Assembly (NCBI GenBank): GCA_050945235.1
Contig: JBMNSO010000002.1
Location: 1 to 36,724 of the forward strand
Reading direction: 5' to 3'
Length of the DNA stretch: 36,724 bases
Source of the DNA: Mahellales bacterium
Lineage (GTDB): Bacteria; Bacillota; Clostridia; DUOD01
In this document: positions 1 to 36,724 of the stretch, one piece after another
Numbering within the stretch: position 1 is the stretch's first letter
Layout of the letters: each line of letters starts with the position of its first letter
Program-made: the position numbers and the translations under genes
The notes under the pieces: generated by a model
The model's input: the letters and a program-made list of their open reading frames with translations, nothing else
Told to the model about the DNA's origin: nothing
Database searches by the model: none

Positions 1-726
1 GGTTGGTCCAATTTTCCCAATGATGAACGGTATAATGACGGTTGGTTGATAAAAACCGATGCCCAAGGCAAAGAAATCTGGTCCCATAACTTTGGCGATA
101 GTAAAGACGACTTGATCCATTCAATAGTTGAAACCGGTGATGGTGGATATATTCTGGTCGGAGAAACTATTTCCCCGGTCAATGGCAGTTATGACGGATG
201 GCTTATCAAACTTAACCCAGACGGCCAAGTATTATGGTCAAAATCCTTCGGTGGCGACCTTCAGGATGTTTTTTTCTCTGTCAGTACTACTAAGGATGGG
301 GGATATATAATAGCAGGCCAGACTCAATTGAGCGACGCTACAGATTTTGACGGGTGGTTGCTCAAGGTGAGTTCCGAAGGTCAGGAAGTCTGGTCACGCA
401 CCTATGATACCAGCATCGGAGACACACTATACAAAGCGCTGGAAACTGTTGACGGTGGTTTCATCCTGGCGGGTTGTACCGGAACAAAAGATTCCAGCGG
501 TTTTCCGTGTATTGATGATGGTTGGGTGATCAAGACCGATGGACAAGGCCAGGAAGTATGGTCATATACCTTCGGTGGCAAAAACCCAGACGCTTTTAAC
601 TTTGTAGCCCAGACCGATGATGGCGGTTATGTCCTGAGCGGTTGGGCCAGTTCGACCAAAACCGGCGAACCAACGGGGTGGTTACTCAAGCTCAACGATA
701 AAGAGGAAGCCCGGGAGAAAAATTGA
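1..726 (+). CDS. 3' part of a tandem-repeat (beta-propeller-like) protein; 5' end lies outside the window
   Basis: Frame 1 is open from base 1 (GWSNFPNDERYNDGWLIKTD...), so the TTG at 46 is not the true start. A unit of about 45-50 aa recurs at least 4 times (W-x3-FGG ... T-x-DGGY-[IL]-x-x-G ... DGW-[LV]-[IL]-K). Stop TGA at 724-726. Confidence 0.75.
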   Translation, partial: GWSNFPNDERYNDGWLIKTDAQGKEIWSHNFGDSKDDLIHSIVETGDGGYILVGETISPVNGSYDGWLIKLNPDGQVLWSKSFGGDLQDVFFSVSTTKDGGYIIAGQTQLSDATDFDGWLLKVSSEGQEVWSRTYDTSIGDTLYKALETVDGGFILAGCTGTKDSSGFPCIDDGWVIKTDGQGQEVWSYTFGGKNPDAFNFVAQTDDGGYVLSGWASSTKTGEPTGWLLKLNDKEEAREKN

Positions 727-1201
727 TGAAAAAAAGATACAAAGGATGTATGTTAGGCCTGGCATTTGGTGATGCTTTAGAAGCGCCGGTGGAGTTTTTA
801 AGTTTACGGCAAATCATGGAGAAATATGGCGATGGCGGGATAAAAGATCTTGATAGCTGGGGCGGATTCGCGGCCGGGACTTATACCGATGATACCTAGA
901 TGTCTCTGGCTACTGCCGCTGGATGCGTAGATGCATGGAAAAGGGGCATGGGAAGGGGGATCTGGCAACCTCCTTCCCATCTTCCGGTTACCTGCCGGCC
1001 GGTGTTTTGGCCGAGATAATAGCCAATATCCTTCGTGGAAAAACCATTGACCGGGCTGTCGATTTAAGCCTAAGCCCTTTAAGGAGATACGAAGGTTATT
1101 ACGAAACTATTGCATGCCTGGAAAAGGCAAGGGATTTGGTAAGGAGTAACTTGACTCCCACAACTTTTCAACTTTTCAAGCCTGACCCCAATTCTTTGTA
1201 G
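726..1201 (+). pseudogene. Decayed ADP-ribosylglycohydrolase (DraG/ARH family) gene
   Basis: ATG at 726 gives MKKRYKGCMLGLAFGDALEAPVEF...GTYTDDT, then TAG (897-899) exactly where the family motif TDDTQM has Gln. The same frame continues MSLATAAG... and stops near 1017. A second frame (923-1201) carries a C-terminal-like segment, SSGYLPAGVLAEIIANIL. Total length is about 158 codons versus roughly 300 for intact family members. Confidence 0.6.
1162..1190. repeat. Left copy of a 29-nt inverted repeat (partner at 13930-13958)
   Basis: aacttttcaacttttcaagcctgacccca is the exact reverse complement of 13930-13958. It overlaps the last codons and stop of the GNAT gene (…GSGLKS*). Confidence 0.9.
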
Positions 1202-1656
1202 AGGAGGGCCCTTATGTAGCCCTTCTCTGTGGAAGTGGAATGGATATAATAATTCAAACCGTAGTAAAACCTTACCAGGCTGAACATCTTTGAACAGGTG
1301 TGGAGGGCGATCATCCTACCCTTATCTTTCTTTACCACGTCCCTTTCCACTGCCAACATAAGTGCCTTGCCCACTCCACATTTCTGGCTGGTAAGCTTTA
1401 CACCGAACCTGCTTATGTATGCGGTATCATCAGAAATCATATGGTACCTAATAGAGCCCACCGGTTTTCCGTCAAGAAAAGCTATATAAACATTTTTGGT
1501 TTTTATATCGTGTTCTATGGTCTTATAATCTTCGTTTAATGCGGCTACCTTATGGGGTATACCCAGGTCCTGGGAGTATTTTAAAAAGGCTTCCTTAATA
1601 ATTTCGTATATATCAGGTATATCATCTATTGTAGCCTTTCGCACCTCTATATCCAT
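1168..1656 (-). CDS. GNAT-family N-acetyltransferase, last gene of the arginine operon
   Basis: 162 aa with an acetyl-CoA-binding-type segment (SQKCGVGKALM). AGGGGG ribosome-binding site upstream of ATG 1656. Starts 31 nt after the argF stop on the same strand. Confidence 0.8.
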   Translation of the reverse strand: MDIEVRKATIDDIPDIYEIIKEAFLKYSQDLGIPHKVAALNEDYKTIEHDIKTKNVYIAFLDGKPVGSIRYHMISDDTAYISRFGVKLTSQKCGVGKALMLAVERDVVKKDKGRMIALHTCSKMFSLVRFYYGLNYYIHSTSTEKGYIRALLYKELGSGLKS

Positions 1657-1687
1657 TATTTTGACACCCCCTAATAATTTCGGGATT

Positions 1688-2659
1688 CTATTTTTGTCGT
1701 CCCATTAACAGCACCATTACAGCCTTTTGGGCATGAAGTCGATTTTCGGCCTGATCAAATACCACAGACTGGCTGCCGTCAATAACATCTTCCGTTACCT
1801 CTTCACCCCTATGGGCGGGTAAACAATGAAGGAAGATGGCGTCTTTTTTAGCCTGACTAAATAGTTCCTTATTTACTTGAAAACCTTTAAAAGTCGACAT
1901 GCGGGTATTTATCTCGTCTTCCTGGCCCATGCTGGCCCAAACATCCGAATAAACACAATCTGCATTTTCAATGGCCTTTTGGGGATCTTTGGTGATGGTG
2001 ACGCTGCTGCCATGGAATCCGGCATTTTCCTGAGCCAGGGCCACTATTTCCGCATTGGGTTCGTACCCCTTGGGACATGCTACGGCTATGTCCATGCCTA
2101 CCTTGGAACATCCCACCAGCAGCGAATGGGCCATGTTGTTGCCATCACCTATATAGGCCAGCTTTAACCCCTTAAAGCGATGTTTTACTTCATATATTGT
2201 CATTAAGTCAGCCAAAACCTGACAGGGATGCAATAGATCGGTTAGGCCGTTGATAACGGGTATGGTACCATATTTGGCAAGGTCCTCAACATCCTGCTGT
2301 TTATAAGTCCGTATCATTATGCCGTCGAGATACCGGGACAGTACCCGGGCCGTGTCTTCGATCGTTTCTCCCCTACCCAGTTGTAGATCTGCGGAGCTTA
2401 GAAACAAGCCGCAACCTCCTAATTGGTATATGCCCACTTCAAAGGAAACTCTGGTACGGGTAGAAGATTTCTGAAATATCATGCCCAGGGTTTTCCCCTT
2501 CAGATGATGGTGGGCAATTCCCATTTTATTCTCATCCTTTAGTTTTAGGGCCAGGCTGAGTATCTGATATATTTCATCATCGGTAAGGTAGCTAAGCCCA
2601 AGCAAATGCTTCTGAGAAAAGGCCTTTTTCTTTTTATAGTTATACAAGTCCAAATCCAT
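1688..2659 (-). CDS. argF: Ornithine carbamoyltransferase
   Basis: Motifs SSTRTRVSFE, HPCQ, DVWASMG and HCLPAHRGEE. AGGAGG lies 7 nt before ATG 2659 (MDLDLYNY...), so the longer ORF start at 2680 is unlikely. Confidence 0.92.
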   Translation of the reverse strand: MDLDLYNYKKKKAFSQKHLLGLSYLTDDEIYQILSLALKLKDENKMGIAHHHLKGKTLGMIFQKSSTRTRVSFEVGIYQLGGCGLFLSSADLQLGRGETIEDTARVLSRYLDGIMIRTYKQQDVEDLAKYGTIPVINGLTDLLHPCQVLADLMTIYEVKHRFKGLKLAYIGDGNNMAHSLLVGCSKVGMDIAVACPKGYEPNAEIVALAQENAGFHGSSVTITKDPQKAIENADCVYSDVWASMGQEDEINTRMSTFKGFQVNKELFSQAKKDAIFLHCLPAHRGEEVTEDVIDGSQSVVFDQAENRLHAQKAVMVLLMGRQK

Positions 2660-2785
2660 ATTGGTACCTCCTAATTTCATTTATCCTTATCTATATTTTT
2701 AGCTGTATCTTTTACCCCTAATTCAGCTTTCCGACGTTATTGAAAATTACACTGCACACCGGCAGCAATTGTTTTCTATCAGCTG

Positions 2786-2845
2786 CAGTATCATCTTCAG
2801 TATCGGCTTGAGTATCATCTTGAGTATCAGCTGCAGTATCATCTT
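2786..2845. repeat. Five tandem copies of a 12-nt unit (cagtatcatctt / cagtatcggctt / gagtatcatctt / gagtatcagctg / cagtatcatctt)
   Basis: Read directly in the carB-argF spacer. An 18-nt block, cagctgcagtatcatctt, recurs at 2780-2797 and 2828-2845 (48-nt offset). Confidence 0.9.
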
Positions 2846-2914
2846 TTTGTATATTACCCATACATTATCTATTGATCTAAATCAATTGACCTAAAGATAG
2901 GCTTTTACTGATTT

Positions 2915-5900
2915 TCATCGATATTCATTAAGGGATATTATGTCAAGATGCAGATCCTGTCTATCCTGCAGCACCATTACTATGGCCTTTGCCGTATCCA
3001 AGGATGTAATACACGGTACGTTAAACTCCATGGCGGTACGCCTTAAGTTAAAGCCGTATCTACCATTGTTTTTACCCTTGGTGGGTGTATTGATTATCAG
3101 GGATATACAGTCATTTTTTATGGCTTCACTGACTAATTCCTTGTCGATTTTGACGGCATCCAGGCCTTGGTCTACAAAGGAGATATAGGTATCATCCGTC
3201 GCCATTACGGTAAACCCAAGCTCCAGCAGTTGCCTTGCTATGGGTATGCTTTCCTCTTTATCCCTGTCGGCAATGGAAAAGAGTACATTGCCGCCCTTCG
3301 GTATCTCAATGCCTGAGGCCAGCATGGCCTTGTACAATGCCTTTGTATAACAGGTATCAGTACCCATTACCTCACCGGTTGATTTCATCTCCGGGCCTAA
3401 AAAGGTGTCCACCGTCGTAAGCTTTGCAAAGGAAAAGACCGGTGCCTTAACGGTGACCAGGTTTGGTTCGTTTACCAAACCGGTGTAATACCCCAATTCT
3501 TTCAATGTTTTACCCAACATAATATCAGTGGCTATCGGTATCATGGGTATGCCCGTTACCTTACTGAGTATGGGTACAGTACGGCTGGCCCTGGGGTTGA
3601 CTTCTAATACATACACCCTGCTTTGGTCGTCCATTACAAACTGTATATTGAATAAACCCTTGATGTTTAGTGCCCTGCCGATGTCTATACTGTACTGGAT
3701 TATGGTATCTTTGACTTGCTTGGGTACTCCCTGGGTAGGGTATATGGCTATACTGTCTCCGGAGTGTACCCCTGCCCGTTCTATGTGTTCCATTATACCC
3801 ACAATAACTACGTCTTTACCGTCGGCTATACCGTCGATTTCTATTTCCTTTCCCAAAATGTATTTATCTATGAGTACCGGGTGCTTGGAGGACGCATTTA
3901 CCGCCATAGTCATATAATTATCCAGTTCATCCTGGTTATATACGATTTCCATGGCCCTGCCCCCTAGTACATAGGATGGCCTTACCAGTACCGGGTAGCC
4001 TATATCTTGGGCTATTTCCCGGGCCTGCTTTAGGGATGTGGCCGCACTGCCTGGTGGCAGGGGGATGTTTAAGCTTTTTAAGACAGCCATAAATTTGTCC
4101 CTGTCTTCGGCTTTGTCTATATCCTCTACTGCTGTACCCAGCACCCTTATACCGGCATTGGCTATGTCCTCTGCCAGGTTGATGGCGGTTTGGCCTCCAA
4201 ACTGCACAATTACGCCCATGGGCCTTTCCTTTTGTATAACATCTAGCACACATTCCTTGGTAAGGGGTTCGAAATAGAGCTTATCTGAGGTGTCAAAGTC
4301 GGTACTTACTGTTTCGGGATTATTGTTTATTATAATGGCTTCGATACCCTTTTCCTTCAGTGTTTTTACCGAATGAACACTGCAGTAGTCAAACTCTATT
4401 CCCTGACCTATTCGGATGGGGCCGGAGCCTAGTACTATGACCTTGGGTTTGTCTGAAACTTTGACTTCGTCATATTTTTCATAGCAGGAATAATAATAAG
4501 GTGTTGCGGCTTCAAACTCTGCGGCACAGGTATCCACCATCTTGTATACCGCCTTTAAGTTATGTTGTTCCCTTAGTTGAGTTACCCTATCCTCTGTGGT
4601 ATTTAATATATTGGCTATATATGAATCGCTAAAACCATACTTTTTGCATTTGTACAGGGTATGGTAATCCAAGGTGTCAATGGTTTTTTCCTTAAGAAGT
4701 TGGCTGAGCTTGACAATATTATTTAATTTATTGACAAAGAACTTGTCAATGGATGTAAGCTTTACTATCCTCTCGATGGAATATCCTCTAATCAGGGCTT
4801 CGGACAGTACAAAAATCCGTTCATCGTTGGGGTTCTTTAAGGATGAGAGAATTTCCTCATCGGTCCATGTGGATATTTTCTCCATGCCAAGGTGGTAGTT
4901 AAGCCCTATATCCAAAGAATCTATGGCTTTAAGCAATGACTCTTCAAAGGTGCGGCCGATGGCCATAACCTCGCCGGTAGCCTTCATCTGGGTACCCAGA
5001 TGGCGGTTGGCGTTGCAAAATTTATCAAAGGGCCAGCGGGGTACCTTGGTTACCACATAATCTATGGTTGGTTCAAAGCAAGCCCAAGTGTTTTTGGTAA
5101 CGGAGTTGGGTATTTCGTCCAAATCCAAGCCTATTGCTATCTTTGACGCTACCCGGGCGATGGGGTAACCGGTGGCCTTTGAAGCCAGGGCACTGGAACG
5201 GCTTACTCTGGGGTTGACTTCTATAACTGCGTATTCGAAACTATTTGGATTTAAGGCAAATTGTATATTACAACCACCCTTTATATCAAGGGCCCTTATT
5301 ATTTTAATCGAGGCATTTTTTAGCATTCGGTATTCTCTGTCGGTAAGGGTTTGTACAGGCGCTACTACAATACTGTCTCCGGTATGGATGCCCACCGGAT
5401 CGATGTTTTCCATGCTGCATATTATAACGCAGTTGTCCGAGCCGTCCCGTATCACTTCGTACTCTATTTCCTTCCAGCCGGCCACGCTTTGTTCCAACAA
5501 TACCTGGTGGATGATACTGTTTTTAAGGCCCTTGGCAACTATGCTTTTATACTCCTCCATGTCATGGGCTATACCGCCGCCGGTACCGCCCAGGGTATAG
5601 GCGGGACGTATAATTATGGGGAAACCTACCTGGCGGGCAAAGTCCATGGCATGGTCCAAAGAGGTGGCAATCGTGCTGAGGGGCACCTTTTCTCCTATTT
5701 CCTCCATGGTTTTTTTAAACAGTTCTCTGTCTTCTGCCTTCTCAATGGAGGATAGTGAGGTGCCCAAAAGTTCAATATTTAGTTCATTCAGTATTCCGCT
5801 CTTTGACAGGCTGACTGCCAGGTTAAGGCCGGTCTGTCCGCCTAAGGTGGGAAGTATTCCCTGGGGTCTTTCCTTTTTCAATATTTTATACACTACATCC

Positions 5901-6112
5901 AGGGTAAGGGGTTCTATGTATACCCTGTCTGCCATATCGGTATCCGTCATAATAGTGGCGGGATTACTGTTTGCCAGTACTACCTCCACACCCTCTTCCT
6001 TAAGGGCTTTACAGGCCTGGGTGCCCGAGTAATCAAATTCTGCCGCCTGGCCGATGATTATAGGACCGGAGCCTATCACCATGACCTTTTTTATGTCTTG
6101 CCTTTTAGGCAT
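2915..6112 (-). CDS. carB: Carbamoyl-phosphate synthase large subunit
   Basis: 1065 aa with a duplicated ATP-grasp architecture ([30 protein letters not shown]... and a second [20 protein letters not shown]) and a C-terminal MGS-like domain. Confidence 0.97.
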
Positions 6113-6134
6113 AAAATCTCACTCCTTGTAGCAA

Positions 6135-7214
6135 TTAACTGGTTGCGTTGGAAACATAGTCCATAAATTTCTGGAATTCATTGCCGGTTTCCAAAGGATC
6201 GTACGGGTTTTCTGGATGAAATTGAAGGCCTATTATGGGATAATTGCGGTGGAAAAAACCTTCCACCGTTTGGTCGTTTATATTTCTATGGGTTATTATT
6301 ATGTCGCTGCCGATGTTATCACCCAGGGCATAGTTATGGTTTTGACTGGTTATACATATTCTGTTGTTTTTCAAGTCCTTTACCGGATGACCGGCACCGT
6401 GATGGCCGAATTTAAGTTTGTAGGTCCTGCCTCCTAGTGCAATGCCCAGTATCTGATACCCAAGGCATAAACCCAGTATGGGCTTGTATCCTATAAGCTC
6501 CTTGACTGTCATTATTACTTCCTTAAGCCCTGCAGGATCCCCGGGACCGTTGGACAGTAAAATACCGTCGGGATTTAGAGCCATTATTTCCCGGGAAGTG
6601 GTATTCCAGGGCATTATATATACTTCACACTCCATTTTTTTAAGTAAACAAAGGATACTTTCCTTTACACCCAGGTCTAAAAGTACAATTCTAGGTCCCT
6701 TACCCATAATGTGTTTTGGCTTTTCAGTGGATACCTGGGCTACCAGGTTATATTTATTGAGGGAAAACCTCTGAGCCTTTGCTGCCAGGGAGGGTACATC
6801 CTTGCAGGAAGTAGAGATTATTCCATATAGGCTCCCATGGTTTCGCAGGTGGTGGGTGAGCTGCCTCGTATCAACATCCATAATGCCGACTATATTATTC
6901 TTTTTAAAGTATTCCTGGGGCGTCATTGTACACCGCCAGTTGCTAGGGTATTCGCATAATTCCTTTACTATAAATCCCCGGGCCCATGGCTTGGCGGACT
7001 CTACGTCCTCTCCATTAAAACCGCAATTGCCTATCAGCGGATAGGTCATAGCAATCATTTGTCCGTTATAGGAAGGGTCTGTCAGTATTTCCTGGTAACC
7101 GGTCATGGAGGTGTTGAATACTACCTCTCCTAAGGCTTCTCCTTCTGCCCCAAAGGCTATACCTTCGAAGTATGTTCCGTCTTGTAAAACCAGTAATGAC
7201 TTCAAATATTTCAC
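6135..7214 (-). CDS. carA: Carbamoyl-phosphate synthase small (glutaminase) subunit
   Basis: 359 aa with a class-I glutamine amidotransferase motif (GLCLGYQIL ... FHPE). The GTG start overlaps the argD stop (GTGA). Confidence 0.95.
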   Translation of the reverse strand: MKYLKSLLVLQDGTYFEGIAFGAEGEALGEVVFNTSMTGYQEILTDPSYNGQMIAMTYPLIGNCGFNGEDVESAKPWARGFIVKELCEYPSNWRCTMTPQEYFKKNNIVGIMDVDTRQLTHHLRNHGSLYGIISTSCKDVPSLAAKAQRFSLNKYNLVAQVSTEKPKHIMGKGPRIVLLDLGVKESILCLLKKMECEVYIMPWNTTSREIMALNPDGILLSNGPGDPAGLKEVIMTVKELIGYKPILGLCLGYQILGIALGGRTYKLKFGHHGAGHPVKDLKNNRICITSQNHNYALGDNIGSDIIITHRNINDQTVEGFFHRNYPIIGLQFHPENPYDPLETGNEFQKFMDYVSNATS

Positions 7215-8419
7215 GCCTTTCCATATAGATCCATGAAAATGTCCTGTAGTTTTTCAACCAAAATATCAACATCGGATTTGGTTACTATCAACGGGGGTAC
7301 AAACCTTAAGGTATTATTACCGGCACAATTGATTAACAGTCCTTGCTCAAGGCACCTGTATACAATGTCCTTTCCGTCTATGGTGTTCTTTAACTGAAGG
7401 CCCAGCATCAGCCCCAGACCTCTGACATCGCAGATAAAATCAAACTGGTCTTTTAAATTCTGTAACCTGTCCTTTAAATATTGGCCGGTTTCTTGAACAT
7501 TATCCATAAATCCCGGCTTTAATATCGTTTCCAGAACGGTGCAGGCAGCGGTGCAGGCCAGCGGATTTCCACCGAAGGTGGAACCATGATCACCGGGTTT
7601 AAAGGCCGAGGCCACTTTTTCCTTGGCCACCAGGGCGCCGATGGGTACACCGCCCCCCAGACCCTTGGCCAGGGTAAATATATCCGGTTCAATATCAAAA
7701 TGCTGGTAGGCGAAGAGCTTACCTGTCCGGCCTATGCCTGTCTGTACCTCGTCAAATATCAGCAATATGCCTAGGTTATCACATAATTTTTTGACACCCT
7801 TGAGGTACCCGGTGTCCGCTACGCAGACCCCGCCTTCCCCTTGAATTACTTCTAACATTATGGCACAGGTATTATTTGATACTGCTTTTTCAAGAGCCGC
7901 CAGGTTGTTAAACTCCACATGCTTGAAACCTGGAGTTAAAGGCTTATATGGTAGTTGGTATTTTTGCTGACCGGTGGCTGCCAGGGTTGTCATTGTCCTT
8001 CCGTGGAATGAGTTTTGAAGGGTGATGATTTCATATTTATCCGTACCCATCTCCTTGAAGTATTTCCGTGCCAGCTTTATTGCTCCTTCATTGGCCTCGG
8101 CTCCGCTGTTGCAGAAGAATACCCTATTCCCGCAGCTGTTTTGGACTATTAGCCTTGCAGCCTCTGCCTGCTGCTCTATGTAATATAGGCTGGAGGTGTG
8201 TATCAGCCTTTCTACCTGTTCCTTTAAGACACCTGTCAGGGCTGGGTGATTATAACCCAGGCAATTGACGGCTATACCCGCCACGAAATCCAGATACTCG
8301 TTACCTTCGCTATCGTATAATCTTATACCCTCTCCCCTTTCAAAGGCTACCAGCAGCCTTTGACCGAAGGTATTGAAATAATATTTTTGATCCAAGTCTT
8401 GTATGGTCTTTATATCCAT
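7211..8419 (-). CDS. argD: Acetylornithine aminotransferase (class-III PLP aminotransferase)
   Basis: 402 aa with motifs FFCNSGAEANE, DEVQTGIGRTG and TLAKGLGGG (PLP lysine). GGGGGG ribosome-binding site before ATG 8419. Operon context with carAB-argF. Confidence 0.93.
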   Translation of the reverse strand: MDIKTIQDLDQKYYFNTFGQRLLVAFERGEGIRLYDSEGNEYLDFVAGIAVNCLGYNHPALTGVLKEQVERLIHTSSLYYIEQQAEAARLIVQNSCGNRVFFCNSGAEANEGAIKLARKYFKEMGTDKYEIITLQNSFHGRTMTTLAATGQQKYQLPYKPLTPGFKHVEFNNLAALEKAVSNNTCAIMLEVIQGEGGVCVADTGYLKGVKKLCDNLGILLIFDEVQTGIGRTGKLFAYQHFDIEPDIFTLAKGLGGGVPIGALVAKEKVASAFKPGDHGSTFGGNPLACTAACTVLETILKPGFMDNVQETGQYLKDRLQNLKDQFDFICDVRGLGLMLGLQLKNTIDGKDIVYRCLEQGLLINCAGNNTLRFVPPLIVTKSDVDILVEKLQDIFMDLYGKA

Positions 8420-8454
8420 TTAAAGGGTAGCCCCCCATCTATATTTTTTATAAT

Positions 8455-8472
8455 TATACATTAATATGTATA
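8455..8472. promoter_or_regulatory. Candidate ArgR operator (ARG-box-like 18-bp palindrome)
   Basis: tatacat-taat-atgtata is a perfect 7+7 inverted repeat with an AT core, 36-53 nt upstream of the argD ATG. It overlaps a minus-strand TATAAT. The layout (18 bp, T-N-T ... WWWW ... A-N-A) resembles the ARG box. Confidence 0.4.
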
Positions 8473-8595
8473 AAAATACAACAATTCCTTTATCGTTTTT
8501 TAAACTTACGGCTGTCGGTGGCTGAATTACTTATAATATTTAGGATGATTGTCTACAAGGACATTACAAAAATCACATAAATTGATTATTGTTTA

Positions 8596-8624
8596 TTGCA
8601 GTTTTTTCCTTGTAGATATAGAAT
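8596..8624 (+). promoter_or_regulatory. Candidate sigma-A promoter of the tsaE operon
   Basis: TTGCAG-17 nt-TAGAAT. The -10 lies within a 12-nt direct repeat, tatagaatgagt (8617-8628 and 8647-8658). Confidence 0.35.
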
Positions 8625-8712
8625 GAGTATAACAACTGCTTACTAGTATAGAATGAGTGATATAAGATATATTGGTTAAAATATACAGTAAGGATAAAAA
8701 AGGAGTGACAGG

Positions 8713-9186
8713 ATGGTTGAGATAACATCCACATCACCTGAGCAGACCGGTGCCATAGCCGCTTATATAGGTCAAATGCTGAGGAAAGGAGATATTCTGT
8801 GCCTGCAGGGCGACCTTGGTGCCGGCAAAACTGCCTTCACCCAGGGCTTGGCAAGGGGAATGGGAATAGAGGATTATGTGACCAGCCCTACCTTTACCAT
8901 TGTAAACGAATATCATGGTCCTACACCCCTTTACCATTTTGATGTATACAGGCTAACCCATGCCGATGAACTGTTTGATATCGGATATGAGGAATACTTC
9001 TATAGTGACGGTGTAGTGGTGGTTGAATGGCCGGAGAGGATTGTGGAACTGCTGCCTGAAGAAAAACTATGGATAAAGATAACCCATGGCAGTGGGGAAA
9101 ACATCAGGGTATTTCATATTAAAGGATGGGGCAAGAGATACGTAGAACTGGAGGAGGCTATAAAAAGTGTTAGTCCTGGCAATTGA
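8713..9186 (+). CDS. tsaE: tRNA t6A37 biosynthesis ATPase TsaE (YjeE)
   Basis: 157 aa with P-loop GDLGAGKT and SPTFTIVNEY. AAGGAG ribosome-binding site. First gene of the tsaE-tsaB-rimI-tsaD arrangement. Confidence 0.9.
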   Translation: MVEITSTSPEQTGAIAAYIGQMLRKGDILCLQGDLGAGKTAFTQGLARGMGIEDYVTSPTFTIVNEYHGPTPLYHFDVYRLTHADELFDIGYEEYFYSDGVVVVEWPERIVELLPEEKLWIKITHGSGENIRVFHIKGWGKRYVELEEAIKSVSPGN

Positions 9187-9892
9187 TACGTCATCCAATA
9201 CAGCATCGGCTGCCATAGCCGATGAGCAGAAGGTGATATGCGAGTATAACCTTAATCATAAAAAGACCCATTCCCAACGGCTGATGCCCATGGTGAATGA
9301 TATCATGAAGGATTGCGAGGTAAAGATTGAAGACATTGACTTGTTTGCCGTGGCCATGGGCCCCGGGTCCTTTACCGGGCTGAGGATAGGGGTAGCCACT
9401 GTAAAGGCTCTTGCCCACTGCATGTCAAAGCCTGTTATAGGAGTCTATACCTTAGATGGCCTGGCCTGCAACGGTGCGGGTTTTGACGGTTATATCTGCC
9501 CCATAATGGATGCCCGTCGGCAGCAGGTATATACCGGTATATATAGGTGGTCGGAGGATGGGCCACAGCTGGAGGGCGATTTTATGGCCCTGCCGGTTAA
9601 AGACCTTACCCGGCTCTTGAAGGACAAAGGGCAGAGGGTACTTATGGTGGGAGACGGTGTACCCGTTTATAAGGAGGTTATTATGGAAGAATTGGGTGAT
9701 GTAGTATTCTTCCCGCCGCCCAACCTAATGCTTCAAAGGGCATCATCCATAGCTTGGCTGGCTGTTAAAGGGTTTAACAGGGGGCAAACCCATGATGCCA
9801 TGACCCTGACGCCCTTTTATCTTAGAAAATCCCAGGCTGAGAGGGAACTAGAAAAAAAGTGTGCCTTAAGAGGGGATTGTTTTGGAGTATAG
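9167..9892 (+). CDS. tsaB: tRNA t6A37 biosynthesis protein TsaB (YeaZ)
   Basis: GTG start giving MLVLAIDTSS..., then GPGSFTGLRIG. Overlaps tsaE by 20 nt. GGAGGAGG ribosome-binding site upstream. Confidence 0.9.
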   Translation: MLVLAIDTSSNTASAAIADEQKVICEYNLNHKKTHSQRLMPMVNDIMKDCEVKIEDIDLFAVAMGPGSFTGLRIGVATVKALAHCMSKPVIGVYTLDGLACNGAGFDGYICPIMDARRQQVYTGIYRWSEDGPQLEGDFMALPVKDLTRLLKDKGQRVLMVGDGVPVYKEVIMEELGDVVFFPPPNLMLQRASSIAWLAVKGFNRGQTHDAMTLTPFYLRKSQAERELEKKCALRGDCFGV

Positions 9893-10337
9893 GGATATTG
9901 TGATTTCCGCCATGACATCGGAGGACATAGACCAGGTGCTGGACATTGAGAGGCTGTGCTTCAGCCTGCCATGGTCTGAAGAATCCTTTAGAATGGAAGT
10001 GGAGAAAAATCAATGCGCCAGGTATTTGGTAGCCCGAACCGGTAACCGGGTTATAGGTTATGTGGGTATGTGGGTAATCCTTGATGAGGGGCATATAACC
10101 AACCTTGCCGTTCATCCCGATTATAGGGGAAACAAGGTAGCCCTTAAACTGATGGAGAATCTTATAATCCTTGCAAGGAAAATGAGGATAGAAAAGCTGA
10201 CCCTGGAGGTCAGGAGCACCAATTTTATAGCCCAAAACCTGTATAAAAAGCTGGGGTTTTGTATTGCAGGGGTAAGGAAGGGATATTATGCCGATAACAA
10301 GGAGGATGCCTTAATAATGTGGAAAAAGGGCATATAA
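9882..10337 (+). CDS. rimI: Ribosomal-protein-alanine N-acetyltransferase (GNAT)
   Basis: 151 aa with ITNLAVHPDYRGNKVALKLM and NFIAQNLYKKLGF. Canonical position between tsaB and tsaD. Start is uncertain (TTG 9882, GTG 9900 or ATG 9912, all in frame). Confidence 0.8.
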   Translation: MEYRDIVISAMTSEDIDQVLDIERLCFSLPWSEESFRMEVEKNQCARYLVARTGNRVIGYVGMWVILDEGHITNLAVHPDYRGNKVALKLMENLIILARKMRIEKLTLEVRSTNFIAQNLYKKLGFCIAGVRKGYYADNKEDALIMWKKGI

Positions 10338-10368
10338 ATACATATGTTGAGAGGGGATGAAGGCATAA

Positions 10369-11283
10369 GTGAGAATTAAAGAAAGACTAAATATTAAGGA
10401 CCCCCAGGCCTTAACCGATAAATTAGGGGATTTTATAAAAAATACAATGGAAAGGTATAACCGTGAAGGCTGTATACTGGGAAACAGCGGGGGTATAGAC
10501 TCAGCACTGGTAGCCTTTTTGGCTGTAAGGGCCCTGGGCAAAGACAGGGTCGAGATGCTGTTCCTACCGGAGCGGGACAGCAGCGGCAAGAGCTATCATG
10601 ATGCCCTTGAAGTATCTGATGCCCTTGGCGTACCCATGAAGGAGATAAGCATAACACCGTTGCTTAAAAAGATTGGTGTATACAGGCTGGAACCTTCACC
10701 ATTATTTATACCCAGAAGCATACAGGAAAGGTATGTAGCCAATAAGCATAAAAAATATGACGATGAAAAAGGTACCACCTTTATAAAGACGCTGAAAGGC
10801 GGTGTGGGCAATCCCCAACTGCAAAGGGATATTGCGTATTACCGTATCAAACACCGCTTGAGGATGGCTATCCTTTATTATTATGGTGAAATGAAAAACT
10901 ATATGGTACTGGGCACAAGCAACAGGAGCGAAAAAATGACCGGACTTTTTGTTAAATATGGCGATGGTGCCTCAGACCTTGATCCAATAGCAGGTCTATA
11001 TAAAACTCAGGTGTTTGAGCTGGCTGAATTTCTCAATGTACCCCGATCCATTATAGAAAAGGCACCGACTCCCGATCTGGCTCCGGGATTGACCGATGAA
11101 CAGACCCTGAACTTAAGTTACGACAAACTTGACATTATACTGGCAGGACTGGATATGGGTATGGAAAAAGGGGATATAGCCCGGGAAGCGGGAGTAGAGA
11201 TATCGTCAATCGACTATGTTAAACAACTGACAGATGTGTCATGGCATATGCGAAACCTCCCCCTTGAACCTGACAATATATAA
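10369..11283 (+). CDS. nadE: NH3-dependent NAD+ synthetase-like PP-loop ATP pyrophosphatase
   Basis: 304 aa with PP-loop GNSGGIDSA, GTSNRSE and a C-terminal PTPDLAPGLTDEQTLNLSYDKLD segment typical of NadE. GTG start. Confidence 0.8.
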   Translation: MRIKERLNIKDPQALTDKLGDFIKNTMERYNREGCILGNSGGIDSALVAFLAVRALGKDRVEMLFLPERDSSGKSYHDALEVSDALGVPMKEISITPLLKKIGVYRLEPSPLFIPRSIQERYVANKHKKYDDEKGTTFIKTLKGGVGNPQLQRDIAYYRIKHRLRMAILYYYGEMKNYMVLGTSNRSEKMTGLFVKYGDGASDLDPIAGLYKTQVFELAEFLNVPRSIIEKAPTPDLAPGLTDEQTLNLSYDKLDIILAGLDMGMEKGDIAREAGVEISSIDYVKQLTDVSWHMRNLPLEPDNI

Positions 11284-11313
11284 ACTGCAAATATTATAGC
11301 TAAGGAGTGGGCA

Positions 11314-12324
11314 ATGGACGATATAATCATACTGGCAATAGAAACATCCTGTGACGAGACATCCGCTGCTGTGGTTAAAAACGGCAGGGAGGTGCTGTCC
11401 AATATTATTTCATCTCAGATAAAACTACACAGAGTATATGGGGGCGTGGTACCGGAGATAGCCTCCAGGAAACATATAGAGGTAATACAAAGTATAATAC
11501 AACAGGCCTTGGATGAGGCCAAGGTAGGTTTTGGGCAGCTTGATGCCATAGCCGTTACCTATGGCCCGGGGCTGGTGGGGGCACTGCTGGTGGGGGTATC
11601 GTCGGCAAAGGCCATGGCCTTTGCCCTGGATATCCCTTTAATCGGTGTACACCATATAGAGAGCCACATATGTGCCAATTTTGTGGACCATAGCCAGCTA
11701 GAACCACCCTTTATATGCCTGGTGGCTTCCGGAGGGCACAGCCATCTGGTGGAAGTGCGGGATTATTGTACCTTTAACGTACTGGCCCGGACCCGGGACG
11801 ATGCGGCAGGTGAGGCCTACGACAAGGTGGCCAGGGCCTTAGGCCTGGGTTATCCCGGGGGACCTCTGATAGACCGGGAGGCTTTATCGGGCAATGACCA
11901 TGCCATAGATTTCCCAAGGGTGTACATGGACGATGGATCCTTGGATTTTAGCTTCAGCGGCCTTAAAACCGCGGTACTGAATTACATTAACAGACAGAAA
12001 CAGGCAGGTAATACAATAGTAGTTGAGGACGTAGCCGCCAGCTTCCAAAGGGCGGTGGTGGATGTATTGGTTAATAATACCCTTAGGGGTGCACGGGATA
12101 AAGGCTATGACATCGTTGCCCTGGCTGGGGGTGTGGCCTCCAACAGTCTATTGAGGAAAGAGATTATGAAAAAGGGCAGGGATGCCGGTGTAAAGGTATA
12201 CTACCCCTCCCCTATCCTATGTACCGACAACGCAGCCATGGTGGGATGTGCTGGGTATTACAGGCTGCTGAAGGGATACAGGTCGGATTTGACCCTCAAT
12301 GCCCAAGCGTCCCTGGGTTTATGA
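11314..12324 (+). CDS. tsaD: tRNA N6-adenosine threonylcarbamoyltransferase TsaD (Gcp/Kae1)
   Basis: 336 aa with [30 protein letters not shown] and GGVASN. AAGGAG ribosome-binding site. Confidence 0.95.
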
Positions 12325-12380
12325 CTACTGGCACCCAGGGGCTTGGGATACGATAATATTATTATGTAAACCATAAATCC

Positions 12381-12495
12381 TTGTCCACTTACTCACAATG
12401 TGTTGATATGTATATGTGAATAATGTGGAAAAAAGACCATAGGGTATCAAGGACAAGCTTTTGCCTGTGGATAACATTGTGGATAATGTGGATTA
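12381..12495. promoter_or_regulatory. DnaA-box cluster (non-oriC)
   Basis: Boxes compared with TGTGGATAA / TTATCCACA. Perfect: 12466-12474 and 12478-12486. One mismatch: 12415-12423 (tgtgaataa), 12424-12432 (tgtggaaaa), 12487-12495 (tgtggatta). Two mismatches, opposite orientation: 12381-12389 (ttgtccact). Confidence 0.8.
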
Positions 12496-12584
12496 ATAAT
12501 GAATTTCACTTAATAAAACTTTGATGATCGACAGTATTATGTATATGGTATAAAGATACCGCTCTGGGAGTAAATGGAGGATAC

Positions 12585-13925
12585 ATGAAAATGAAGCAAG
12601 CAACCATGGAAAGACTTTTTACCACTGCATATAAATACAATATCCTGCCCCTAACCTCTCGATGTAATGTAAAGTGTGCCTTTTGCAGCCACCGCCAGAA
12701 TCCTCAAGGGCTGGATGTATATGCTATACCACCTTTGGTAACGGATGAGGTGGAGGATATAATTCAGTTTCTGTCACCGGACAAAAGGATTTTAATAGGG
12801 GAGTCGGCATCTAGGATTATGGAGGGTGAGCCCCTGTTATACGAACATTTTACAGAGGCTTTGGAAATGATAAGGCTGGATTTCCCCCGAAGCGTTATAA
12901 ACATCACTACCAACGGTCTTTTGATGGATGATAAACTGGCGGGGTCGCTGGCAGAATACGGTCCCGTAAACATCACACTATCGGTTAACAGCTGCGACGC
13001 ATTAAACCGTACAAAGCTGGGCTTGGGTCAACAGGAAAAGGTAGACAGGGCGGTGGAACTTCTTAACAGGTATGGCATACCATATACCGGAAGTATTGTG
13101 GCCATGCCCCATATTACAGGGTGGGATGACCTGAAAAATACCGTGGCCTGGTTGGAGGAGCGGTCGGCAGAAATGGTAAGGATATTCATGCCGGGTTTTA
13201 CTAAATATAATAAAGACTTGAGCCTACTACCCCATTTTGGTTATGGACAACTTAAGGACTATGTTCAGGTTATTGCTTTGAAAGCTGCCATCCCGGTGGT
13301 ATTGGAGCCTCCCTCCATAGAGGACCTATCTGCAAGGGTATGTGGCGTTATACGACATTCGCCGGCCTATAGGGCTGGTATAAAAAAGGGAGATGAAATA
13401 GTTAAGGTAAATGGCCAAGGGGTTAAAAGCAGGTGGGATGCCTTCAACAGGTGTTTTGCCGGCAAAAATCCACGGCTTACAATACGCAGAAATAAGGAAG
13501 TATTGTGTTTAAGCATCTTAAAGGATGAAAGGTCCGCTTCCGGTATTGTTTTTGATATGGACATCGATAATAGTATAAAAGACAAAATCACAAGGACCAT
13601 TGTGGATAATCGAGCGGAAAAACCCCTTGTCCTCACATCCCCTTTGGGGCATAAAACCCTGTCGTTGTTGCTTGACGATGATGTATCCAGGTACGATATT
13701 CGTATTGAAATAGTAAATAACGATTTCTTCGGCGGTAATATCGGATGTGCCGGTTTAATGGTGGTGGAGGATATATTGTCTACAATAAAAAGCGTGGAGA
13801 AGCGGTTCATACCCGACTTGATAATTCTCCCTGCCATCGCCTTCGATGATGAGGGCAGGGACATAACGGGCAGGAATATTTTCCAGACGGCAATTACCGA
13901 CAGGATACCGGTGATTTTGATTTAA
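12585..13925 (+). CDS. Radical-SAM protein with an internal PDZ domain (DUF512-type)
   Basis: 446 aa with CNVKCAFC (CxxxCxxC) near the N-terminus and a PDZ-like GIKKGDEIVKVNGQGV. GGAGG ribosome-binding site. ATG 12585 or 12591. Confidence 0.8.
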   Translation: MKMKQATMERLFTTAYKYNILPLTSRCNVKCAFCSHRQNPQGLDVYAIPPLVTDEVEDIIQFLSPDKRILIGESASRIMEGEPLLYEHFTEALEMIRLDFPRSVINITTNGLLMDDKLAGSLAEYGPVNITLSVNSCDALNRTKLGLGQQEKVDRAVELLNRYGIPYTGSIVAMPHITGWDDLKNTVAWLEERSAEMVRIFMPGFTKYNKDLSLLPHFGYGQLKDYVQVIALKAAIPVVLEPPSIEDLSARVCGVIRHSPAYRAGIKKGDEIVKVNGQGVKSRWDAFNRCFAGKNPRLTIRRNKEVLCLSILKDERSASGIVFDMDIDNSIKDKITRTIVDNRAEKPLVLTSPLGHKTLSLLLDDDVSRYDIRIEIVNNDFFGGNIGCAGLMVVEDILSTIKSVEKRFIPDLIILPAIAFDDEGRDITGRNIFQTAITDRIPVILI

Positions 13926-13929
13926 ATAA

Positions 13930-13958
13930 TGGGGTCAGGCTTGAAAAGTTGAAAAGTT
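13930..13958. repeat. Right copy of the 29-nt inverted repeat (partner at 1162-1190)
   Basis: tggggtcaggcttgaaaagttgaaaagtt duplicates the 3' end of the GNAT gene in plus orientation. After a 10-nt insertion, a further gtggga also matches. Confidence 0.9.
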
Positions 13959-14012
13959 TACCGGTAGGTGTGGGAATAATGGCTTTGTTTCGCAGACCGT
14001 ACAAGTAAGGGT

Positions 14013-15179
14013 ATGAATTATATAAATAAAGGATATATTGGGGGTCTATCTATGGGAAGGGATATACAGCTGCTGATTGACGGCGAAAGGGCCTTTGCCA
14101 GGATAATTCAGAGGATACGGGAAGCCAAGCAGTCTATCCACATTAATATGTTTATCTGGAGAGATGACAAGATTGGGAATAAAATTGCCCAAGAAATTGT
14201 GGATGCCGCAGATAGAGGGGTCAAGATATGTATTATTAAGGATAAAATGGGTGAAATATTTGAAAAAGCCGAGGAAAACAAACAGAGTTTTTTTCATAAA
14301 AAATTTAGTCTTGGTTTGTGGTTAATGGCCGTAGCCGTTGATATTATGTACCCGATGGAGGGTAAGGGAAAAAGCCGCAAGCAAAGACCCAATGCTTTGG
14401 TCCACAAATTGGTACATCATCCTAATATACATGTCGAGGACCGGACTATCAGGAGAGACCATTCAAAATATTATATCTTTGATGAGAACATCCTGATAAT
14501 GGGAGGCATGAATATAGAGGATAAGACTGTATATACTGATGCCCTGGGTAGGAAATACAACGATTTTATGGTGGAAATCGCCGACCCAGGTTATGTTATA
14601 AGGCTTGTCCGGCGACTAAGGGGCGATACGGCCTTTGATGGGCAATCCCCTGTAGAGTTTATTTTTAATACAAAAAAAGATAACAAGATGATTTTTGATA
14701 TAAAGCCTAGGATCATCGAAATTTTATCTTCGGCCAGGGAATCAATAGATATTGTTATGGCTTATATAGGGGATAAGGATATAATGGAAAAGATAATTGA
14801 ATGCGCTAACAGGGGCGTTCGTATAAATGTGCTGCTGCCGGTACGGTCCAACATACAACATGACCTTAATATGAAGGTACTAAAAGGTGTTATGGAAAGT
14901 ACGGCTGGAAAAATAAACGTTTATTTAAGTGACAATATGGTGCATGGGAAGTTGATACGGGTTGATAATAGGATAGTAACCCTAGGCTCGACAAATCTTA
15001 ATAAACAGGCCATGAATAAACTGTCGGAGCTCAACGTTGTAATAAGGGACTATGACGAAGATTTCAGCCGGTTTTTAGAAGAAGGTATACAAAGAGGTAT
15101 GGCTGCCGCCAAAAGAATAGATGAAGGATACCATATAACCTTTAACCCATTAAAAGCGGTGCTGGAACAGATGATATAG
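14013..15179 (+). CDS. Phospholipase-D-family protein with two HKD motifs and no N-terminal TM segment
   Basis: HSKYYIFDENILIMGGMNI and HGKLIRVDNRIVTLGSTNLN. ATG 14052 (MGRDIQLL...) with a GGGGG ribosome-binding site is an equally plausible start. Confidence 0.8.
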   Translation: MNYINKGYIGGLSMGRDIQLLIDGERAFARIIQRIREAKQSIHINMFIWRDDKIGNKIAQEIVDAADRGVKICIIKDKMGEIFEKAEENKQSFFHKKFSLGLWLMAVAVDIMYPMEGKGKSRKQRPNALVHKLVHHPNIHVEDRTIRRDHSKYYIFDENILIMGGMNIEDKTVYTDALGRKYNDFMVEIADPGYVIRLVRRLRGDTAFDGQSPVEFIFNTKKDNKMIFDIKPRIIEILSSARESIDIVMAYIGDKDIMEKIIECANRGVRINVLLPVRSNIQHDLNMKVLKGVMESTAGKINVYLSDNMVHGKLIRVDNRIVTLGSTNLNKQAMNKLSELNVVIRDYDEDFSRFLEEGIQRGMAAAKRIDEGYHITFNPLKAVLEQMI

Positions 15180-15323
15180 GTATGGTGCTGAAACGTATGG
15201 TATAGGTATGCAGGCAAGTGGGTGTTTTATTCCTTGATATATTCTGTTGGCATAGCTGTAGCAATGCAAAGGTATATCTTGTAATGTATATAAATAAAGC
15301 CCGGGGGTTTATACCGCGAGCTT

Positions 15324-15352
15324 TAAAAAAGGTGTGCCCCGTGATGGGCACA
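15324..15352 (-). terminator. Intrinsic terminator of tyrS
   Basis: 7-bp GC-rich stem (15333-15339 / 15346-15352) followed on the minus strand by TTTTTT (A-run 15325-15330). Lies 21 nt after the tyrS stop. Confidence 0.6.
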
Positions 15353-15372
15353 TGTTAATAGATTACTGCTCA

Positions 15373-16599
15373 TTAATGGACTTTTACCCTATGATATGTT
15401 TTTTTGCCCCTTCTAATGAGCAGGCTGCCATCTTTTAGTTCTTGTTCATCCACCCTGTGGTCGATGCTATTAATCCTTTGGTCGTTTATATATATTCCGC
15501 CCTGGTTTACCAGCCGGCGGGCTTCGCCTTTGGAGGGCGCCATGGCGGTAAATACCAAAAGATCTATTATATTGGCATTGTCTTTGAACTGGGCCATGGT
15601 TATCTTAGTGGTAGGTACATCCTGGGCGTCCCCGCCGCCGCCAAAGAGCGCATCGGCAGCTCTTTGTGCCTTGTCAGCTTCTTCCTGGCCATGGACTATT
15701 TTGGTTACCTCATAGGCCAGTATTTTTTTGGCCTGGTTTATCTGTTCACCCGGCAGGCCTGCTAAACGGTTGACCTCATCCATGGGCAGGAAGGTCATTA
15801 AGGCCAGGCATTTTCCTACGTCGGCATCGGCTACATTGCGCCAATATTGGTAAAAGTCGTAAGGGCTGGTTTTATTGGGATCCAGCCACAGGGCACCGGC
15901 TTCTGTTTTGCCCATCTTTTTACCTTCGCTGGTGGTAAGCAGGGTGAAGGTCATGCCATAGGCAGAGGCTGATTCCACTCTCCTTATAAGCTCAACACCG
16001 CCTATGATGTTGGACCACTGGTCATCGCCTCCCAATTGCATTTTACAATCGTATTTTCTATAAAGCTCTAAGAAATCGTAGCTTTGCATAAGCATATAAT
16101 TGAATTCCAGAAAAGATAGTCCCTTTTCTAGCCGGGTTTTAAAACATTCGGCTGTCAGCATGCGGTTAACTGAAAAGTGTACGCCTACCTCCCGAAGGAA
16201 ATCAATGTAATTCAACTTAAGCAGCCAGTCAGCGTTATTGATCATAAGGGCCTTACCGTCGGAAAAATCCAGAAATCTGGATAATTGTTTTTTGAAGGCC
16301 TGGGCATTGGCATTTATGGTTTCCTGGGACATCATCTTTCTCATATCGGTCTTGCCGGTGGGGTCGCCTATCATGGTGGTTCCCCCGCCCAATAATGCTA
16401 TGGGCCTATGGCCGGCCCTTTGCATATGGGTCATAACCATGATCTGGACAAAATGGCCCACGTGCAGGCTGTCGGCTGTGGGGTCAAAGCCTATATAAAA
16501 GGTAACCGATTCCTTGTCCAATAGTTCCCTTATCTCTTCTTCATGGGTGGTTTGGGCAATGTATCCCCTTTCCTTCAATGTATCAAAAACATTATTCAT
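15373..16599 (-). CDS. tyrS: Tyrosine--tRNA ligase
   Basis: HVGH (HIGH motif), KMGKT (KMSKS motif) and a C-terminal S4-like domain. GGAGG lies 8 nt before ATG 16599 ([13 protein letters not shown]), so the ORF-track start at 16614 is unlikely. Confidence 0.93.
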
Positions 16600-16926
16600 T
16601 GGTAACGCCTCCATTGATAATTATGTAAAGGTATATTCATTTTTATTCTTCATATCATTTTACCCTGCCCGGTGGGGTATTTCAAGGATTAATTTTATTT
16701 AACTGGCATTTAGTCACGCTTTCCTTATTTTCCTTTATTTTTCCTTATTTTTCATTTATAATAAGCATAAAGACTTTATCGGTTTTGCAGTAGTTAAAAA
16801 TCCTTCTGGGAGATAGATAACCTGGTTAAATAGAAGAATTCTGTTCTATAGTTAGTATTTTAAGTTATACTGTATAATTTTAGGCAATAAGTACAATGTC
16901 AATTAATAATGATTGGGGGGTTATAG

Positions 16927-17859
16927 GTGTTTTTGGAGGTTAAAGGCCTAAAGAAGTCGTACAAAAAACAAATTGCGGTAGACGGTATTGATTTTTCTTT
17001 GAATGAAGGCGAAATTTTTGGCCTTTTGGGACCCAACGGTGCGGGAAAGTCCACTACCATTTCGATGCTTGCCGGTCTTATAAAGCCCAGCGGCGGGGAT
17101 ATTACGATGGAAGGCAGGAGTATTCTTAAGGTCCCCAATGAAATAAAAAAGATAATGGGCTTGGTGCCCCAGGAGATAGCGTTATATCCTACCTTGTCTG
17201 CCCGGGAGAATCTTAAGTTTTGGGGACGGATGTACGGAATGGATTCTGTAAGGTTGAAGGAGCGGATGGATGATGTATTAAGGATACTGGGGCTAACTGA
17301 AAGAGCCGACCATAGGATAGACACCTACTCAGGGGGTATGAAAAGGAGGATAAATATCGGGGCGGCGCTGCTCCATCAGCCCAAGCTGTTGATAATGGAC
17401 GAGCCTACAGTGGGTATTGATCCCCAGTCCAGGAAACATATACTGGATATGGTATTGGACCTTAACCGGCAGGGTATGACGATATTATACACCAGCCACT
17501 ATATGGAGGAGGTTGAGTATCTATGCCACAGGGTAGCCATAATGGACCGTGGCAGAATCATTGCATCCGGTACCAAGGAGGAGTTAAAGACCATGGTGGG
17601 CGATGCCGACAAAGTGGTGGTGGAGGTTGAAAATTATCAGCAGTATATGGTGGATACTCTCAGGATCCTGGAAGGGGTTCAAACGGTTATGGTTGAAAAA
17701 GAAAATATAATAATACTGGTAAAGGACGGTCGCAAGAGGTTGGCAGATATAGTAAAGGTTTTCAACTACGACGGGTGCAAGGTCAATTCCGTCAGTATAA
17801 GGGAACCGGATTTAGAGGGTGTATTTTTGCATTTAACCGGTAGAGCCCTAAGGGATTAA
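16927..17859 (+). CDS. ABC transporter ATP-binding protein
   Basis: Walker A GPNGAGKST, signature YSGGMKRR, Walker B LLIMDEPT. GTG start after GGGGGG. Confidence 0.92.
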   Translation: MFLEVKGLKKSYKKQIAVDGIDFSLNEGEIFGLLGPNGAGKSTTISMLAGLIKPSGGDITMEGRSILKVPNEIKKIMGLVPQEIALYPTLSARENLKFWGRMYGMDSVRLKERMDDVLRILGLTERADHRIDTYSGGMKRRINIGAALLHQPKLLIMDEPTVGIDPQSRKHILDMVLDLNRQGMTILYTSHYMEEVEYLCHRVAIMDRGRIIASGTKEELKTMVGDADKVVVEVENYQQYMVDTLRILEGVQTVMVEKENIIILVKDGRKRLADIVKVFNYDGCKVNSVSIREPDLEGVFLHLTGRALRD

Positions 17860-17873
17860 GGGAGGCGAACAGG

Positions 17874-19088
17874 ATGAAGGTATTAAATCTGGCATTAAAG
17901 GATTTCAAGGTTACCTTTAAAGACAAGAAAGCCCTCTTAATAATGCTGATAATGCCCATTGTATTAGTCCTTATACTGGGTTTTTCTTTGGAGCCCATGT
18001 TTCGACAAAATCCAAGGATGAGCAAGTTCAATGTTGGCATAGTAAGTTACGACCAGGGTATTTTGGCCCAAAACCTTGTGGATATAATGAAAGATGAAGA
18101 GATCGCAGAACTTATAAATATTTATGATATTAAGGAAGTAGATATCCAGGGACTGATTAAAGATGGCAGTATAACAGCCGCCATCATTATACCACGGGAT
18201 TTCACCGACAAGGCTATAAAGGGTGAGGATGTAAGTATAAGGGTATACGGCCATCCGGGAAGGCAGGTAAGTGCAGGCATAGTAAATGGCATAGTAGAGA
18301 GCTATGCTACCGGGGTTTCTTCGGTGACGGTGACTATTGATAATGTAGTTGAAGCGTTAATGGGTTTTGGGATGGAGCCCGACGCCTTTCGGTCCAAGAC
18401 AGAGCGCATGCAAGAGCAGCTGGTAGCTGCCATTGAGCAGGCCGGTCAGGTATTTAACGAGTCCACACAGCAGCAGCCAAGATGGATTACAGGCTTTGAA
18501 TACTATTCTGTAGGTATGGTGGTCATGTTTATACTCTTTGGTGCAATGTTCAGTGTGTTTTCCATAATAGAAGAGCGTCAGGACAGGACCTTGGACCGGT
18601 TATTTTCAACGGGCATGGGAAGTCTGGCCTTTACAGCCGGTAAATTCATCGGGAGCTACATAACTTGCTTGGCCCAAGCTGCAATCTTAATAGTTTTTAC
18701 CAATCAGGTTTATAAGGTGAGTTGGGGTCCGTCTCCTTGGGCGGTTATACTTACTACCCTGGTAGTATGTTTTGCGGCCAGCGGTTTTGCTATATTTATA
18801 GCCTCGGTAGCCCGAACAAAAAAATCGGCGGATGCCCTGCAGATGCTGAGTATCCAAGGTATGAGCGTACTAGGCGGTAGTATGCTGCCACTGTATGCCA
18901 TGCCCGATACATTAAGGTCTATCAGCAGGTTTACTATCAACAACTGGGGTATACGTAGTTATTTATCCCTAATAACCGGTAATACCCTAAGGGATGTTTC
19001 ATTACATATGACTATACTTCTTGCCATCGGTGGGGTGTTCCTTGTACTGGGCAGTTGGGGAATTAGCGTGGGGAGTGATAGAAGATGA
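17874..19088 (+). CDS. ABC-2 type permease
   Basis: 404 aa with an N-terminal TM, a large extracytoplasmic loop and a C-terminal cluster of 5 TMs. Translationally coupled to the next gene (ATGA overlap). Confidence 0.8.
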   Translation: MKVLNLALKDFKVTFKDKKALLIMLIMPIVLVLILGFSLEPMFRQNPRMSKFNVGIVSYDQGILAQNLVDIMKDEEIAELINIYDIKEVDIQGLIKDGSITAAIIIPRDFTDKAIKGEDVSIRVYGHPGRQVSAGIVNGIVESYATGVSSVTVTIDNVVEALMGFGMEPDAFRSKTERMQEQLVAAIEQAGQVFNESTQQQPRWITGFEYYSVGMVVMFILFGAMFSVFSIIEERQDRTLDRLFSTGMGSLAFTAGKFIGSYITCLAQAAILIVFTNQVYKVSWGPSPWAVILTTLVVCFAASGFAIFIASVARTKKSADALQMLSIQGMSVLGGSMLPLYAMPDTLRSISRFTINNWGIRSYLSLITGNTLRDVSLHMTILLAIGGVFLVLGSWGISVGSDRR

Positions 19089-20296
19089 AAAAGGCTTTAT
19101 ATATAGCCGGGCTTACTTTACTGCAGACCAAAAAGGACAGACTGATGTTGGTGCTTATGATAGGCCTTTCCATTTTTTTTACCTTTATTATTGGTGTGGC
19201 CTATGGCGGTGGTGATGACACCACACCGGTGAAAATACCGGTGGCTGTGGTGGACAATGACCGGTCGGCTATTTCCCAGGAAATTATTAACAGGTTAGAG
19301 GAATCAGGTCTCTATGACGTCGTATTCCCCGAAGAGGAAGTCATATATAATCACGTAAGGGACAGAGTGGTAGAGACAGGTCTTATTATTCCCCAGGGAT
19401 TTGGACAGTCGGTGGCAGAGGGGCAGTACAAAAATATAACCGTTGTCAGGCTTGAAATGTCCAGTGGCTCTAATGCAATAATCAAAGAGATTGAAAGGGT
19501 AATTTCCGGCTTTGCGGCAGCCCATGCCGGTGCCGATATAATAAGAAATGAAGGCAGCTTTCTAGCCGCAGAGGACCCCGCCGTGATTGAAAAAAAGGCG
19601 CAGCAGACATTTGATATCATAATAGAGGAATTAAAGAAGCCAAATGTAACAAGTGATTACCGGTATGTGACCATGGATGGAGAAACACAACAGGAGCATA
19701 GACCGTTGGACAGCGCATCCATGGGTTTTATGCTCATGTTTACCATGTTCACCATATTGTTCAGTGCCGGGGAGATACTGGAGGAGAGAAAGACCTATAC
19801 TTGGTATAGGCTGATGTCCACACCTACAGCCAAAGGGTCTATAATAGGAGGAAAAATGCTGGGTATATATCTTGTGGGGTGTATACAGATCTTGGTTTTG
19901 GTACTGGCCGGACATTTTTTATTTAATGTCAACTACGGCGCTTCCCTGGCCGGGGTTATAGCTCTCATGGCTGTTTTCCTGGTGTCGGTCCTTGGGCTGG
20001 GTCTAATGCTGGCTGCCTTGGTTAAGACCAATGGACAGCTGCAGGCCCTGGCGCCCATAATCATAGTGGGTACTTCTATGATCGGTGGGTGTTTTTGGCC
20101 GCTGGAGATGGCTTCACCTGCCATGCAGTCCCTGGCAAGGTTTTCCCCCCAGGGCTGGGCAATGACGGGATTGATCGATTTGGTGGTGAGTAATGCAAGG
20201 GTGTGGGATGTGGGACTTAATATCTTGGTGCTTTTTGGGTTTTCAGCTGTGTTCTTTGCCATAACCTTGCTAAAACTAAAATATGAATATAGGTAG
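19085..20296 (+). CDS. ABC-2 type permease (paralogue of the preceding gene)
   Basis: 403 aa with the same topology as 17874-19088. Confidence 0.8.
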   Translation: MKKALYIAGLTLLQTKKDRLMLVLMIGLSIFFTFIIGVAYGGGDDTTPVKIPVAVVDNDRSAISQEIINRLEESGLYDVVFPEEEVIYNHVRDRVVETGLIIPQGFGQSVAEGQYKNITVVRLEMSSGSNAIIKEIERVISGFAAAHAGADIIRNEGSFLAAEDPAVIEKKAQQTFDIIIEELKKPNVTSDYRYVTMDGETQQEHRPLDSASMGFMLMFTMFTILFSAGEILEERKTYTWYRLMSTPTAKGSIIGGKMLGIYLVGCIQILVLVLAGHFLFNVNYGASLAGVIALMAVFLVSVLGLGLMLAALVKTNGQLQALAPIIIVGTSMIGGCFWPLEMASPAMQSLARFSPQGWAMTGLIDLVVSNARVWDVGLNILVLFGFSAVFFAITLLKLKYEYR

Positions 20297-20406
20297 TCTT
20301 GTTAAATCCCATTTTAAGATGCTATTGAAAATTACACAGTCGGTAACTAATTGTTTCTCAATTGTAAGGCAATGTAGGTTCAATACAATAGTTTGCATAA
20401 TTAATA

Positions 20407-20444
20407 CCTCCAAGAATATTTTATTATAGAACAATTCTTGGAGG
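20407..20444 (+). promoter_or_regulatory. Stem-loop that sequesters the cwlD Shine-Dalgarno sequence, or a weak terminator
   Basis: Perfect 11-nt arms, cctccaagaat (20407-17) and attcttggagg (20434-44). The right arm contains the GGAGG that lies 8 nt before ATG 20452. Followed by tatttt. Confidence 0.5.
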
Positions 20445-20451
20445 TATTTTG

Positions 20452-21174
20452 ATGAAGATTATTTATCTTAGTTTTAAAAGGCTTATATACATATTGTCCA
20501 TGTCGGCTGTGATAGTCGCCACCTTTATGATATCTTTAAGTATGTATTATCAAACCCTAGAGGCTATGGGCTTTCCCACCACGGGAAAGGTTATAGTCAT
20601 TGATCCGGGCCATGGAGGTGAAGACCCAGGCGCCGTTAGCCCGGGAGGTACAGAGGAATCCCATATTAACCTTGCCATTGCAAAGAGGCTTAAGGAGTAT
20701 TTGGAGCAGGACGGCACCATGGTTATTATGACCAGGGAAGATGACAGGGGCCTTTATGACCAGGGTGGCACCTTCAGGCAAAGGAAGCTGCAGGATCTTG
20801 AGAGAAGGCGTCAGATTGTTATAGATAGTAATGCCGATCTATTCATTTCCATCCATATAAACAAGTTTCCCCAGTCCAAGTACTATGGCGCCCAAACCTT
20901 TTACCTCACCGGGGATCAGGAAGCAGAAAGACTTGCTAAAATTATTCAGGCCAGATTGATAGAAGTGCTAGGGAGAAACAACAAAAGACAAGCCAAGGCC
21001 AGTAACGATTATTATATTTTAAAGGACAATAATGCGGTATCGGTATTGGTGGAATGTGGTTTCCTTTCAAATGCCCAGGAGGAAATGTTGCTTAAGGACG
21101 CCCAATATCAGGATAAGATTGCGTGGGCAATATATACAGGTATCGTTGAATACTTGTCCAGTGTCCAAAATTAG
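20452..21174 (+). CDS. cwlD: N-acetylmuramoyl-L-alanine amidase, CwlD-like (germination-specific)
   Basis: N-terminal TM, IDPGHGGEDPGA, HINKF and ECGFLSN motifs. About 240 aa, typical of CwlD. Confidence 0.85.
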   Translation: MKIIYLSFKRLIYILSMSAVIVATFMISLSMYYQTLEAMGFPTTGKVIVIDPGHGGEDPGAVSPGGTEESHINLAIAKRLKEYLEQDGTMVIMTREDDRGLYDQGGTFRQRKLQDLERRRQIVIDSNADLFISIHINKFPQSKYYGAQTFYLTGDQEAERLAKIIQARLIEVLGRNNKRQAKASNDYYILKDNNAVSVLVECGFLSNAQEEMLLKDAQYQDKIAWAIYTGIVEYLSSVQN

Positions 21175-21324
21175 TCTTTTTTATCCTCTTTTATTTGCGT
21201 AAAAGTAAAAACAGTGTTAATATATTGGTAGGAGACTGTTAAAAAAATATCAACGATATATGGAAATATTGCACATCTTAGACACGAATGGAAAATACTG
21301 AAGTAGTCCTGAGGGGGATTTACT

Positions 21325-23961
21325 TTGAATGTTGGAATAATAAGAACCATTTCTGAAAAGTGTGCCCAGTGCTATTCATGCGTGAGAAACTGTCCGGTAA
21401 AGGCGGTAAAGATCAATAACGGTCGTGCCCAGGTAATCCAGGAAAGGTGTATACATTGTGGCAACTGCGTCAAGATATGCTCAAGACAGGCTAAAGAGAT
21501 ATACGACGGAATAAATCCAACCTTGGAAATGATAAGCAAAGGCAGATGCATAGCGATCATTGCCCCCTCCTTTCCAGCAGTATACAAGGAAAACCACGAC
21601 AGGGTGGCAGCCGGGTTAAAGAAACTGGGTTTCAGCGAGGTATGGGAAGTTGCGGTAGGTGCAGAACTGGTAGCCCAGGCATATCAGCAATTGAACTTTA
21701 GTAACGGATGTTATATCAGCTCTGCCTGCCCAGCTGTAATTAACTTGGTACAGAAACACTATCCGAATCTTATATCCAACCTGGTGCCGGTGGTTTCCCC
21801 TGCCATTGCCACCGGTAGGCTCATTAGGCATCTATATGACGATCAGGATTTTAACATTGTCTTTATTGGACCCTGTATAGCTAAGAAAGGTGAAATCAGG
21901 GATCCTGAAGTATCAGGCGTAATAGACGAGGTATTAACCTTTGACGAACTGAATTCCTTGTTCCAAAGGCAGTCCATTGACCTGGGTTCATTGGAAAAGG
22001 TATCCTTTGACGGGTTGAATGCTTCCCTGGCATATCTTTTTCCCCTGTCCGGGGGTTTATTAAAAAACCTTAGCCAACAAAGTGATCTGCTCAACGATAA
22101 TTATATGGTGGTAGACGGGAGCAGCTCAATCAAAGAGATATTCAATAGCCTTAACGACTATAAAGAAAAGATTAATCTCATCGACTGCCTCTTTTGCTCC
22201 GGTTGTATAAATGGACCTTCTGGGGGTAGCGGTGGTAATATCCTGGCAAAGAAACAGGAAATAATATACTATATGAAGTCTATACCCATCGAAGAGCAAG
22301 CACGGGCCAAAAAGGAATTGCTAAGTATACAGCTGGATCTTAAGCGGAATTTTTGCTATAGTGGTCTACGCCTGCCTGCCCCAAGGGAAGAAGACATAAG
22401 AAAGGTTTTAACACAAATCGGGAAAAACACCGACGAGGATCTTTTAAACTGTGGAGCTTGTGGGTATTCCTCTTGCAGGGAAAAGGCCATAGCCGTGTGC
22501 CAGGGCATCGCTGAAAAGGAGATGTGCATGCCCTTTCTCTTGTCCCAGAAGAATTACCTGTTATCGGCACTGGAGGATGAACTGTCAAAGATAAAGGAAT
22601 TGAAGGAAGAGTTGGATATAATAATAGATTCTTCTTACGACGGCATTTGCTTAACCGACGGTAGTGGGGAGGTGCTAAGGACCAACAATGCCTTTGCTAA
22701 GATGCTGCAGTTAAAACCGGAGGACATTACGGGGTTATCCATAAGGGACTTGGAAAAGAACGGTATGATCCACCCTTCTGCTACCATGATGGTGTTGAAA
22801 GCCCGCAAACCCGTTACTTTTCTCCAAGGCTTAAAGTCTGGTAAGCAAGTATTGGCCACCGGTGTCCCTGTATTCGATGAAGCAGGAAATGTAAGCAAGG
22901 TTATAACCAATATAAGGGACTTTGAAGAATTACAAAGAATAAAACGGCGGTTGGATGAGGTGAATTATTCCAACAATGGAATAGAGGATGGAAGGGCGAA
23001 TAAAAAGGCTGAGGCAAAGATAATAGCCTTTAGCGACGTGTTTGGCGAGGTATTGGATTTAGCCAATAGAATAGCCAACGTGGATTCTACAGTATTGGTG
23101 CTGGGAGAATCCGGTGTGGGCAAGGAGGTCATAGTAAGGTATATCCATAGAATAAGCAACAGATCCGACAAACCCTTTGTTAAAATCAATTGTGGCGCTC
23201 TGCCGGAATCGTTAATAGAATCGGAACTTTTCGGGTACGATACCGGCGCCTTCACCGGTGCAAAAAAACAGGGTAAACCGGGATTGTTTGAACTGGCGGA
23301 CAAGGGCATATTATTTCTTGATGAGATAGGGGAACTTCCCCTATCCCAACAGGTGAAGCTGTTACAGGCCATACAGGAAAAAAGGATTGTACGGGTGGGG
23401 GGAACCAAACCCATACCAATAGATGTGAGGATAATAGTGGCTACCAACAGGGACTTGGCAAGGATGGTAAAAAACGGCGAGTTTAGGGCCGATCTTTATT
23501 ACAGGCTCAACGTTGTTCCCATAACCATTCCACCCTTAAGAAAGAGAAGGGATGATATTATTCCCTTGGCTCGCCATTTCTTAAAGGTTTATAACACCAA
23601 GTATTCTACCAGTAGAGAAATTTCCCAACAGGTCAAGGATAGATTCCTCGAATATAAATGGCCGGGCAATGTAAGGGAATTGGAAAATATAATGGAAAGG
23701 CTGGTAGTTACGGCTTCAAGCGATATTATCACCGAAGAAGACCTTCCCCCTGTATTAAAAACTCCTGTGGATACACAGACCGGGTCCGGGAAGGAAATCA
23801 CCCTCCTGCCCCTTAAGAAGGCACTGGAGGAAAGGGAAAAGGAACTGATACTCCAGGCAAGGCAGTTATACGATAGCACCTATAAGATAGCTGAAGTTCT
23901 TGAAGTTAACCAGTCCACCATCGTTAGAAAATTGCAGAAATACCGAAAGGAGGATAAATAA
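21325..23961 (+). CDS. Sigma-54-dependent transcriptional activator with an N-terminal sensory [FeFe]-hydrogenase-like domain and PAS
   Basis: CAQCYSCVRNCP and CIHCGNCVKIC (2x[4Fe-4S]). H-domain-like motifs SSACP, GPCIAKKGE and CSGCINGP. CGACGYSSC-x16-C. PAS (aa ~430-540). AAA+ module with GESGVGKE, GAFTGA and ESELFGY. C-terminal HTH YKIAEVLEVNQSTIVRKL. TTG start after GAGGGGGA. Confidence 0.9.
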   Translation: MNVGIIRTISEKCAQCYSCVRNCPVKAVKINNGRAQVIQERCIHCGNCVKICSRQAKEIYDGINPTLEMISKGRCIAIIAPSFPAVYKENHDRVAAGLKKLGFSEVWEVAVGAELVAQAYQQLNFSNGCYISSACPAVINLVQKHYPNLISNLVPVVSPAIATGRLIRHLYDDQDFNIVFIGPCIAKKGEIRDPEVSGVIDEVLTFDELNSLFQRQSIDLGSLEKVSFDGLNASLAYLFPLSGGLLKNLSQQSDLLNDNYMVVDGSSSIKEIFNSLNDYKEKINLIDCLFCSGCINGPSGGSGGNILAKKQEIIYYMKSIPIEEQARAKKELLSIQLDLKRNFCYSGLRLPAPREEDIRKVLTQIGKNTDEDLLNCGACGYSSCREKAIAVCQGIAEKEMCMPFLLSQKNYLLSALEDELSKIKELKEELDIIIDSSYDGICLTDGSGEVLRTNNAFAKMLQLKPEDITGLSIRDLEKNGMIHPSATMMVLKARKPVTFLQGLKSGKQVLATGVPVFDEAGNVSKVITNIRDFEELQRIKRRLDEVNYSNNGIEDGRANKKAEAKIIAFSDVFGEVLDLANRIANVDSTVLVLGESGVGKEVIVRYIHRISNRSDKPFVKINCGALPESLIESELFGYDTGAFTGAKKQGKPGLFELADKGILFLDEIGELPLSQQVKLLQAIQEKRIVRVGGTKPIPIDVRIIVATNRDLARMVKNGEFRADLYYRLNVVPITIPPLRKRRDDIIPLARHFLKVYNTKYSTSREISQQVKDRFLEYKWPGNVRELENIMERLVVTASSDIITEEDLPPVLKTPVDTQTGSGKEITLLPLKKALEEREKELILQARQLYDSTYKIAEVLEVNQSTIVRKLQKYRKEDK

Positions 23962-24001
23962 TAAACCAAAGGGGACTATAATGCCCGGGTGCATGGAAGG
24001 A

Positions 24002-24019
24002 TAATGCAATGTTGCATTA
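24002..24019. promoter_or_regulatory. Candidate enhancer (UAS 1) for the sigma-54 activator
   Basis: Perfect palindrome taatgcaa-tg-ttgcatta, about 126 nt upstream of the -12 element. Confidence 0.55.
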
Positions 24020-24056
24020 CTTCAAGATGCGGATTATTACTCTTTTCCAGTGCTGT

Positions 24057-24074
24057 TAATGCAATAGTGCATCA
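24057..24074. promoter_or_regulatory. Candidate enhancer (UAS 2)
   Basis: taatgcaatagtgcatca has the same left half-site and a degenerate right half. Its centre is 55 nt from the UAS 1 centre (about 5 helical turns) and about 71 nt from the -12 element. Confidence 0.5.
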
Positions 24075-24093
24075 ATAAACAGTAATATTCTGT

Positions 24094-24121
24094 AAAACAA
24101 GGCTAATAGCCTTGTTTTTTA
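24094..24121 (+). terminator. Intrinsic terminator of the regulator gene
   Basis: acaaggct-aat-agccttgt stem-loop followed by tttttt. It ends one base before the -24 element. Confidence 0.75.
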
Positions 24122-24122
24122 T

Positions 24123-24138
24123 TGGCATGAAAGTTGCA
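24123..24138 (+). promoter_or_regulatory. Sigma-54 (-24/-12) promoter of the hydrogenase operon
   Basis: TGGCAT-gaaag-TTGCA matches TGGCAC-N5-TTGCW with correct GG/GC spacing. It lies 60 nt upstream of ATG 24198. Confidence 0.8.
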
Positions 24139-24197
24139 TCTATATAATAGTAGAGTCAAATCAAAAATTGGCAAATGAAAGGAAGGGGAGTATTTCG

Positions 24198-24707
24198 ATG
24201 AGTGTGACCTTTCAGCAGGGAGAACAGGAAGAAATCAGGCTGGTGGAAGAAATAATATCTGCATATGAAGACAAGCCGGGATCTTTGATACCGGTACTCC
24301 ATGAGACTCAAAAGGTACTGGGCTTTTTACCCCGGTGGGCCCAGGAAAGGATTGCCGAAAGGCTTAATATCAATTCCAGTGAAGTAAACAGTGTGGTAAG
24401 TTTTTACTCATTATTTTCCGAAAAGCCCAAGGGCAAGTACTGTATAGGGGTTTGTAAGGGTACTGCCTGTTATGTAAGGGGCTCGGAGGAAATAATCAAA
24501 AAACTGGAAAAGGAACTGGGGATTGAAGTGGGCGATACAACAGATGACGGTAAGTATTCTCTGGAGGTACTAAGATGCCTTGGGGCATGCGGGCTGGGGC
24601 CTGTTGTTACGGTAAACGAGAGGGTGTATACCAGGATGAAACCCGAAAAGGTGCGGGATATGCTACAGGATATCGATGATATGGAAAAAAGGGGTGAGGA
24701 GTCGTGA
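24198..24707 (+). CDS. NuoE/HndA/HydC-like [2Fe-2S] hydrogenase subunit
   Basis: CKGTAC ... CLGAC (NuoE-type Cx4C...Cx3C). GGAAGGGGAG ribosome-binding site 7 nt before ATG 24198; the TTG at 24168 has no ribosome-binding site. Confidence 0.88.
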   Translation: MSVTFQQGEQEEIRLVEEIISAYEDKPGSLIPVLHETQKVLGFLPRWAQERIAERLNINSSEVNSVVSFYSLFSEKPKGKYCIGVCKGTACYVRGSEEIIKKLEKELGIEVGDTTDDGKYSLEVLRCLGACGLGPVVTVNERVYTRMKPEKVRDMLQDIDDMEKRGEES

Positions 24708-25072
24708 CAGGTATGGATGTTTACAATCGGCTGCGGGAAAACCTAATGAAGGACCGGGAAAGTGAACAAAGGGAATGGGTTATCAATGTACAGCTGGGGA
24801 TGTGCTGTTCAAGCGGTAGGGGGTTCGAACTCCTCAATACCATTCGAAAAACCATTGAAGAGAATTATCTTGATAATATAACGGTACGCAGTACCGGTTG
24901 TATGGGTATGTGCAGTTATGAACCGATTATGGAGGTAGCAGGTCCAAGGCAGCAGTCGGTTACCTATTGCATGGTTACGCCTCAAAGGGCTAGGTTAATA
25001 GTTTTAAACCATATTCTAAAGGGTATTGTAATTAAACCATGGACACTGGAAGGAAAGGGCGTGGGGTTATAA
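24704..25072 (+). CDS. Small thioredoxin-like [2Fe-2S] ferredoxin subunit (HndB-like)
   Basis: 122 aa with CCSSG ... GCMGMCSYEP. Overlaps both neighbours. Same position as hndB in the hndABCD order. Confidence 0.7.
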   Translation: MTGMDVYNRLRENLMKDRESEQREWVINVQLGMCCSSGRGFELLNTIRKTIEENYLDNITVRSTGCMGMCSYEPIMEVAGPRQQSVTYCMVTPQRARLIVLNHILKGIVIKPWTLEGKGVGL

Positions 25073-28000
25073 TGGGCTTTATCAGAAATCATGTTCTAGT
25101 TTGTGGCGGAGGCGGTTGTCATTCATCAGGCACTTCAGATCTGGTTGCCCGCCTTAATGAGGAAATCGCAAAAAAGGGTTTGCAAGATGAGATAAAGGTG
25201 GTTGTTACCGGTTGTATGGGCCTGTGCGCCTTAGGCCCGGTTATGATCATTTATCCCGAGGGAGTATTCTATAAAAAGGTAGCTGTTGAAGACATACCCG
25301 AGATAGTGGACCAACATTTATACTTGGGTATAACCGTAGAGAGGTTGTTATACGAGGATCCCGAGGATGGAAGGAAGCTCCCCACCATCAGGGATATACC
25401 CTTTTTCGCAAAGCAGAAAAAAATAGTTCTGAGAAACGTGGGACTTATAGATCCCCATAGGATAGAAGAATATATTGCCTTTGACGGGTATTTTGCCCTG
25501 GCAAAGGTATTGTCTTCCATGAAGCCGGAGGATGTCATCCAAGAGATGATAAAATCAGGTCTTAGAGGCAGGGGGGGTGCAGGTTTTCCCACAGGCCTTA
25601 AGTGGAAGTTTACTGCCCAGGCCAAGGGTGATGTGAAATACGTAACCTGTAATGCCGATGAAGGTGACCCCGGAGCCTATATGGACAGGAGTATAATAGA
25701 AGGCGATCCCCATACATTGATAGAGGGTATGGCCATTGCCGGCTATGCCATCGGCTCCAACCAGGGATATGTTTATATTAGGGCGGAATATCCCATGGCT
25801 GTGGAGAACTTATCGAGGGCTATTGAGCAGGCAAAGAGCTATGGCCTATTAGGTGAAAACATAATGGGCTCGGGTTTTGATTTTGATCTTGAGATAAGGG
25901 TAGGTGCCGGTGCCTTTGTCTGCGGTGAGGAAACTGCCCTGTTGGCTTCTATAGAGGGTAGGAGGGGTGAACCTCGGCCCAAACCGCCCTTCCCGGCTAA
26001 CCAAGGTCTGTGGGATAAGCCCACACTGTTAAGTAATGTGGAGACGTATGCTAATGTTGCTCCCATTATACTGAAGGGTGCCGAATGGTTTAAGAGCATT
26101 GGAACGGACAAGAGCCCTGGTACTAAGGTATTTGCCTTGGCCGGAAATGTAAGAAATACCGGGCTGGTGGAAGTGCCCATGGGTACACCCTTAGGTGATA
26201 TTATATATGACATCGGAGGGGGCATAATAGACGGGAAGCCCTTTAAAGCTGCCCAAACCGGGGGGCCGTCGGGGGGCTGTATTCCAAAAAACGAATTAAA
26301 TGTGCCGGTAGATTATGAGTCTTTGACCGAGCTGGGAACCATTATGGGTTCCGGTGGCCTTATTATAATGGATGAGGATACTTGTATGGTGGACCTGGCA
26401 AAATTCTTTTTGGATTTTGTTCAGGAGGAATCTTGCGGTAAATGTACGCCCTGTCGTGTAGGTACCAGGCGCATGAAGGAGATACTGGAGAGGATTACCC
26501 GGGGCGAAGGCCGGGAGGGTGATATTGAGACCCTGGAAAAACTGGGTAACGAGATAATAGACACTGCCCTTTGTGGGTTAGGTCAAACAGCCCCCAAGCC
26601 TGTCCTCAGCACCATAAAATATTTCAGGGACGAATATGAGGCCCATATCAAGGACAAAAAATGCCCATCTTCCCTGTGCGCTTCATTATTTACTTCACCC
26701 TGTGCCAATGCATGTCCGGCGGGGGTAGATGTACCCAGATATATAGAGTACATTCAAAGGGGATTGTATTATAAAGCGGTGGAGGTCATTAAAGAGAAAA
26801 ATCCTTTGCCGGCTATCTGCGGCCGAATATGCCACAGCCCCTGTGAGGATAAGTGTAGGCGTGCACAGGTGGATGAACCCATGGCCGTTAGGTATTTAAA
26901 GAGGTTTGCTTCCGATTATGAACAGAAAAACTGGGAGAATATATATTTCAATAACCTCCCGTCCAAGAGCGAAGTGGTTAAGGACAAAAAGGTTGCCATC
27001 GTAGGTGCCGGCCCGGCAGGGCTGACTGCGGCTTATTATCTGGCCCGATGGGGCTATCCTGTTACAATATTTGAACAATACGAGGTATTGGGCGGTATGC
27101 TGGCCCTGACTATTCCGGAGTACCGTTTGCCCATGGATGTACTGCAAAAGGAGATTGAGCATATTCTGGCATATGGAGTCGATGTCGTGACAGGAGTAAA
27201 GCTGGGAAGGGATATCCAGCTGAAAGAGCTTAGGGAGCAATACGATGCCGTATTTCTTGCCTTAGGTGCCCATAGATCATTGAACCTCGGTATCCCAGGG
27301 GAGGATGCGGAGGGTGTAATAGATGCACTGACCTTTTTAAAGGCTGTACGTTTGAACCAACCGGTTTCCCTGGGTAAAAGGGTAGCGGTGGTTGGTGGCG
27401 GTAATTCCGGTATTGATGCAGCACGAGTTGCCTTAAGAAAGGGAGCGGAGGATGTATCGATCCTGTACAGGAGGAAGAAGTACGACATGCCGGCTCAGCA
27501 CCATGAGATCGAGGAAGCTACCAAGGAAGGAATAGCTATCCATGAACTTATTACCCCGGTCAGGGTATTGACTGACGATAATAATAAGGTAATAGGTCTG
27601 GAATGCGTAAAAATGGAAATGGGCAAGTTCGACAGCTCAGGCAGGAGAAGGCCTCAGCCCATACCCAATTCTAATTTCATAGTGGATGTGGATACAGTAA
27701 TAGTTGCCATAGGCATGGCCTGTGACGTAAAAGGTATAGACATGGAATCCATTAGAAGGGACTATAAGGATATTCTTCAGGTGGACCATAAAACCATGAT
27801 GAGTGACCTCGACGGTGTATTTGCCGGGGGTGACTGTGTAAACGGGGCGGATTATGTAATAAACGCCATTGCAGATGGAAGGAGAACAGCCTTTTCCATT
27901 GACAGTTTTTTAGGCGGGCGCCAAAGGGAACTGGAAAAGGAACAGAAAATTGAACGGAAGGTCTTCGGTGAAATTATAGAAAAGCCAATGGCCAGGGTCA

Positions 28001-28119
28001 AAACCGAACTGTTGCTGGTGGATAAACGAACAAGAAACTTTTGCGAAGTAGAACTGTGTATGGGCGAAGAAGAGTGCAAAAAAGAGGCCTCCAGATGTCT
28101 GCGCTGTGATGTTAAATAA
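25072..28119 (+). CDS. NuoF/HndC/HydB-like flavoprotein subunit fused to a C-terminal GltD/NfnB-like NAD(P)H:FAD oxidoreductase module
   Basis: N-terminal CGGGGC...GCMGLC ([2Fe-2S]). GRGGAGFPTGLKWKF (FMN/NADH site). ESCGKCTPCR ([4Fe-4S]). From about 26660: CANACPAG, NPLPAICGRICHSPCEDKCRR, VAIVGAGPAGLTAAYYL (FAD) and VAVVGGGNSGIDAAR (NAD(P)H). ATG 25072 overlaps the preceding stop (TAATG). Confidence 0.88.
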   Translation: MGFIRNHVLVCGGGGCHSSGTSDLVARLNEEIAKKGLQDEIKVVVTGCMGLCALGPVMIIYPEGVFYKKVAVEDIPEIVDQHLYLGITVERLLYEDPEDGRKLPTIRDIPFFAKQKKIVLRNVGLIDPHRIEEYIAFDGYFALAKVLSSMKPEDVIQEMIKSGLRGRGGAGFPTGLKWKFTAQAKGDVKYVTCNADEGDPGAYMDRSIIEGDPHTLIEGMAIAGYAIGSNQGYVYIRAEYPMAVENLSRAIEQAKSYGLLGENIMGSGFDFDLEIRVGAGAFVCGEETALLASIEGRRGEPRPKPPFPANQGLWDKPTLLSNVETYANVAPIILKGAEWFKSIGTDKSPGTKVFALAGNVRNTGLVEVPMGTPLGDIIYDIGGGIIDGKPFKAAQTGGPSGGCIPKNELNVPVDYESLTELGTIMGSGGLIIMDEDTCMVDLAKFFLDFVQEESCGKCTPCRVGTRRMKEILERITRGEGREGDIETLEKLGNEIIDTALCGLGQTAPKPVLSTIKYFRDEYEAHIKDKKCPSSLCASLFTSPCANACPAGVDVPRYIEYIQRGLYYKAVEVIKEKNPLPAICGRICHSPCEDKCRRAQVDEPMAVRYLKRFASDYEQKNWENIYFNNLPSKSEVVKDKKVAIVGAGPAGLTAAYYLARWGYPVTIFEQYEVLGGMLALTIPEYRLPMDVLQKEIEHILAYGVDVVTGVKLGRDIQLKELREQYDAVFLALGAHRSLNLGIPGEDAEGVIDALTFLKAVRLNQPVSLGKRVAVVGGGNSGIDAARVALRKGAEDVSILYRRKKYDMPAQHHEIEEATKEGIAIHELITPVRVLTDDNNKVIGLECVKMEMGKFDSSGRRRPQPIPNSNFIVDVDTVIVAIGMACDVKGIDMESIRRDYKDILQVDHKTMMSDLDGVFAGGDCVNGADYVINAIADGRRTAFSIDSFLGGRQRELEKEQKIERKVFGEIIEKPMARVKTELLLVDKRTRNFCEVELCMGEEECKKEASRCLRCDVK

Positions 28120-28139
28120 CAGGGGTAGGAGGGGAGATA

Positions 28140-29861
28140 ATGAGTATGATAGAGTTAACCATTGATAACAAAAGGATCAAAATCAATAAAGATAGTACTA
28201 TTTTGGAAGCCGCCAGGCATGCAGGCATAACTATACCGACCCTTTGCTATTTGGAGGGAGTGAACCAGATAGGCAGCTGTCGGGTATGCGTTGTTGAAGT
28301 TAAGGGTGCCAAGAACCTGGTACCCTCCTGTATAACAAAGGTGCAGGATGGTATGGAGGTGGTTACCAATTCCGAAAGGGTGCGCAGCGCCCGCAGGACT
28401 ATGGTGAATTTATTACTGTCCAACCACCCTGACGACTGCCTGGCCTGCGGCAAGAACCAGAAGTGTGAGTTACAGAAACTGGCACACCAGCTTAATATAA
28501 GGGAAAACCCCTTTGAAGGCCAACCGTCGAAGGCTGTGTATGATGACAGTAGCCCGGCCATAATAAGGGATTCATCGAAATGTATTTTGTGTAGGCGCTG
28601 TCTGACGGTTTGTAACAGCATACAGAAAGTGGGTGTTATAGCACCCCTGGGTAGAGGTTATGACACAGTTATATCCCCTGCCTATGGCCAGCCTATAATG
28701 GAGGCCACATGTGTACAATGCGGACAGTGCACCACGATTTGCCCTACCGGTGCGTTAATGGAGAGATCCTATATAGAGGATGTGTGGGGTGCCTTGGCCG
28801 ATCCGTCAAAACATGTGGTTGTTCAGATAGCTCCAGCAATAAGGGCATCCATAGGCGAATGTTTCGGCTATGAACCGGGGACCGTGCTAACCGGTAAGCT
28901 GGTTAGCGCAGTAAAAGCCTTAGGCTTTGACAAGGTATTCGATACCAACTTCACTGCGGACCTTACCATAATGGAAGAGGGTTCAGAACTACTCCATAGG
29001 ATAAAAAGCGGCGGGAAGCTTCCCATGATAACTTCATGCAGCCCTGGGTGGATAAACTTTGTGGAGCAGTTCTACGGCGATATTTTAGGGCATATATCTA
29101 CATGCAAATCCCCACAGCAGATGTTCGGTCCAGTAATAAAGACCTATTACGCCCAGAAGATGGGAATAGACCCTAATAATATTTACAGTGTTTCGGTAAT
29201 GCCCTGTACCGCTAAAAAGTATGAGGCCCGGAGGGAGGAAATGCGGTCCAGCGGTTTTTGGGATGTGGATGCGGTTTTAACCACCCGGGAACTGGCTGCC
29301 ATGATCAATGAAGCGGGCATTCAGATGGATAAAATAGAGGAGCAGCACTTTGATATACCCTTCGGAGAGGGTAGCGGTGCCGGTGCAATATTCGGCAATA
29401 CCGGCGGTGTGATGGAGGCCGCCCTGAGGACCGTTTATAAGCTGGTGACCGGCAATGAACTTGAAAACATTGAACTGACCGATGTCCGTGGCCTTGAGGG
29501 CGTTAAGGAAGCCACAATAAACCTGGAAGGTAAGGATGTATCGGTGGCAGTGGTCCATGGCTTGGGAAACATTAGGGAGATATTGGATCAGATAAGGGAG
29601 GGTAAAAGTCCCTATACCTTCATTGAGGTTATGTGCTGTCCCGGCGGATGTATAGGTGGTGGAGGTCAACCCATACCCACTAATGATGAAATAAGGAAAA
29701 AGAGGATAGAGGGTTTGTATAAAGCGGACCGTAACCTGGAATTTAGGCGTTCCCATGAGAATCCGTATGTACAAATGCTTTATGAAGAATTCTTGGGTGC
29801 ACCTTTAGGTGAAATGTCCCATAAATTACTCCATACCCATTATAAAGACAGACGAATATAA
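28140..29861 (+). CDS. hydA: [FeFe]-hydrogenase catalytic subunit (M3 architecture, HndD/HydA-like)
   Basis: N-terminal 2Fe-2S, HPDDCLACGKNQKC, CILCRRCLTVC and CVQCGQCTTICP. H-cluster motifs ITSCSPGW (L1 variant), MPCTAKKYE (L2) and EVMCCPGGCIGGGGQP (L3). AGGAGGGGAG ribosome-binding site. Confidence 0.93.
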   Translation: MSMIELTIDNKRIKINKDSTILEAARHAGITIPTLCYLEGVNQIGSCRVCVVEVKGAKNLVPSCITKVQDGMEVVTNSERVRSARRTMVNLLLSNHPDDCLACGKNQKCELQKLAHQLNIRENPFEGQPSKAVYDDSSPAIIRDSSKCILCRRCLTVCNSIQKVGVIAPLGRGYDTVISPAYGQPIMEATCVQCGQCTTICPTGALMERSYIEDVWGALADPSKHVVVQIAPAIRASIGECFGYEPGTVLTGKLVSAVKALGFDKVFDTNFTADLTIMEEGSELLHRIKSGGKLPMITSCSPGWINFVEQFYGDILGHISTCKSPQQMFGPVIKTYYAQKMGIDPNNIYSVSVMPCTAKKYEARREEMRSSGFWDVDAVLTTRELAAMINEAGIQMDKIEEQHFDIPFGEGSGAGAIFGNTGGVMEAALRTVYKLVTGNELENIELTDVRGLEGVKEATINLEGKDVSVAVVHGLGNIREILDQIREGKSPYTFIEVMCCPGGCIGGGGQPIPTNDEIRKKRIEGLYKADRNLEFRRSHENPYVQMLYEEFLGAPLGEMSHKLLHTHYKDRRI

Positions 29862-29865
29862 CAAT

Positions 29866-29908
29866 AAAACAAAGGACGGCCTGTACTTCAAGGCCGTCCT
29901 TTGTTTTT
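29866..29908. terminator. Bidirectional intrinsic terminator between hydA and folT
   Basis: 16-nt arms, aaaacaaaggacggcc and ggccgtcctttgtttt, with a T-run on the plus strand and an A-run that reads as a T-run on the minus strand. Confidence 0.85.
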
Positions 29909-30448
29909 CTATCTATGCTTGGGAACAATTTTATATAACATTTTTGTTAGCATACTAATTATCATAACATAAACTGGAATGAGTACAAGCCGTGTGATTA
30001 TCCTGGGGGGTAGGAATACCAGGAAGGATTTATCGAAGTACAGGGTCAGCCAGTAGGTGTTTAAGAATATGTTGGCAATTAAATCTGTTATGGCTATTAC
30101 TCCTAGTAAAGAAAGCCATGTCCATTCTTCCCTTTGCCTCAAGATAGCAAATAATCCGGGTATCATTCCGGTAAGCATGGCCGATACGGTAAAACCGGGG
30201 AAATAGGCCCCGCCCATGGGATTGATTAAGTAACCGATGATATCTGCCATAAAACCGGTAGCACCGCCGAATATAGGACCCAATAGCAAACCGCTGAATA
30301 TAATCGGTATTTCACCAAAACTTAGGCGCAGGGCCAGGGCACCGCCTATGGGTACCGTTGTACCTAAAAACCTGGTTAGTACTATGCTGGTAGCGGTAAG
30401 CAATGCGGCATAGGCTATTCTCCTGCTTTTATTTATATCATTCAACAA
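29909..30448 (-). CDS. folT: Folate-family ECF transporter S component
   Basis: Multi-TM protein (AYAALLTATSIVLTRF..., SFGEIPIIFSGLLLGP). AAGGAGG lies 8 nt before TTG 30448. Preceded by a THF riboswitch. Confidence 0.8.
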   Translation of the reverse strand: MLNDINKSRRIAYAALLTATSIVLTRFLGTTVPIGGALALRLSFGEIPIIFSGLLLGPIFGGATGFMADIIGYLINPMGGAYFPGFTVSAMLTGMIPGLFAILRQREEWTWLSLLGVIAITDLIANIFLNTYWLTLYFDKSFLVFLPPRIITRLVLIPVYVMIISMLTKMLYKIVPKHR

Positions 30449-30530
30449 TAAAAGCACCTCCTTTCTCTTTGAATGGCAAAGATACCACATCAAAGAGATT
30501 GCCGGTACTTTTAATCATTCTTTGACATGG

Positions 30531-30623
30531 GCAGCGGACGCAGTATTGTACCGCAGGCCATAGGCCTTTCGTTTAAGGGCAACTTCCCATCCCTTAACAC
30601 TTAACGCACAATACCTACTCTGC
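30531..30623 (-). promoter_or_regulatory. THF (tetrahydrofolate) riboswitch
   Basis: The minus strand reads GCAGAGUAGGUAUUGUGCGUUAAGUGUUAAGGGAUGGGAAGUUGCCCUUAAACGAAAGGCCUAUGGCCUGCGGUACAAUACUGCGUCCGCUGC. This aligns block for block with the Eubacterium siraeum THF aptamer as I recall it (AGAGUAG..GCGUUAAGUGU..GGGAUG..ACGAA..GCGGU..UCCGCU). Confidence 0.9.
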
Positions 30624-30645
30624 TCATTCAATATCAATTACAAAA

Positions 30646-30674
30646 AGTATACCAGATAAGATCCGTTGTAGCAA
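30646..30674 (-). promoter_or_regulatory. Candidate sigma-A promoter of the THF riboswitch-folT unit
   Basis: Minus strand TTGCTA-17 nt-TATACT, about 22 nt upstream of the aptamer. Confidence 0.5.
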
Positions 30675-30868
30675 TGTAATATCTTGAAAATTCGTGTAAT
30701 ATTCTGCTATTATTCAATAAAACATATATTTTGAGAATTCCCTTAAAAATAAACGCAAATTCATGTGCTTAAGCTATTCAATACCTTTTATTAAATCTTC
30801 CCGTTTAATGTATTCTATAATAGTTGATGAATTCCTTTTTTGATTAATTTTTTGCAATAAATCACCTA

Positions 30869-30897
30869 TTGACAAATCCGTCAAAATACTTTAATAT
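30869..30897 (+). promoter_or_regulatory. Candidate sigma-A promoter of tRNA-Thr
   Basis: TTGACA-17 nt-TAATAT, 29 nt upstream of the tRNA 5' end. Confidence 0.55.
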
Positions 30898-30925
30898 ATG
30901 ATGGTGGTTGATTCAAATAATATGT

Positions 30926-31002
30926 GCTGATGTAGCTCAGTAGGTAGAGCACTTCCTTGGTAAGGAAGAGGTTCACGGGTTCGATTCCCGTCATCAGCTC
31001 CA
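30926..31002 (+). tRNA. tRNA-Thr (anticodon GGU) with encoded CCA
   Basis: Hand-folded cloverleaf: acceptor GCTGATG/CATCAGC, D arm GCTC-AGTAGGTA-GAGC, anticodon arm CTTCC-TTGGTAA-GGAAG, T arm ACGGG-TTCGATT-CCCGT. The variable region appears to be 6 nt. Confidence 0.85.
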
Positions 31003-31010
31003 GTTACAAT

Positions 31011-31052
31011 CCTTTGAATGCTTGATATGACAGCGTTTGAAGGTATTTTTTT
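31011..31052 (+). terminator. Intrinsic terminator after the tRNA
   Basis: cctttgaatgc ... gcgtttgaagg (11 pairs counting G-U) followed by tattttttt. Confidence 0.55.
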
Positions 31053-31226
31053 GTGATTTTTATCAAAGCAGGTTCAGCCATGGCAGTCATATCGACTTAA
31101 TACAGTCTTTGAAAAAGGATATAAAATGAAGATTAGATCCACACTTAGTCTAATAAATTGTATAATGAGATAAAGGCACATTTGTAGATTTATGTGCAAT
31201 AAGTAAATAGTTTGGGAGGGAGCTTC

Positions 31227-31595
31227 GTGAGCAGAAATTTTAAGAATAGAATAGTATCTTTAATTGTTACTACGCTGATTCTCATGGTAATTTTGTATTT
31301 GATTTTTTTCTTGAAGTACATTGATATTTCGGTAATATTAGCAATCTACTTGCCAATTTGGATTATCGGGGTTATAGCGGCCTTGCTTGGTAAAGTCGTA
31401 TTTGCGAATGTTACTATAATTTTTGCAGGAATAGGTCTTATTTCAGAATATTTAGTTCATACATATAATAAGTCTCATCCAAATATGTCAGGAGCACTTT
31501 TGAATACTCTAATTCTATTAGTTGGTGTTATATTGGGAGTTGTGCTTCAAATTTTGAGTACAAGGAAAACAAAAAGCAATGTAAATAATCGCTAG
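31227..31595 (+). CDS. Small hypothetical membrane protein (about 4 TM)
   Basis: GGGAGGGA ribosome-binding site before GTG 31227. Hydrophobic throughout and very AT-rich. Confidence 0.6.
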   Translation: MSRNFKNRIVSLIVTTLILMVILYLIFFLKYIDISVILAIYLPIWIIGVIAALLGKVVFANVTIIFAGIGLISEYLVHTYNKSHPNMSGALLNTLILLVGVILGVVLQILSTRKTKSNVNNR

Positions 31596-31680
31596 TGGAT
31601 TTATGGTTTTATATTTTTAAAAAGTATATCAGTAGTTTATTACGACTTAATAATAGAACAACACTGTGGGGGGAATAACA

Positions 31681-31857
31681 ATGAAAAGAGATGCAACATC
31701 AATTGGAATTATAGGGATACCTGACGATGCAATTATTAAAAAGTTAGAAAAAGAATTAGGAAAGCCTGTTAAAAAGATTGAAAAAGACGGGAAAATTATT
31801 TTGTTGGTTGGCAGAGGACTGTTTAAGAAGAAAATCGTAATACCATTTAAAAGATAA
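31681..31857 (+). CDS. Hypothetical small basic protein (58 aa)
   Basis: GGGGGGA ribosome-binding site 7 nt before ATG 31681 (MKRDATSIGIIGIPDD...). Lys-rich. No motif recognised. Confidence 0.45.
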   Translation: MKRDATSIGIIGIPDDAIIKKLEKELGKPVKKIEKDGKIILLVGRGLFKKKIVIPFKR

Positions 31858-32037
31858 CTCTTGATGCACATTATTTATATAAAGCGTTGCAACCGTTGTT
31901 ACTATGAAGTTGAATCGTTTATACAAATTTAAGTTATATACAATTTTAGTTATATATTAAACGCATTTAGAAAAAAGAATATGGTTATATAATGCTTGTC
32001 TGTCCTTACAAGACAATAATATCCGGAGGATTTTTTA

Positions 32038-33228
32038 ATGTATTCGTTTTTAATTATAATAATATATATTGCCTTTATCAGTCTTGGACTGCCGGATTCC
32101 CTTCTCGGCTCGGCATGGCCAGTTATGTATGGACAGCTTGCTATACCAGTGTCTTATGCCGGAGTTATAACAATGATTATTGCTGGTGGAACGATAATAT
32201 CCAGTCTTATGTCTGATAAGCTGACGAGAAAACTGGGAGCAGGGCTTATAACTGCAATCAGTGTGATGATGACGGCGGTGGCACTATTTGGATTTTCTAT
32301 TTCTAATTCTTTTATCCTACTTTGTCTATGGTCTATTCCATACGGACTTGGTGCAGGAGCAGTCGATGCTGCTTTGAACAACTATGTTGCTTTGCATTAT
32401 GCCTCTCGCCATATGAGCTGGCTGCATTGCTTTTGGGGAGTTGGGGCGGCAATCAGTCCATACATCATGGGGTATTGCTTGACGGGCGGCTATGGATGGA
32501 ATAGCGGCTACCGCGCAGTCTCGATGATACAGATTGTGTTGACAGTCATCCTTTTTATCAGCCTGCCGCTCTGGAAAAGGAAAAACAGCGTTGACAGCAG
32601 CCCTGAGACTCGGACAGCGGCTCCGAGCCTGGCGCAAGCTCTGAAAATACGAGGAGTCAAGCTCATCCTGTTGACCTTTTTCGGCTATTGCGCGCTCGAG
32701 TCAACGACCGGCTTGTGGGCAAGCAGTTATCTCGTTGAATTTCGCGGAATTGACTCTGAAACTGCCGCCAGATTTGCATCGTTGTTCTTCTTGGGAATAA
32801 CCTTTGGACGGTTTATTAGTGGGTTTATTTCGGACAAGGTTGGAGACAGGCTGCTCATTCGATGTGGTATATTGGTAGTTATCTACGGCGTTATCCTGGT
32901 AGGGGTCCCCTTAGGAAGCAATTATACCGCTTTGGCAGGGCTTGTTATTATCGGCCTTGGCTGTGCCCCTATTTATCCGTCAATAATCCACTCGACACCG
33001 TCGAATTTCGGGCAGGAGAATTCCCAGGTAATTATTGGAATACAAATGGCAAGCGCCTATGTTGGCAGCACTTTTGTTCCGCCGATCTTTGGATTAATTG
33101 CAGATCATTTGAACATTGGTTTGTATTCTATATTCTTGCTTTTCTTTGCGATCCTCATGCTGATGATGTCCGAGATGCTGAACAAAACGATTACCGTAGA
33201 AAAGGAGCAGGTCAAAGCCCTGGGGTGA
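32038..33228 (+). CDS. MFS transporter
   Basis: 396 aa with about 12 TM and an MFS loop motif (MSDKLTRKLG). GGAGG lies 8 nt before ATG. Confidence 0.85.
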   Translation: MYSFLIIIIYIAFISLGLPDSLLGSAWPVMYGQLAIPVSYAGVITMIIAGGTIISSLMSDKLTRKLGAGLITAISVMMTAVALFGFSISNSFILLCLWSIPYGLGAGAVDAALNNYVALHYASRHMSWLHCFWGVGAAISPYIMGYCLTGGYGWNSGYRAVSMIQIVLTVILFISLPLWKRKNSVDSSPETRTAAPSLAQALKIRGVKLILLTFFGYCALESTTGLWASSYLVEFRGIDSETAARFASLFFLGITFGRFISGFISDKVGDRLLIRCGILVVIYGVILVGVPLGSNYTALAGLVIIGLGCAPIYPSIIHSTPSNFGQENSQVIIGIQMASAYVGSTFVPPIFGLIADHLNIGLYSIFLLFFAILMLMMSEMLNKTITVEKEQVKALG

Positions 33229-33240
33229 AACAAGCACTAT

Positions 33241-33279
33241 AAAAAAGCCGAAAGGAGACACGTAAGTATCTCCTTTCGG
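33241..33279 (-). terminator. Intrinsic terminator of the SDR gene (may also stop the MFS transcript)
   Basis: ccgaaaggaga / tctcctttcgg 11-bp stem. The A-run at 33241-46 reads as a U-run on the minus strand. Confidence 0.7.
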
Positions 33280-33306
33280 GCACAAGTTATACCCTACCGT
33301 TTGCGT

Positions 33307-34065
33307 CTAGATCGACGTATACCCGCCATCCACGATGATATTCTGGCCGGTAATATAAGAAGCTTCATCGCTTGCAAGCATTACCGCAATAGGGTTTAGT
33401 TCGCCCTCGTTGCCATAGCGCCCAAGCGGGACAGAGGCTTTCATAAAATTGGTGAATGCTTCGGTTTTCAATGTATCCCTGGTCAATTCTGTCTCAAAGT
33501 ATCCAGGGCTTATCGCATTGCACGTTATATTGTACTTGGCCAATTCAGCCGCAACGGCTCTGGTAAAGTTGATCACTCCCCCTTTGGAAGAATGATAGGC
33601 GACGGTATCCATTGCCGTGTTTCCAACCTGGCCATAGATGGAGGCAATATTGATGATCCGGCCATACTTTTTTTCAACCATATATTTCGCGAATGCCCTT
33701 GTCACCTTGAAGACACTGGTCAAATCGGCTTCCATCGTGAAATCCCATTCCTCATCGGTCATTTCAAGGACGCCTGCATTCTTTGATGCCCCAGCATTAT
33801 TGACCAGGATATCTACTTTGCCATACTCTTCTATGGCAAGTTCGGCTGCTCTATTTATTTGTTCTGTATTCGTAACATCACATTGAATTGGAAGGCATCG
33901 CACTCCTCTAGACCTGAAATCCGCAGCGATTACCTCCAGTCTTTCCATTCGTCTGGCCATGATAACCAGATCGGCGCCCTGCTCGGCAAAACCTTGCGCC
34001 ATCTGAAGCCCTAATCCTGAAGAAGCCCCAGTTACTACTGCTACGCGACCTTTTAACGAAAACAC
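33307..34065 (-). CDS. Short-chain dehydrogenase/reductase (FabG / gluconate-5-dehydrogenase-like)
   Basis: TGASSGLG, NNAG and a YHSSK catalytic motif. 252 aa. Confidence 0.88.
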   Translation of the reverse strand: MFSLKGRVAVVTGASSGLGLQMAQGFAEQGADLVIMARRMERLEVIAADFRSRGVRCLPIQCDVTNTEQINRAAELAIEEYGKVDILVNNAGASKNAGVLEMTDEEWDFTMEADLTSVFKVTRAFAKYMVEKKYGRIINIASIYGQVGNTAMDTVAYHSSKGGVINFTRAVAAELAKYNITCNAISPGYFETELTRDTLKTEAFTNFMKASVPLGRYGNEGELNPIAVMLASDEASYITGQNIIVDGGYTSI

Positions 34066-34438
34066 GAAAAACCTCCCATGAGTACTAGATGTTTTACACC
34101 GGTAAACAAGCCCGAAATAAGAGTATCATAATCTAATTTCTATATTACCACCACTCTTAAAATCCAGCCAACGAATCGTGCATGGCGTGAGTTCATTGCC
34201 CGACCGAGCCTGCACTGGTCACGAGTATCAATTTCACTATGAATTCATGCATCACTATTCAGCGTTCTTTAGTTCTTGAGGCAGTATAAATGTTGTGATG
34301 TGATGCCAGGCCTACGATGCAATGGTATAAAGACACCTTGAACCTATTGCTAAAATGCGGTGAAACTGGTAAAATGGAACATCAAGCGGAGCTGACCGTT
34401 TGACAACGTCACGGCAGTATCATATCAGGAGGGTAACC

Positions 34439-35005
34439 ATGAGAAGTTTCGCTACACTGGATTTGCAGTATGCGCACAGGTTCTATGGGTTCAGAGGCGA
34501 GGCACAGTATTTGCACGGCCATACGGGAATACTGACGATCGAAGTTGAAGACACCATCAACGAGGGAGTCAATATGGTATTTCCATGCAATGAAATCAAG
34601 AAAATTGCATGGGAAGTACTACAAAATTTTGACCACGCGCTAATTTTAAGGGAAGACGACCCATTGCTTCCCGCGATCCTCGGAGTTTACGAGGCACAAG
34701 GCATTAAGGACGGCGCGCCAAGCAATAGGCAAAAAGGCCCCGCTTTCAAGACGGAACTCGCAACAGCGTACCCGGAATGTCGGTTGGTTGTTACGAAAGA
34801 AACGATGACCGTCGAGGGAATGATTAAAATAGTTTACGATTTGCTAAAAGACAAACTAAATATCGCTAAAATCACATTTACAAGCGGAGTAAACGGCGCC
34901 TCAGAAGAATACGAGCCTAAAAACAAGATCGACCGTTGTCCGTTATGCGGTATTGCGCTAAACGAAAAGGGCGTGTGCCCCAAGTGCGGGTACAAGAAAG
35001 CCTAA
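34439..35005 (+). CDS. 6-pyruvoyl-tetrahydropterin synthase / QueD-like T-fold protein with a C-terminal zinc ribbon
   Basis: AHRF...YLHGHTG (His triad pattern of PTPS/QueD). C-terminal CPLCG-x9-CPKCG. AGGAGGG ribosome-binding site before ATG 34439. Confidence 0.6.
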   Translation: MRSFATLDLQYAHRFYGFRGEAQYLHGHTGILTIEVEDTINEGVNMVFPCNEIKKIAWEVLQNFDHALILREDDPLLPAILGVYEAQGIKDGAPSNRQKGPAFKTELATAYPECRLVVTKETMTVEGMIKIVYDLLKDKLNIAKITFTSGVNGASEEYEPKNKIDRCPLCGIALNEKGVCPKCGYKKA

Positions 35006-35022
35006 CTCAAGCTCTGAATTTG

Positions 35023-35068
35023 ATCAGGCACTCTATGCCAAATATGCGTAGAGTGCCTGATTTTATTT
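35023..35068 (+). terminator. Intrinsic terminator
   Basis: Perfect 13-bp stem, atcaggcactcta / tagagtgcctgat, then ttttattt. Confidence 0.8.
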
Positions 35069-35072
35069 ACCG

Positions 35073-35699
35073 TCAAATTGGGGCTTTTCTCCCCCGAATC
35101 GTGGTCATACCGTTCATGACGAGGTACACCGCAACGATGATTGACCCGAACAAGTCCACGTACCGCGTCGCAGGCGCAGCAGGAGCAACGACAACGCACA
35201 CCAGCGCGAGCGTTACACAAGCATCCACGAGCGACTTGGCCCGGTAGAGCTTGCTTTGTACGGCGAGTATGGCATCCGGCTTTTCACGATCGAGTTTGCG
35301 GTAGCGCAGCCAGAACCACGAGTTTGTCGTTACGCCCAACACCGCAATGACGAGGCCCGGAATGACGTTCCCTTTTTCTGTATCAGGCGAGAACAGCGCG
35401 ATGAACAGGATAACAGCACCAGACAGACACATTGCCGCACCAACGCTCAAGTTTCCCGTGCGTTCCAGTTTATTCTTACGCACCACGTCCAGTTCGCCGC
35501 TCTTGTGCAGAACGCGAAATACGATCCATGATACGATGATAGCCGCCAGTTCCGCCGTGCGCCGAATAAAGTCCGCGAGCTGCGTAGAGGATCGGCCCAC
35601 AAAAAGCGCCATACCCAGGATGATGGGGCCGGGCGAACTCAGCACTACTGAAGCGAGCAGCGTACGCTCGCCTGCTTTTTGTTTCACAATATCACCCAC
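35073..35699 (-). CDS. Integral membrane protein, tentatively cation-efflux (CDF) transmembrane-domain-like
   Basis: 208 aa with 5-6 TM and Asp residues in TM segments (LADFIRR, SLVDACV). The GTG start overlaps the upstream stop by 8 nt. Function is weakly supported. Confidence 0.5.
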   Translation of the reverse strand: MGDIVKQKAGERTLLASVVLSSPGPIILGMALFVGRSSTQLADFIRRTAELAAIIVSWIVFRVLHKSGELDVVRKNKLERTGNLSVGAAMCLSGAVILFIALFSPDTEKGNVIPGLVIAVLGVTTNSWFWLRYRKLDREKPDAILAVQSKLYRAKSLVDACVTLALVCVVVAPAAPATRYVDLFGSIIVAVYLVMNGMTTIRGRKAPI

Positions 35700-36402
35700 C
35701 CCACAAGCGAATCAACGGGATCAAGATCGCCACCGCCGCGAACGGGCAGGTCACTGTATCCATACCGCCCCTGGTGTACAGTTCCACGACTGCACATACC
35801 GCCGCGGTAACTGCCGCAATCGGGATGTAGCCATGCCACTCCACGGTGCCGTATATAATCAAGACAACCAGCACCGAGACAAAGGACACGACAAACATCG
35901 CCAGAGTCCCCTCAAGGCTCTTGCGCCCCTCAACTAATCTCCCCTCTATATAGTGCCGCCCGAAGCGTTTCCCGACCAATGCTGCCGCTGCGTCGCCCAG
36001 GCCCCAGGCAGACACCGCTGCAATTAGCAGATACTTTTCTCCGAGCCAACCACAGCAAACGCAGATCAGTACCACGTACATACTAACCGCCATGACCAGA
36101 CTATTCTTGATTTCTCCGCGTTTGCGCTCTGTAAGCAGTTCGGAATAGCCGGGTATGCGCTCGGCGAGCGCAAGAGCCGGGAATATCGTTATCGCAAAGA
36201 TGATTGCCGCAATTGCCGATACCCACCATGTCTCGAACGCATATATCCAGATAAATACTGAACCCAGGAATACGATGTGCAAGATTTTTCGCGAGACCTC
36301 TGAAGGCAGTGGAACAACCCGCCGCAAGGTAAGCACACCCGCCACGCAGACCACAAAATAGCCAAGTAGTATCCCGTAACCTTGTGCAAGCTCAAGTTGC
36401 AT
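35692..36402 (-). CDS. CTP-dependent polyprenol / diacylglycerol kinase-like membrane protein (VTE5/DGK1/SEC59 - CdsA superfamily)
   Basis: GLGDAAAALVGKRFGRH and KSLEGTLAMF. Real start is ATG 36402 (MQLELAQGYG) after GGGGGA. The 5' extension of the ORF-track ORF to 36636 is an alternate frame over the marR gene. Confidence 0.7.
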   Translation of the reverse strand: MQLELAQGYGILLGYFVVCVAGVLTLRRVVPLPSEVSRKILHIVFLGSVFIWIYAFETWWVSAIAAIIFAITIFPALALAERIPGYSELLTERKRGEIKNSLVMAVSMYVVLICVCCGWLGEKYLLIAAVSAWGLGDAAAALVGKRFGRHYIEGRLVEGRKSLEGTLAMFVVSFVSVLVVLIIYGTVEWHGYIPIAAVTAAVCAVVELYTRGGMDTVTCPFAAVAILIPLIRLWGG

Positions 36403-36724
36403 TATCTGTCCCCCGATTTTCAAGGTTTGCGGCAATGCGGGAAAGCAGCGATTCAATATGGATGAACTCTTCATCGGGGATGCCTTTTCTGACGAGCATA
36501 TATAGACTGTCGTAAATCCCCTTAATATCTGCGCCAACGGAGAAAGCTTTATCCGTAAGGGAAATGCGGTATGCTCGTCTGTCCTCATGCTGCCGCACAC
36601 GAATGACATACCCTTTGGACTCCAGCGAATCGACAACCCGTGATACAGCAGCCTTTCCTATATCCAGTTGTTCCGCAAGTTGTTCCTGCTGAAGGTTATT
36701 GCTGCCCGTCAGAAGGAGAAAGAG
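36392..36724 (-). CDS. MarR-family transcriptional regulator; 5' end lies outside the window
   Basis: The frame is open to the window edge: ...LQQEQLAEQLDIGKAAVSRVVDSLESKGYVIRVRQHEDRRAYRISLTDKA... (winged HTH). Overlaps the next gene by 11 nt. Confidence 0.8.
   Translation of the reverse strand, partial: LFLLLTGSNNLQQEQLAEQLDIGKAAVSRVVDSLESKGYVIRVRQHEDRRAYRISLTDKAFSVGADIKGIYDSLYMLVRKGIPDEEFIHIESLLSRIAANLENRGTDNAT

Follow-up and report, generated by a model that had tools for sequence, protein, structure and literature searches.

The window, a 36.7-kb stretch of DNA that is an entire contig, encodes an 878-aa protein that we are as good as certain joins a hydrogenase-like sensor with a sigma-54 activator in one chain. 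This regulator very probably controls the adjacent Hnd-type [FeFe]-hydrogenase operon through sigma-54. That the whole chain, including the H2 step, operates as a one-component switch leading from H2 at an H-cluster to operon transcription we hold to be probable, if by no great measure.

A hydrogenase-like module and a sigma-54 activator in one polypeptide

The regulator ORF begins with a TTG codon and carries the ribosome-binding site GAGGGGGA 7 nt 5′ of this start. The first-pass annotation had read in it two [4Fe-4S] motifs, an H-domain-like module, a PAS domain, a sigma-54 AAA+ module with a GAFTGA motif and an HTH, and both the ORF and the Pfam scan agreed with this reading: Fe_hyd_lg_C, PAS and Sigma54_activat were found and the HTH was matched as HTH_50 (Table 1). 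Conservation was evaluated in an alignment of 30 regulator-family members (A1) and in another of 149 sensor-module relatives (A2). The N-terminal domain presents the motifs CxxCxxCxxxCP and CxxCxxCxxxC, whose cysteines are invariant or nearly invariant in A1. The H-domain covers the whole Fe_hyd_lg_C profile and shows the motifs L1 SSA-C135-P, L2 G182-P-C184-IAKKGE and L3 C291-SG-C294, together with APS at aa 80-82. Residues C135, C184, K187, E190, C291 and C294 are invariant in A1, while the APS motif, K187 and the L3 bridging Cys are invariant or nearly invariant in both alignments. The C-terminal [4Fe-4S] site had not been mentioned before; its four cysteines (C376, C379, C384 and C401) are all invariant in A1, and its motif, searched as a regular expression, was matched by 133 of the 149 sequences in A2.

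Downstream of this module, long helices flank the PAS domain (aa 401-436 and 533-550, secondary structure of an AlphaFold2 model). The AAA+ region, formed by PF00158 (aa 567-733, E 5e-69) and AAA_lid_14 (aa 739-818, E 4e-25), contains Walker A (GESGVGKE), GAFTGA (aa 641-646) and Walker B (LFLDEIGE) motifs, and a Foldseek comparison with the AAA+ domains of NtrC1, ZraR and FleQ gave a TM of 0.9 with 44-50% identity. The HTH residues Q863, S864, T865, V867, R868 and K869 are invariant in A1, which fits an upstream activator site (UAS) common to the family.

Judged by its sequence, the H-domain is typical of group C "sensory" hydrogenases. It has A134 and G182 at the C299 and M353 positions, where most sensory hydrogenases carry Ala and Gly, and a C-terminal [4Fe-4S] site is described as the trait that unites groups C and D (PMC13104023). 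The 150 nearest cluster representatives of the sensor module (50% identity) matched with E values of 1e-68 to 1e-108, whereas solved group A enzymes reached only about 1e-21; the HydS architecture was present in all ten tail-class exemplars from this set that were checked with Pfam. The HydS-type reading implied at the outset is supported by these nearest relatives, which score far above group A; the accompanying neighbour-joining tree has no support values.

It had also been stated that group C proteins are described as signalling through separate kinases, phosphatases or MCPs. The HydDB group C subtypes, which comprise only kinase, chemotaxis and phosphatase, back the list of partners, but the word "separate" is not the whole picture, since other proteins carry this sensor module in one chain with a histidine kinase, MCP or GGDEF output. 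The fusion to a sigma-54 activator is itself a populous family, neither rare nor a singleton: PF02906 and PF00158 occurred together in 120/120 homologue clusters among the matches listed, with 92-100% of the query covered. A supplementary table in Nie et al. 2019 (PMC6615313) contains two Fer4-Fe_hyd_lg_C-FeS proteins with sigma-54 activators, for which no regulon or function is given. Our literature search found no regulon description, biochemical study or characterised member of the fusion, in line with the first-pass annotation, which knew of no biochemically characterised member. Together with the adjacent operon and its predicted sites, the fusion offers a simple system in which to ask whether "sensory" hydrogenases sense hydrogen.

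Table 1. Features of the regulator, the spacer and the hydrogenase operon (window coordinates)
Feature	Position	Strand	Basis
Regulator gene, 878 aa (HydS-like sensor module, PAS, sigma-54 AAA+, HTH_50)	21325..23961	+	ORF; Pfam and NCBIfam domains
N-terminal 2x[4Fe-4S] ferredoxin-like domain	21346..21489	+	aa 8-55; Fer4_10/Fer4_9/Fer4_7 (Pfam)
[FeFe]-hydrogenase H-domain	21547..22218	+	aa 75-298; Fe_hyd_lg_C E 1.6e-46, profile positions 3-245 of 245
C-terminal [4Fe-4S] site, C376-x2-C379-x4-C384-x16-C401	22444..22533	+	FeS PF04060 E 2.8e-7, aa 374-403
PAS domain	22609..22932	+	aa 429-536; PAS_9, PAS, PAS_4 (Pfam)
Sigma-54 AAA+ domain and lid	23023..23778	+	aa 567-818; Sigma54_activat PF00158 and AAA_lid_14
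HTH_50 DNA-binding domain, NQSTIVRKL recognition region	23812..23943	+	aa 830-873; PF18024 E 1.7e-7
Weak UAS TAATGCCCGGGTGCATGG, 2 mismatches to TAATGC-N6-GCATTA	23979..23996		predicted, motif scan
UAS 1 TAATGCAATGTTGCATTA, perfect 18-bp palindrome	24002..24019		predicted, motif scan
UAS 2 TAATGCAATAGTGCATCA, 1 mismatch	24057..24074		predicted, motif scan
Terminator-like hairpin and T-run	24094..24122	+	RNA fold -12.9 kcal/mol, z -3.4
Sigma-54 promoter TGGCATgaaagTTGCA, TGGCAT-N5-TTGCA (-24 GG / -12 GC)	24123..24138	+	pattern match
hndA/hydC-like, NuoE-type 2Fe-2S thioredoxin-like	24198..24707	+	PF01257 E 4e-51; HoxE/NuoE NCBIfam matches
hndB-like small protein, 122 aa, start overlapping hndA stop	24704..25072	+	weak 2Fe-2S_thioredx, E 0.002, below Pfam cutoff
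hndC/hydB-like fused to GltD/NfnB-like module, 1026 aa	25039..28119	+	Pfam/NCBIfam domains
hndD/hydA catalytic [FeFe]-hydrogenase subunit, 573 aa	28140..29861	+	NCBIfam NF040763
Strong bidirectional terminator hairpin with a 17-bp stem, shared by the operon and a convergent ECF transporter gene	29866..29907		

The adjacent operon and the intervening spacer

The promoter is followed by four genes in the same orientation (24198-29861), encoding NuoE/HndA-like, small HndB-like, NuoF/HndC-like and HydA/HndD proteins. The ATG of the hndA-like gene at 24198 has AAAGGAAGGGGAG before it, the mechanical ORF beginning at a TTG at 24168; the hndC-like gene has an alternative start, ATG 25072, that overlaps the hndB stop. 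The gene order fits the term "Hnd-type", although the operon differs from Hnd by an extra GltD/NfnB-like module at the C-terminus of the HndC homologue. In this protein, 2Fe-2S_thioredx (aa 16-92) and Complex1_51K, SLBB and NADH_4Fe-4S (up to aa 536) are followed by Fer4_20 (aa 545-631) and Pyr_redox_2 (aa 650-947); the same fusion, 1014-1037 aa long, recurs in loci L083, L085, L086 and L087. HndB homologues hold the equivalent position in L081-L083 and L085 and come first in the operon in L084, while in L086 the fused NuoF gene contains one as its N-terminal segment. HydA scored 912 bits (cutoff 765) against NF040763, "NADH-dependent [FeFe] hydrogenase, group A6", and carries the motifs L1 TSCSPGW, L2 MPCTAKKYE and L3 MCCPGGCIGGGGQP. 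Its best solved relatives were 8a6t_A ("Electron bifurcating hydrogenase subunit HydA1", E 2e-198) and 7q4v_A ("Iron hydrogenase HydA1"), which we take to be the Thermoanaerobacter kivui and Acetobacterium woodii enzymes; TSCSPGW is also present in 7q4v_A. Neither rpoN nor hydEFG was found in the window, which is a single contig.

Regulator and operon are separated by 236 nt. The two palindromes and the TGGCAT-N5-TTGCA promoter noticed at the outset were present in this spacer, and a third, weaker palindrome was added. Allowing up to 2 mismatches, TAATGC-N6-GCATTA matched three times in the window, always in the spacer and within 96 bp. The chance expectation over the whole window is a mean of 2.7, so the total is at chance level and the evidence lies in the clustering. 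UAS 1 is centred some 113 bp ahead of 24123, where the promoter match begins. This match, the sole exact one to TGGCAY-N5-TTGCW in the window, lies 162 nt past the regulator stop, and its last base is 60 nt from ATG 24198. Between the UAS and the promoter sits the terminator-like hairpin, which we read as ending the regulator transcript; by eye, hairpin/T-run elements were seen in at least six of the seven related spacers.

Conservation of the wiring in relatives

The arrangement recurs in seven of seven relatives (44-58% identity), among them Lucifera butyrica, a Wukongibacter, Iocasia and a Thermoanaerobacteraceae MAG: a NuoE/(HndB)/NuoF/HydA operon follows the regulator gene immediately, in the same orientation. 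A -24/-12 promoter was present in all eight spacers; in the seven related ones it begins 54-158 nt ahead of the first gene, and each of these seven contained one to three copies of the palindrome. Palindrome matches numbered 20 in 2.9 kb of spacers and seven in 192 kb of flanks, that is, they were ~190-fold denser in spacers. Three of the flank matches precede the second hydrogenase (HydABC) operon of Iocasia (L086), together with a TGGCACAGCTGATGCA promoter, and two fall within regulator genes, close to the 3′ end. The proposal that the regulator is wired to its neighbouring operon gained support from this comparison, and the two or three palindromes at 23979-24074 are likely to be the binding sites of the regulator, as far as motif evidence can predict.

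Hydrogenase genes adjoin the fusion gene in 13 of the 15 loci examined; in the other two (L034 and L090) no hydrogenase was found within the DNA retrieved. Among the 13 are fusions of 735-752 aa that lack PAS (L025, L033, L088, L089 and L091), which indicates that the HydS module, and not PAS, is the common sensor. Sigma-54 promoters stand ahead of hydrogenase genes in L033, L088 and L089; in L025 a nearby one stands before a small unscanned ORF followed by purH (AICARFT/IMPCHase), not before a hydrogenase. In L089 a different, unlinked hydrogenase cluster, encoded on the other strand, is preceded by a perfect palindrome (TAATGCACCATTGCATTA) and TGGCATGAAATTTGCA. The fusion of L033 (Peptococcaceae CEB3) is followed by a sigma-54 promoter and a cluster of [NiFe] small subunit, large subunit, cytochrome b and HypD genes, and this uptake hydrogenase operon points to H2 as the common theme. 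DNA-binding domain and UAS co-vary, HTH_50 going with TAATGC-N6-GCATTA and HTH_8 (L033) with TGTCTAA-N3-TTAGACA.

The proposed signal and its transmission

We propose that the N-terminal 420 residues form a group C module with two F-clusters, an H-cluster pocket whose proton relay would be disabled and a C-terminal 4Fe-4S cluster, and that PAS and two long helices link it to the sigma-54 enhancer-binding AAA+ ATPase and the HTH. By inference from bEBPs with N-terminal sensors (NorR, DmpR/XylR, NtrC1), the sensor module would probably keep the AAA+ domain inactive. Reaction of H2 at the H-cluster might alter the redox state or the conformation of the module and release AAA+ oligomerisation, leading to ATP-driven open-complex formation; ATPase control and DNA binding are likewise inferred. 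Hydrogenase synthesis would then follow H2 availability, and the regulator would correspond to the [NiFe] HoxBC-HoxJ-HoxA cascade, condensed into one [FeFe] polypeptide. We place H2 at an H-cluster as the signal only just above even, H-cluster insertion and H2 reactivity being inferred without any experiment.

It is unlikely, though by no means negligible, that the module holds only [4Fe-4S] clusters and no [2Fe] subcluster, and responds to how reduced the ferredoxin or NAD(P)H pool is, or to O2 damage of its clusters, adjusting hydrogenase synthesis so that reductant is discarded or regained. As many as four cubane sites are conserved, OrpR is an Fe-S cluster-based redox-sensing sigma-54 activator (PMC8359166), and maturase genes are not demonstrable for the source genome; some Firmicutes with hydrogenase-like genes are reported without maturases (Desulfitobacterium hafniense DCB-2, PMC9888536). 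Moreover, the C-terminal cluster of the group D protein TamHydS is reportedly not reduced under 1 atm H2 (PMC13104023), which undermines a simple redox relay from H2 through this cluster. However, residues needed only for a [2Fe] pocket (the L3 bridging Cys, K187 and APS) are kept across A1 and A2, and a functional H-cluster is present in TmHydS (PMC10055695), which shares the substitutions of this module. Nearly every locus also has a catalytic HydA gene beside the regulator, from which we infer that maturation machinery must exist in those genomes. The regulated hydrogenases also belong to two unrelated classes, as an H2-specific signal predicts, whereas a general redox signal would give a wider regulon.

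We consider it improbable that PAS is the real sensor, of a small ligand or cofactor, with the hydrogenase-like module in an accessory role, for electron input or stability. A wide range of ligands is known for PAS domains and the published sensory assignment of HydS, still termed "putative" for group C in reviews (PMC8924675), rests largely on the presence of PAS, but the PAS-less fusions equally adjoin hydrogenase genes and the N-terminal module is joined to histidine kinase, GGDEF and MCP outputs without PAS. Least credible is an incidental adjacency, with the regulator acting on other genes and Rex or a sigma-70 promoter driving the operon: many HydABC operons are under Rex-type regulators (PMC10084766), L085 and L086 have rex-like genes close to hydrogenase genes and a weak sigma-70-like match overlaps the -24/-12 site, yet synteny, promoter and UAS are kept in 8/8 loci, and the UAS, absent elsewhere in the window, marks additional hydrogenase promoters in L086 and L089.

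If H2 is indeed sensed at an H-cluster, sequence alone does not reveal whether it switches the regulator on or off; activation is the more parsimonious guess, given the cousin located ahead of a [NiFe] uptake hydrogenase.

Architecture of the regulator and its sensor module

The gene upstream of the Hnd-type operon had been read in the first-pass annotation as one ORF joining 2x[4Fe-4S] motifs, an H-domain, a PAS domain, a sigma-54 AAA+ module with GAFTGA and an HTH, and a Pfam scan bore out this architecture (see the table below). The match to the Fe_hyd_lg_C profile was complete and C135, C184, C291 and C294 were present, as expected of a domain that aligns with H-domains and keeps its cluster-binding cysteines. 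The C-terminal half fulfils the sequence criteria for a bacterial enhancer-binding protein (bEBP), that is, a sigma-54 AAA+ domain with Walker A and B motifs, GAFTGA and an HTH, and there are upstream activator sites close to a -24/-12 element. Among 30 aligned family members, G641, F643, G645 and A646 of the GAFTGA loop were invariant, A642 and T644 were at least 90% conserved, and the recognition region of HTH_50, NQSTIVRKL, was largely invariant. An AlphaFold2 model (mean pLDDT 79) placed long helices between the modules (aa 401-436 and 533-550). Foldseek related the AAA+ domain to those of NtrC1, ZraR and FleQ with a TM score of about 0.9; the top 50 hits of the full-length model were AAA+ domains only and did not inform on the H-domain.

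Positions of the features in the window, in the regulator protein (aa) and, for NuoF-GltD fusions, in the loci of relatives
Feature	Position	Strand	Evidence or remark
Regulator ORF, 878 aa	21325-23961	+	TTG start with GAGGGGGA just 5'
2x[4Fe-4S] ferredoxin-like domain	aa 8-55		Pfam
H-domain, Fe_hyd_lg_C	aa 75-298		Pfam E 1.6e-46; profile positions 3-245 of 245
C-terminal [4Fe-4S] site, PF04060 'FeS' cysteine motif	aa 374-403		Pfam
PAS	aa 429-536		Pfam
Sigma54_activat, PF00158	aa 567-733		E 5e-69; lid adjoining; Walker A GESGVGKE, Walker B LFLDEIGE
GAFTGA sigma-54 contact loop	aa 641-646		
HTH_50	aa 830-873		Pfam E 1.7e-7
Regulator-operon spacer			236 nt
Weaker palindrome	23979-23996		TAATGCCCGGGTGCATGG
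Perfect palindrome	24002-24019		TAATGCAATGTTGCATTA
Palindrome	24057-24074		TAATGCAATAGTGCATCA
Terminator-like hairpin	24094-24118		-12.9 kcal/mol, z -3.4
Sigma-54 promoter, TGGCAT-N5-TTGCA	24123-24138		TGGCATgaaagTTGCA
NuoE/HndA-like gene	24198-24707	+	PF01257 E 4e-51
Small HndB-like gene	24704-25072	+	2Fe-2S_thioredx E 0.002, sub-threshold; conserved in relatives
NuoF/HndC-like gene, 1026 aa, C-terminal GltD/NfnB-like module	25039-28119	+	Complex1_51K E 5e-46, NADH_4Fe-4S E 1e-35
HydA/HndD	28140-29861	+	NCBIfam NF040763, 912 bits (cutoff 765)
HydA L1 motif, TSCSPGW	29031-29051		
Bidirectional terminator closing the operon	29866-29907		17-bp stem
NuoF-GltD fusions elsewhere	L083 13928-17041; L085 13932-16976; L086 13645-16740; L087 13401-16505; L091 2822-5851		

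Conservation within the sensor half was also high. The four H-cluster ligands, K187 and E190 of the L2 motif, the APS motif and the cysteines of the C-terminal cluster (C376, C379, C384 and C401) were invariant among the 30 family members, and in a wider alignment of 149 sensor-module relatives C184, C291 and C294 remained invariant while C135 was at least 90% conserved. Small residues occupy the positions of the proton-relay Cys and Met of CpI (C299 and M353): A134, which precedes C135 and ranges over A, P, S, N and T in the family, and G182, two residues before C184, which is Gly in all 30 members. In sensory [FeFe]-hydrogenases such as TmHydS, Ala is found at the C299 position in about 43% and Gly at the M353 position in about 51% (PMC10055695), and an extra C-terminal [4Fe-4S] site of sensory hydrogenases has been described (PMC13104023).

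A HMMER search with residues 1-420 against 1.84 billion cluster representatives returned 964 matches at E <= 1e-30. The best 150 of the 964 had E values of 1e-68 to 1e-108; ten exemplars of the different C-terminal tails among these 150, analysed with Pfam, all had the HydS architecture with the same module order, and 133 of 149 aligned relatives matched a pattern for the C-terminal Fe-S motif. The closest solved structures, all of them catalytic group A enzymes, reached only about 1e-21, and a sequence search of the PDB gave no solved HydS closer to the module than catalytic HydA. Because the best relatives are that much closer than group A and the exemplars follow the HydS order, the N-terminal module is, judged from its sequence, a group C (HydS, M2f) sensor module, with no formal HydDB or maximum-likelihood placement.

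Promoter region and its conservation among relatives

Two palindromic sites followed by a TGGCAT-N5-TTGCA promoter had been proposed for the spacer. The promoter stood and is the sole exact match to the pattern in the window, while the palindromes proved to be three, one of them weaker, located 49-144 bp upstream of it. No other match to the palindrome consensus TAATGC-N6-GCATTA occurs in the window. Since chance alone predicts three matches in a window of this length, it is their clustering within 96 bp, and not their number, that constitutes evidence.

We then compared seven relatives at 44-58% identity, including those of Lucifera butyrica, a Wukongibacter, Iocasia, a Thermoanaerobacteraceae MAG and other Clostridia. 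Synteny was established by looking up the contigs that encode each relative; a scan of contigs with an AAA+ motif pattern gave mostly generic PAS-sigma-54 activators, with the full fusion in 3 of 80 loci. In all seven relatives the regulator gene immediately precedes, in the same orientation, those for NuoE, in places a small subunit, NuoF and HydA; four of the seven have NuoF annotated as one protein of 1014-1037 aa fused to a GltD-like module. A -24/-12 element, with its start 54-158 nt ahead of the first gene, is present in every spacer, as are one to three copies of TAATGC-N6-GCATTA. Over eight loci, 20 palindrome matches fell in 2.9 kb of spacer and 7 in 192 kb of flanks, so that their density is 190-fold higher in the spacers. 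Carriers of such regulators that can be cultivated include Lucifera butyrica, the Iocasia strain (CP046640.1), Caloranaerobacter azorensis and the Wukongibacter strain (CP138200.1). Three of these 7 flank matches precede a second HydABC operon of Iocasia, beside TGGCACAGCTGATGCA, and two fall just inside the 3' ends of regulator genes. At a further locus (L089), where the regulator gene and a different hydrogenase cluster converge, a perfect TAATGCACCATTGCATTA and TGGCATGAAATTTGCA stand upstream of that cluster, in the orientation needed to serve it.

A shared palindrome fits the largely invariant recognition region predicted for the HTH. Synteny in seven of seven relatives, the promoters and the palindrome enrichment lent support to the earlier proposal of a sensor-activator wired to the neighbouring hydrogenase promoter. 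Control of the adjacent operon by the regulator through sigma-54 is well supported but remains an inference from sequence, as are DNA binding and open-complex formation. No rpoN was detected among the 29 ORFs scanned in the 36.7-kb window, which is the whole contig; the conserved -24/-12 elements imply that the genome would encode sigma-54.

Two of the loci showed additional features. In the Thermoanaerobacteraceae MAG (L085), positions 770-9732, directly upstream of the sigma-54 fusion and its NuoF-GltD hydrogenase, contain a second cluster of the classical kind, with a rex-like gene, genes for DRTGG/HATPase proteins, a 449-aa PAS-less HydS, a PHP protein and NuoE/kinase-like/NuoF/HydA. Two hydrogenase systems are thus predicted for this genome, and each would have a putative [FeFe] sensor of its own. 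At L091, which encodes a PAS-less fusion, the stretches flanking the regulator gene (7621-8001 and 10253-11260) contain many short direct and inverted repeats (GAATCGGGGGACGGTTCC..., GGGGAATGTCCCCAA) that look like a repeated intergenic element; no hydrogenase-type upstream activator site was recognised in these two flanks.

The hydrogenase of the adjacent operon and its NuoF-like subunit

Of the four hydrogenase genes annotated after the promoter, the NuoE-like, NuoF-like and HydA genes were confirmed with Pfam and NCBIfam, whereas the small HndB-like gene rests on a sub-threshold match and on its conservation in relatives; the order is Hnd-type. HydA scored above the curated cutoff of NF040763, 'NADH-dependent [FeFe] hydrogenase, group A6', and met the Hnd/HydABC criterion by its N-terminal 2Fe-2S domain, accessory 4Fe-4S clusters and H-cluster motifs. 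The closest solved chains were 8a6t_A, 'Electron bifurcating hydrogenase subunit HydA1' (E 2e-198), and 7q4v_A, 'Iron hydrogenase HydA1' (E 3e-192), to which HydA is ∼50% identical in the aligned regions, as read from the printed alignments. We take these to be the enzyme of Thermoanaerobacter kivui (8a6t) and the active enzyme of Acetobacterium woodii (7q4v).

The L1 motif of HydA reads TSCSPGW where prototypical enzymes have TSCCPxW, and its Ser presumably falls at Cys300 of CpI, a cluster-ligand position. This variant is found in many HydABC-type HydA subunits: it is common to 7q4v_A and was present in HydA from the comparison loci L014, L018, L019, L025, L028, L030, L032, L043, L044 and L081-L087 (HydA of L082 was not recovered). 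A literature search for 'TSCSP' gave nothing relevant. On the basis of this motif we considered whether HydA might be an H-cluster-less subunit of the Stn type and rejected it, since L2 and L3 are intact, 7q4v_A has the same L1 motif and the GltD module of Stn is carried by a NuoG-like subunit without an H-domain.

Solidesulfovibrio fructosivorans Hnd and the HydABC complexes 7q4v and 8a6t have the same gene order, hndA-B-C-D, the HndB assignment being tentative here. In those enzymes the NuoF-like subunit ends in a 2x[4Fe-4S] domain, whereas here this domain is missing (the HydB/HndC criterion is not met) and the sequence past aa 536 contains Fer4_20 and the FAD/NAD(P)H-binding Pyr_redox_2. 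Five loci of relatives encode fusions of this kind (see table); the second HydB of the Thermoanaerobacteraceae MAG (597 aa) has the canonical Fer4 end. The Stn transhydrogenase differs in that GltD is fused to a NuoG-like subunit (PMC7483475) and not to a NuoF-like one. These features suggest that the NuoF-GltD enzyme may be an NADP(H)-linked or transhydrogenase-like HydABC variant of unknown cofactor specificity, and we found no characterised NuoF-GltD hydrogenase. Its cofactor specificity and catalytic direction matter for predicting the sign of the regulation.

Convergent with the operon, a gene for an ECF-transporter S component (29909-30493, -) is preceded by a THF riboswitch (30530-30624, -; Rfam RF01831, 86 bits), and because of this riboswitch the S component is probably a folate transporter (FolT-type). 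The ECF gene is separated from a small membrane-protein ORF by AT-rich DNA (GC 0.35) that contains a gene for tRNA-Thr (GGT; 30926-31002, +).

Candidate signal, precedents and outputs of the sensor module

Fusions without PAS (735-752 aa, with HTH_8 or HTH_50) also adjoin hydrogenase genes (L025, L088, L089 and L091), so the HydS module, and not PAS, is the common sensor. Downstream of one of the PAS-less fusions, a 736-aa HydS-sigma-54-HTH_8 protein of Peptococcaceae bacterium CEB3 (L033 10007-18535; LDXJ01000062.1), come TGTCTAA-N3-TTAGACA palindromes (two or three), a promoter with the sequence TGGTATGCTTTTTGCA and the genes for the small and large subunits of a [NiFe] hydrogenase, cytochrome b and HypD. 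An [FeFe]-type sensor thus apparently controls a [NiFe] uptake hydrogenase at this locus, as far as gene arrangement can predict it. Overall, 13 of the 15 fusion loci examined adjoin hydrogenase genes, which belong to two unrelated classes; at the other two (L034 and L090) there was no hydrogenase within the DNA retrieved.

Since the factor common to these targets is H2, the gene neighbourhoods favour H2 over a general redox signal, with the reservation that there are no experimental data on any member. A sigma-54 activator can only switch its promoter on, and an uptake-type enzyme is among the targets; on these grounds activation by H2 is the most parsimonious assumption. The behaviour of the bEBPs NorR, DmpR/XylR and NtrC1 is established and provides the basis of the mechanism that we propose. 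By analogy with them, the N-terminal sensor would repress assembly of the AAA+ domain. H2 turnover at a slow H-cluster devoid of a proton relay would alter the module in its redox state or conformation. This change would be passed on through PAS and the helical linkers, and the AAA+ ring would assemble on the palindromes and remodel the sigma-54 closed complex at 24123-24138. In function, a single [FeFe] polypeptide would then correspond to the [NiFe] HoxBC-HoxJ-HoxA cascade. We are evenly divided on the wider proposal, namely that HydS-sigma-54 fusions are a fourth output class, unnamed in HydDB, of one-component H2-responsive transcription factors in which H2 chemistry at a slow H-cluster directly gates AAA+ assembly at a defined site on DNA, and that this sensor type has also been recruited to [NiFe] uptake hydrogenases. 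The main rival to the H2 mechanism, a redox or O2 sensor working with its cubane clusters only, seems to us less likely. It has to be weighed that no hydEFG maturase genes were found among the ORFs scanned in the window (the whole contig): the presence of HydEFG is inferred solely from the adjacent catalytic hydA, and binding of the [2Fe] subcluster and reactivity with H2 are inferred as well.

As to precedents for H2 sensing with the output proposed here, in the HoxBC-HoxJ-HoxA cascade of Cupriavidus necator, and in HupUV-HupT-HupR, a slow [NiFe] H2-sensor hydrogenase acts ultimately on an NtrC-family activator at sigma-54 hydrogenase promoters. The Hox system consists of three separate proteins with a phosphorelay and a [NiFe] centre, whereas a single [FeFe]-type polypeptide with an unrelated metal centre would perform all the steps here. 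An N-terminal metallo-sensor gating AAA+ is also found in NorR, a one-component sigma-54 activator that senses NO with non-haem iron. OrpR is a one-component sigma-54 activator with an Fe-S cluster redox sensor (PMC8359166). The sensors of NorR and OrpR are GAF or PAS domains with a simple metal site, in contrast to a complete hydrogenase module with up to five clusters. On the sensor side, TmHydS of Thermotoga maritima and HydS of Ruminococcus albus (group C, M2f) have the same order of 2x[4Fe-4S], H-domain, Cx2Cx4Cx16C and PAS; TmHydS-type proteins share the C299 to Ala and M353 to Gly replacements and the location beside a multimeric HydABC-type operon. Their sequence stops after PAS, at about 570 aa, and their signal is presumed to pass through separate proteins, whereas in the regulator PAS continues into sigma-54 AAA+ and HTH.

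The label "sensory" has been attached to group C and D [FeFe]-hydrogenases from about 2009-2014 onwards. This role is still given as 'putative' and the signalling path as unknown in reviews and recent spectroscopic papers (PMC8924675, PMC13104023, PMC10055695), in part because the kinases, phosphatases and MCPs that act downstream are encoded separately and their targets are not known. The fusion itself is already known from databases and one table. All 120 homologue clusters listed by the protein search contain PF02906 and PF00158; those that have a name are annotated merely as 'sigma 54-interacting transcriptional regulator' or as 'PAS domain S-box protein'. Nie et al. (2019) listed Fer4, Fe_hyd_lg_C and FeS among EBP regulatory domains and, in the supplement, two such proteins, Thermincola potens TherJR_2992 and Carboxydocella thermautotrophica CFE_2753, without motif, regulon or function; both are outside the 39 reconstructed EBP groups, whose regulons include no hydrogenase operon (PMC6615313). 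These two proteins share with the regulator the sensor module, the GAFTGA AAA+ and an HTH, but they lack PAS and have HTH_8, like the fusions of L033 and L088, instead of PAS and HTH_50. Our literature search on sensory hydrogenase, HydS or FeFe with sigma-54 or EBP, which did not cover subscription-only papers (e.g. Calusinska 2010, Meyer 2007), found no description of the fusion beyond those tables. The group C assignment, the DNA site, the promoter, the conserved hydrogenase regulon and the [NiFe] cross-control appear to be undescribed before.

Because a single polypeptide contains the whole path, and its DNA site and promoter are predicted, the sensory question becomes an experiment with purified components. 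If the proposal is true, ATPase activity or transcription from a 200-bp template would give the first simple in-vitro read-out of the H2 sensing presumed but unproven for group C, and the family would also supply a compact genetic biosensor for H2. The comparison further suggests that anaerobic Firmicutes may commonly use sigma-54 to control hydrogenase synthesis in response to H2, and that an [FeFe]-type sensor may govern a [NiFe] enzyme.

HydDB divides group C into the subtypes C1 (kinase-linked), C2 (chemotactic) and C3 (phosphatase-linked), with no sigma-54 class (PMC5037454). None of the corresponding output domains (HisKA/HATPase_c, MCPsignal and SpoIIE) was present in the 29 window ORFs scanned, so the C1, C2 and C3 outputs are not met here. 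The 149 nearest representatives were grouped by their C-terminal tails, and exemplars of the groups were assigned with Pfam. About 70 had PAS only (classical stand-alone HydS, about 570 aa), about 44 were histidine kinase fusions and 15-16 were sigma-54 AAA+/HTH fusions; GGDEF, with or without HD-GYP, and the MCP signalling domain accounted for 4 each, and about 12 tails were unclassified or truncated. In a neighbour-joining tree the sigma-54 fusions did not form one clade: eight, including the regulator, grouped together and the others lay amid kinase fusions. Since the tree carries no support values, this is only a hint that sigma-54 fusions may have arisen several times independently by repeated domain swapping. 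In Desulforadius tongensis (L052 10007-12391) and in the relatives P0121, P0201 and P0151, the HydS module has GGDEF (with or without HD-GYP) and MCP domains joined to it without an intermediary protein, which suggests putative H2-linked c-di-GMP signalling and chemotaxis as single polypeptides.

Follow-up and report, generated by a model that had tools for sequence, protein, structure and literature searches.

Analysis of the 36.7-kb window (the whole stretch of DNA that was analysed, 36,724 nucleotides) suggests that residues 1–420 of an 878-residue regulator probably form a putative-sensory [FeFe]-hydrogenase module of the group C type fused to a sigma-54 activator, in a genomic context that fits a one-component regulator of the downstream hyd operon. 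Coordinates of the features are collected in Table 1. The regulator gene starts with TTG and carries a ribosome-binding site, GAGGGGG, 8 nt upstream. Its product contains, in order, two [4Fe-4S] ferredoxin motifs, H-domain, FeS motif, PAS, sigma-54 AAA+ and HTH, an architecture common to 119 full-length homologues. The match to Fe_hyd_lg_C (PF02906) has an E-value of 1.6e-46 (159 bits; cut-off 22) and that to FeS (PF04060), over residues 374–403, one of 2.8e-07. All eight cysteines of the ferredoxin-like domain (C13/16/19/23 and C42/45/48/52) are conserved and correspond in the alignment to the F-cluster cysteines of CpI. Walker A, GAFTGA loop and C-terminal HTH, the defining elements of sigma-54 enhancer-binding proteins, are all present.

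Table 1. Location of the regulator, its domains and motifs, and the promoter and operon downstream of it (window coordinates).
Feature	Coordinates	Strand	Basis or remark
Regulator CDS, 878 aa	21325..23961	+	ORF list and Pfam domains
Two-[4Fe-4S] ferredoxin-like domain, N-terminal, aa 8-55	21346..21489	+	Fer4_10/Fer4_9
H-domain, [FeFe]-hydrogenase large-subunit fold, aa 75-298	21547..22218	+	PF02906, AF2, Foldseek
L1 equivalent SSACP, codons 132-136	21718..21732	+	A134 = CpI C299; C135 = CpI C300
L2 equivalent GPCIAKKGE, aa 182-190	21868..21894	+	G182 = M353, C184 = C355, K187 = K358, E190 = E361
L3 equivalent D287-C-L289-F-C291-S-G-C294-I-N-G-P298	22183..22218	+	Cx2C, L at M497
FCSGCINGP within L3 equivalent, aa 290-298	22192-22218	+	Motif position
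C376-x2-C379-x4-C384-x16-C401, putative extra [4Fe-4S] site	22450..22527	+	Regex and PF04060
Predicted continuous helix aa 402-436, from C401 to PAS core	22528..22632	+	AF2 full-length model
PAS domain, aa 429-536	22609..22932	+	PAS, PAS_9, PAS_4 matches
Sigma-54 interaction AAA+ domain, aa 567-733	23023..23523	+	PF00158 E=5e-69
Walker A GESGVGKE, aa 594-601, intact	23104-23127	+	Motif position
GAFTGA sigma-54 contact loop, aa 641-646, intact	23245-23262	+	Motif position
Helix-turn-helix DNA-binding domain, C-terminal, aa 830-873	23812..23943	+	HTH_50
Candidate upstream activator site 1, perfect palindrome TAATGCAATGTTGCATTA	24002..24019	.	Palindrome scan
Candidate upstream activator site 2, TAATGCAATAGTGCATCA, 1 mismatch	24057..24074	.	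Palindrome scan
Hairpin and T-run	24094..24118	+	RNA fold -12.9 kcal/mol, z=-3.3
Predicted sigma-54 promoter TGGCAT-N5-TTGCA (-24/-12)	24123..24138	+	TGGCATGAAAGTTGCA at 24123
hydC-like, NuoE-type [2Fe-2S] subunit	24168..24707	+	PF01257 E=4e-51
Thioredoxin-like [2Fe-2S] ferredoxin-type small subunit, 122 aa	24704..25072	+	PDB matches
Fusion protein of 1026 aa: HydB-like NuoF module and GltD/NfnB-like NAD(P)H oxidoreductase module	25039..28119	+	
Catalytic group A (M3) HydA, 573 aa	28140..29861	+	Fe_hyd_lg_C 9e-103 and Fe_hyd_SSU
17-bp stem terminator at operon end	29866..29907	.	

Residues of the regulator were mapped by a MAFFT alignment of 242 sequences, which include CpI, a Thermotogota orthologue of TmHydS and 239 relatives (119 sigma-54-fused and 120 kinase-fused). 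The cysteines that the preliminary description had listed are positionally equivalent to the ligands of the H-cluster: C300, C355, C499 and C503 of CpI correspond to C135, C184, C291 and C294, which are invariant in the 239 relatives. The same description had located SSACP exactly and had read its alanine as a replacement of the relay cysteine, which the alignment bears out. The position of CpI C299 is occupied by P, A or S across the family and never by Cys. It had likewise been correct that L2 keeps its Cys, Lys and Glu, and the G, P, C, K and E of this motif are invariant in the 239 relatives; the L2 of TmHydS reads VGPCIAKKS. A HMMER alignment with TmHydA pairs the same segments ('issaCPa' with 'ftsCCPaw' and 'gPCiaKKgE' with 'mPCtaKKfE'). 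Judging from these alignments, the proton relay has been lost at L1 by the change of Cys299 to Ala134. The further positions of the group A proton pathway are altered as well (E279 to A119, E282 to Q122, R286 to a gap and S319 to V154). M353 of CpI is replaced by G182 and M497 by L289, the glycine being invariant in the family.

The third motif departs further from the canonical site. Loss of GGGQP had been described correctly, but the CxxGC said to be kept is not there, as C291-S-G-C294 reads CxGC (Cx2C) and lacks one residue relative to C499-H-G-G-C503 of CpI and A-C-Y-G-S-C of TmHydS. The canonical L3 pattern ExMxCxxGCxxGGGQP is thus unmatched owing to a one-residue deletion between the cysteines and a three-residue deletion of GGQ (leaving G---P). 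None of the 239 relatives deviates at C291, G293 or C294, so the shorter loop is evidently strongly constrained. C288, considered as an alternative ligand in a Cx2Cx2C arrangement, was rejected, the relatives having V, I or A at its position. The Cx2C class of L3 goes together with output domains in the same protein (histidine kinase, sigma-54 AAA+ and GGDEF) and marks a large sublineage joined directly to such domains. Each biochemically characterised H-cluster protein compared (CpI, both window-type HydAs, TmHydS and the M2e protein) has Cx3C, and the literature examined yielded no member of the Cx2C sublineage that has been characterised.

It is possible, although we consider it unlikely, that the module is a hydrogenase-derived Fe-S redox sensor without the [2Fe] subcluster, in function a bacterial counterpart of Nar1, which would report the redox state of ferredoxin or NAD(P)H, and not H2, to the sigma-54 domain. 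A Cx2C L3 devoid of GGGQP is unlike all characterised H-cluster sites, and the N-terminal F-clusters are of the type that exchanges electrons with ferredoxin. In a survey of kinase-type group C1 proteins, H-cluster motifs were not found, and both H-cluster binding and H2 sensing were doubted (PMC11406978); the surveyed proteins and the kinase-fused relatives analysed here may be of one sublineage. Leucine at the position of M497 points in the same direction, since the M497L variant of CpI has been reported without a properly integrated [2Fe] site (PMC10055695), yet TamHydS has Leu at 497 and binds the cofactor (PMC8163306). However, the equivalents of the CpI residues that contact the [2Fe] subcluster, namely K358 (K187), E361 (E190), P231/S232 (P81/S82) and P324 (P159), are invariant in the 239 closest relatives, and their only known role is to hold [2Fe] and its CN ligands. 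This invariance, as read from the alignment, argues against a Nar1/Narf-like family, and Nar1 did not turn up among the matches of the PDB searches. The invariance of C291, G293 and C294 likewise speaks against the redox-sensor reading. In a wider Cx2C set, whose alignment is very gappy, the K358 equivalent is Lys in 59 of 69 sequences. Furthermore, with a group A HydA in the operon the genome would be expected to encode the HydEFG maturases also, and linkage to hydrogenase genes is consistent across the homologue loci and the kinase-fused relatives.

The regulator lies directly upstream of the hydC–hydA operon in the window and in all seven homologue loci (44–58% identity). Cultured hosts of the orthologous system include Caloranaerobacter azorensis, Lucifera butyrica and Iocasia frigidifontis. 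The hydC-like gene is followed by a 122-residue small subunit, a HydB-GltD fusion and HydA. The true start of the hydC-like gene is likely the ATG at 24198. The small subunit has no Pfam match but, among PDB entries, resembles NfnB, HoxF and HydB in their N-terminal domains, and it is also similar to the N-terminus of the protein encoded by the following gene. The fusion protein matches Complex1_51K, NADH_4Fe-4S, Fer4_20 and Pyr_redox_2, and HydA compares best with 8a6t HydA1 (1.7e-198) and CpI (3e-150). The genes hydEFG and rpoN (sigL) are absent from the 36.7-kb window.

The gap between regulator and operon contains the elements expected for control by a sigma-54 activator. The predicted -24/-12 promoter is the sole exact match in the window, and an equivalent GG-N10-GC site is present 5' of the hyd operon in 7/7 related loci. 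The palindrome TAATGCA-N4-TGCATTA occurs twice in the window (up to 2 mismatches allowed) against 0.24 expected; the two copies lie 49–121 bp upstream of the -24/-12 site, and the same palindrome is found 3' of the regulator stop codon in every one of the seven related loci. Across eight loci, the regulator–hydC gap holds 17 of the 21 palindrome-like matches and 8 of the 9 promoter-like matches. The hairpin between the palindromes and the promoter, which came from separate RNA folding and was missed by the terminator scan, is likely the terminator of the regulator transcript.

An H-cluster could also be present but respond in the cell to a different small ligand, such as CO or O2, in place of H2, which seems very improbable to us. 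Two catalogued proteins of the same architecture come from Carboxydocella and Thermincola, both of which are carboxydotrophs. Sensory HydS enzymes show unusual reactions with CO and O2 (PMC8163306). However, the regulated genes are those of a hydrogenase operon in 8/8 loci with no CO dehydrogenase nearby, and the hosts are mostly ordinary fermentative Clostridia.

The AF2 model of the H-domain, a modelling step proposed in the preliminary description, has a pLDDT of 92.6 and a pTM of 0.92. Its top Foldseek matches in the PDB are all [FeFe]-hydrogenases (CbA5H, DdH, TmHydA, T. kivui HydA1 (8a6t) and CpI) with TM of about 0.69 and E of about 1e-20. In a neighbour-joining tree of 29 sequences with 60 bootstraps, built on a small reference set without HydDB or Nar1 references, 58/60 bootstraps unite the H-domain and the Thermotogota HydS orthologue in one clade; a protein of M2e (TamHydS) type joins this clade in 45/60, and group A stays apart in 60/60. 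Identity is 34.5% to the HydS orthologue as against 22–28% to group A. TmHydS is represented here by an orthologue from a Thermotogota MAG, found with a degenerate back-translation of FITTACPVVVN; an exact-match scan of the genome contigs gave no match to the primer sequence published for TmHydS A131C. TamHydS is represented by the M2e homologue from locus L004, which has Ser and not Ala at C299 and shares its locus with a sigma-54-fused homologue. It is hardly credible that the first half of the protein works as a catalytic hydrogenase whose fusion to a regulator is incidental: fold, four cysteine ligands and F-clusters are all there, but nothing of the group A proton pathway is left, other residues stand at M353 and M497, the small-subunit-like C-terminal domain is absent, the H-domain falls outside group A in the tree, and TmHydS and TamHydS, with similar substitutions, show low activity (PMC8163306, PMC10055695, PMC10407848). 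Loss of the relay pathway and the grouping with HydS therefore support the earlier proposal that the region is a sensory-type and not a catalytic [FeFe]-hydrogenase module.

The regulator carries the complete HydS-type signature: C299 replaced, a small residue at M353, Leu at M497, the changed proton-pathway positions, two N-terminal [4Fe-4S] motifs, the Cx2Cx4Cx16C motif and a PAS domain downstream. The four cysteines of the extra motif, reported earlier past the H-domain and confirmed by the PF04060 match, are invariant, whereas a fifth cysteine in the x16 spacer (C392) is unconserved; the motif also occurs in the Thermotogota orthologue. The Cys-to-Ala replacement and the four-cysteine motif had been named as features of both TmHydS and TamHydS, and the literature agrees, but the PAS domain named with them belongs to TmHydS only and is lacking in TamHydS (PMC8163306, PMC10055695, PMC10407848). 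TmHydS has A131, G177 and S267 at the positions of CpI C299, M353 and M497 (PMC10055695). Like the regulator it has two N-terminal [4Fe-4S] motifs, GPCIAKK in L2 and the extra motif followed by PAS, and its gene adjoins a HydABC-type hydrogenase. It differs in its Cx3C L3 (ACYGSC), in Ser instead of Leu at M497 and in ending after PAS, where the regulator has its fused output (AAA+ and HTH). The gene adjoining the Thermotogota orthologue looks, from its sequence, like a PP2C/SpoIIE-type phosphatase. TamHydS has A137 at C299 and Leu at 497 (PMC8163306, PMC10407848), as in the regulator, ends in the same four-cysteine motif and lies upstream of a bifurcating hydrogenase. In contrast to the regulator, it has Ser at M353, lacks both PAS and a fused output, and uses a proton path of its own through E252/E289; identity to the M2e protein reaches only 27%, and this grouping is the weaker one.

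Closest to the sensor module (43–47% identity) are H-domain proteins fused to histidine kinases (HydDB group C, kinase-linked), which share the Cx2C L3 (D-x-L-F-C-x-G-C-I-N-G-P), the FeS motif and the hydrogenase neighbourhood. In these proteins HisKA and HATPase_c follow the FeS motif directly, with no PAS, whereas the regulator has PAS and AAA+; their signal would thus pass through a separate response regulator. In the HoxBC-HoxJ-HoxA and HupUV-HupT-HupR systems, a slow sensor-type [NiFe] hydrogenase controls an NtrC-family activator of hydrogenase genes. The logic is alike, but the [NiFe] sensor site is unrelated, and these systems use three separate proteins and a phosphorelay where the regulator unites sensor and activator in one chain. 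The fusion of an H-domain to a sigma-54 activator is already catalogued as a domain architecture: Nie et al. (2019) list sigma-54 enhancer-binding proteins with 'Fer4-Fe_hyd_lg_C-FeS' N-termini, among which CFE_2753 (Carboxydocella) and TherJR_2992 (Thermincola) have the architecture of the regulator, both with GAFTGA (PMC6615313). That paper gives domains only; its main text uses the word 'Hydrogenase' a single time, in the legend of a figure, and a term search of it found no regulon, binding site or H-cluster residue analysis for the two proteins. Our limited literature search found no functional study of the fusion.

We infer that the regulator binds an H-cluster and turns over slowly, as had been suggested earlier. 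Slow reaction of H2 at the H-cluster would put the chain of clusters into a given redox or conformational state. In the full-length AF2 model, a 35-residue helix (402–436) is predicted to join the FeS site to the PAS domain, whose beta-sheet core (E440–532) follows it. The state of the clusters could thus pass along the helix from C401 to PAS and alter oligomerisation or ATPase activity of the AAA+ domain. The C-terminal cluster of TamHydS stays unreduced under 1 atm H2 (PMC13104023), which makes a simple redox relay through this cluster unlikely. The HTH would seat the regulator on the conserved palindromes, and the GAFTGA loop would remodel sigma-54 RNA polymerase at the -24/-12 site and so control the genes hydC, hydB-gltD and hydA together with that of the small ferredoxin. 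In this scheme H2 may act either as activator or as repressor. The full proposal combines a one-component H2-responsive sigma-54 activator, in which a Cx2C H-cluster module gates the AAA+ domain of its own polypeptide by way of the extra-cluster helix and PAS, with its place as the first example of a large sublineage of hydrogenase-derived sensors with fused outputs (kinase, sigma-54, GGDEF) whose H-cluster site is unlike any characterised. For the two parts together we regard the chances as evenly balanced.

The sensory role of the [FeFe]-hydrogenases in groups C and D is still termed putative (PMC8924675), and according to the latest study of TamHydS, the critical step still to be taken is to identify the signalling partner (PMC13104023). 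The regulator offers a candidate signalling partner fused to the sensor itself, with an output consisting of a defined promoter and defined candidate binding sites, so that H2 sensing and signal transfer by HydS become a question for reporter or ATPase assays. Survey pipelines with a CxxxC requirement exist (PMC11216029) and would drop the entire output-fused Cx2C sublineage. The regulator is therefore a ready-made system in which H2 sensing by sensory-type modules can be tested.

Our analysis supports the classification of the regulator H-domain as a sensory rather than a catalytic [FeFe]-hydrogenase. The H-cluster motifs L1 and L2, the string given for L3 and the four-cysteine motif after the H-domain are all present as quoted in the preliminary description, and the cysteines it took for H-cluster ligands align with those of the catalytic enzyme CpI. 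Its reading of L3 as a retained CxxGC does not hold, as the sequence is C291-S-G-C294 (Cx2C). The regulator TTG start is preceded by a GAGGGGG ribosome-binding site 8 nt upstream, and its AAA+ domain carries the Walker A sequence GESGVGKE and an exact GAFTGA loop.

Features of the regulator and the adjoining hydrogenase operon
Feature	Regulator residues	Nucleotides	Strand	Remarks
Regulator ORF		21325..23961	+	878 aa, TTG start
Two-[4Fe-4S] ferredoxin domain	8-55			Pfam
Fe_hyd_lg_C (H-domain)	75-298			Pfam, E=1.6e-46
L1, SSACP	132-136	21718-21732
L2, GPCIAKKGE	182-190
L3 string, FCSGCINGP	290-298
Four-Cys FeS domain PF04060	374-403			Pfam
Cx2Cx4Cx16C	C376-x2-C379-x4-C384-x16-C401	22450-22527
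PAS	429-536			Pfam
Sigma54_activat	567-733			Pfam, E=5e-69
AAA+ lid	between Sigma54_activat and HTH			Pfam
HTH	830-873			Pfam
Extra Cys	C75	21547-21549
Extra Cys	C129	21709-21711
Extra Cys	C288	22186-22188
Extra Cys	C344	22354-22356
Extra Cys	C392	22498-22500
Matches to palindrome TAATGCA-N4-TGCATTA		24002, 24057
Sigma-54 promoter		24123		TGGCATGAAAGTTGCA
NuoE-type HydC		24168 onward	+	first in-frame start TTG 24168
Thioredoxin-like [2Fe-2S] ferredoxin-type domain		24704-25072	+	122 aa; PDB matches: N-termini of NfnB, HoxF, HydB
HydB-GltD/NfnB-like fusion		25039-28119	+	1026 aa; NuoF module (FMN, NADH_4Fe-4S) + Fer4_20, Pyr_redox_2
Group A HydA		28140-29861	+	573 aa

Residue equivalence was assessed by aligning the regulator, the window HydA, and 119 sigma-54-fused and 120 kinase-fused homologues with CpI, whose sequence in native numbering was taken from the PDB alignment of the window HydA and verified at C299/C300/C355/C499/C503/M353/M497. 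HMMER comparison with TmHydA independently gave the same L1 and L2 pairings.

H-cluster site residues of CpI and their equivalents
CpI	Regulator	Relatives
C300/C355/C499/C503	C135/C184/C291/C294	invariant in 239/239
K358	K187	invariant
E361	E190	invariant
P231/S232	P81/S82	invariant or almost
P324	P159	invariant
C299 (relay)	A134	P/A/S, never Cys
M353	G182	Gly invariant
M497	L289	Leu almost invariant
E279, E282, R286, S319	A119, Q122, gap, V154	variable or hydrophobic

The two characterised sensory enzymes show the same kind of replacements: at the CpI C299, M353 and M497 positions TmHydS has A131, G177 and S267, and TamHydS has A137, Ser and Leu. Both carry Cx2Cx4Cx16C, and both are without the entire group A proton pathway (PMC8163306, PMC10055695, PMC10407848); the HydS traits cited in the preliminary description, the Cys-to-Ala relay change and the four-cysteine motif, are thus published ones. 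Local TmHydS sequences, read from published mutagenesis primers (PFITT-A-CPVVVN, DFPIVFV-G-PCIAKKS and FIEA-S-ACYGSC), are strikingly near those of the regulator in L1 and L2. The sensor half of the regulator also has five extra cysteines unconserved in relatives; C392, within the x16 spacer, recurs in the closest homologue (82% identity, Clostridiales MAG) and in 28/120 kinase-fused relatives.

A neighbour-joining tree of 29 H-domains (60 bootstraps), including a TmHydS orthologue from a Thermotogota MAG (L008) and a TamHydS-type (M2e) homologue from L004, recovers group A as monophyletic in 60/60 replicates and the sigma-54 and kinase forms as jointly monophyletic in 60/60. Thermotogota HydS joins the latter in 58/60 and M2e in 45/60. 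Identity with the regulator is 34.5% for Thermotogota HydS, 27% for M2e and 22-28% for group A. In L008 the TmHydS orthologue is followed by HydC, HydB and HydA and by further genes whose translated ORFs read like a phosphatase of the PP2C type and a Rex-like regulator. The AlphaFold model of regulator residues 1-420 is confident (pLDDT 92.6, pTM 0.92) and its top 50 PDB matches are all [FeFe]-hydrogenases, none of sensory type. In the full-length model the domains are confident and their overall arrangement is loose (pTM 0.54), with disordered linkers at residues 545-564 and 816-828 and a single unbroken helix (402-436) joining the last cluster cysteine to the PAS core.

Each of the 239 close relatives has the same one-residue deletion in L3 as the regulator (consensus D-x-L-F-C-x-G-C-I-(N/D)-G-P), whereas CpI (C-H-G-G-C), the window HydA, the M2e protein, TmHydS and its Thermotogota orthologue are Cx3C. 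HMMER, run against 1.84 billion representatives, gave 964 relatives at E<=1e-30. Among the best 148 of these, 69 are Cx2C and 75 Cx3C, and the L3 class follows architecture. The 69 Cx2C proteins include fusions to HATPase_c (40), HisKA (38), sigma-54 AAA+ (11) and GGDEF (4) domains, whereas the Cx3C proteins are nearly all of ~570 aa, TmHydS-like, with FeS and PAS only; a sigma-54 domain and a kinase occur in just one protein each. Cysteine at the C299 position occurs in 12/75 Cx3C proteins versus 0/69 Cx2C proteins. It follows that the regulator is a member of a sublineage that is fused to output domains and has an H-cluster loop of its own. A limited literature search found no biochemical work on any of its members.

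The main rival reading takes the regulator for an FeS-only redox sensor whose [2Fe] site is gone. Such a loss would fit the Cx2C loop and Leu289, but the [2Fe]-contacting residues are invariant, and we consider it unlikely.

The regulator-hydC gap holds the sole exact sigma-54 promoter in the window and its only two matches to the palindrome (0.24 expected), with a terminator-like hairpin between palindromes and promoter. Seven loci of sigma-54-fused homologues (L001-L007, 44-58% identity) were fetched; L001 is a contig from a metagenome (NCBI label of its protein cluster, 'Clostridia bacterium'), and L002-L007 come from Lucifera, Caloranaerobacter, a Thermoanaerobacteraceae MAG, Iocasia, Wukongibacter and a Peptococcaceae MAG. 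A hydC..hydA operon lies directly 3' of the homologue in 7/7, and the gap contains a GG-N10-GC promoter and 1-3 copies of the same palindrome in 7/7. Over all eight loci, that of the window included, 17/21 palindrome-like and 8/9 promoter-like matches fall inside this gap.

The real hydC start looks like ATG 24198, with GGAAGGGGAG just 5' (window 24168-24200), which would give a leader of ~50 nt downstream of the sigma-54 promoter. The 122-aa ORF has no Pfam match; a 55-residue stretch of it shares 35% identity with the N-terminal part of the protein encoded next. A similar-sized unannotated ORF occurs in the operon of L001-L004, L006 and L007. Fusion of a GltD/NfnB-like module to the NuoF module suggests a second nicotinamide site in HydB. 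The same fusion is found 3' of the regulator in L002, L004, L005 and L007 (split gene calls in L001), and a plain 430-aa HydB in L003 and L006. L1 of the window HydA reads TSCSPGW: the relay Cys is retained, and Ser replaces the ligand that is C300 in CpI. This motif is also seen in HydAs checked from L001-L007 and L010 and in A. woodii HydA1 (PDB alignment), and TSCCP in T. kivui HydA1, CpI and Thermotogota HydA. A strong terminator ends the operon. The flanks (1-20300 and 30000-36724) hold housekeeping genes (arginine and carbamoyl-phosphate synthesis, tsaBDE, nadE, tyrS, ABC-2 exporter, amidase, ECF S-component, MFS transporter); hydEFG and rpoN are absent from the 36,724-nt window.

Kinase-fused relatives also adjoin hydrogenases, HydB-GltD/HydA with response regulators in L010 and a group 4 [NiFe] cluster in L009. 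In L009 (7001-16043) a Cx2C relative lies directly 5' of this membrane-bound-type cluster (NADHdh, Oxidored_q6, Complex1_30kDa, NiFeSe_Hases), and so an [FeFe]-derived sensor may control a [NiFe] enzyme. L004 (1-16693, Thermoanaerobacteraceae MAG) carries two sensor types side by side, each adjoining its own enzyme. One is an M2e gene accompanied by a classical hydCBA and by DRTGG, HATPase and PHP genes; in tandem with this set comes the sigma-54-fused sensor with hydC/hydB-gltD/hydA.

It is reasonable to suppose that the sensor module binds an H-cluster whose state would be set by H2 with slow turnover. The change would be relayed via the helix starting at C401, and then PAS, to the AAA+ ring, and the palindrome-bound regulator would remodel sigma-54 polymerase at the hydC promoter. 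Since the TamHydS C-terminal cluster stays unreduced under H2 (PMC13104023), a conformational route seems more likely than redox relay through that cluster.

Proteins of this architecture abound in databases; 119/119 best full-length matches have it, all named only generically (e.g. 'sigma 54-interacting transcriptional regulator', 'PAS domain S-box protein'). Nie et al. 2019 catalogue the architecture in two species and leave its function aside (PMC6615313), and our limited literature search found no mention of it in hydrogenase reviews and HydS papers. The sensor type is already known; new are the fused sigma-54 output, the reconstructed candidate promoter and binding site, and the Cx2C sublineage. 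The Cx2C loop matters because a published hydrogenase pipeline filters on CxxxC (PMC11216029) and because a Hydrogenedentota survey, which did not find H-cluster motifs in kinase-type group C1 proteins, questioned H2 sensing by them (PMC11406978). The existence of such a protein will be no surprise to a specialist, and with the regulator a question that the field still calls open can be tested with unusual directness.

Follow-up and report, generated by a model that had tools for sequence, protein, structure and literature searches.

The hydrogenase operon and its probable regulator

The window analyzed here, i.e., the whole stretch of 36,724 nucleotides from the start of contig JBMNSO010000002.1 (Mahellales bacterium), contains an operon (24168-29861) that we propose to code for a four-subunit [FeFe]-hydrogenase of the Bfu/HydABC type, made up of HydC, a small HndB-like protein, a fused HydB, and HydA. 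The features of the operon and its upstream region are as follows.

21325..23961 (+), regulator with a HydS-like (sensory [FeFe]-hydrogenase-like) part, PAS, sigma-54 AAA+ activator and HTH (Pfam)
24123..24138 (+), candidate sigma-54 (-24/-12) promoter, TGGCATGAAAGTTGCA, 30 nt ahead of the first gene of the operon
24168..24707 (+), HydC/BfuC (NuoE/HoxE-like) with [2Fe-2S] cluster C1 (Pfam 2Fe-2S_thioredx, 3.9e-51, residues 26-169)
24704..25072 (+), small HndB-like thioredoxin-fold protein, 122 aa (weak matches to 2Fe-2S_thioredx and clostridial 2Fe-2S ferredoxin)
25072..28119 (+), fused flavoprotein, 1015 aa, HydB/BfuB core plus a GltD-like, putatively NADP(H)-binding module (ORF, Pfam, NCBIfam, homologues, structure matches)
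28140..29861 (+), HydA, [FeFe]-hydrogenase catalytic subunit, 573 aa, M3 type (NCBIfam "FeFe_hydrog_A6", 911.9 bits, cut-off 765)
29866..29907 (no strand), hairpin (17-bp stem) with adjoining A and T runs, marking where the operon ends, probably a two-way terminator

HydC matches the NCBIfam models of HoxE and NuoE and has Cys residues at 92, 96, 101, 137 and 141. The HndB-like protein has them at 34, 35, 66, 70 and 89, and its gene is found with equal size and position in fused and canonical operons alike. HydA contains the Pfam domains Fe_hyd_lg_C, Fe_hyd_SSU, Fer2_4 and NADH-G_4Fe-4S_3, and among solved structures T. kivui HydA1 (8a6t_A) matches it best. In other operons, HydA proteins of the same lineage are partnered by canonical, bifurcating-type HydB.

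Expression is probably driven from the sigma-54 promoter by the adjacent HydS-like activator (Fe_hyd_lg_C 75-298, FeS 374-403, PAS 429-532, Sigma54_activat 567-733, HTH_50 830-873), in which the L1-like motif SSACP carries Ala in place of the proton-relay Cys. The pattern TGGCAYN5TTGCW has its sole match in the window at the candidate promoter, with 0.15 matches expected by chance. A like regulator adjoins the operon in Thermanaeromonas and Lucifera; the Lucifera operon is preceded by a weaker GG-N10-GC element, and none of the sigma-54 type was found upstream of that of Thermanaeromonas.

Core, hinge and module of the fused flavoprotein

The fused flavoprotein is encoded by a single ORF on the plus strand, with no internal stop. 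Its ATG and the stop codon of the preceding gene overlap (TAATG), and residue 1 is where the alignments with homologues and with Acetobacterium woodii HydB (7q4v_B) start. The Pfam domains follow in the order 2Fe-2S_thioredx (5-81), Complex1_51K (161-330), SLBB (354-402), NADH_4Fe-4S (441-525), Fer4_20 (534-620) and Pyr_redox_2 (639-936), with scores far over the cut-offs except for two small domains just above them, and NCBIfam assigns NuoF to residues 127-526 and PRK12771 "NAD(P)-binding protein" to 497-1012. The original prediction had described one polypeptide of 1015 aa and suggested such a domain scan, which indeed places a NuoF part followed by Fer4_20 and Pyr_redox_2 in one protein. 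The motifs it quoted are all found in the translation (GRGGAGF lies at 166-172, ESCGKCTPCR at 453-462, GAGPAG at 645-650 and GGGNSG at 775-780), its start of the added module, around nt 26660, corresponds to residue ~530, the end of the HydB homology, and the flanking NuoE/HoxE-like, small thioredoxin-like and [FeFe]-hydrogenase genes are as it described them (Pfam, NCBIfam). The parts of the protein are the following.

25072..25350 (+), residues 1-93, N-terminal thioredoxin-like [2Fe-2S] domain, B5 site (Pfam 5-81)
25450..26649 (+), residues 127-526, NuoF-type core with FMN/NAD(H) site, SLBB and [4Fe-4S] cluster B1 (NCBIfam nuoF_fam, 1.6e-156)
26644..26679 (+), Zn-hinge (B2) ligands H525, C531 and C536, plus C403 upstream (match to T. 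sibiricus NfnB; end of HydB homology)
26695..26931 (+), residues 542-620, Fer4_20-type domain, two [4Fe-4S] (Pfam Fer4_20, 2.5e-21)
26986..27912 (+), residues 639-947, FAD and NAD(P)H Rossmann domains (Pfam Pyr_redox_2, 1.5e-34; alignments to NfnA, StnC, NfnL and GltD)
27994..28110 (+), residues 975-1013, C-terminal tail ending in RCLRC (aligns with the ends of StnC/NfnA modules)

Residues 1-536 comprise a complete bifurcating-type HydB/BfuB core, with the N-terminal [2Fe-2S] domain, FMN/NADH site, B1 and Zn hinge. Conservation was counted in an alignment of 139 full-length fused homologues, across which every inferred ligand is kept. Cys 11, 16, 48 and 52 of the [2Fe-2S] domain are kept in 128-137 of them, the B1 ligands (Cys 455, 458, 461 and 501) are invariant, and the equivalents of the Zn site of Thermococcus sibiricus NfnB (C437/H524/C529/C534) are present in 138-139. 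All the markers of bifurcating HydB given by Losey (2020) are there: GAYMD (A..M near the NADH site), F282 and GGPSG (397-401). The FMN pocket retains K177 and E286/E287, the equivalents of which reportedly hold the ribose of NADH and keep NADPH out. Solved bifurcating HydB/BfuB subunits match residues 1-541 (7q4v_B, 1.6e-245; 7t2r_B, 8a6t_B and 8oh5_B), with 62% identity to A. woodii HydB over this range and Foldseek TMt values of 0.80-0.89. Because of these markers, the matches to solved HydB and the conserved hinge and cluster ligands, the core is, as judged from its sequence, of the bifurcating type.

Over residues 1-535, identity to a canonical 597-aa HydB of a related operon is 71.4%. 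The two sequences part 5-8 residues past the last Zn-hinge Cys (C536), where the canonical protein goes on with CxxCxxCxxxCP motifs and the fused one with the PCxxxCP of the GltD module. By this alignment, the 60-aa ferredoxin-like domain with two [4Fe-4S] clusters (B3/B4) is replaced by a GltD-like module of 470 aa (FAD, NAD(P)H and two [4Fe-4S]). The loss of the usual C-terminal domain and the gain of a second flavin and nucleotide module had been anticipated, and both the homology and the precise divergence at the hinge bear this out. That the module is attached exactly at the Zn hinge had not been mentioned. An AlphaFold2 monomer model has a low-confidence linker at 535-540 and a confident tail (pLDDT 89-94 over 971-1010), as would suit a hinged domain. 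B3/B4 is where the solved Bfu enzymes reduce ferredoxin, which docks ~12.8 Å from these clusters, and a B4 4C/4A mutant lost bifurcation (0.76 vs 17.2 U/mg) and kept its dye-linked activity.

Among solved structures, residues 542-1013 come closest to the GltD-like inserts of NfnA/StnC (9bov_A, 8.7e-120; 9n5u_A and 8oh5_C), i.e., of Bfu-type transhydrogenases, in agreement with the likeness to Stn and Nfn that had been claimed. Alignment to NfnA points to a Lys-ligated proximal cluster (C548, C587, C591 and K610), as in Caldicellulosiruptor saccharolyticus NfnA, where cluster A7 is held by Cys108/147/151 and Lys170; K610 is found in 135 of the 139 fused homologues, and C544, C548, C587, C591 and C595 are invariant. 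So is R685, which corresponds to the Arg near FAD N5 in NfnB. Y799-R800-R801 (138-139 of 139) stands at the end of the FAD-site Rossmann beta-strand, as in the aligned relatives, among which StnC, the NfnA subunits of NfnABC, Nfn and GltD are NADPH users. The tail also shows a weak alignment to the NfnL and NfnB N-termini, and we infer that it is a permuted first segment of the GltD iron-sulfur domain that would complete the distal [4Fe-4S] cluster. Of its Cys residues, C1009 and C1012 are shared by all 136 ungapped homologues, and C991, C996 and C1002 are not conserved. Because of the Lys ligand, R685, the permuted tail and the YRR strand end, the module is assigned to the Stn/NfnABC type of NADPH-input modules; the motif common to these relatives suggests NADPH use at its FAD site. 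The original prediction had missed this circularly permuted, Lys-ligated Stn type.

Possible function and distribution of the fusion

Our tentative reading, to which we give slightly less than an even chance, is a Bfu-type hydrogenase whose FMN serves NAD(H) and whose FAD serves NADP(H), with NADP(H) in the place of ferredoxin on the low-potential branch. The complex would have two pyridine-nucleotide sites, because the NAD(H) core is kept and an apparent NADP(H) module stands at the hinge. The B3/B4 domain of solved Bfu enzymes is the relay through which low-potential electrons travel from the mobile HydC cluster to ferredoxin. The two [4Fe-4S] clusters of the Stn/NfnABC-type module, standing where B3/B4 stood, may likewise come within electron-transfer range of the HydC cluster. 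The low-potential branch would then end at NADP(H), following 2 H2 + NAD+ + NADP+ <-> NADH + NADPH + 2 H+. Run forward, this reaction would let exergonic NAD+ reduction aid NADPH formation at low H2, and in reverse NADPH would help to pull NADH oxidation toward H2. With these putative specificities and this presumed coupling, the enzyme would link hydrogen to NADH and NADPH together. The original prediction had likewise supposed that H2 could be coupled to both NAD(H) and NADP(H), with the complex as a putative built-in transhydrogenase or second bifurcation site. No biochemical study of this fused layout was found in the literature.

Some observations run counter to placing NADP(H) on the low-potential branch. 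The homologous module of Stn/NfnABC feeds, via BfuA, into the mid-potential path and not into the low-potential one. Schut et al. (2022) define true Bfu enzymes as all having B3/B4, so bifurcation may have been lost here. It is rather doubtful that without B3/B4 the NADH at FMN and the NADPH at FAD exchange electrons with the H-cluster independently, as two entry points of a plain NAD(P)H-dependent hydrogenase. The C-terminal B3/B4 Cys residues are conserved in all characterized bifurcating HydB, and the NCBI name of the partner HydA lineage is "NADH-dependent [FeFe] hydrogenase, group A6." Yet the core keeps every residue-level bifurcating marker, together with the N-terminal [2Fe-2S] and Zn hinge, both of which non-bifurcating homologues lack, and the canonical pairing of same-lineage HydA proteins also speaks against this.

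Ferredoxin could also remain a substrate, since in NfnSL the two [4Fe-4S] clusters of the GltD-type subunit are the low-potential route to it, and Greening et al. (2024; PMC11216029) predicted a ferredoxin acceptor at the equivalent domain of an archaeal relative. The module FAD would then be a second bifurcation site, splitting NADPH electrons between the HydB/HydC chain and a ferredoxin docked on the distal [4Fe-4S], in a complex that handles H2, NAD(H), NADP(H) and ferredoxin. The invariant R685 would suit this, but we consider it unlikely: the Lys (not Glu) cluster ligand and the permuted tail are Stn/NfnABC signatures, the FAD of these enzymes is described as a plain NADPH entry point and not as a bifurcating flavin, and no NfnS/PyrK-like partner is encoded within the window.

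Far less probable is a module that does not use NADPH, and binds NADH or hands electrons to a glutamate-synthase-type partner or to polysulfide. GltD-like modules have many acceptors, some of them use NADH, and a Glu_synthase-domain gene follows the fused gene in MAGs of Aminicenantales (L020) and Neomarinimicrobiota (L023); however, the YRR strand end is that of NADPH-using relatives, and this operon has no glutamate-synthase-like gene.

The survey of the fusion that had been called for showed that it recurs in many anaerobes of several phyla. At least 120 fused homologues of ~1010 aa, with 57-91% identity, come from independent assemblies, including the complete genomes of Thermanaeromonas toyohensis (LT838272.1) and Zhaonella formicivorans (CP085524.1), and 18 further full-junction ORFs were found in other phyla. 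An NJ tree cleanly splits the fused modules from StnC-type modules (58 vs 54). Other catalytic partners, which the original prediction did not consider, appear in other phyla, where the NuoE plus fused-B pair precedes FdhA-type (formate dehydrogenase) genes, MetV/MetF genes, NuoG-like plus [NiFe] large-subunit genes, or Glu_synthase-like genes. These varied partners fit a general NAD/NADP core with exchangeable third-substrate modules. The frameshift or assembly error that had been raised, wrongly joining adjacent hydB and gltD-like genes, is rejected as next to impossible: nothing was found in its favor, the same unbroken layout occurs in >130 independent assemblies (two of them the complete genomes), and unfused relatives (Stn loci) are laid out differently, in that ~500 nt of additional domains separate the two parts.

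Comparison with known systems

A link to the glutamate-synthase-linked [FeFe]-hydrogenases, which had been suggested, is not supported. In the HydDB definition of group A2, the GltD-type protein is downstream of HydA and lacks NuoF, whereas the present operon has NuoF and GltD in one protein upstream of HydA. With NfnSL/NfnAB and GltD (the glutamate synthase small subunit), the module shares the fold, FAD, NADPH site and two [4Fe-4S], at 37-39% identity to NfnL. The latter, however, has a Glu cluster ligand and an N-terminal RCLxC, whereas here the ligand is Lys and the segment is C-terminal; neither an NfnS nor a GltB partner is encoded within the window.

We note that a HydB subunit with a "glutamate synthase (GltA) domain" is known once before, from an archaeal hybrid group F [FeFe]/[NiFe] hydrogenase (Greening et al., Cell 2024), and in a Thermoplasmata locus (L028) the fused subunit lies beside a [NiFe] large-subunit gene. 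Like the fused flavoprotein described here, the HydB of Greening et al. combines a NuoF-like part and a GltD-type domain in a hydrogenase complex. Their case differs in that the complexes are archaeal hybrids, the basis is an AlphaFold model and the proposed acceptor is ferredoxin; hinge replacement, an Stn-type origin of the module, bacterial group A operons and HydB biochemistry are not part of that work (PMC11216029).

HydABC (A. woodii 7q4v, T. kivui 8a6t, T. maritima 7p5h), HndABCD of Desulfovibrio fructosovorans and the Bfu family have the same operon order (NuoE-like, small thioredoxin-like, NuoF-like, HydA), FMN/NADH site, B1, N-terminal [2Fe-2S], Zn hinge and bifurcating markers, and the HydA lineage is common to the canonical operons, but B3/B4 is present there and absent from the fused flavoprotein. 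The module itself is matched by Stn/NfnABC (Nfn-Bfu; S. ovata 8oh5, C. saccharolyticus 9bov, T. sibiricus 9n5u) at E values of 1e-98 to 1e-120, with the same Lys-ligated proximal cluster, permuted RCL(x)C tail, and NADPH-FAD site combined with a BfuBC core. In those enzymes, the module is an insert in the NuoG-like BfuA, BfuB keeps B3/B4 and there is no hydrogenase, whereas here it belongs to BfuB, where it sits at the hinge, and the place of BfuA is taken by a true HydA.

The fused gene, its operon and its distribution

The open reading frame at 25072-28119 (+) runs without interruption and encodes 1015 amino acids. All the motifs quoted in the original prediction, that of a NuoF-like subunit fused to a GltD/NfnB-like module, were found at their places in the translated protein, and a domain HMM scan put NuoF-type and GltD-type domains within this one ORF, with six Pfam domains in order. 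In the junction TAATG, the ATG of this gene shares bases with the stop codon of the gene before it. An in-frame ATG at 25039 was dropped as the start, because the homologues and the HydB of A. woodii align from residue 1 of the protein that begins at 25072.

Domains of the fused protein (residues)
5-81, 2Fe-2S_thioredx (Pfam)
161-330, Complex1_51K (Pfam)
354-402, SLBB (Pfam)
441-525, NADH_4Fe-4S (Pfam)
534-620, Fer4_20 (Pfam)
639-936, Pyr_redox_2 (Pfam)
127-526, NuoF (NCBIfam)
497-1012, PRK12771, "NAD(P)-binding protein" (NCBIfam)

Features of the hydrogenase operon in the window
21325-23961, +, HydS-like regulator: sensory [FeFe]-hydrogenase domain, PAS, sigma-54 AAA+ activator and HTH
24123-24138, +, candidate sigma-54 promoter TGGCATGAAAGTTGCA, near-consensus, 30 nt before the operon
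24168-24707, +, NuoE/HoxE-like subunit (2Fe-2S_thioredx match, 3.9e-51)
24704-25072, +, thioredoxin-like protein of 122 aa, neighbor of the fused gene
28140-29861, +, [FeFe]-hydrogenase HydA of 573 aa, above the cut-off of NCBI "FeFe_hydrog_A6"
29866-29907, hairpin with a 17-bp stem at the operon end, probable terminator after HydA

After HydA come this probable terminator and a convergent transporter gene, which codes for an ECF-transporter S component (29909-30493, -). Upstream of the latter there is a THF riboswitch (86 bits, 30530-30624, -), and a tRNA gene is located nearby (30926-30999, +).

A search covering 5.8 billion proteins listed at least 120 homologues of ca. 1010 aa, with identities of 57 to 91% and identical Pfam content, among them proteins of Thermanaeromonas toyohensis, Lucifera butyrica and Thermovenabulum and of MAGs of Moorellales, Peptococcaceae and Chloroflexota. 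The arrangement of a NuoE-like gene, the small protein, the fused gene and HydA is found again in L. butyrica and in two complete genomes, those of the cultured carriers T. toyohensis (LT838272.1) and Zhaonella formicivorans (CP085524.1). The same fusion in independent homologues and in two complete genomes rules out a frameshift or mis-assembly, and the chance that the fusion is an artefact is practically negligible. In the survey of its phylogenetic distribution, made with a junction-spanning query and counting full-junction matches as fused, such matches were found in many groups: Bacillota, Chloroflexota, Spirochaetota, Omnitrophota, Aminicenantes, Neomarinimicrobiota, Stahlbacteria, Desulfatiglans and one Thermoplasmata archaeon. 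Of the best 150 representatives in a library clustered at 50% identity, some 10 to 20 cover both halves, as read from the table rather than formally counted. The databases at present call the fused homologues "NADH-quinone oxidoreductase subunit NuoF," a name that conceals the second nucleotide site. Nine listed proteins of ca. 650 aa (P0213, P0217, P0219, P0220, P0235, P0241, P0247, P0251 and P0267) match only query residues ca. 405 to 1012; having no FMN domain, they are made up of the helical [4Fe-4S] domain from the C-terminal part of NuoF, the hinge and the GltD module (cf. PRK12771 of NCBIfam).

The HydB core and the exchanged C-terminal module

In a search of solved chains, residues 1 to 541 matched the HydB of A. 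woodii (7q4v_B, 1.6e-245) and the B subunits of a [NiFe]-Bfu enzyme (7t2r_B), T. kivui (8a6t_B), Stn (StnB, 8oh5_B) and NfnABC (NfnB, 9n5u_B). The AF2 monomer of the window protein (mean pLDDT of 83.7, pTM of 0.71) superposes on solved bifurcating B chains with TMt values of 0.80 to 0.89, the identity to A. woodii HydB being 62%, and the structure search with this model found no solved chain spanning both halves (best TMq of 0.51).

Most of the features by which Schut et al. 2022 define the Bfu family are present. Complex1_51K and NADH_4Fe-4S account for the FMN/NAD(H) site and for B1, a [4Fe-4S] cluster; the GRGGAGF loop, K177, E286/E287 and Cys 455, 458, 461 and 501 are invariant. The N-terminal, thioredoxin-like [2Fe-2S] site B5 (Cys 11, 16, 48 and 52) and the zinc hinge B2 (in the family three Cys and one His that hold Zn or a cluster) are kept, the latter as C403, H525, C531 and C536 in the alignment of 139 fused sequences, reproducing the pattern of T. 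sibiricus NfnB (C437, H524, C529 and C534). The place of BfuC is taken by the NuoE-like subunit at 24168-24707, with its 2Fe-2S_thioredx domain, and the NuoG-like N-terminal cluster chain of BfuA is found in HydA, with Fer2_4, NADH-G_4Fe-4S_3 (HPDDCLACGKNQKC) and a dicluster domain. The residues by which Losey et al. 2020 separate bifurcating from non-bifurcating HydB (in T. maritima HydB numbering, A/E and M at 232/234 and F at 367, besides GGPSG in the SLBB region) are there too, with position equivalence taken from motif context rather than from alignment to that protein: A and M in DPGAYMD, F282 in GAGAFVCGEE (kept in 139/139 fused sequences) and GGPSG at 397-401. Besides, the counterparts of K177 and E286/E287, which the FMN pocket of the window protein retains, have been reported to bind the NADH ribose, disfavoring NADPH.

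The exception is B3/B4. According to Schut et al. 2022, the C-terminal domain of BfuB, with two CX2CX2CX3CP motifs, is the site of ferredoxin reduction. These motifs are carried by the canonical relatives in loci L085, L086 and L018, and in the window protein Fer4-type motifs are absent beyond residue 536, their place being taken by the Fer4_20/GltD module. Alignment with canonical HydB bears out the claim that the usual ferredoxin-like domain has been replaced. Operons of the same layout and with this HydA lineage hold either kind of HydB: fused, of ca. 1010 aa, in Zhaonella, and canonical, of 597 aa and with a Fer4 dicluster end, in a Desulfofundulus-type and a Tepidanaerobacteraceae locus. 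Over the first 535 residues, the window protein is 71.4% identical to the Desulfofundulus-type canonical HydB and 67.7 to 69.2% identical to other fused proteins, i.e., no closer to the latter. The two kinds part 5 to 8 residues beyond the last hinge cysteine (...CPSSLCASLFTSP followed by CANACPAG... in the window and ...CPAGVCRALMVYAVDEEKCTGCGRCALVCPAG... in canonical HydB), so that the B3/B4 domain of ca. 60 aa, and nothing else, has been exchanged for a module of 470 aa.

In neighbor-joining trees, both built without bootstrap, the fused modules were clear of the StnC-type ones (58 vs 54) and the canonical HydB cores were nested among the fused ones, so a single origin of the fused core is unsupported. 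The combination suggests repeated exchanges of the C-terminal module, or its movement by recombination. On an Aminicenantes contig (L018, 4050-10738), a fused BC pair directly precedes a second, canonical set made up of NuoE, a 616-aa HydB that has a Fer4 domain, and a NuoG-like protein, and the two B cores are mutual closest relatives in the tree.

The module itself (residues 542-1013) is closest to residues 102-567 of 9bov_A (8.7e-120), followed by 9n5u_A and 8oh5_C, in all of which Bfu-type transhydrogenases carry a GltD-like NADPH module as an insert in the A subunit; similarity to NfnL, GltD and DPD is lower. C548, C587, C591 and K610 align with Cys108, Cys147, Cys151 and Lys170 of C. saccharolyticus NfnA, and the window protein reads LKRF where NfnL has LERF, the Glu of which is the cluster ligand in NfnL. 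The final 40 residues (...RNFCEVEL...EASRCLRCD) align with the module ends of StnC and NfnA, and weakly with the N-termini of NfnL and NfnB, so that the iron-sulfur domain of GltD is circularly permuted here, with its first segment at the C-terminus. The Lys ligand and this permuted tail speak for the Stn/NfnABC type, and a module of the NfnSL type was rejected on these grounds. Among the 139 fused sequences, C1009 and C1012, which together with C544 are the presumed ligands of the distal GltD cluster, are present in 136/136 ungapped ones, and the N-terminal [2Fe-2S] cysteines, the B1 cysteines, C544, C548, C587, C591, C595, K610, R685 and Y799-R800-R801 are invariant or almost so. The tail cysteines C991, C996 and C1002 were ruled out as ligands of an extra cluster, as they are not conserved in this set. 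AF2 modeled the tail confidently (pLDDT of 89 to 94) and the linker 535-540 poorly (<50). At the FAD site the strand ends in YRR, shared with the aligned relatives, including the NADPH users StnC, NfnA of NfnABC, Nfn and GltD. In Rossmann folds this ending is a sign of NADPH use, and it indicates that the FAD site of the window protein probably uses NADPH.

HydA, the regulator and other partners

HydA was searched for the H-cluster motifs of group A (L1 TSCCPxW, L2 MPCxxKxxE and L3 ExMACxxGCxxG). L2 (MPCTAKKYE) and L3 (EVMCCPGGC) are present and L1 reads TSCSPGW, L1 and L3 lying within residues 296-304 and 496-507. All solved structures aligned to HydA have CC at the place of this Ser, which corresponds to a Cys that in CpI and CrHydA1 ligates the [4Fe-4S]H subcluster. 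TSCSP is shared by 118 of the best 120 HydA homologues, which argues for a trait of the lineage and not a defect. Nor is it a marker of the fusion, since this same lineage also pairs with the canonical 597-aa HydB; homologues bearing TSCSP are found with fused and canonical HydB alike. The extra Cys in L3 (MCCPGGC) is not conserved.

The HydS-like regulator has counterparts in the Thermanaeromonas locus (L001, 13056-15347) and the Lucifera locus (L003, 4074-6734). Its L1-like motif is SSACP, so that Ala replaces the proton-relay Cys, and its L2-like and L3-like motifs are GPCIAKKGE and DCLFCSGC. From its domains, it may be an H2-sensing sigma-54 activator. Known classes of sensory hydrogenases (C1-C3 of HydDB) are tied to a kinase, a chemotaxis protein or a phosphatase. 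The candidate promoter is the only TGGCAY-N5-TTGCW site in the window (0.15 expected by chance). Two TGCAAT-N-(T/G)TGCA-like palindromes near 24006-24075 are candidate activator binding sites, and the regulator gene seems to end in a hairpin of its own (AACAAGGCT-AAT-AGCCTTGTT plus a T run, ca. 24097-24122). One degenerate sigma-54 site lies upstream of the Lucifera operon and none was found upstream of the Thermanaeromonas operon, so that conservation of the promoter in relatives is at best faintly suggested. In L001, L084, L085 and L086, which include fused and canonical operons, there are HydS-like, DRTGG and PHP genes upstream and an extra HATPase_c gene (ca. 185 aa) between the NuoE-like and HndB-like genes; the window operon has neither this gene nor that set.

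In loci of other phyla, the pair of NuoE and fused NuoF-GltD is followed by genes other than hydA.

Genes after the fused subunit in other loci
L008 (Dehalococcoidia) 7655-10366 and L019 (Spirochaetota) 7709-10378, FdhA-type (NuoG-like plus molybdopterin)
L006 (Chloroflexia MAG) 7707-9265 and L012 (Dehalococcoidales MAG) 7677-9219, MetV and MetF (methylene-THF reductase)
L020 7632-10007 and L023 7713-10005, small NuoG-like protein and Glu_synthase-domain protein
L028 (Thermoplasmata) 7653-9643, NuoG-like protein and [NiFe] large subunit
L018, second, canonical BC pair in tandem

From these varied partners, the fused subunit seems to behave as a general core with exchangeable third-substrate modules, paralleling the Bfu classification. 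L028 could not be confirmed as the published hybrid group F complex, a pyruvate kinase gene being located after that of the [NiFe] large subunit.

A possible NADP(H) branch and comparison with known systems

In Bfu enzymes, FMN, B1 and the [2Fe-2S] cluster C1 of HydC/BfuC form the bifurcation site, and the domain bearing C1 moves over to B3/B4, where ferredoxin is reduced; its docking site in T. sibiricus NfnABC is ca. 12.8 Å from B3/B4, and a B4 4C/4A mutant of that enzyme lost bifurcation and kept dye-linked activity. The B3/B4 cysteines are conserved across all characterized bifurcating HydB, and non-bifurcating homologues are without B2 to B5. Bifurcation at FMN in Bfu/HydABC and the low-potential route via mobile HydC and B3/B4 are under debate. 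The window protein retains B1, B2 (Zn) and B5, with two GltD-type clusters, leading to FAD and a nucleotide site, instead of B3/B4. Carrying these published facts over to it, we infer a Bfu-type hydrogenase whose FMN would work with NAD(H) and whose FAD would work with NADP(H), NADP(H) standing in for ferredoxin on the low-potential branch; the overall reaction would be 2 H2 + NAD+ + NADP+ <-> NADH + NADPH + 2 H+. This is the reading that we favor, at somewhat short of an even chance, and against it is the fact that the Stn/NfnABC version of the module feeds a mid-potential path. With E' of ca. -280 mV for NAD and ca. -370 mV for NADP, and E0' of -414 mV for H2, we calculated an equilibrium H2 of about 3 Pa for NADH alone as donor, about 100 Pa for NADH plus NADPH and about 0.15 bar for NADH plus ferredoxin (-500 mV), values at which coupling of NAD and NADP would be physiologically meaningful in either direction.

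That coupling has been lost, so that electrons enter a simple NAD(P)H-dependent hydrogenase at two points, seems unlikely. Quite unlikely too is that the GltD FAD acts as a second, Nfn-like bifurcating flavin with ferredoxin docking on its clusters, as Greening et al. 2024 (PMC11216029) assumed for an archaeal relative; no PyrK-like (NfnS) gene was found among the window ORFs scanned. A module that does not use NADPH at all is very improbable.

Within the favored reading of NADP(H) in the place of ferredoxin, a more general proposal, which we regard as doubtful, is that of a ferredoxin-free Bfu branch, the low-potential output of the FMN "flavobicluster" going to NADP(H) via the hinged GltD module. 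If so, one BC core would share out the electrons of H2 to the pools of NAD and of NADP; in the other phyla, the electrons would come from formate or go to methylene-THF. This would be an unrecognized way to make NADPH, or to balance it against NADH, that does without ferredoxin, and the role of the B3/B4 branch would be put to a natural test. With the ferredoxin-reducing domain exchanged and the remaining core ca. 70% identical, the 597-aa and ca. 1010-aa HydB, with HydA subunits of one lineage, are a matched pair for experiment. With NADP(H) as the low-potential partner, the physiological H2 thresholds for NADH re-oxidation would shift, anaerobes would have a ferredoxin-independent route from H2 to NADPH, and the Chloroflexota core next to Fdh and MetFV would be relevant to the redox balance of the Wood-Ljungdahl pathway.

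Among known systems, HndABCD-type tetrameric hydrogenases consist of a NuoE-like, a small thioredoxin-like and a NuoF-like subunit, the last with a C-terminal 2x[4Fe-4S] domain, and HydA. Gene order and three of the subunits fit, but the HndC-type C-terminus is absent here. Stn/NfnABC enzymes have in common with it a GltD-like module for NADPH and FAD in which Lys is a ligand of the proximal [4Fe-4S] cluster; however, there the module is located in the NuoG-like BfuA and BfuB has B3/B4, with no other catalytic subunit, whereas here the module is fused to a BfuB without B3/B4 and HydA is present. Since the module sits on B rather than A and there is a real HydA, the window enzyme is not a member of this group. 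NfnSL differs in the Glu-ligated cluster and the N-terminal RCLxC of NfnL, in contrast to Lys and a C-terminal RCLRC here. The suggested link to glutamate-synthase-linked [FeFe]-hydrogenases did not hold, as the HydDB rule for group A2 asks for a GltA/GltD protein downstream of HydA and no NuoF domain, and here GltD is in the same protein as NuoF, upstream of HydA. In a limited literature search, the sole description found was a passing one, in an AlphaFold-based model of an archaeal hybrid hydrogenase (PMC11216029), and as far as this search goes the fused subunit is uncharacterized, although characterization elsewhere is possible. From the Bfu family as defined by Schut et al. 2022, the window protein departs in one defining feature, B3/B4, and agrees in the others checked; the fusion is too common to be exotic, and it is of direct relevance to the workings of the low-potential branch in Bfu enzymes.
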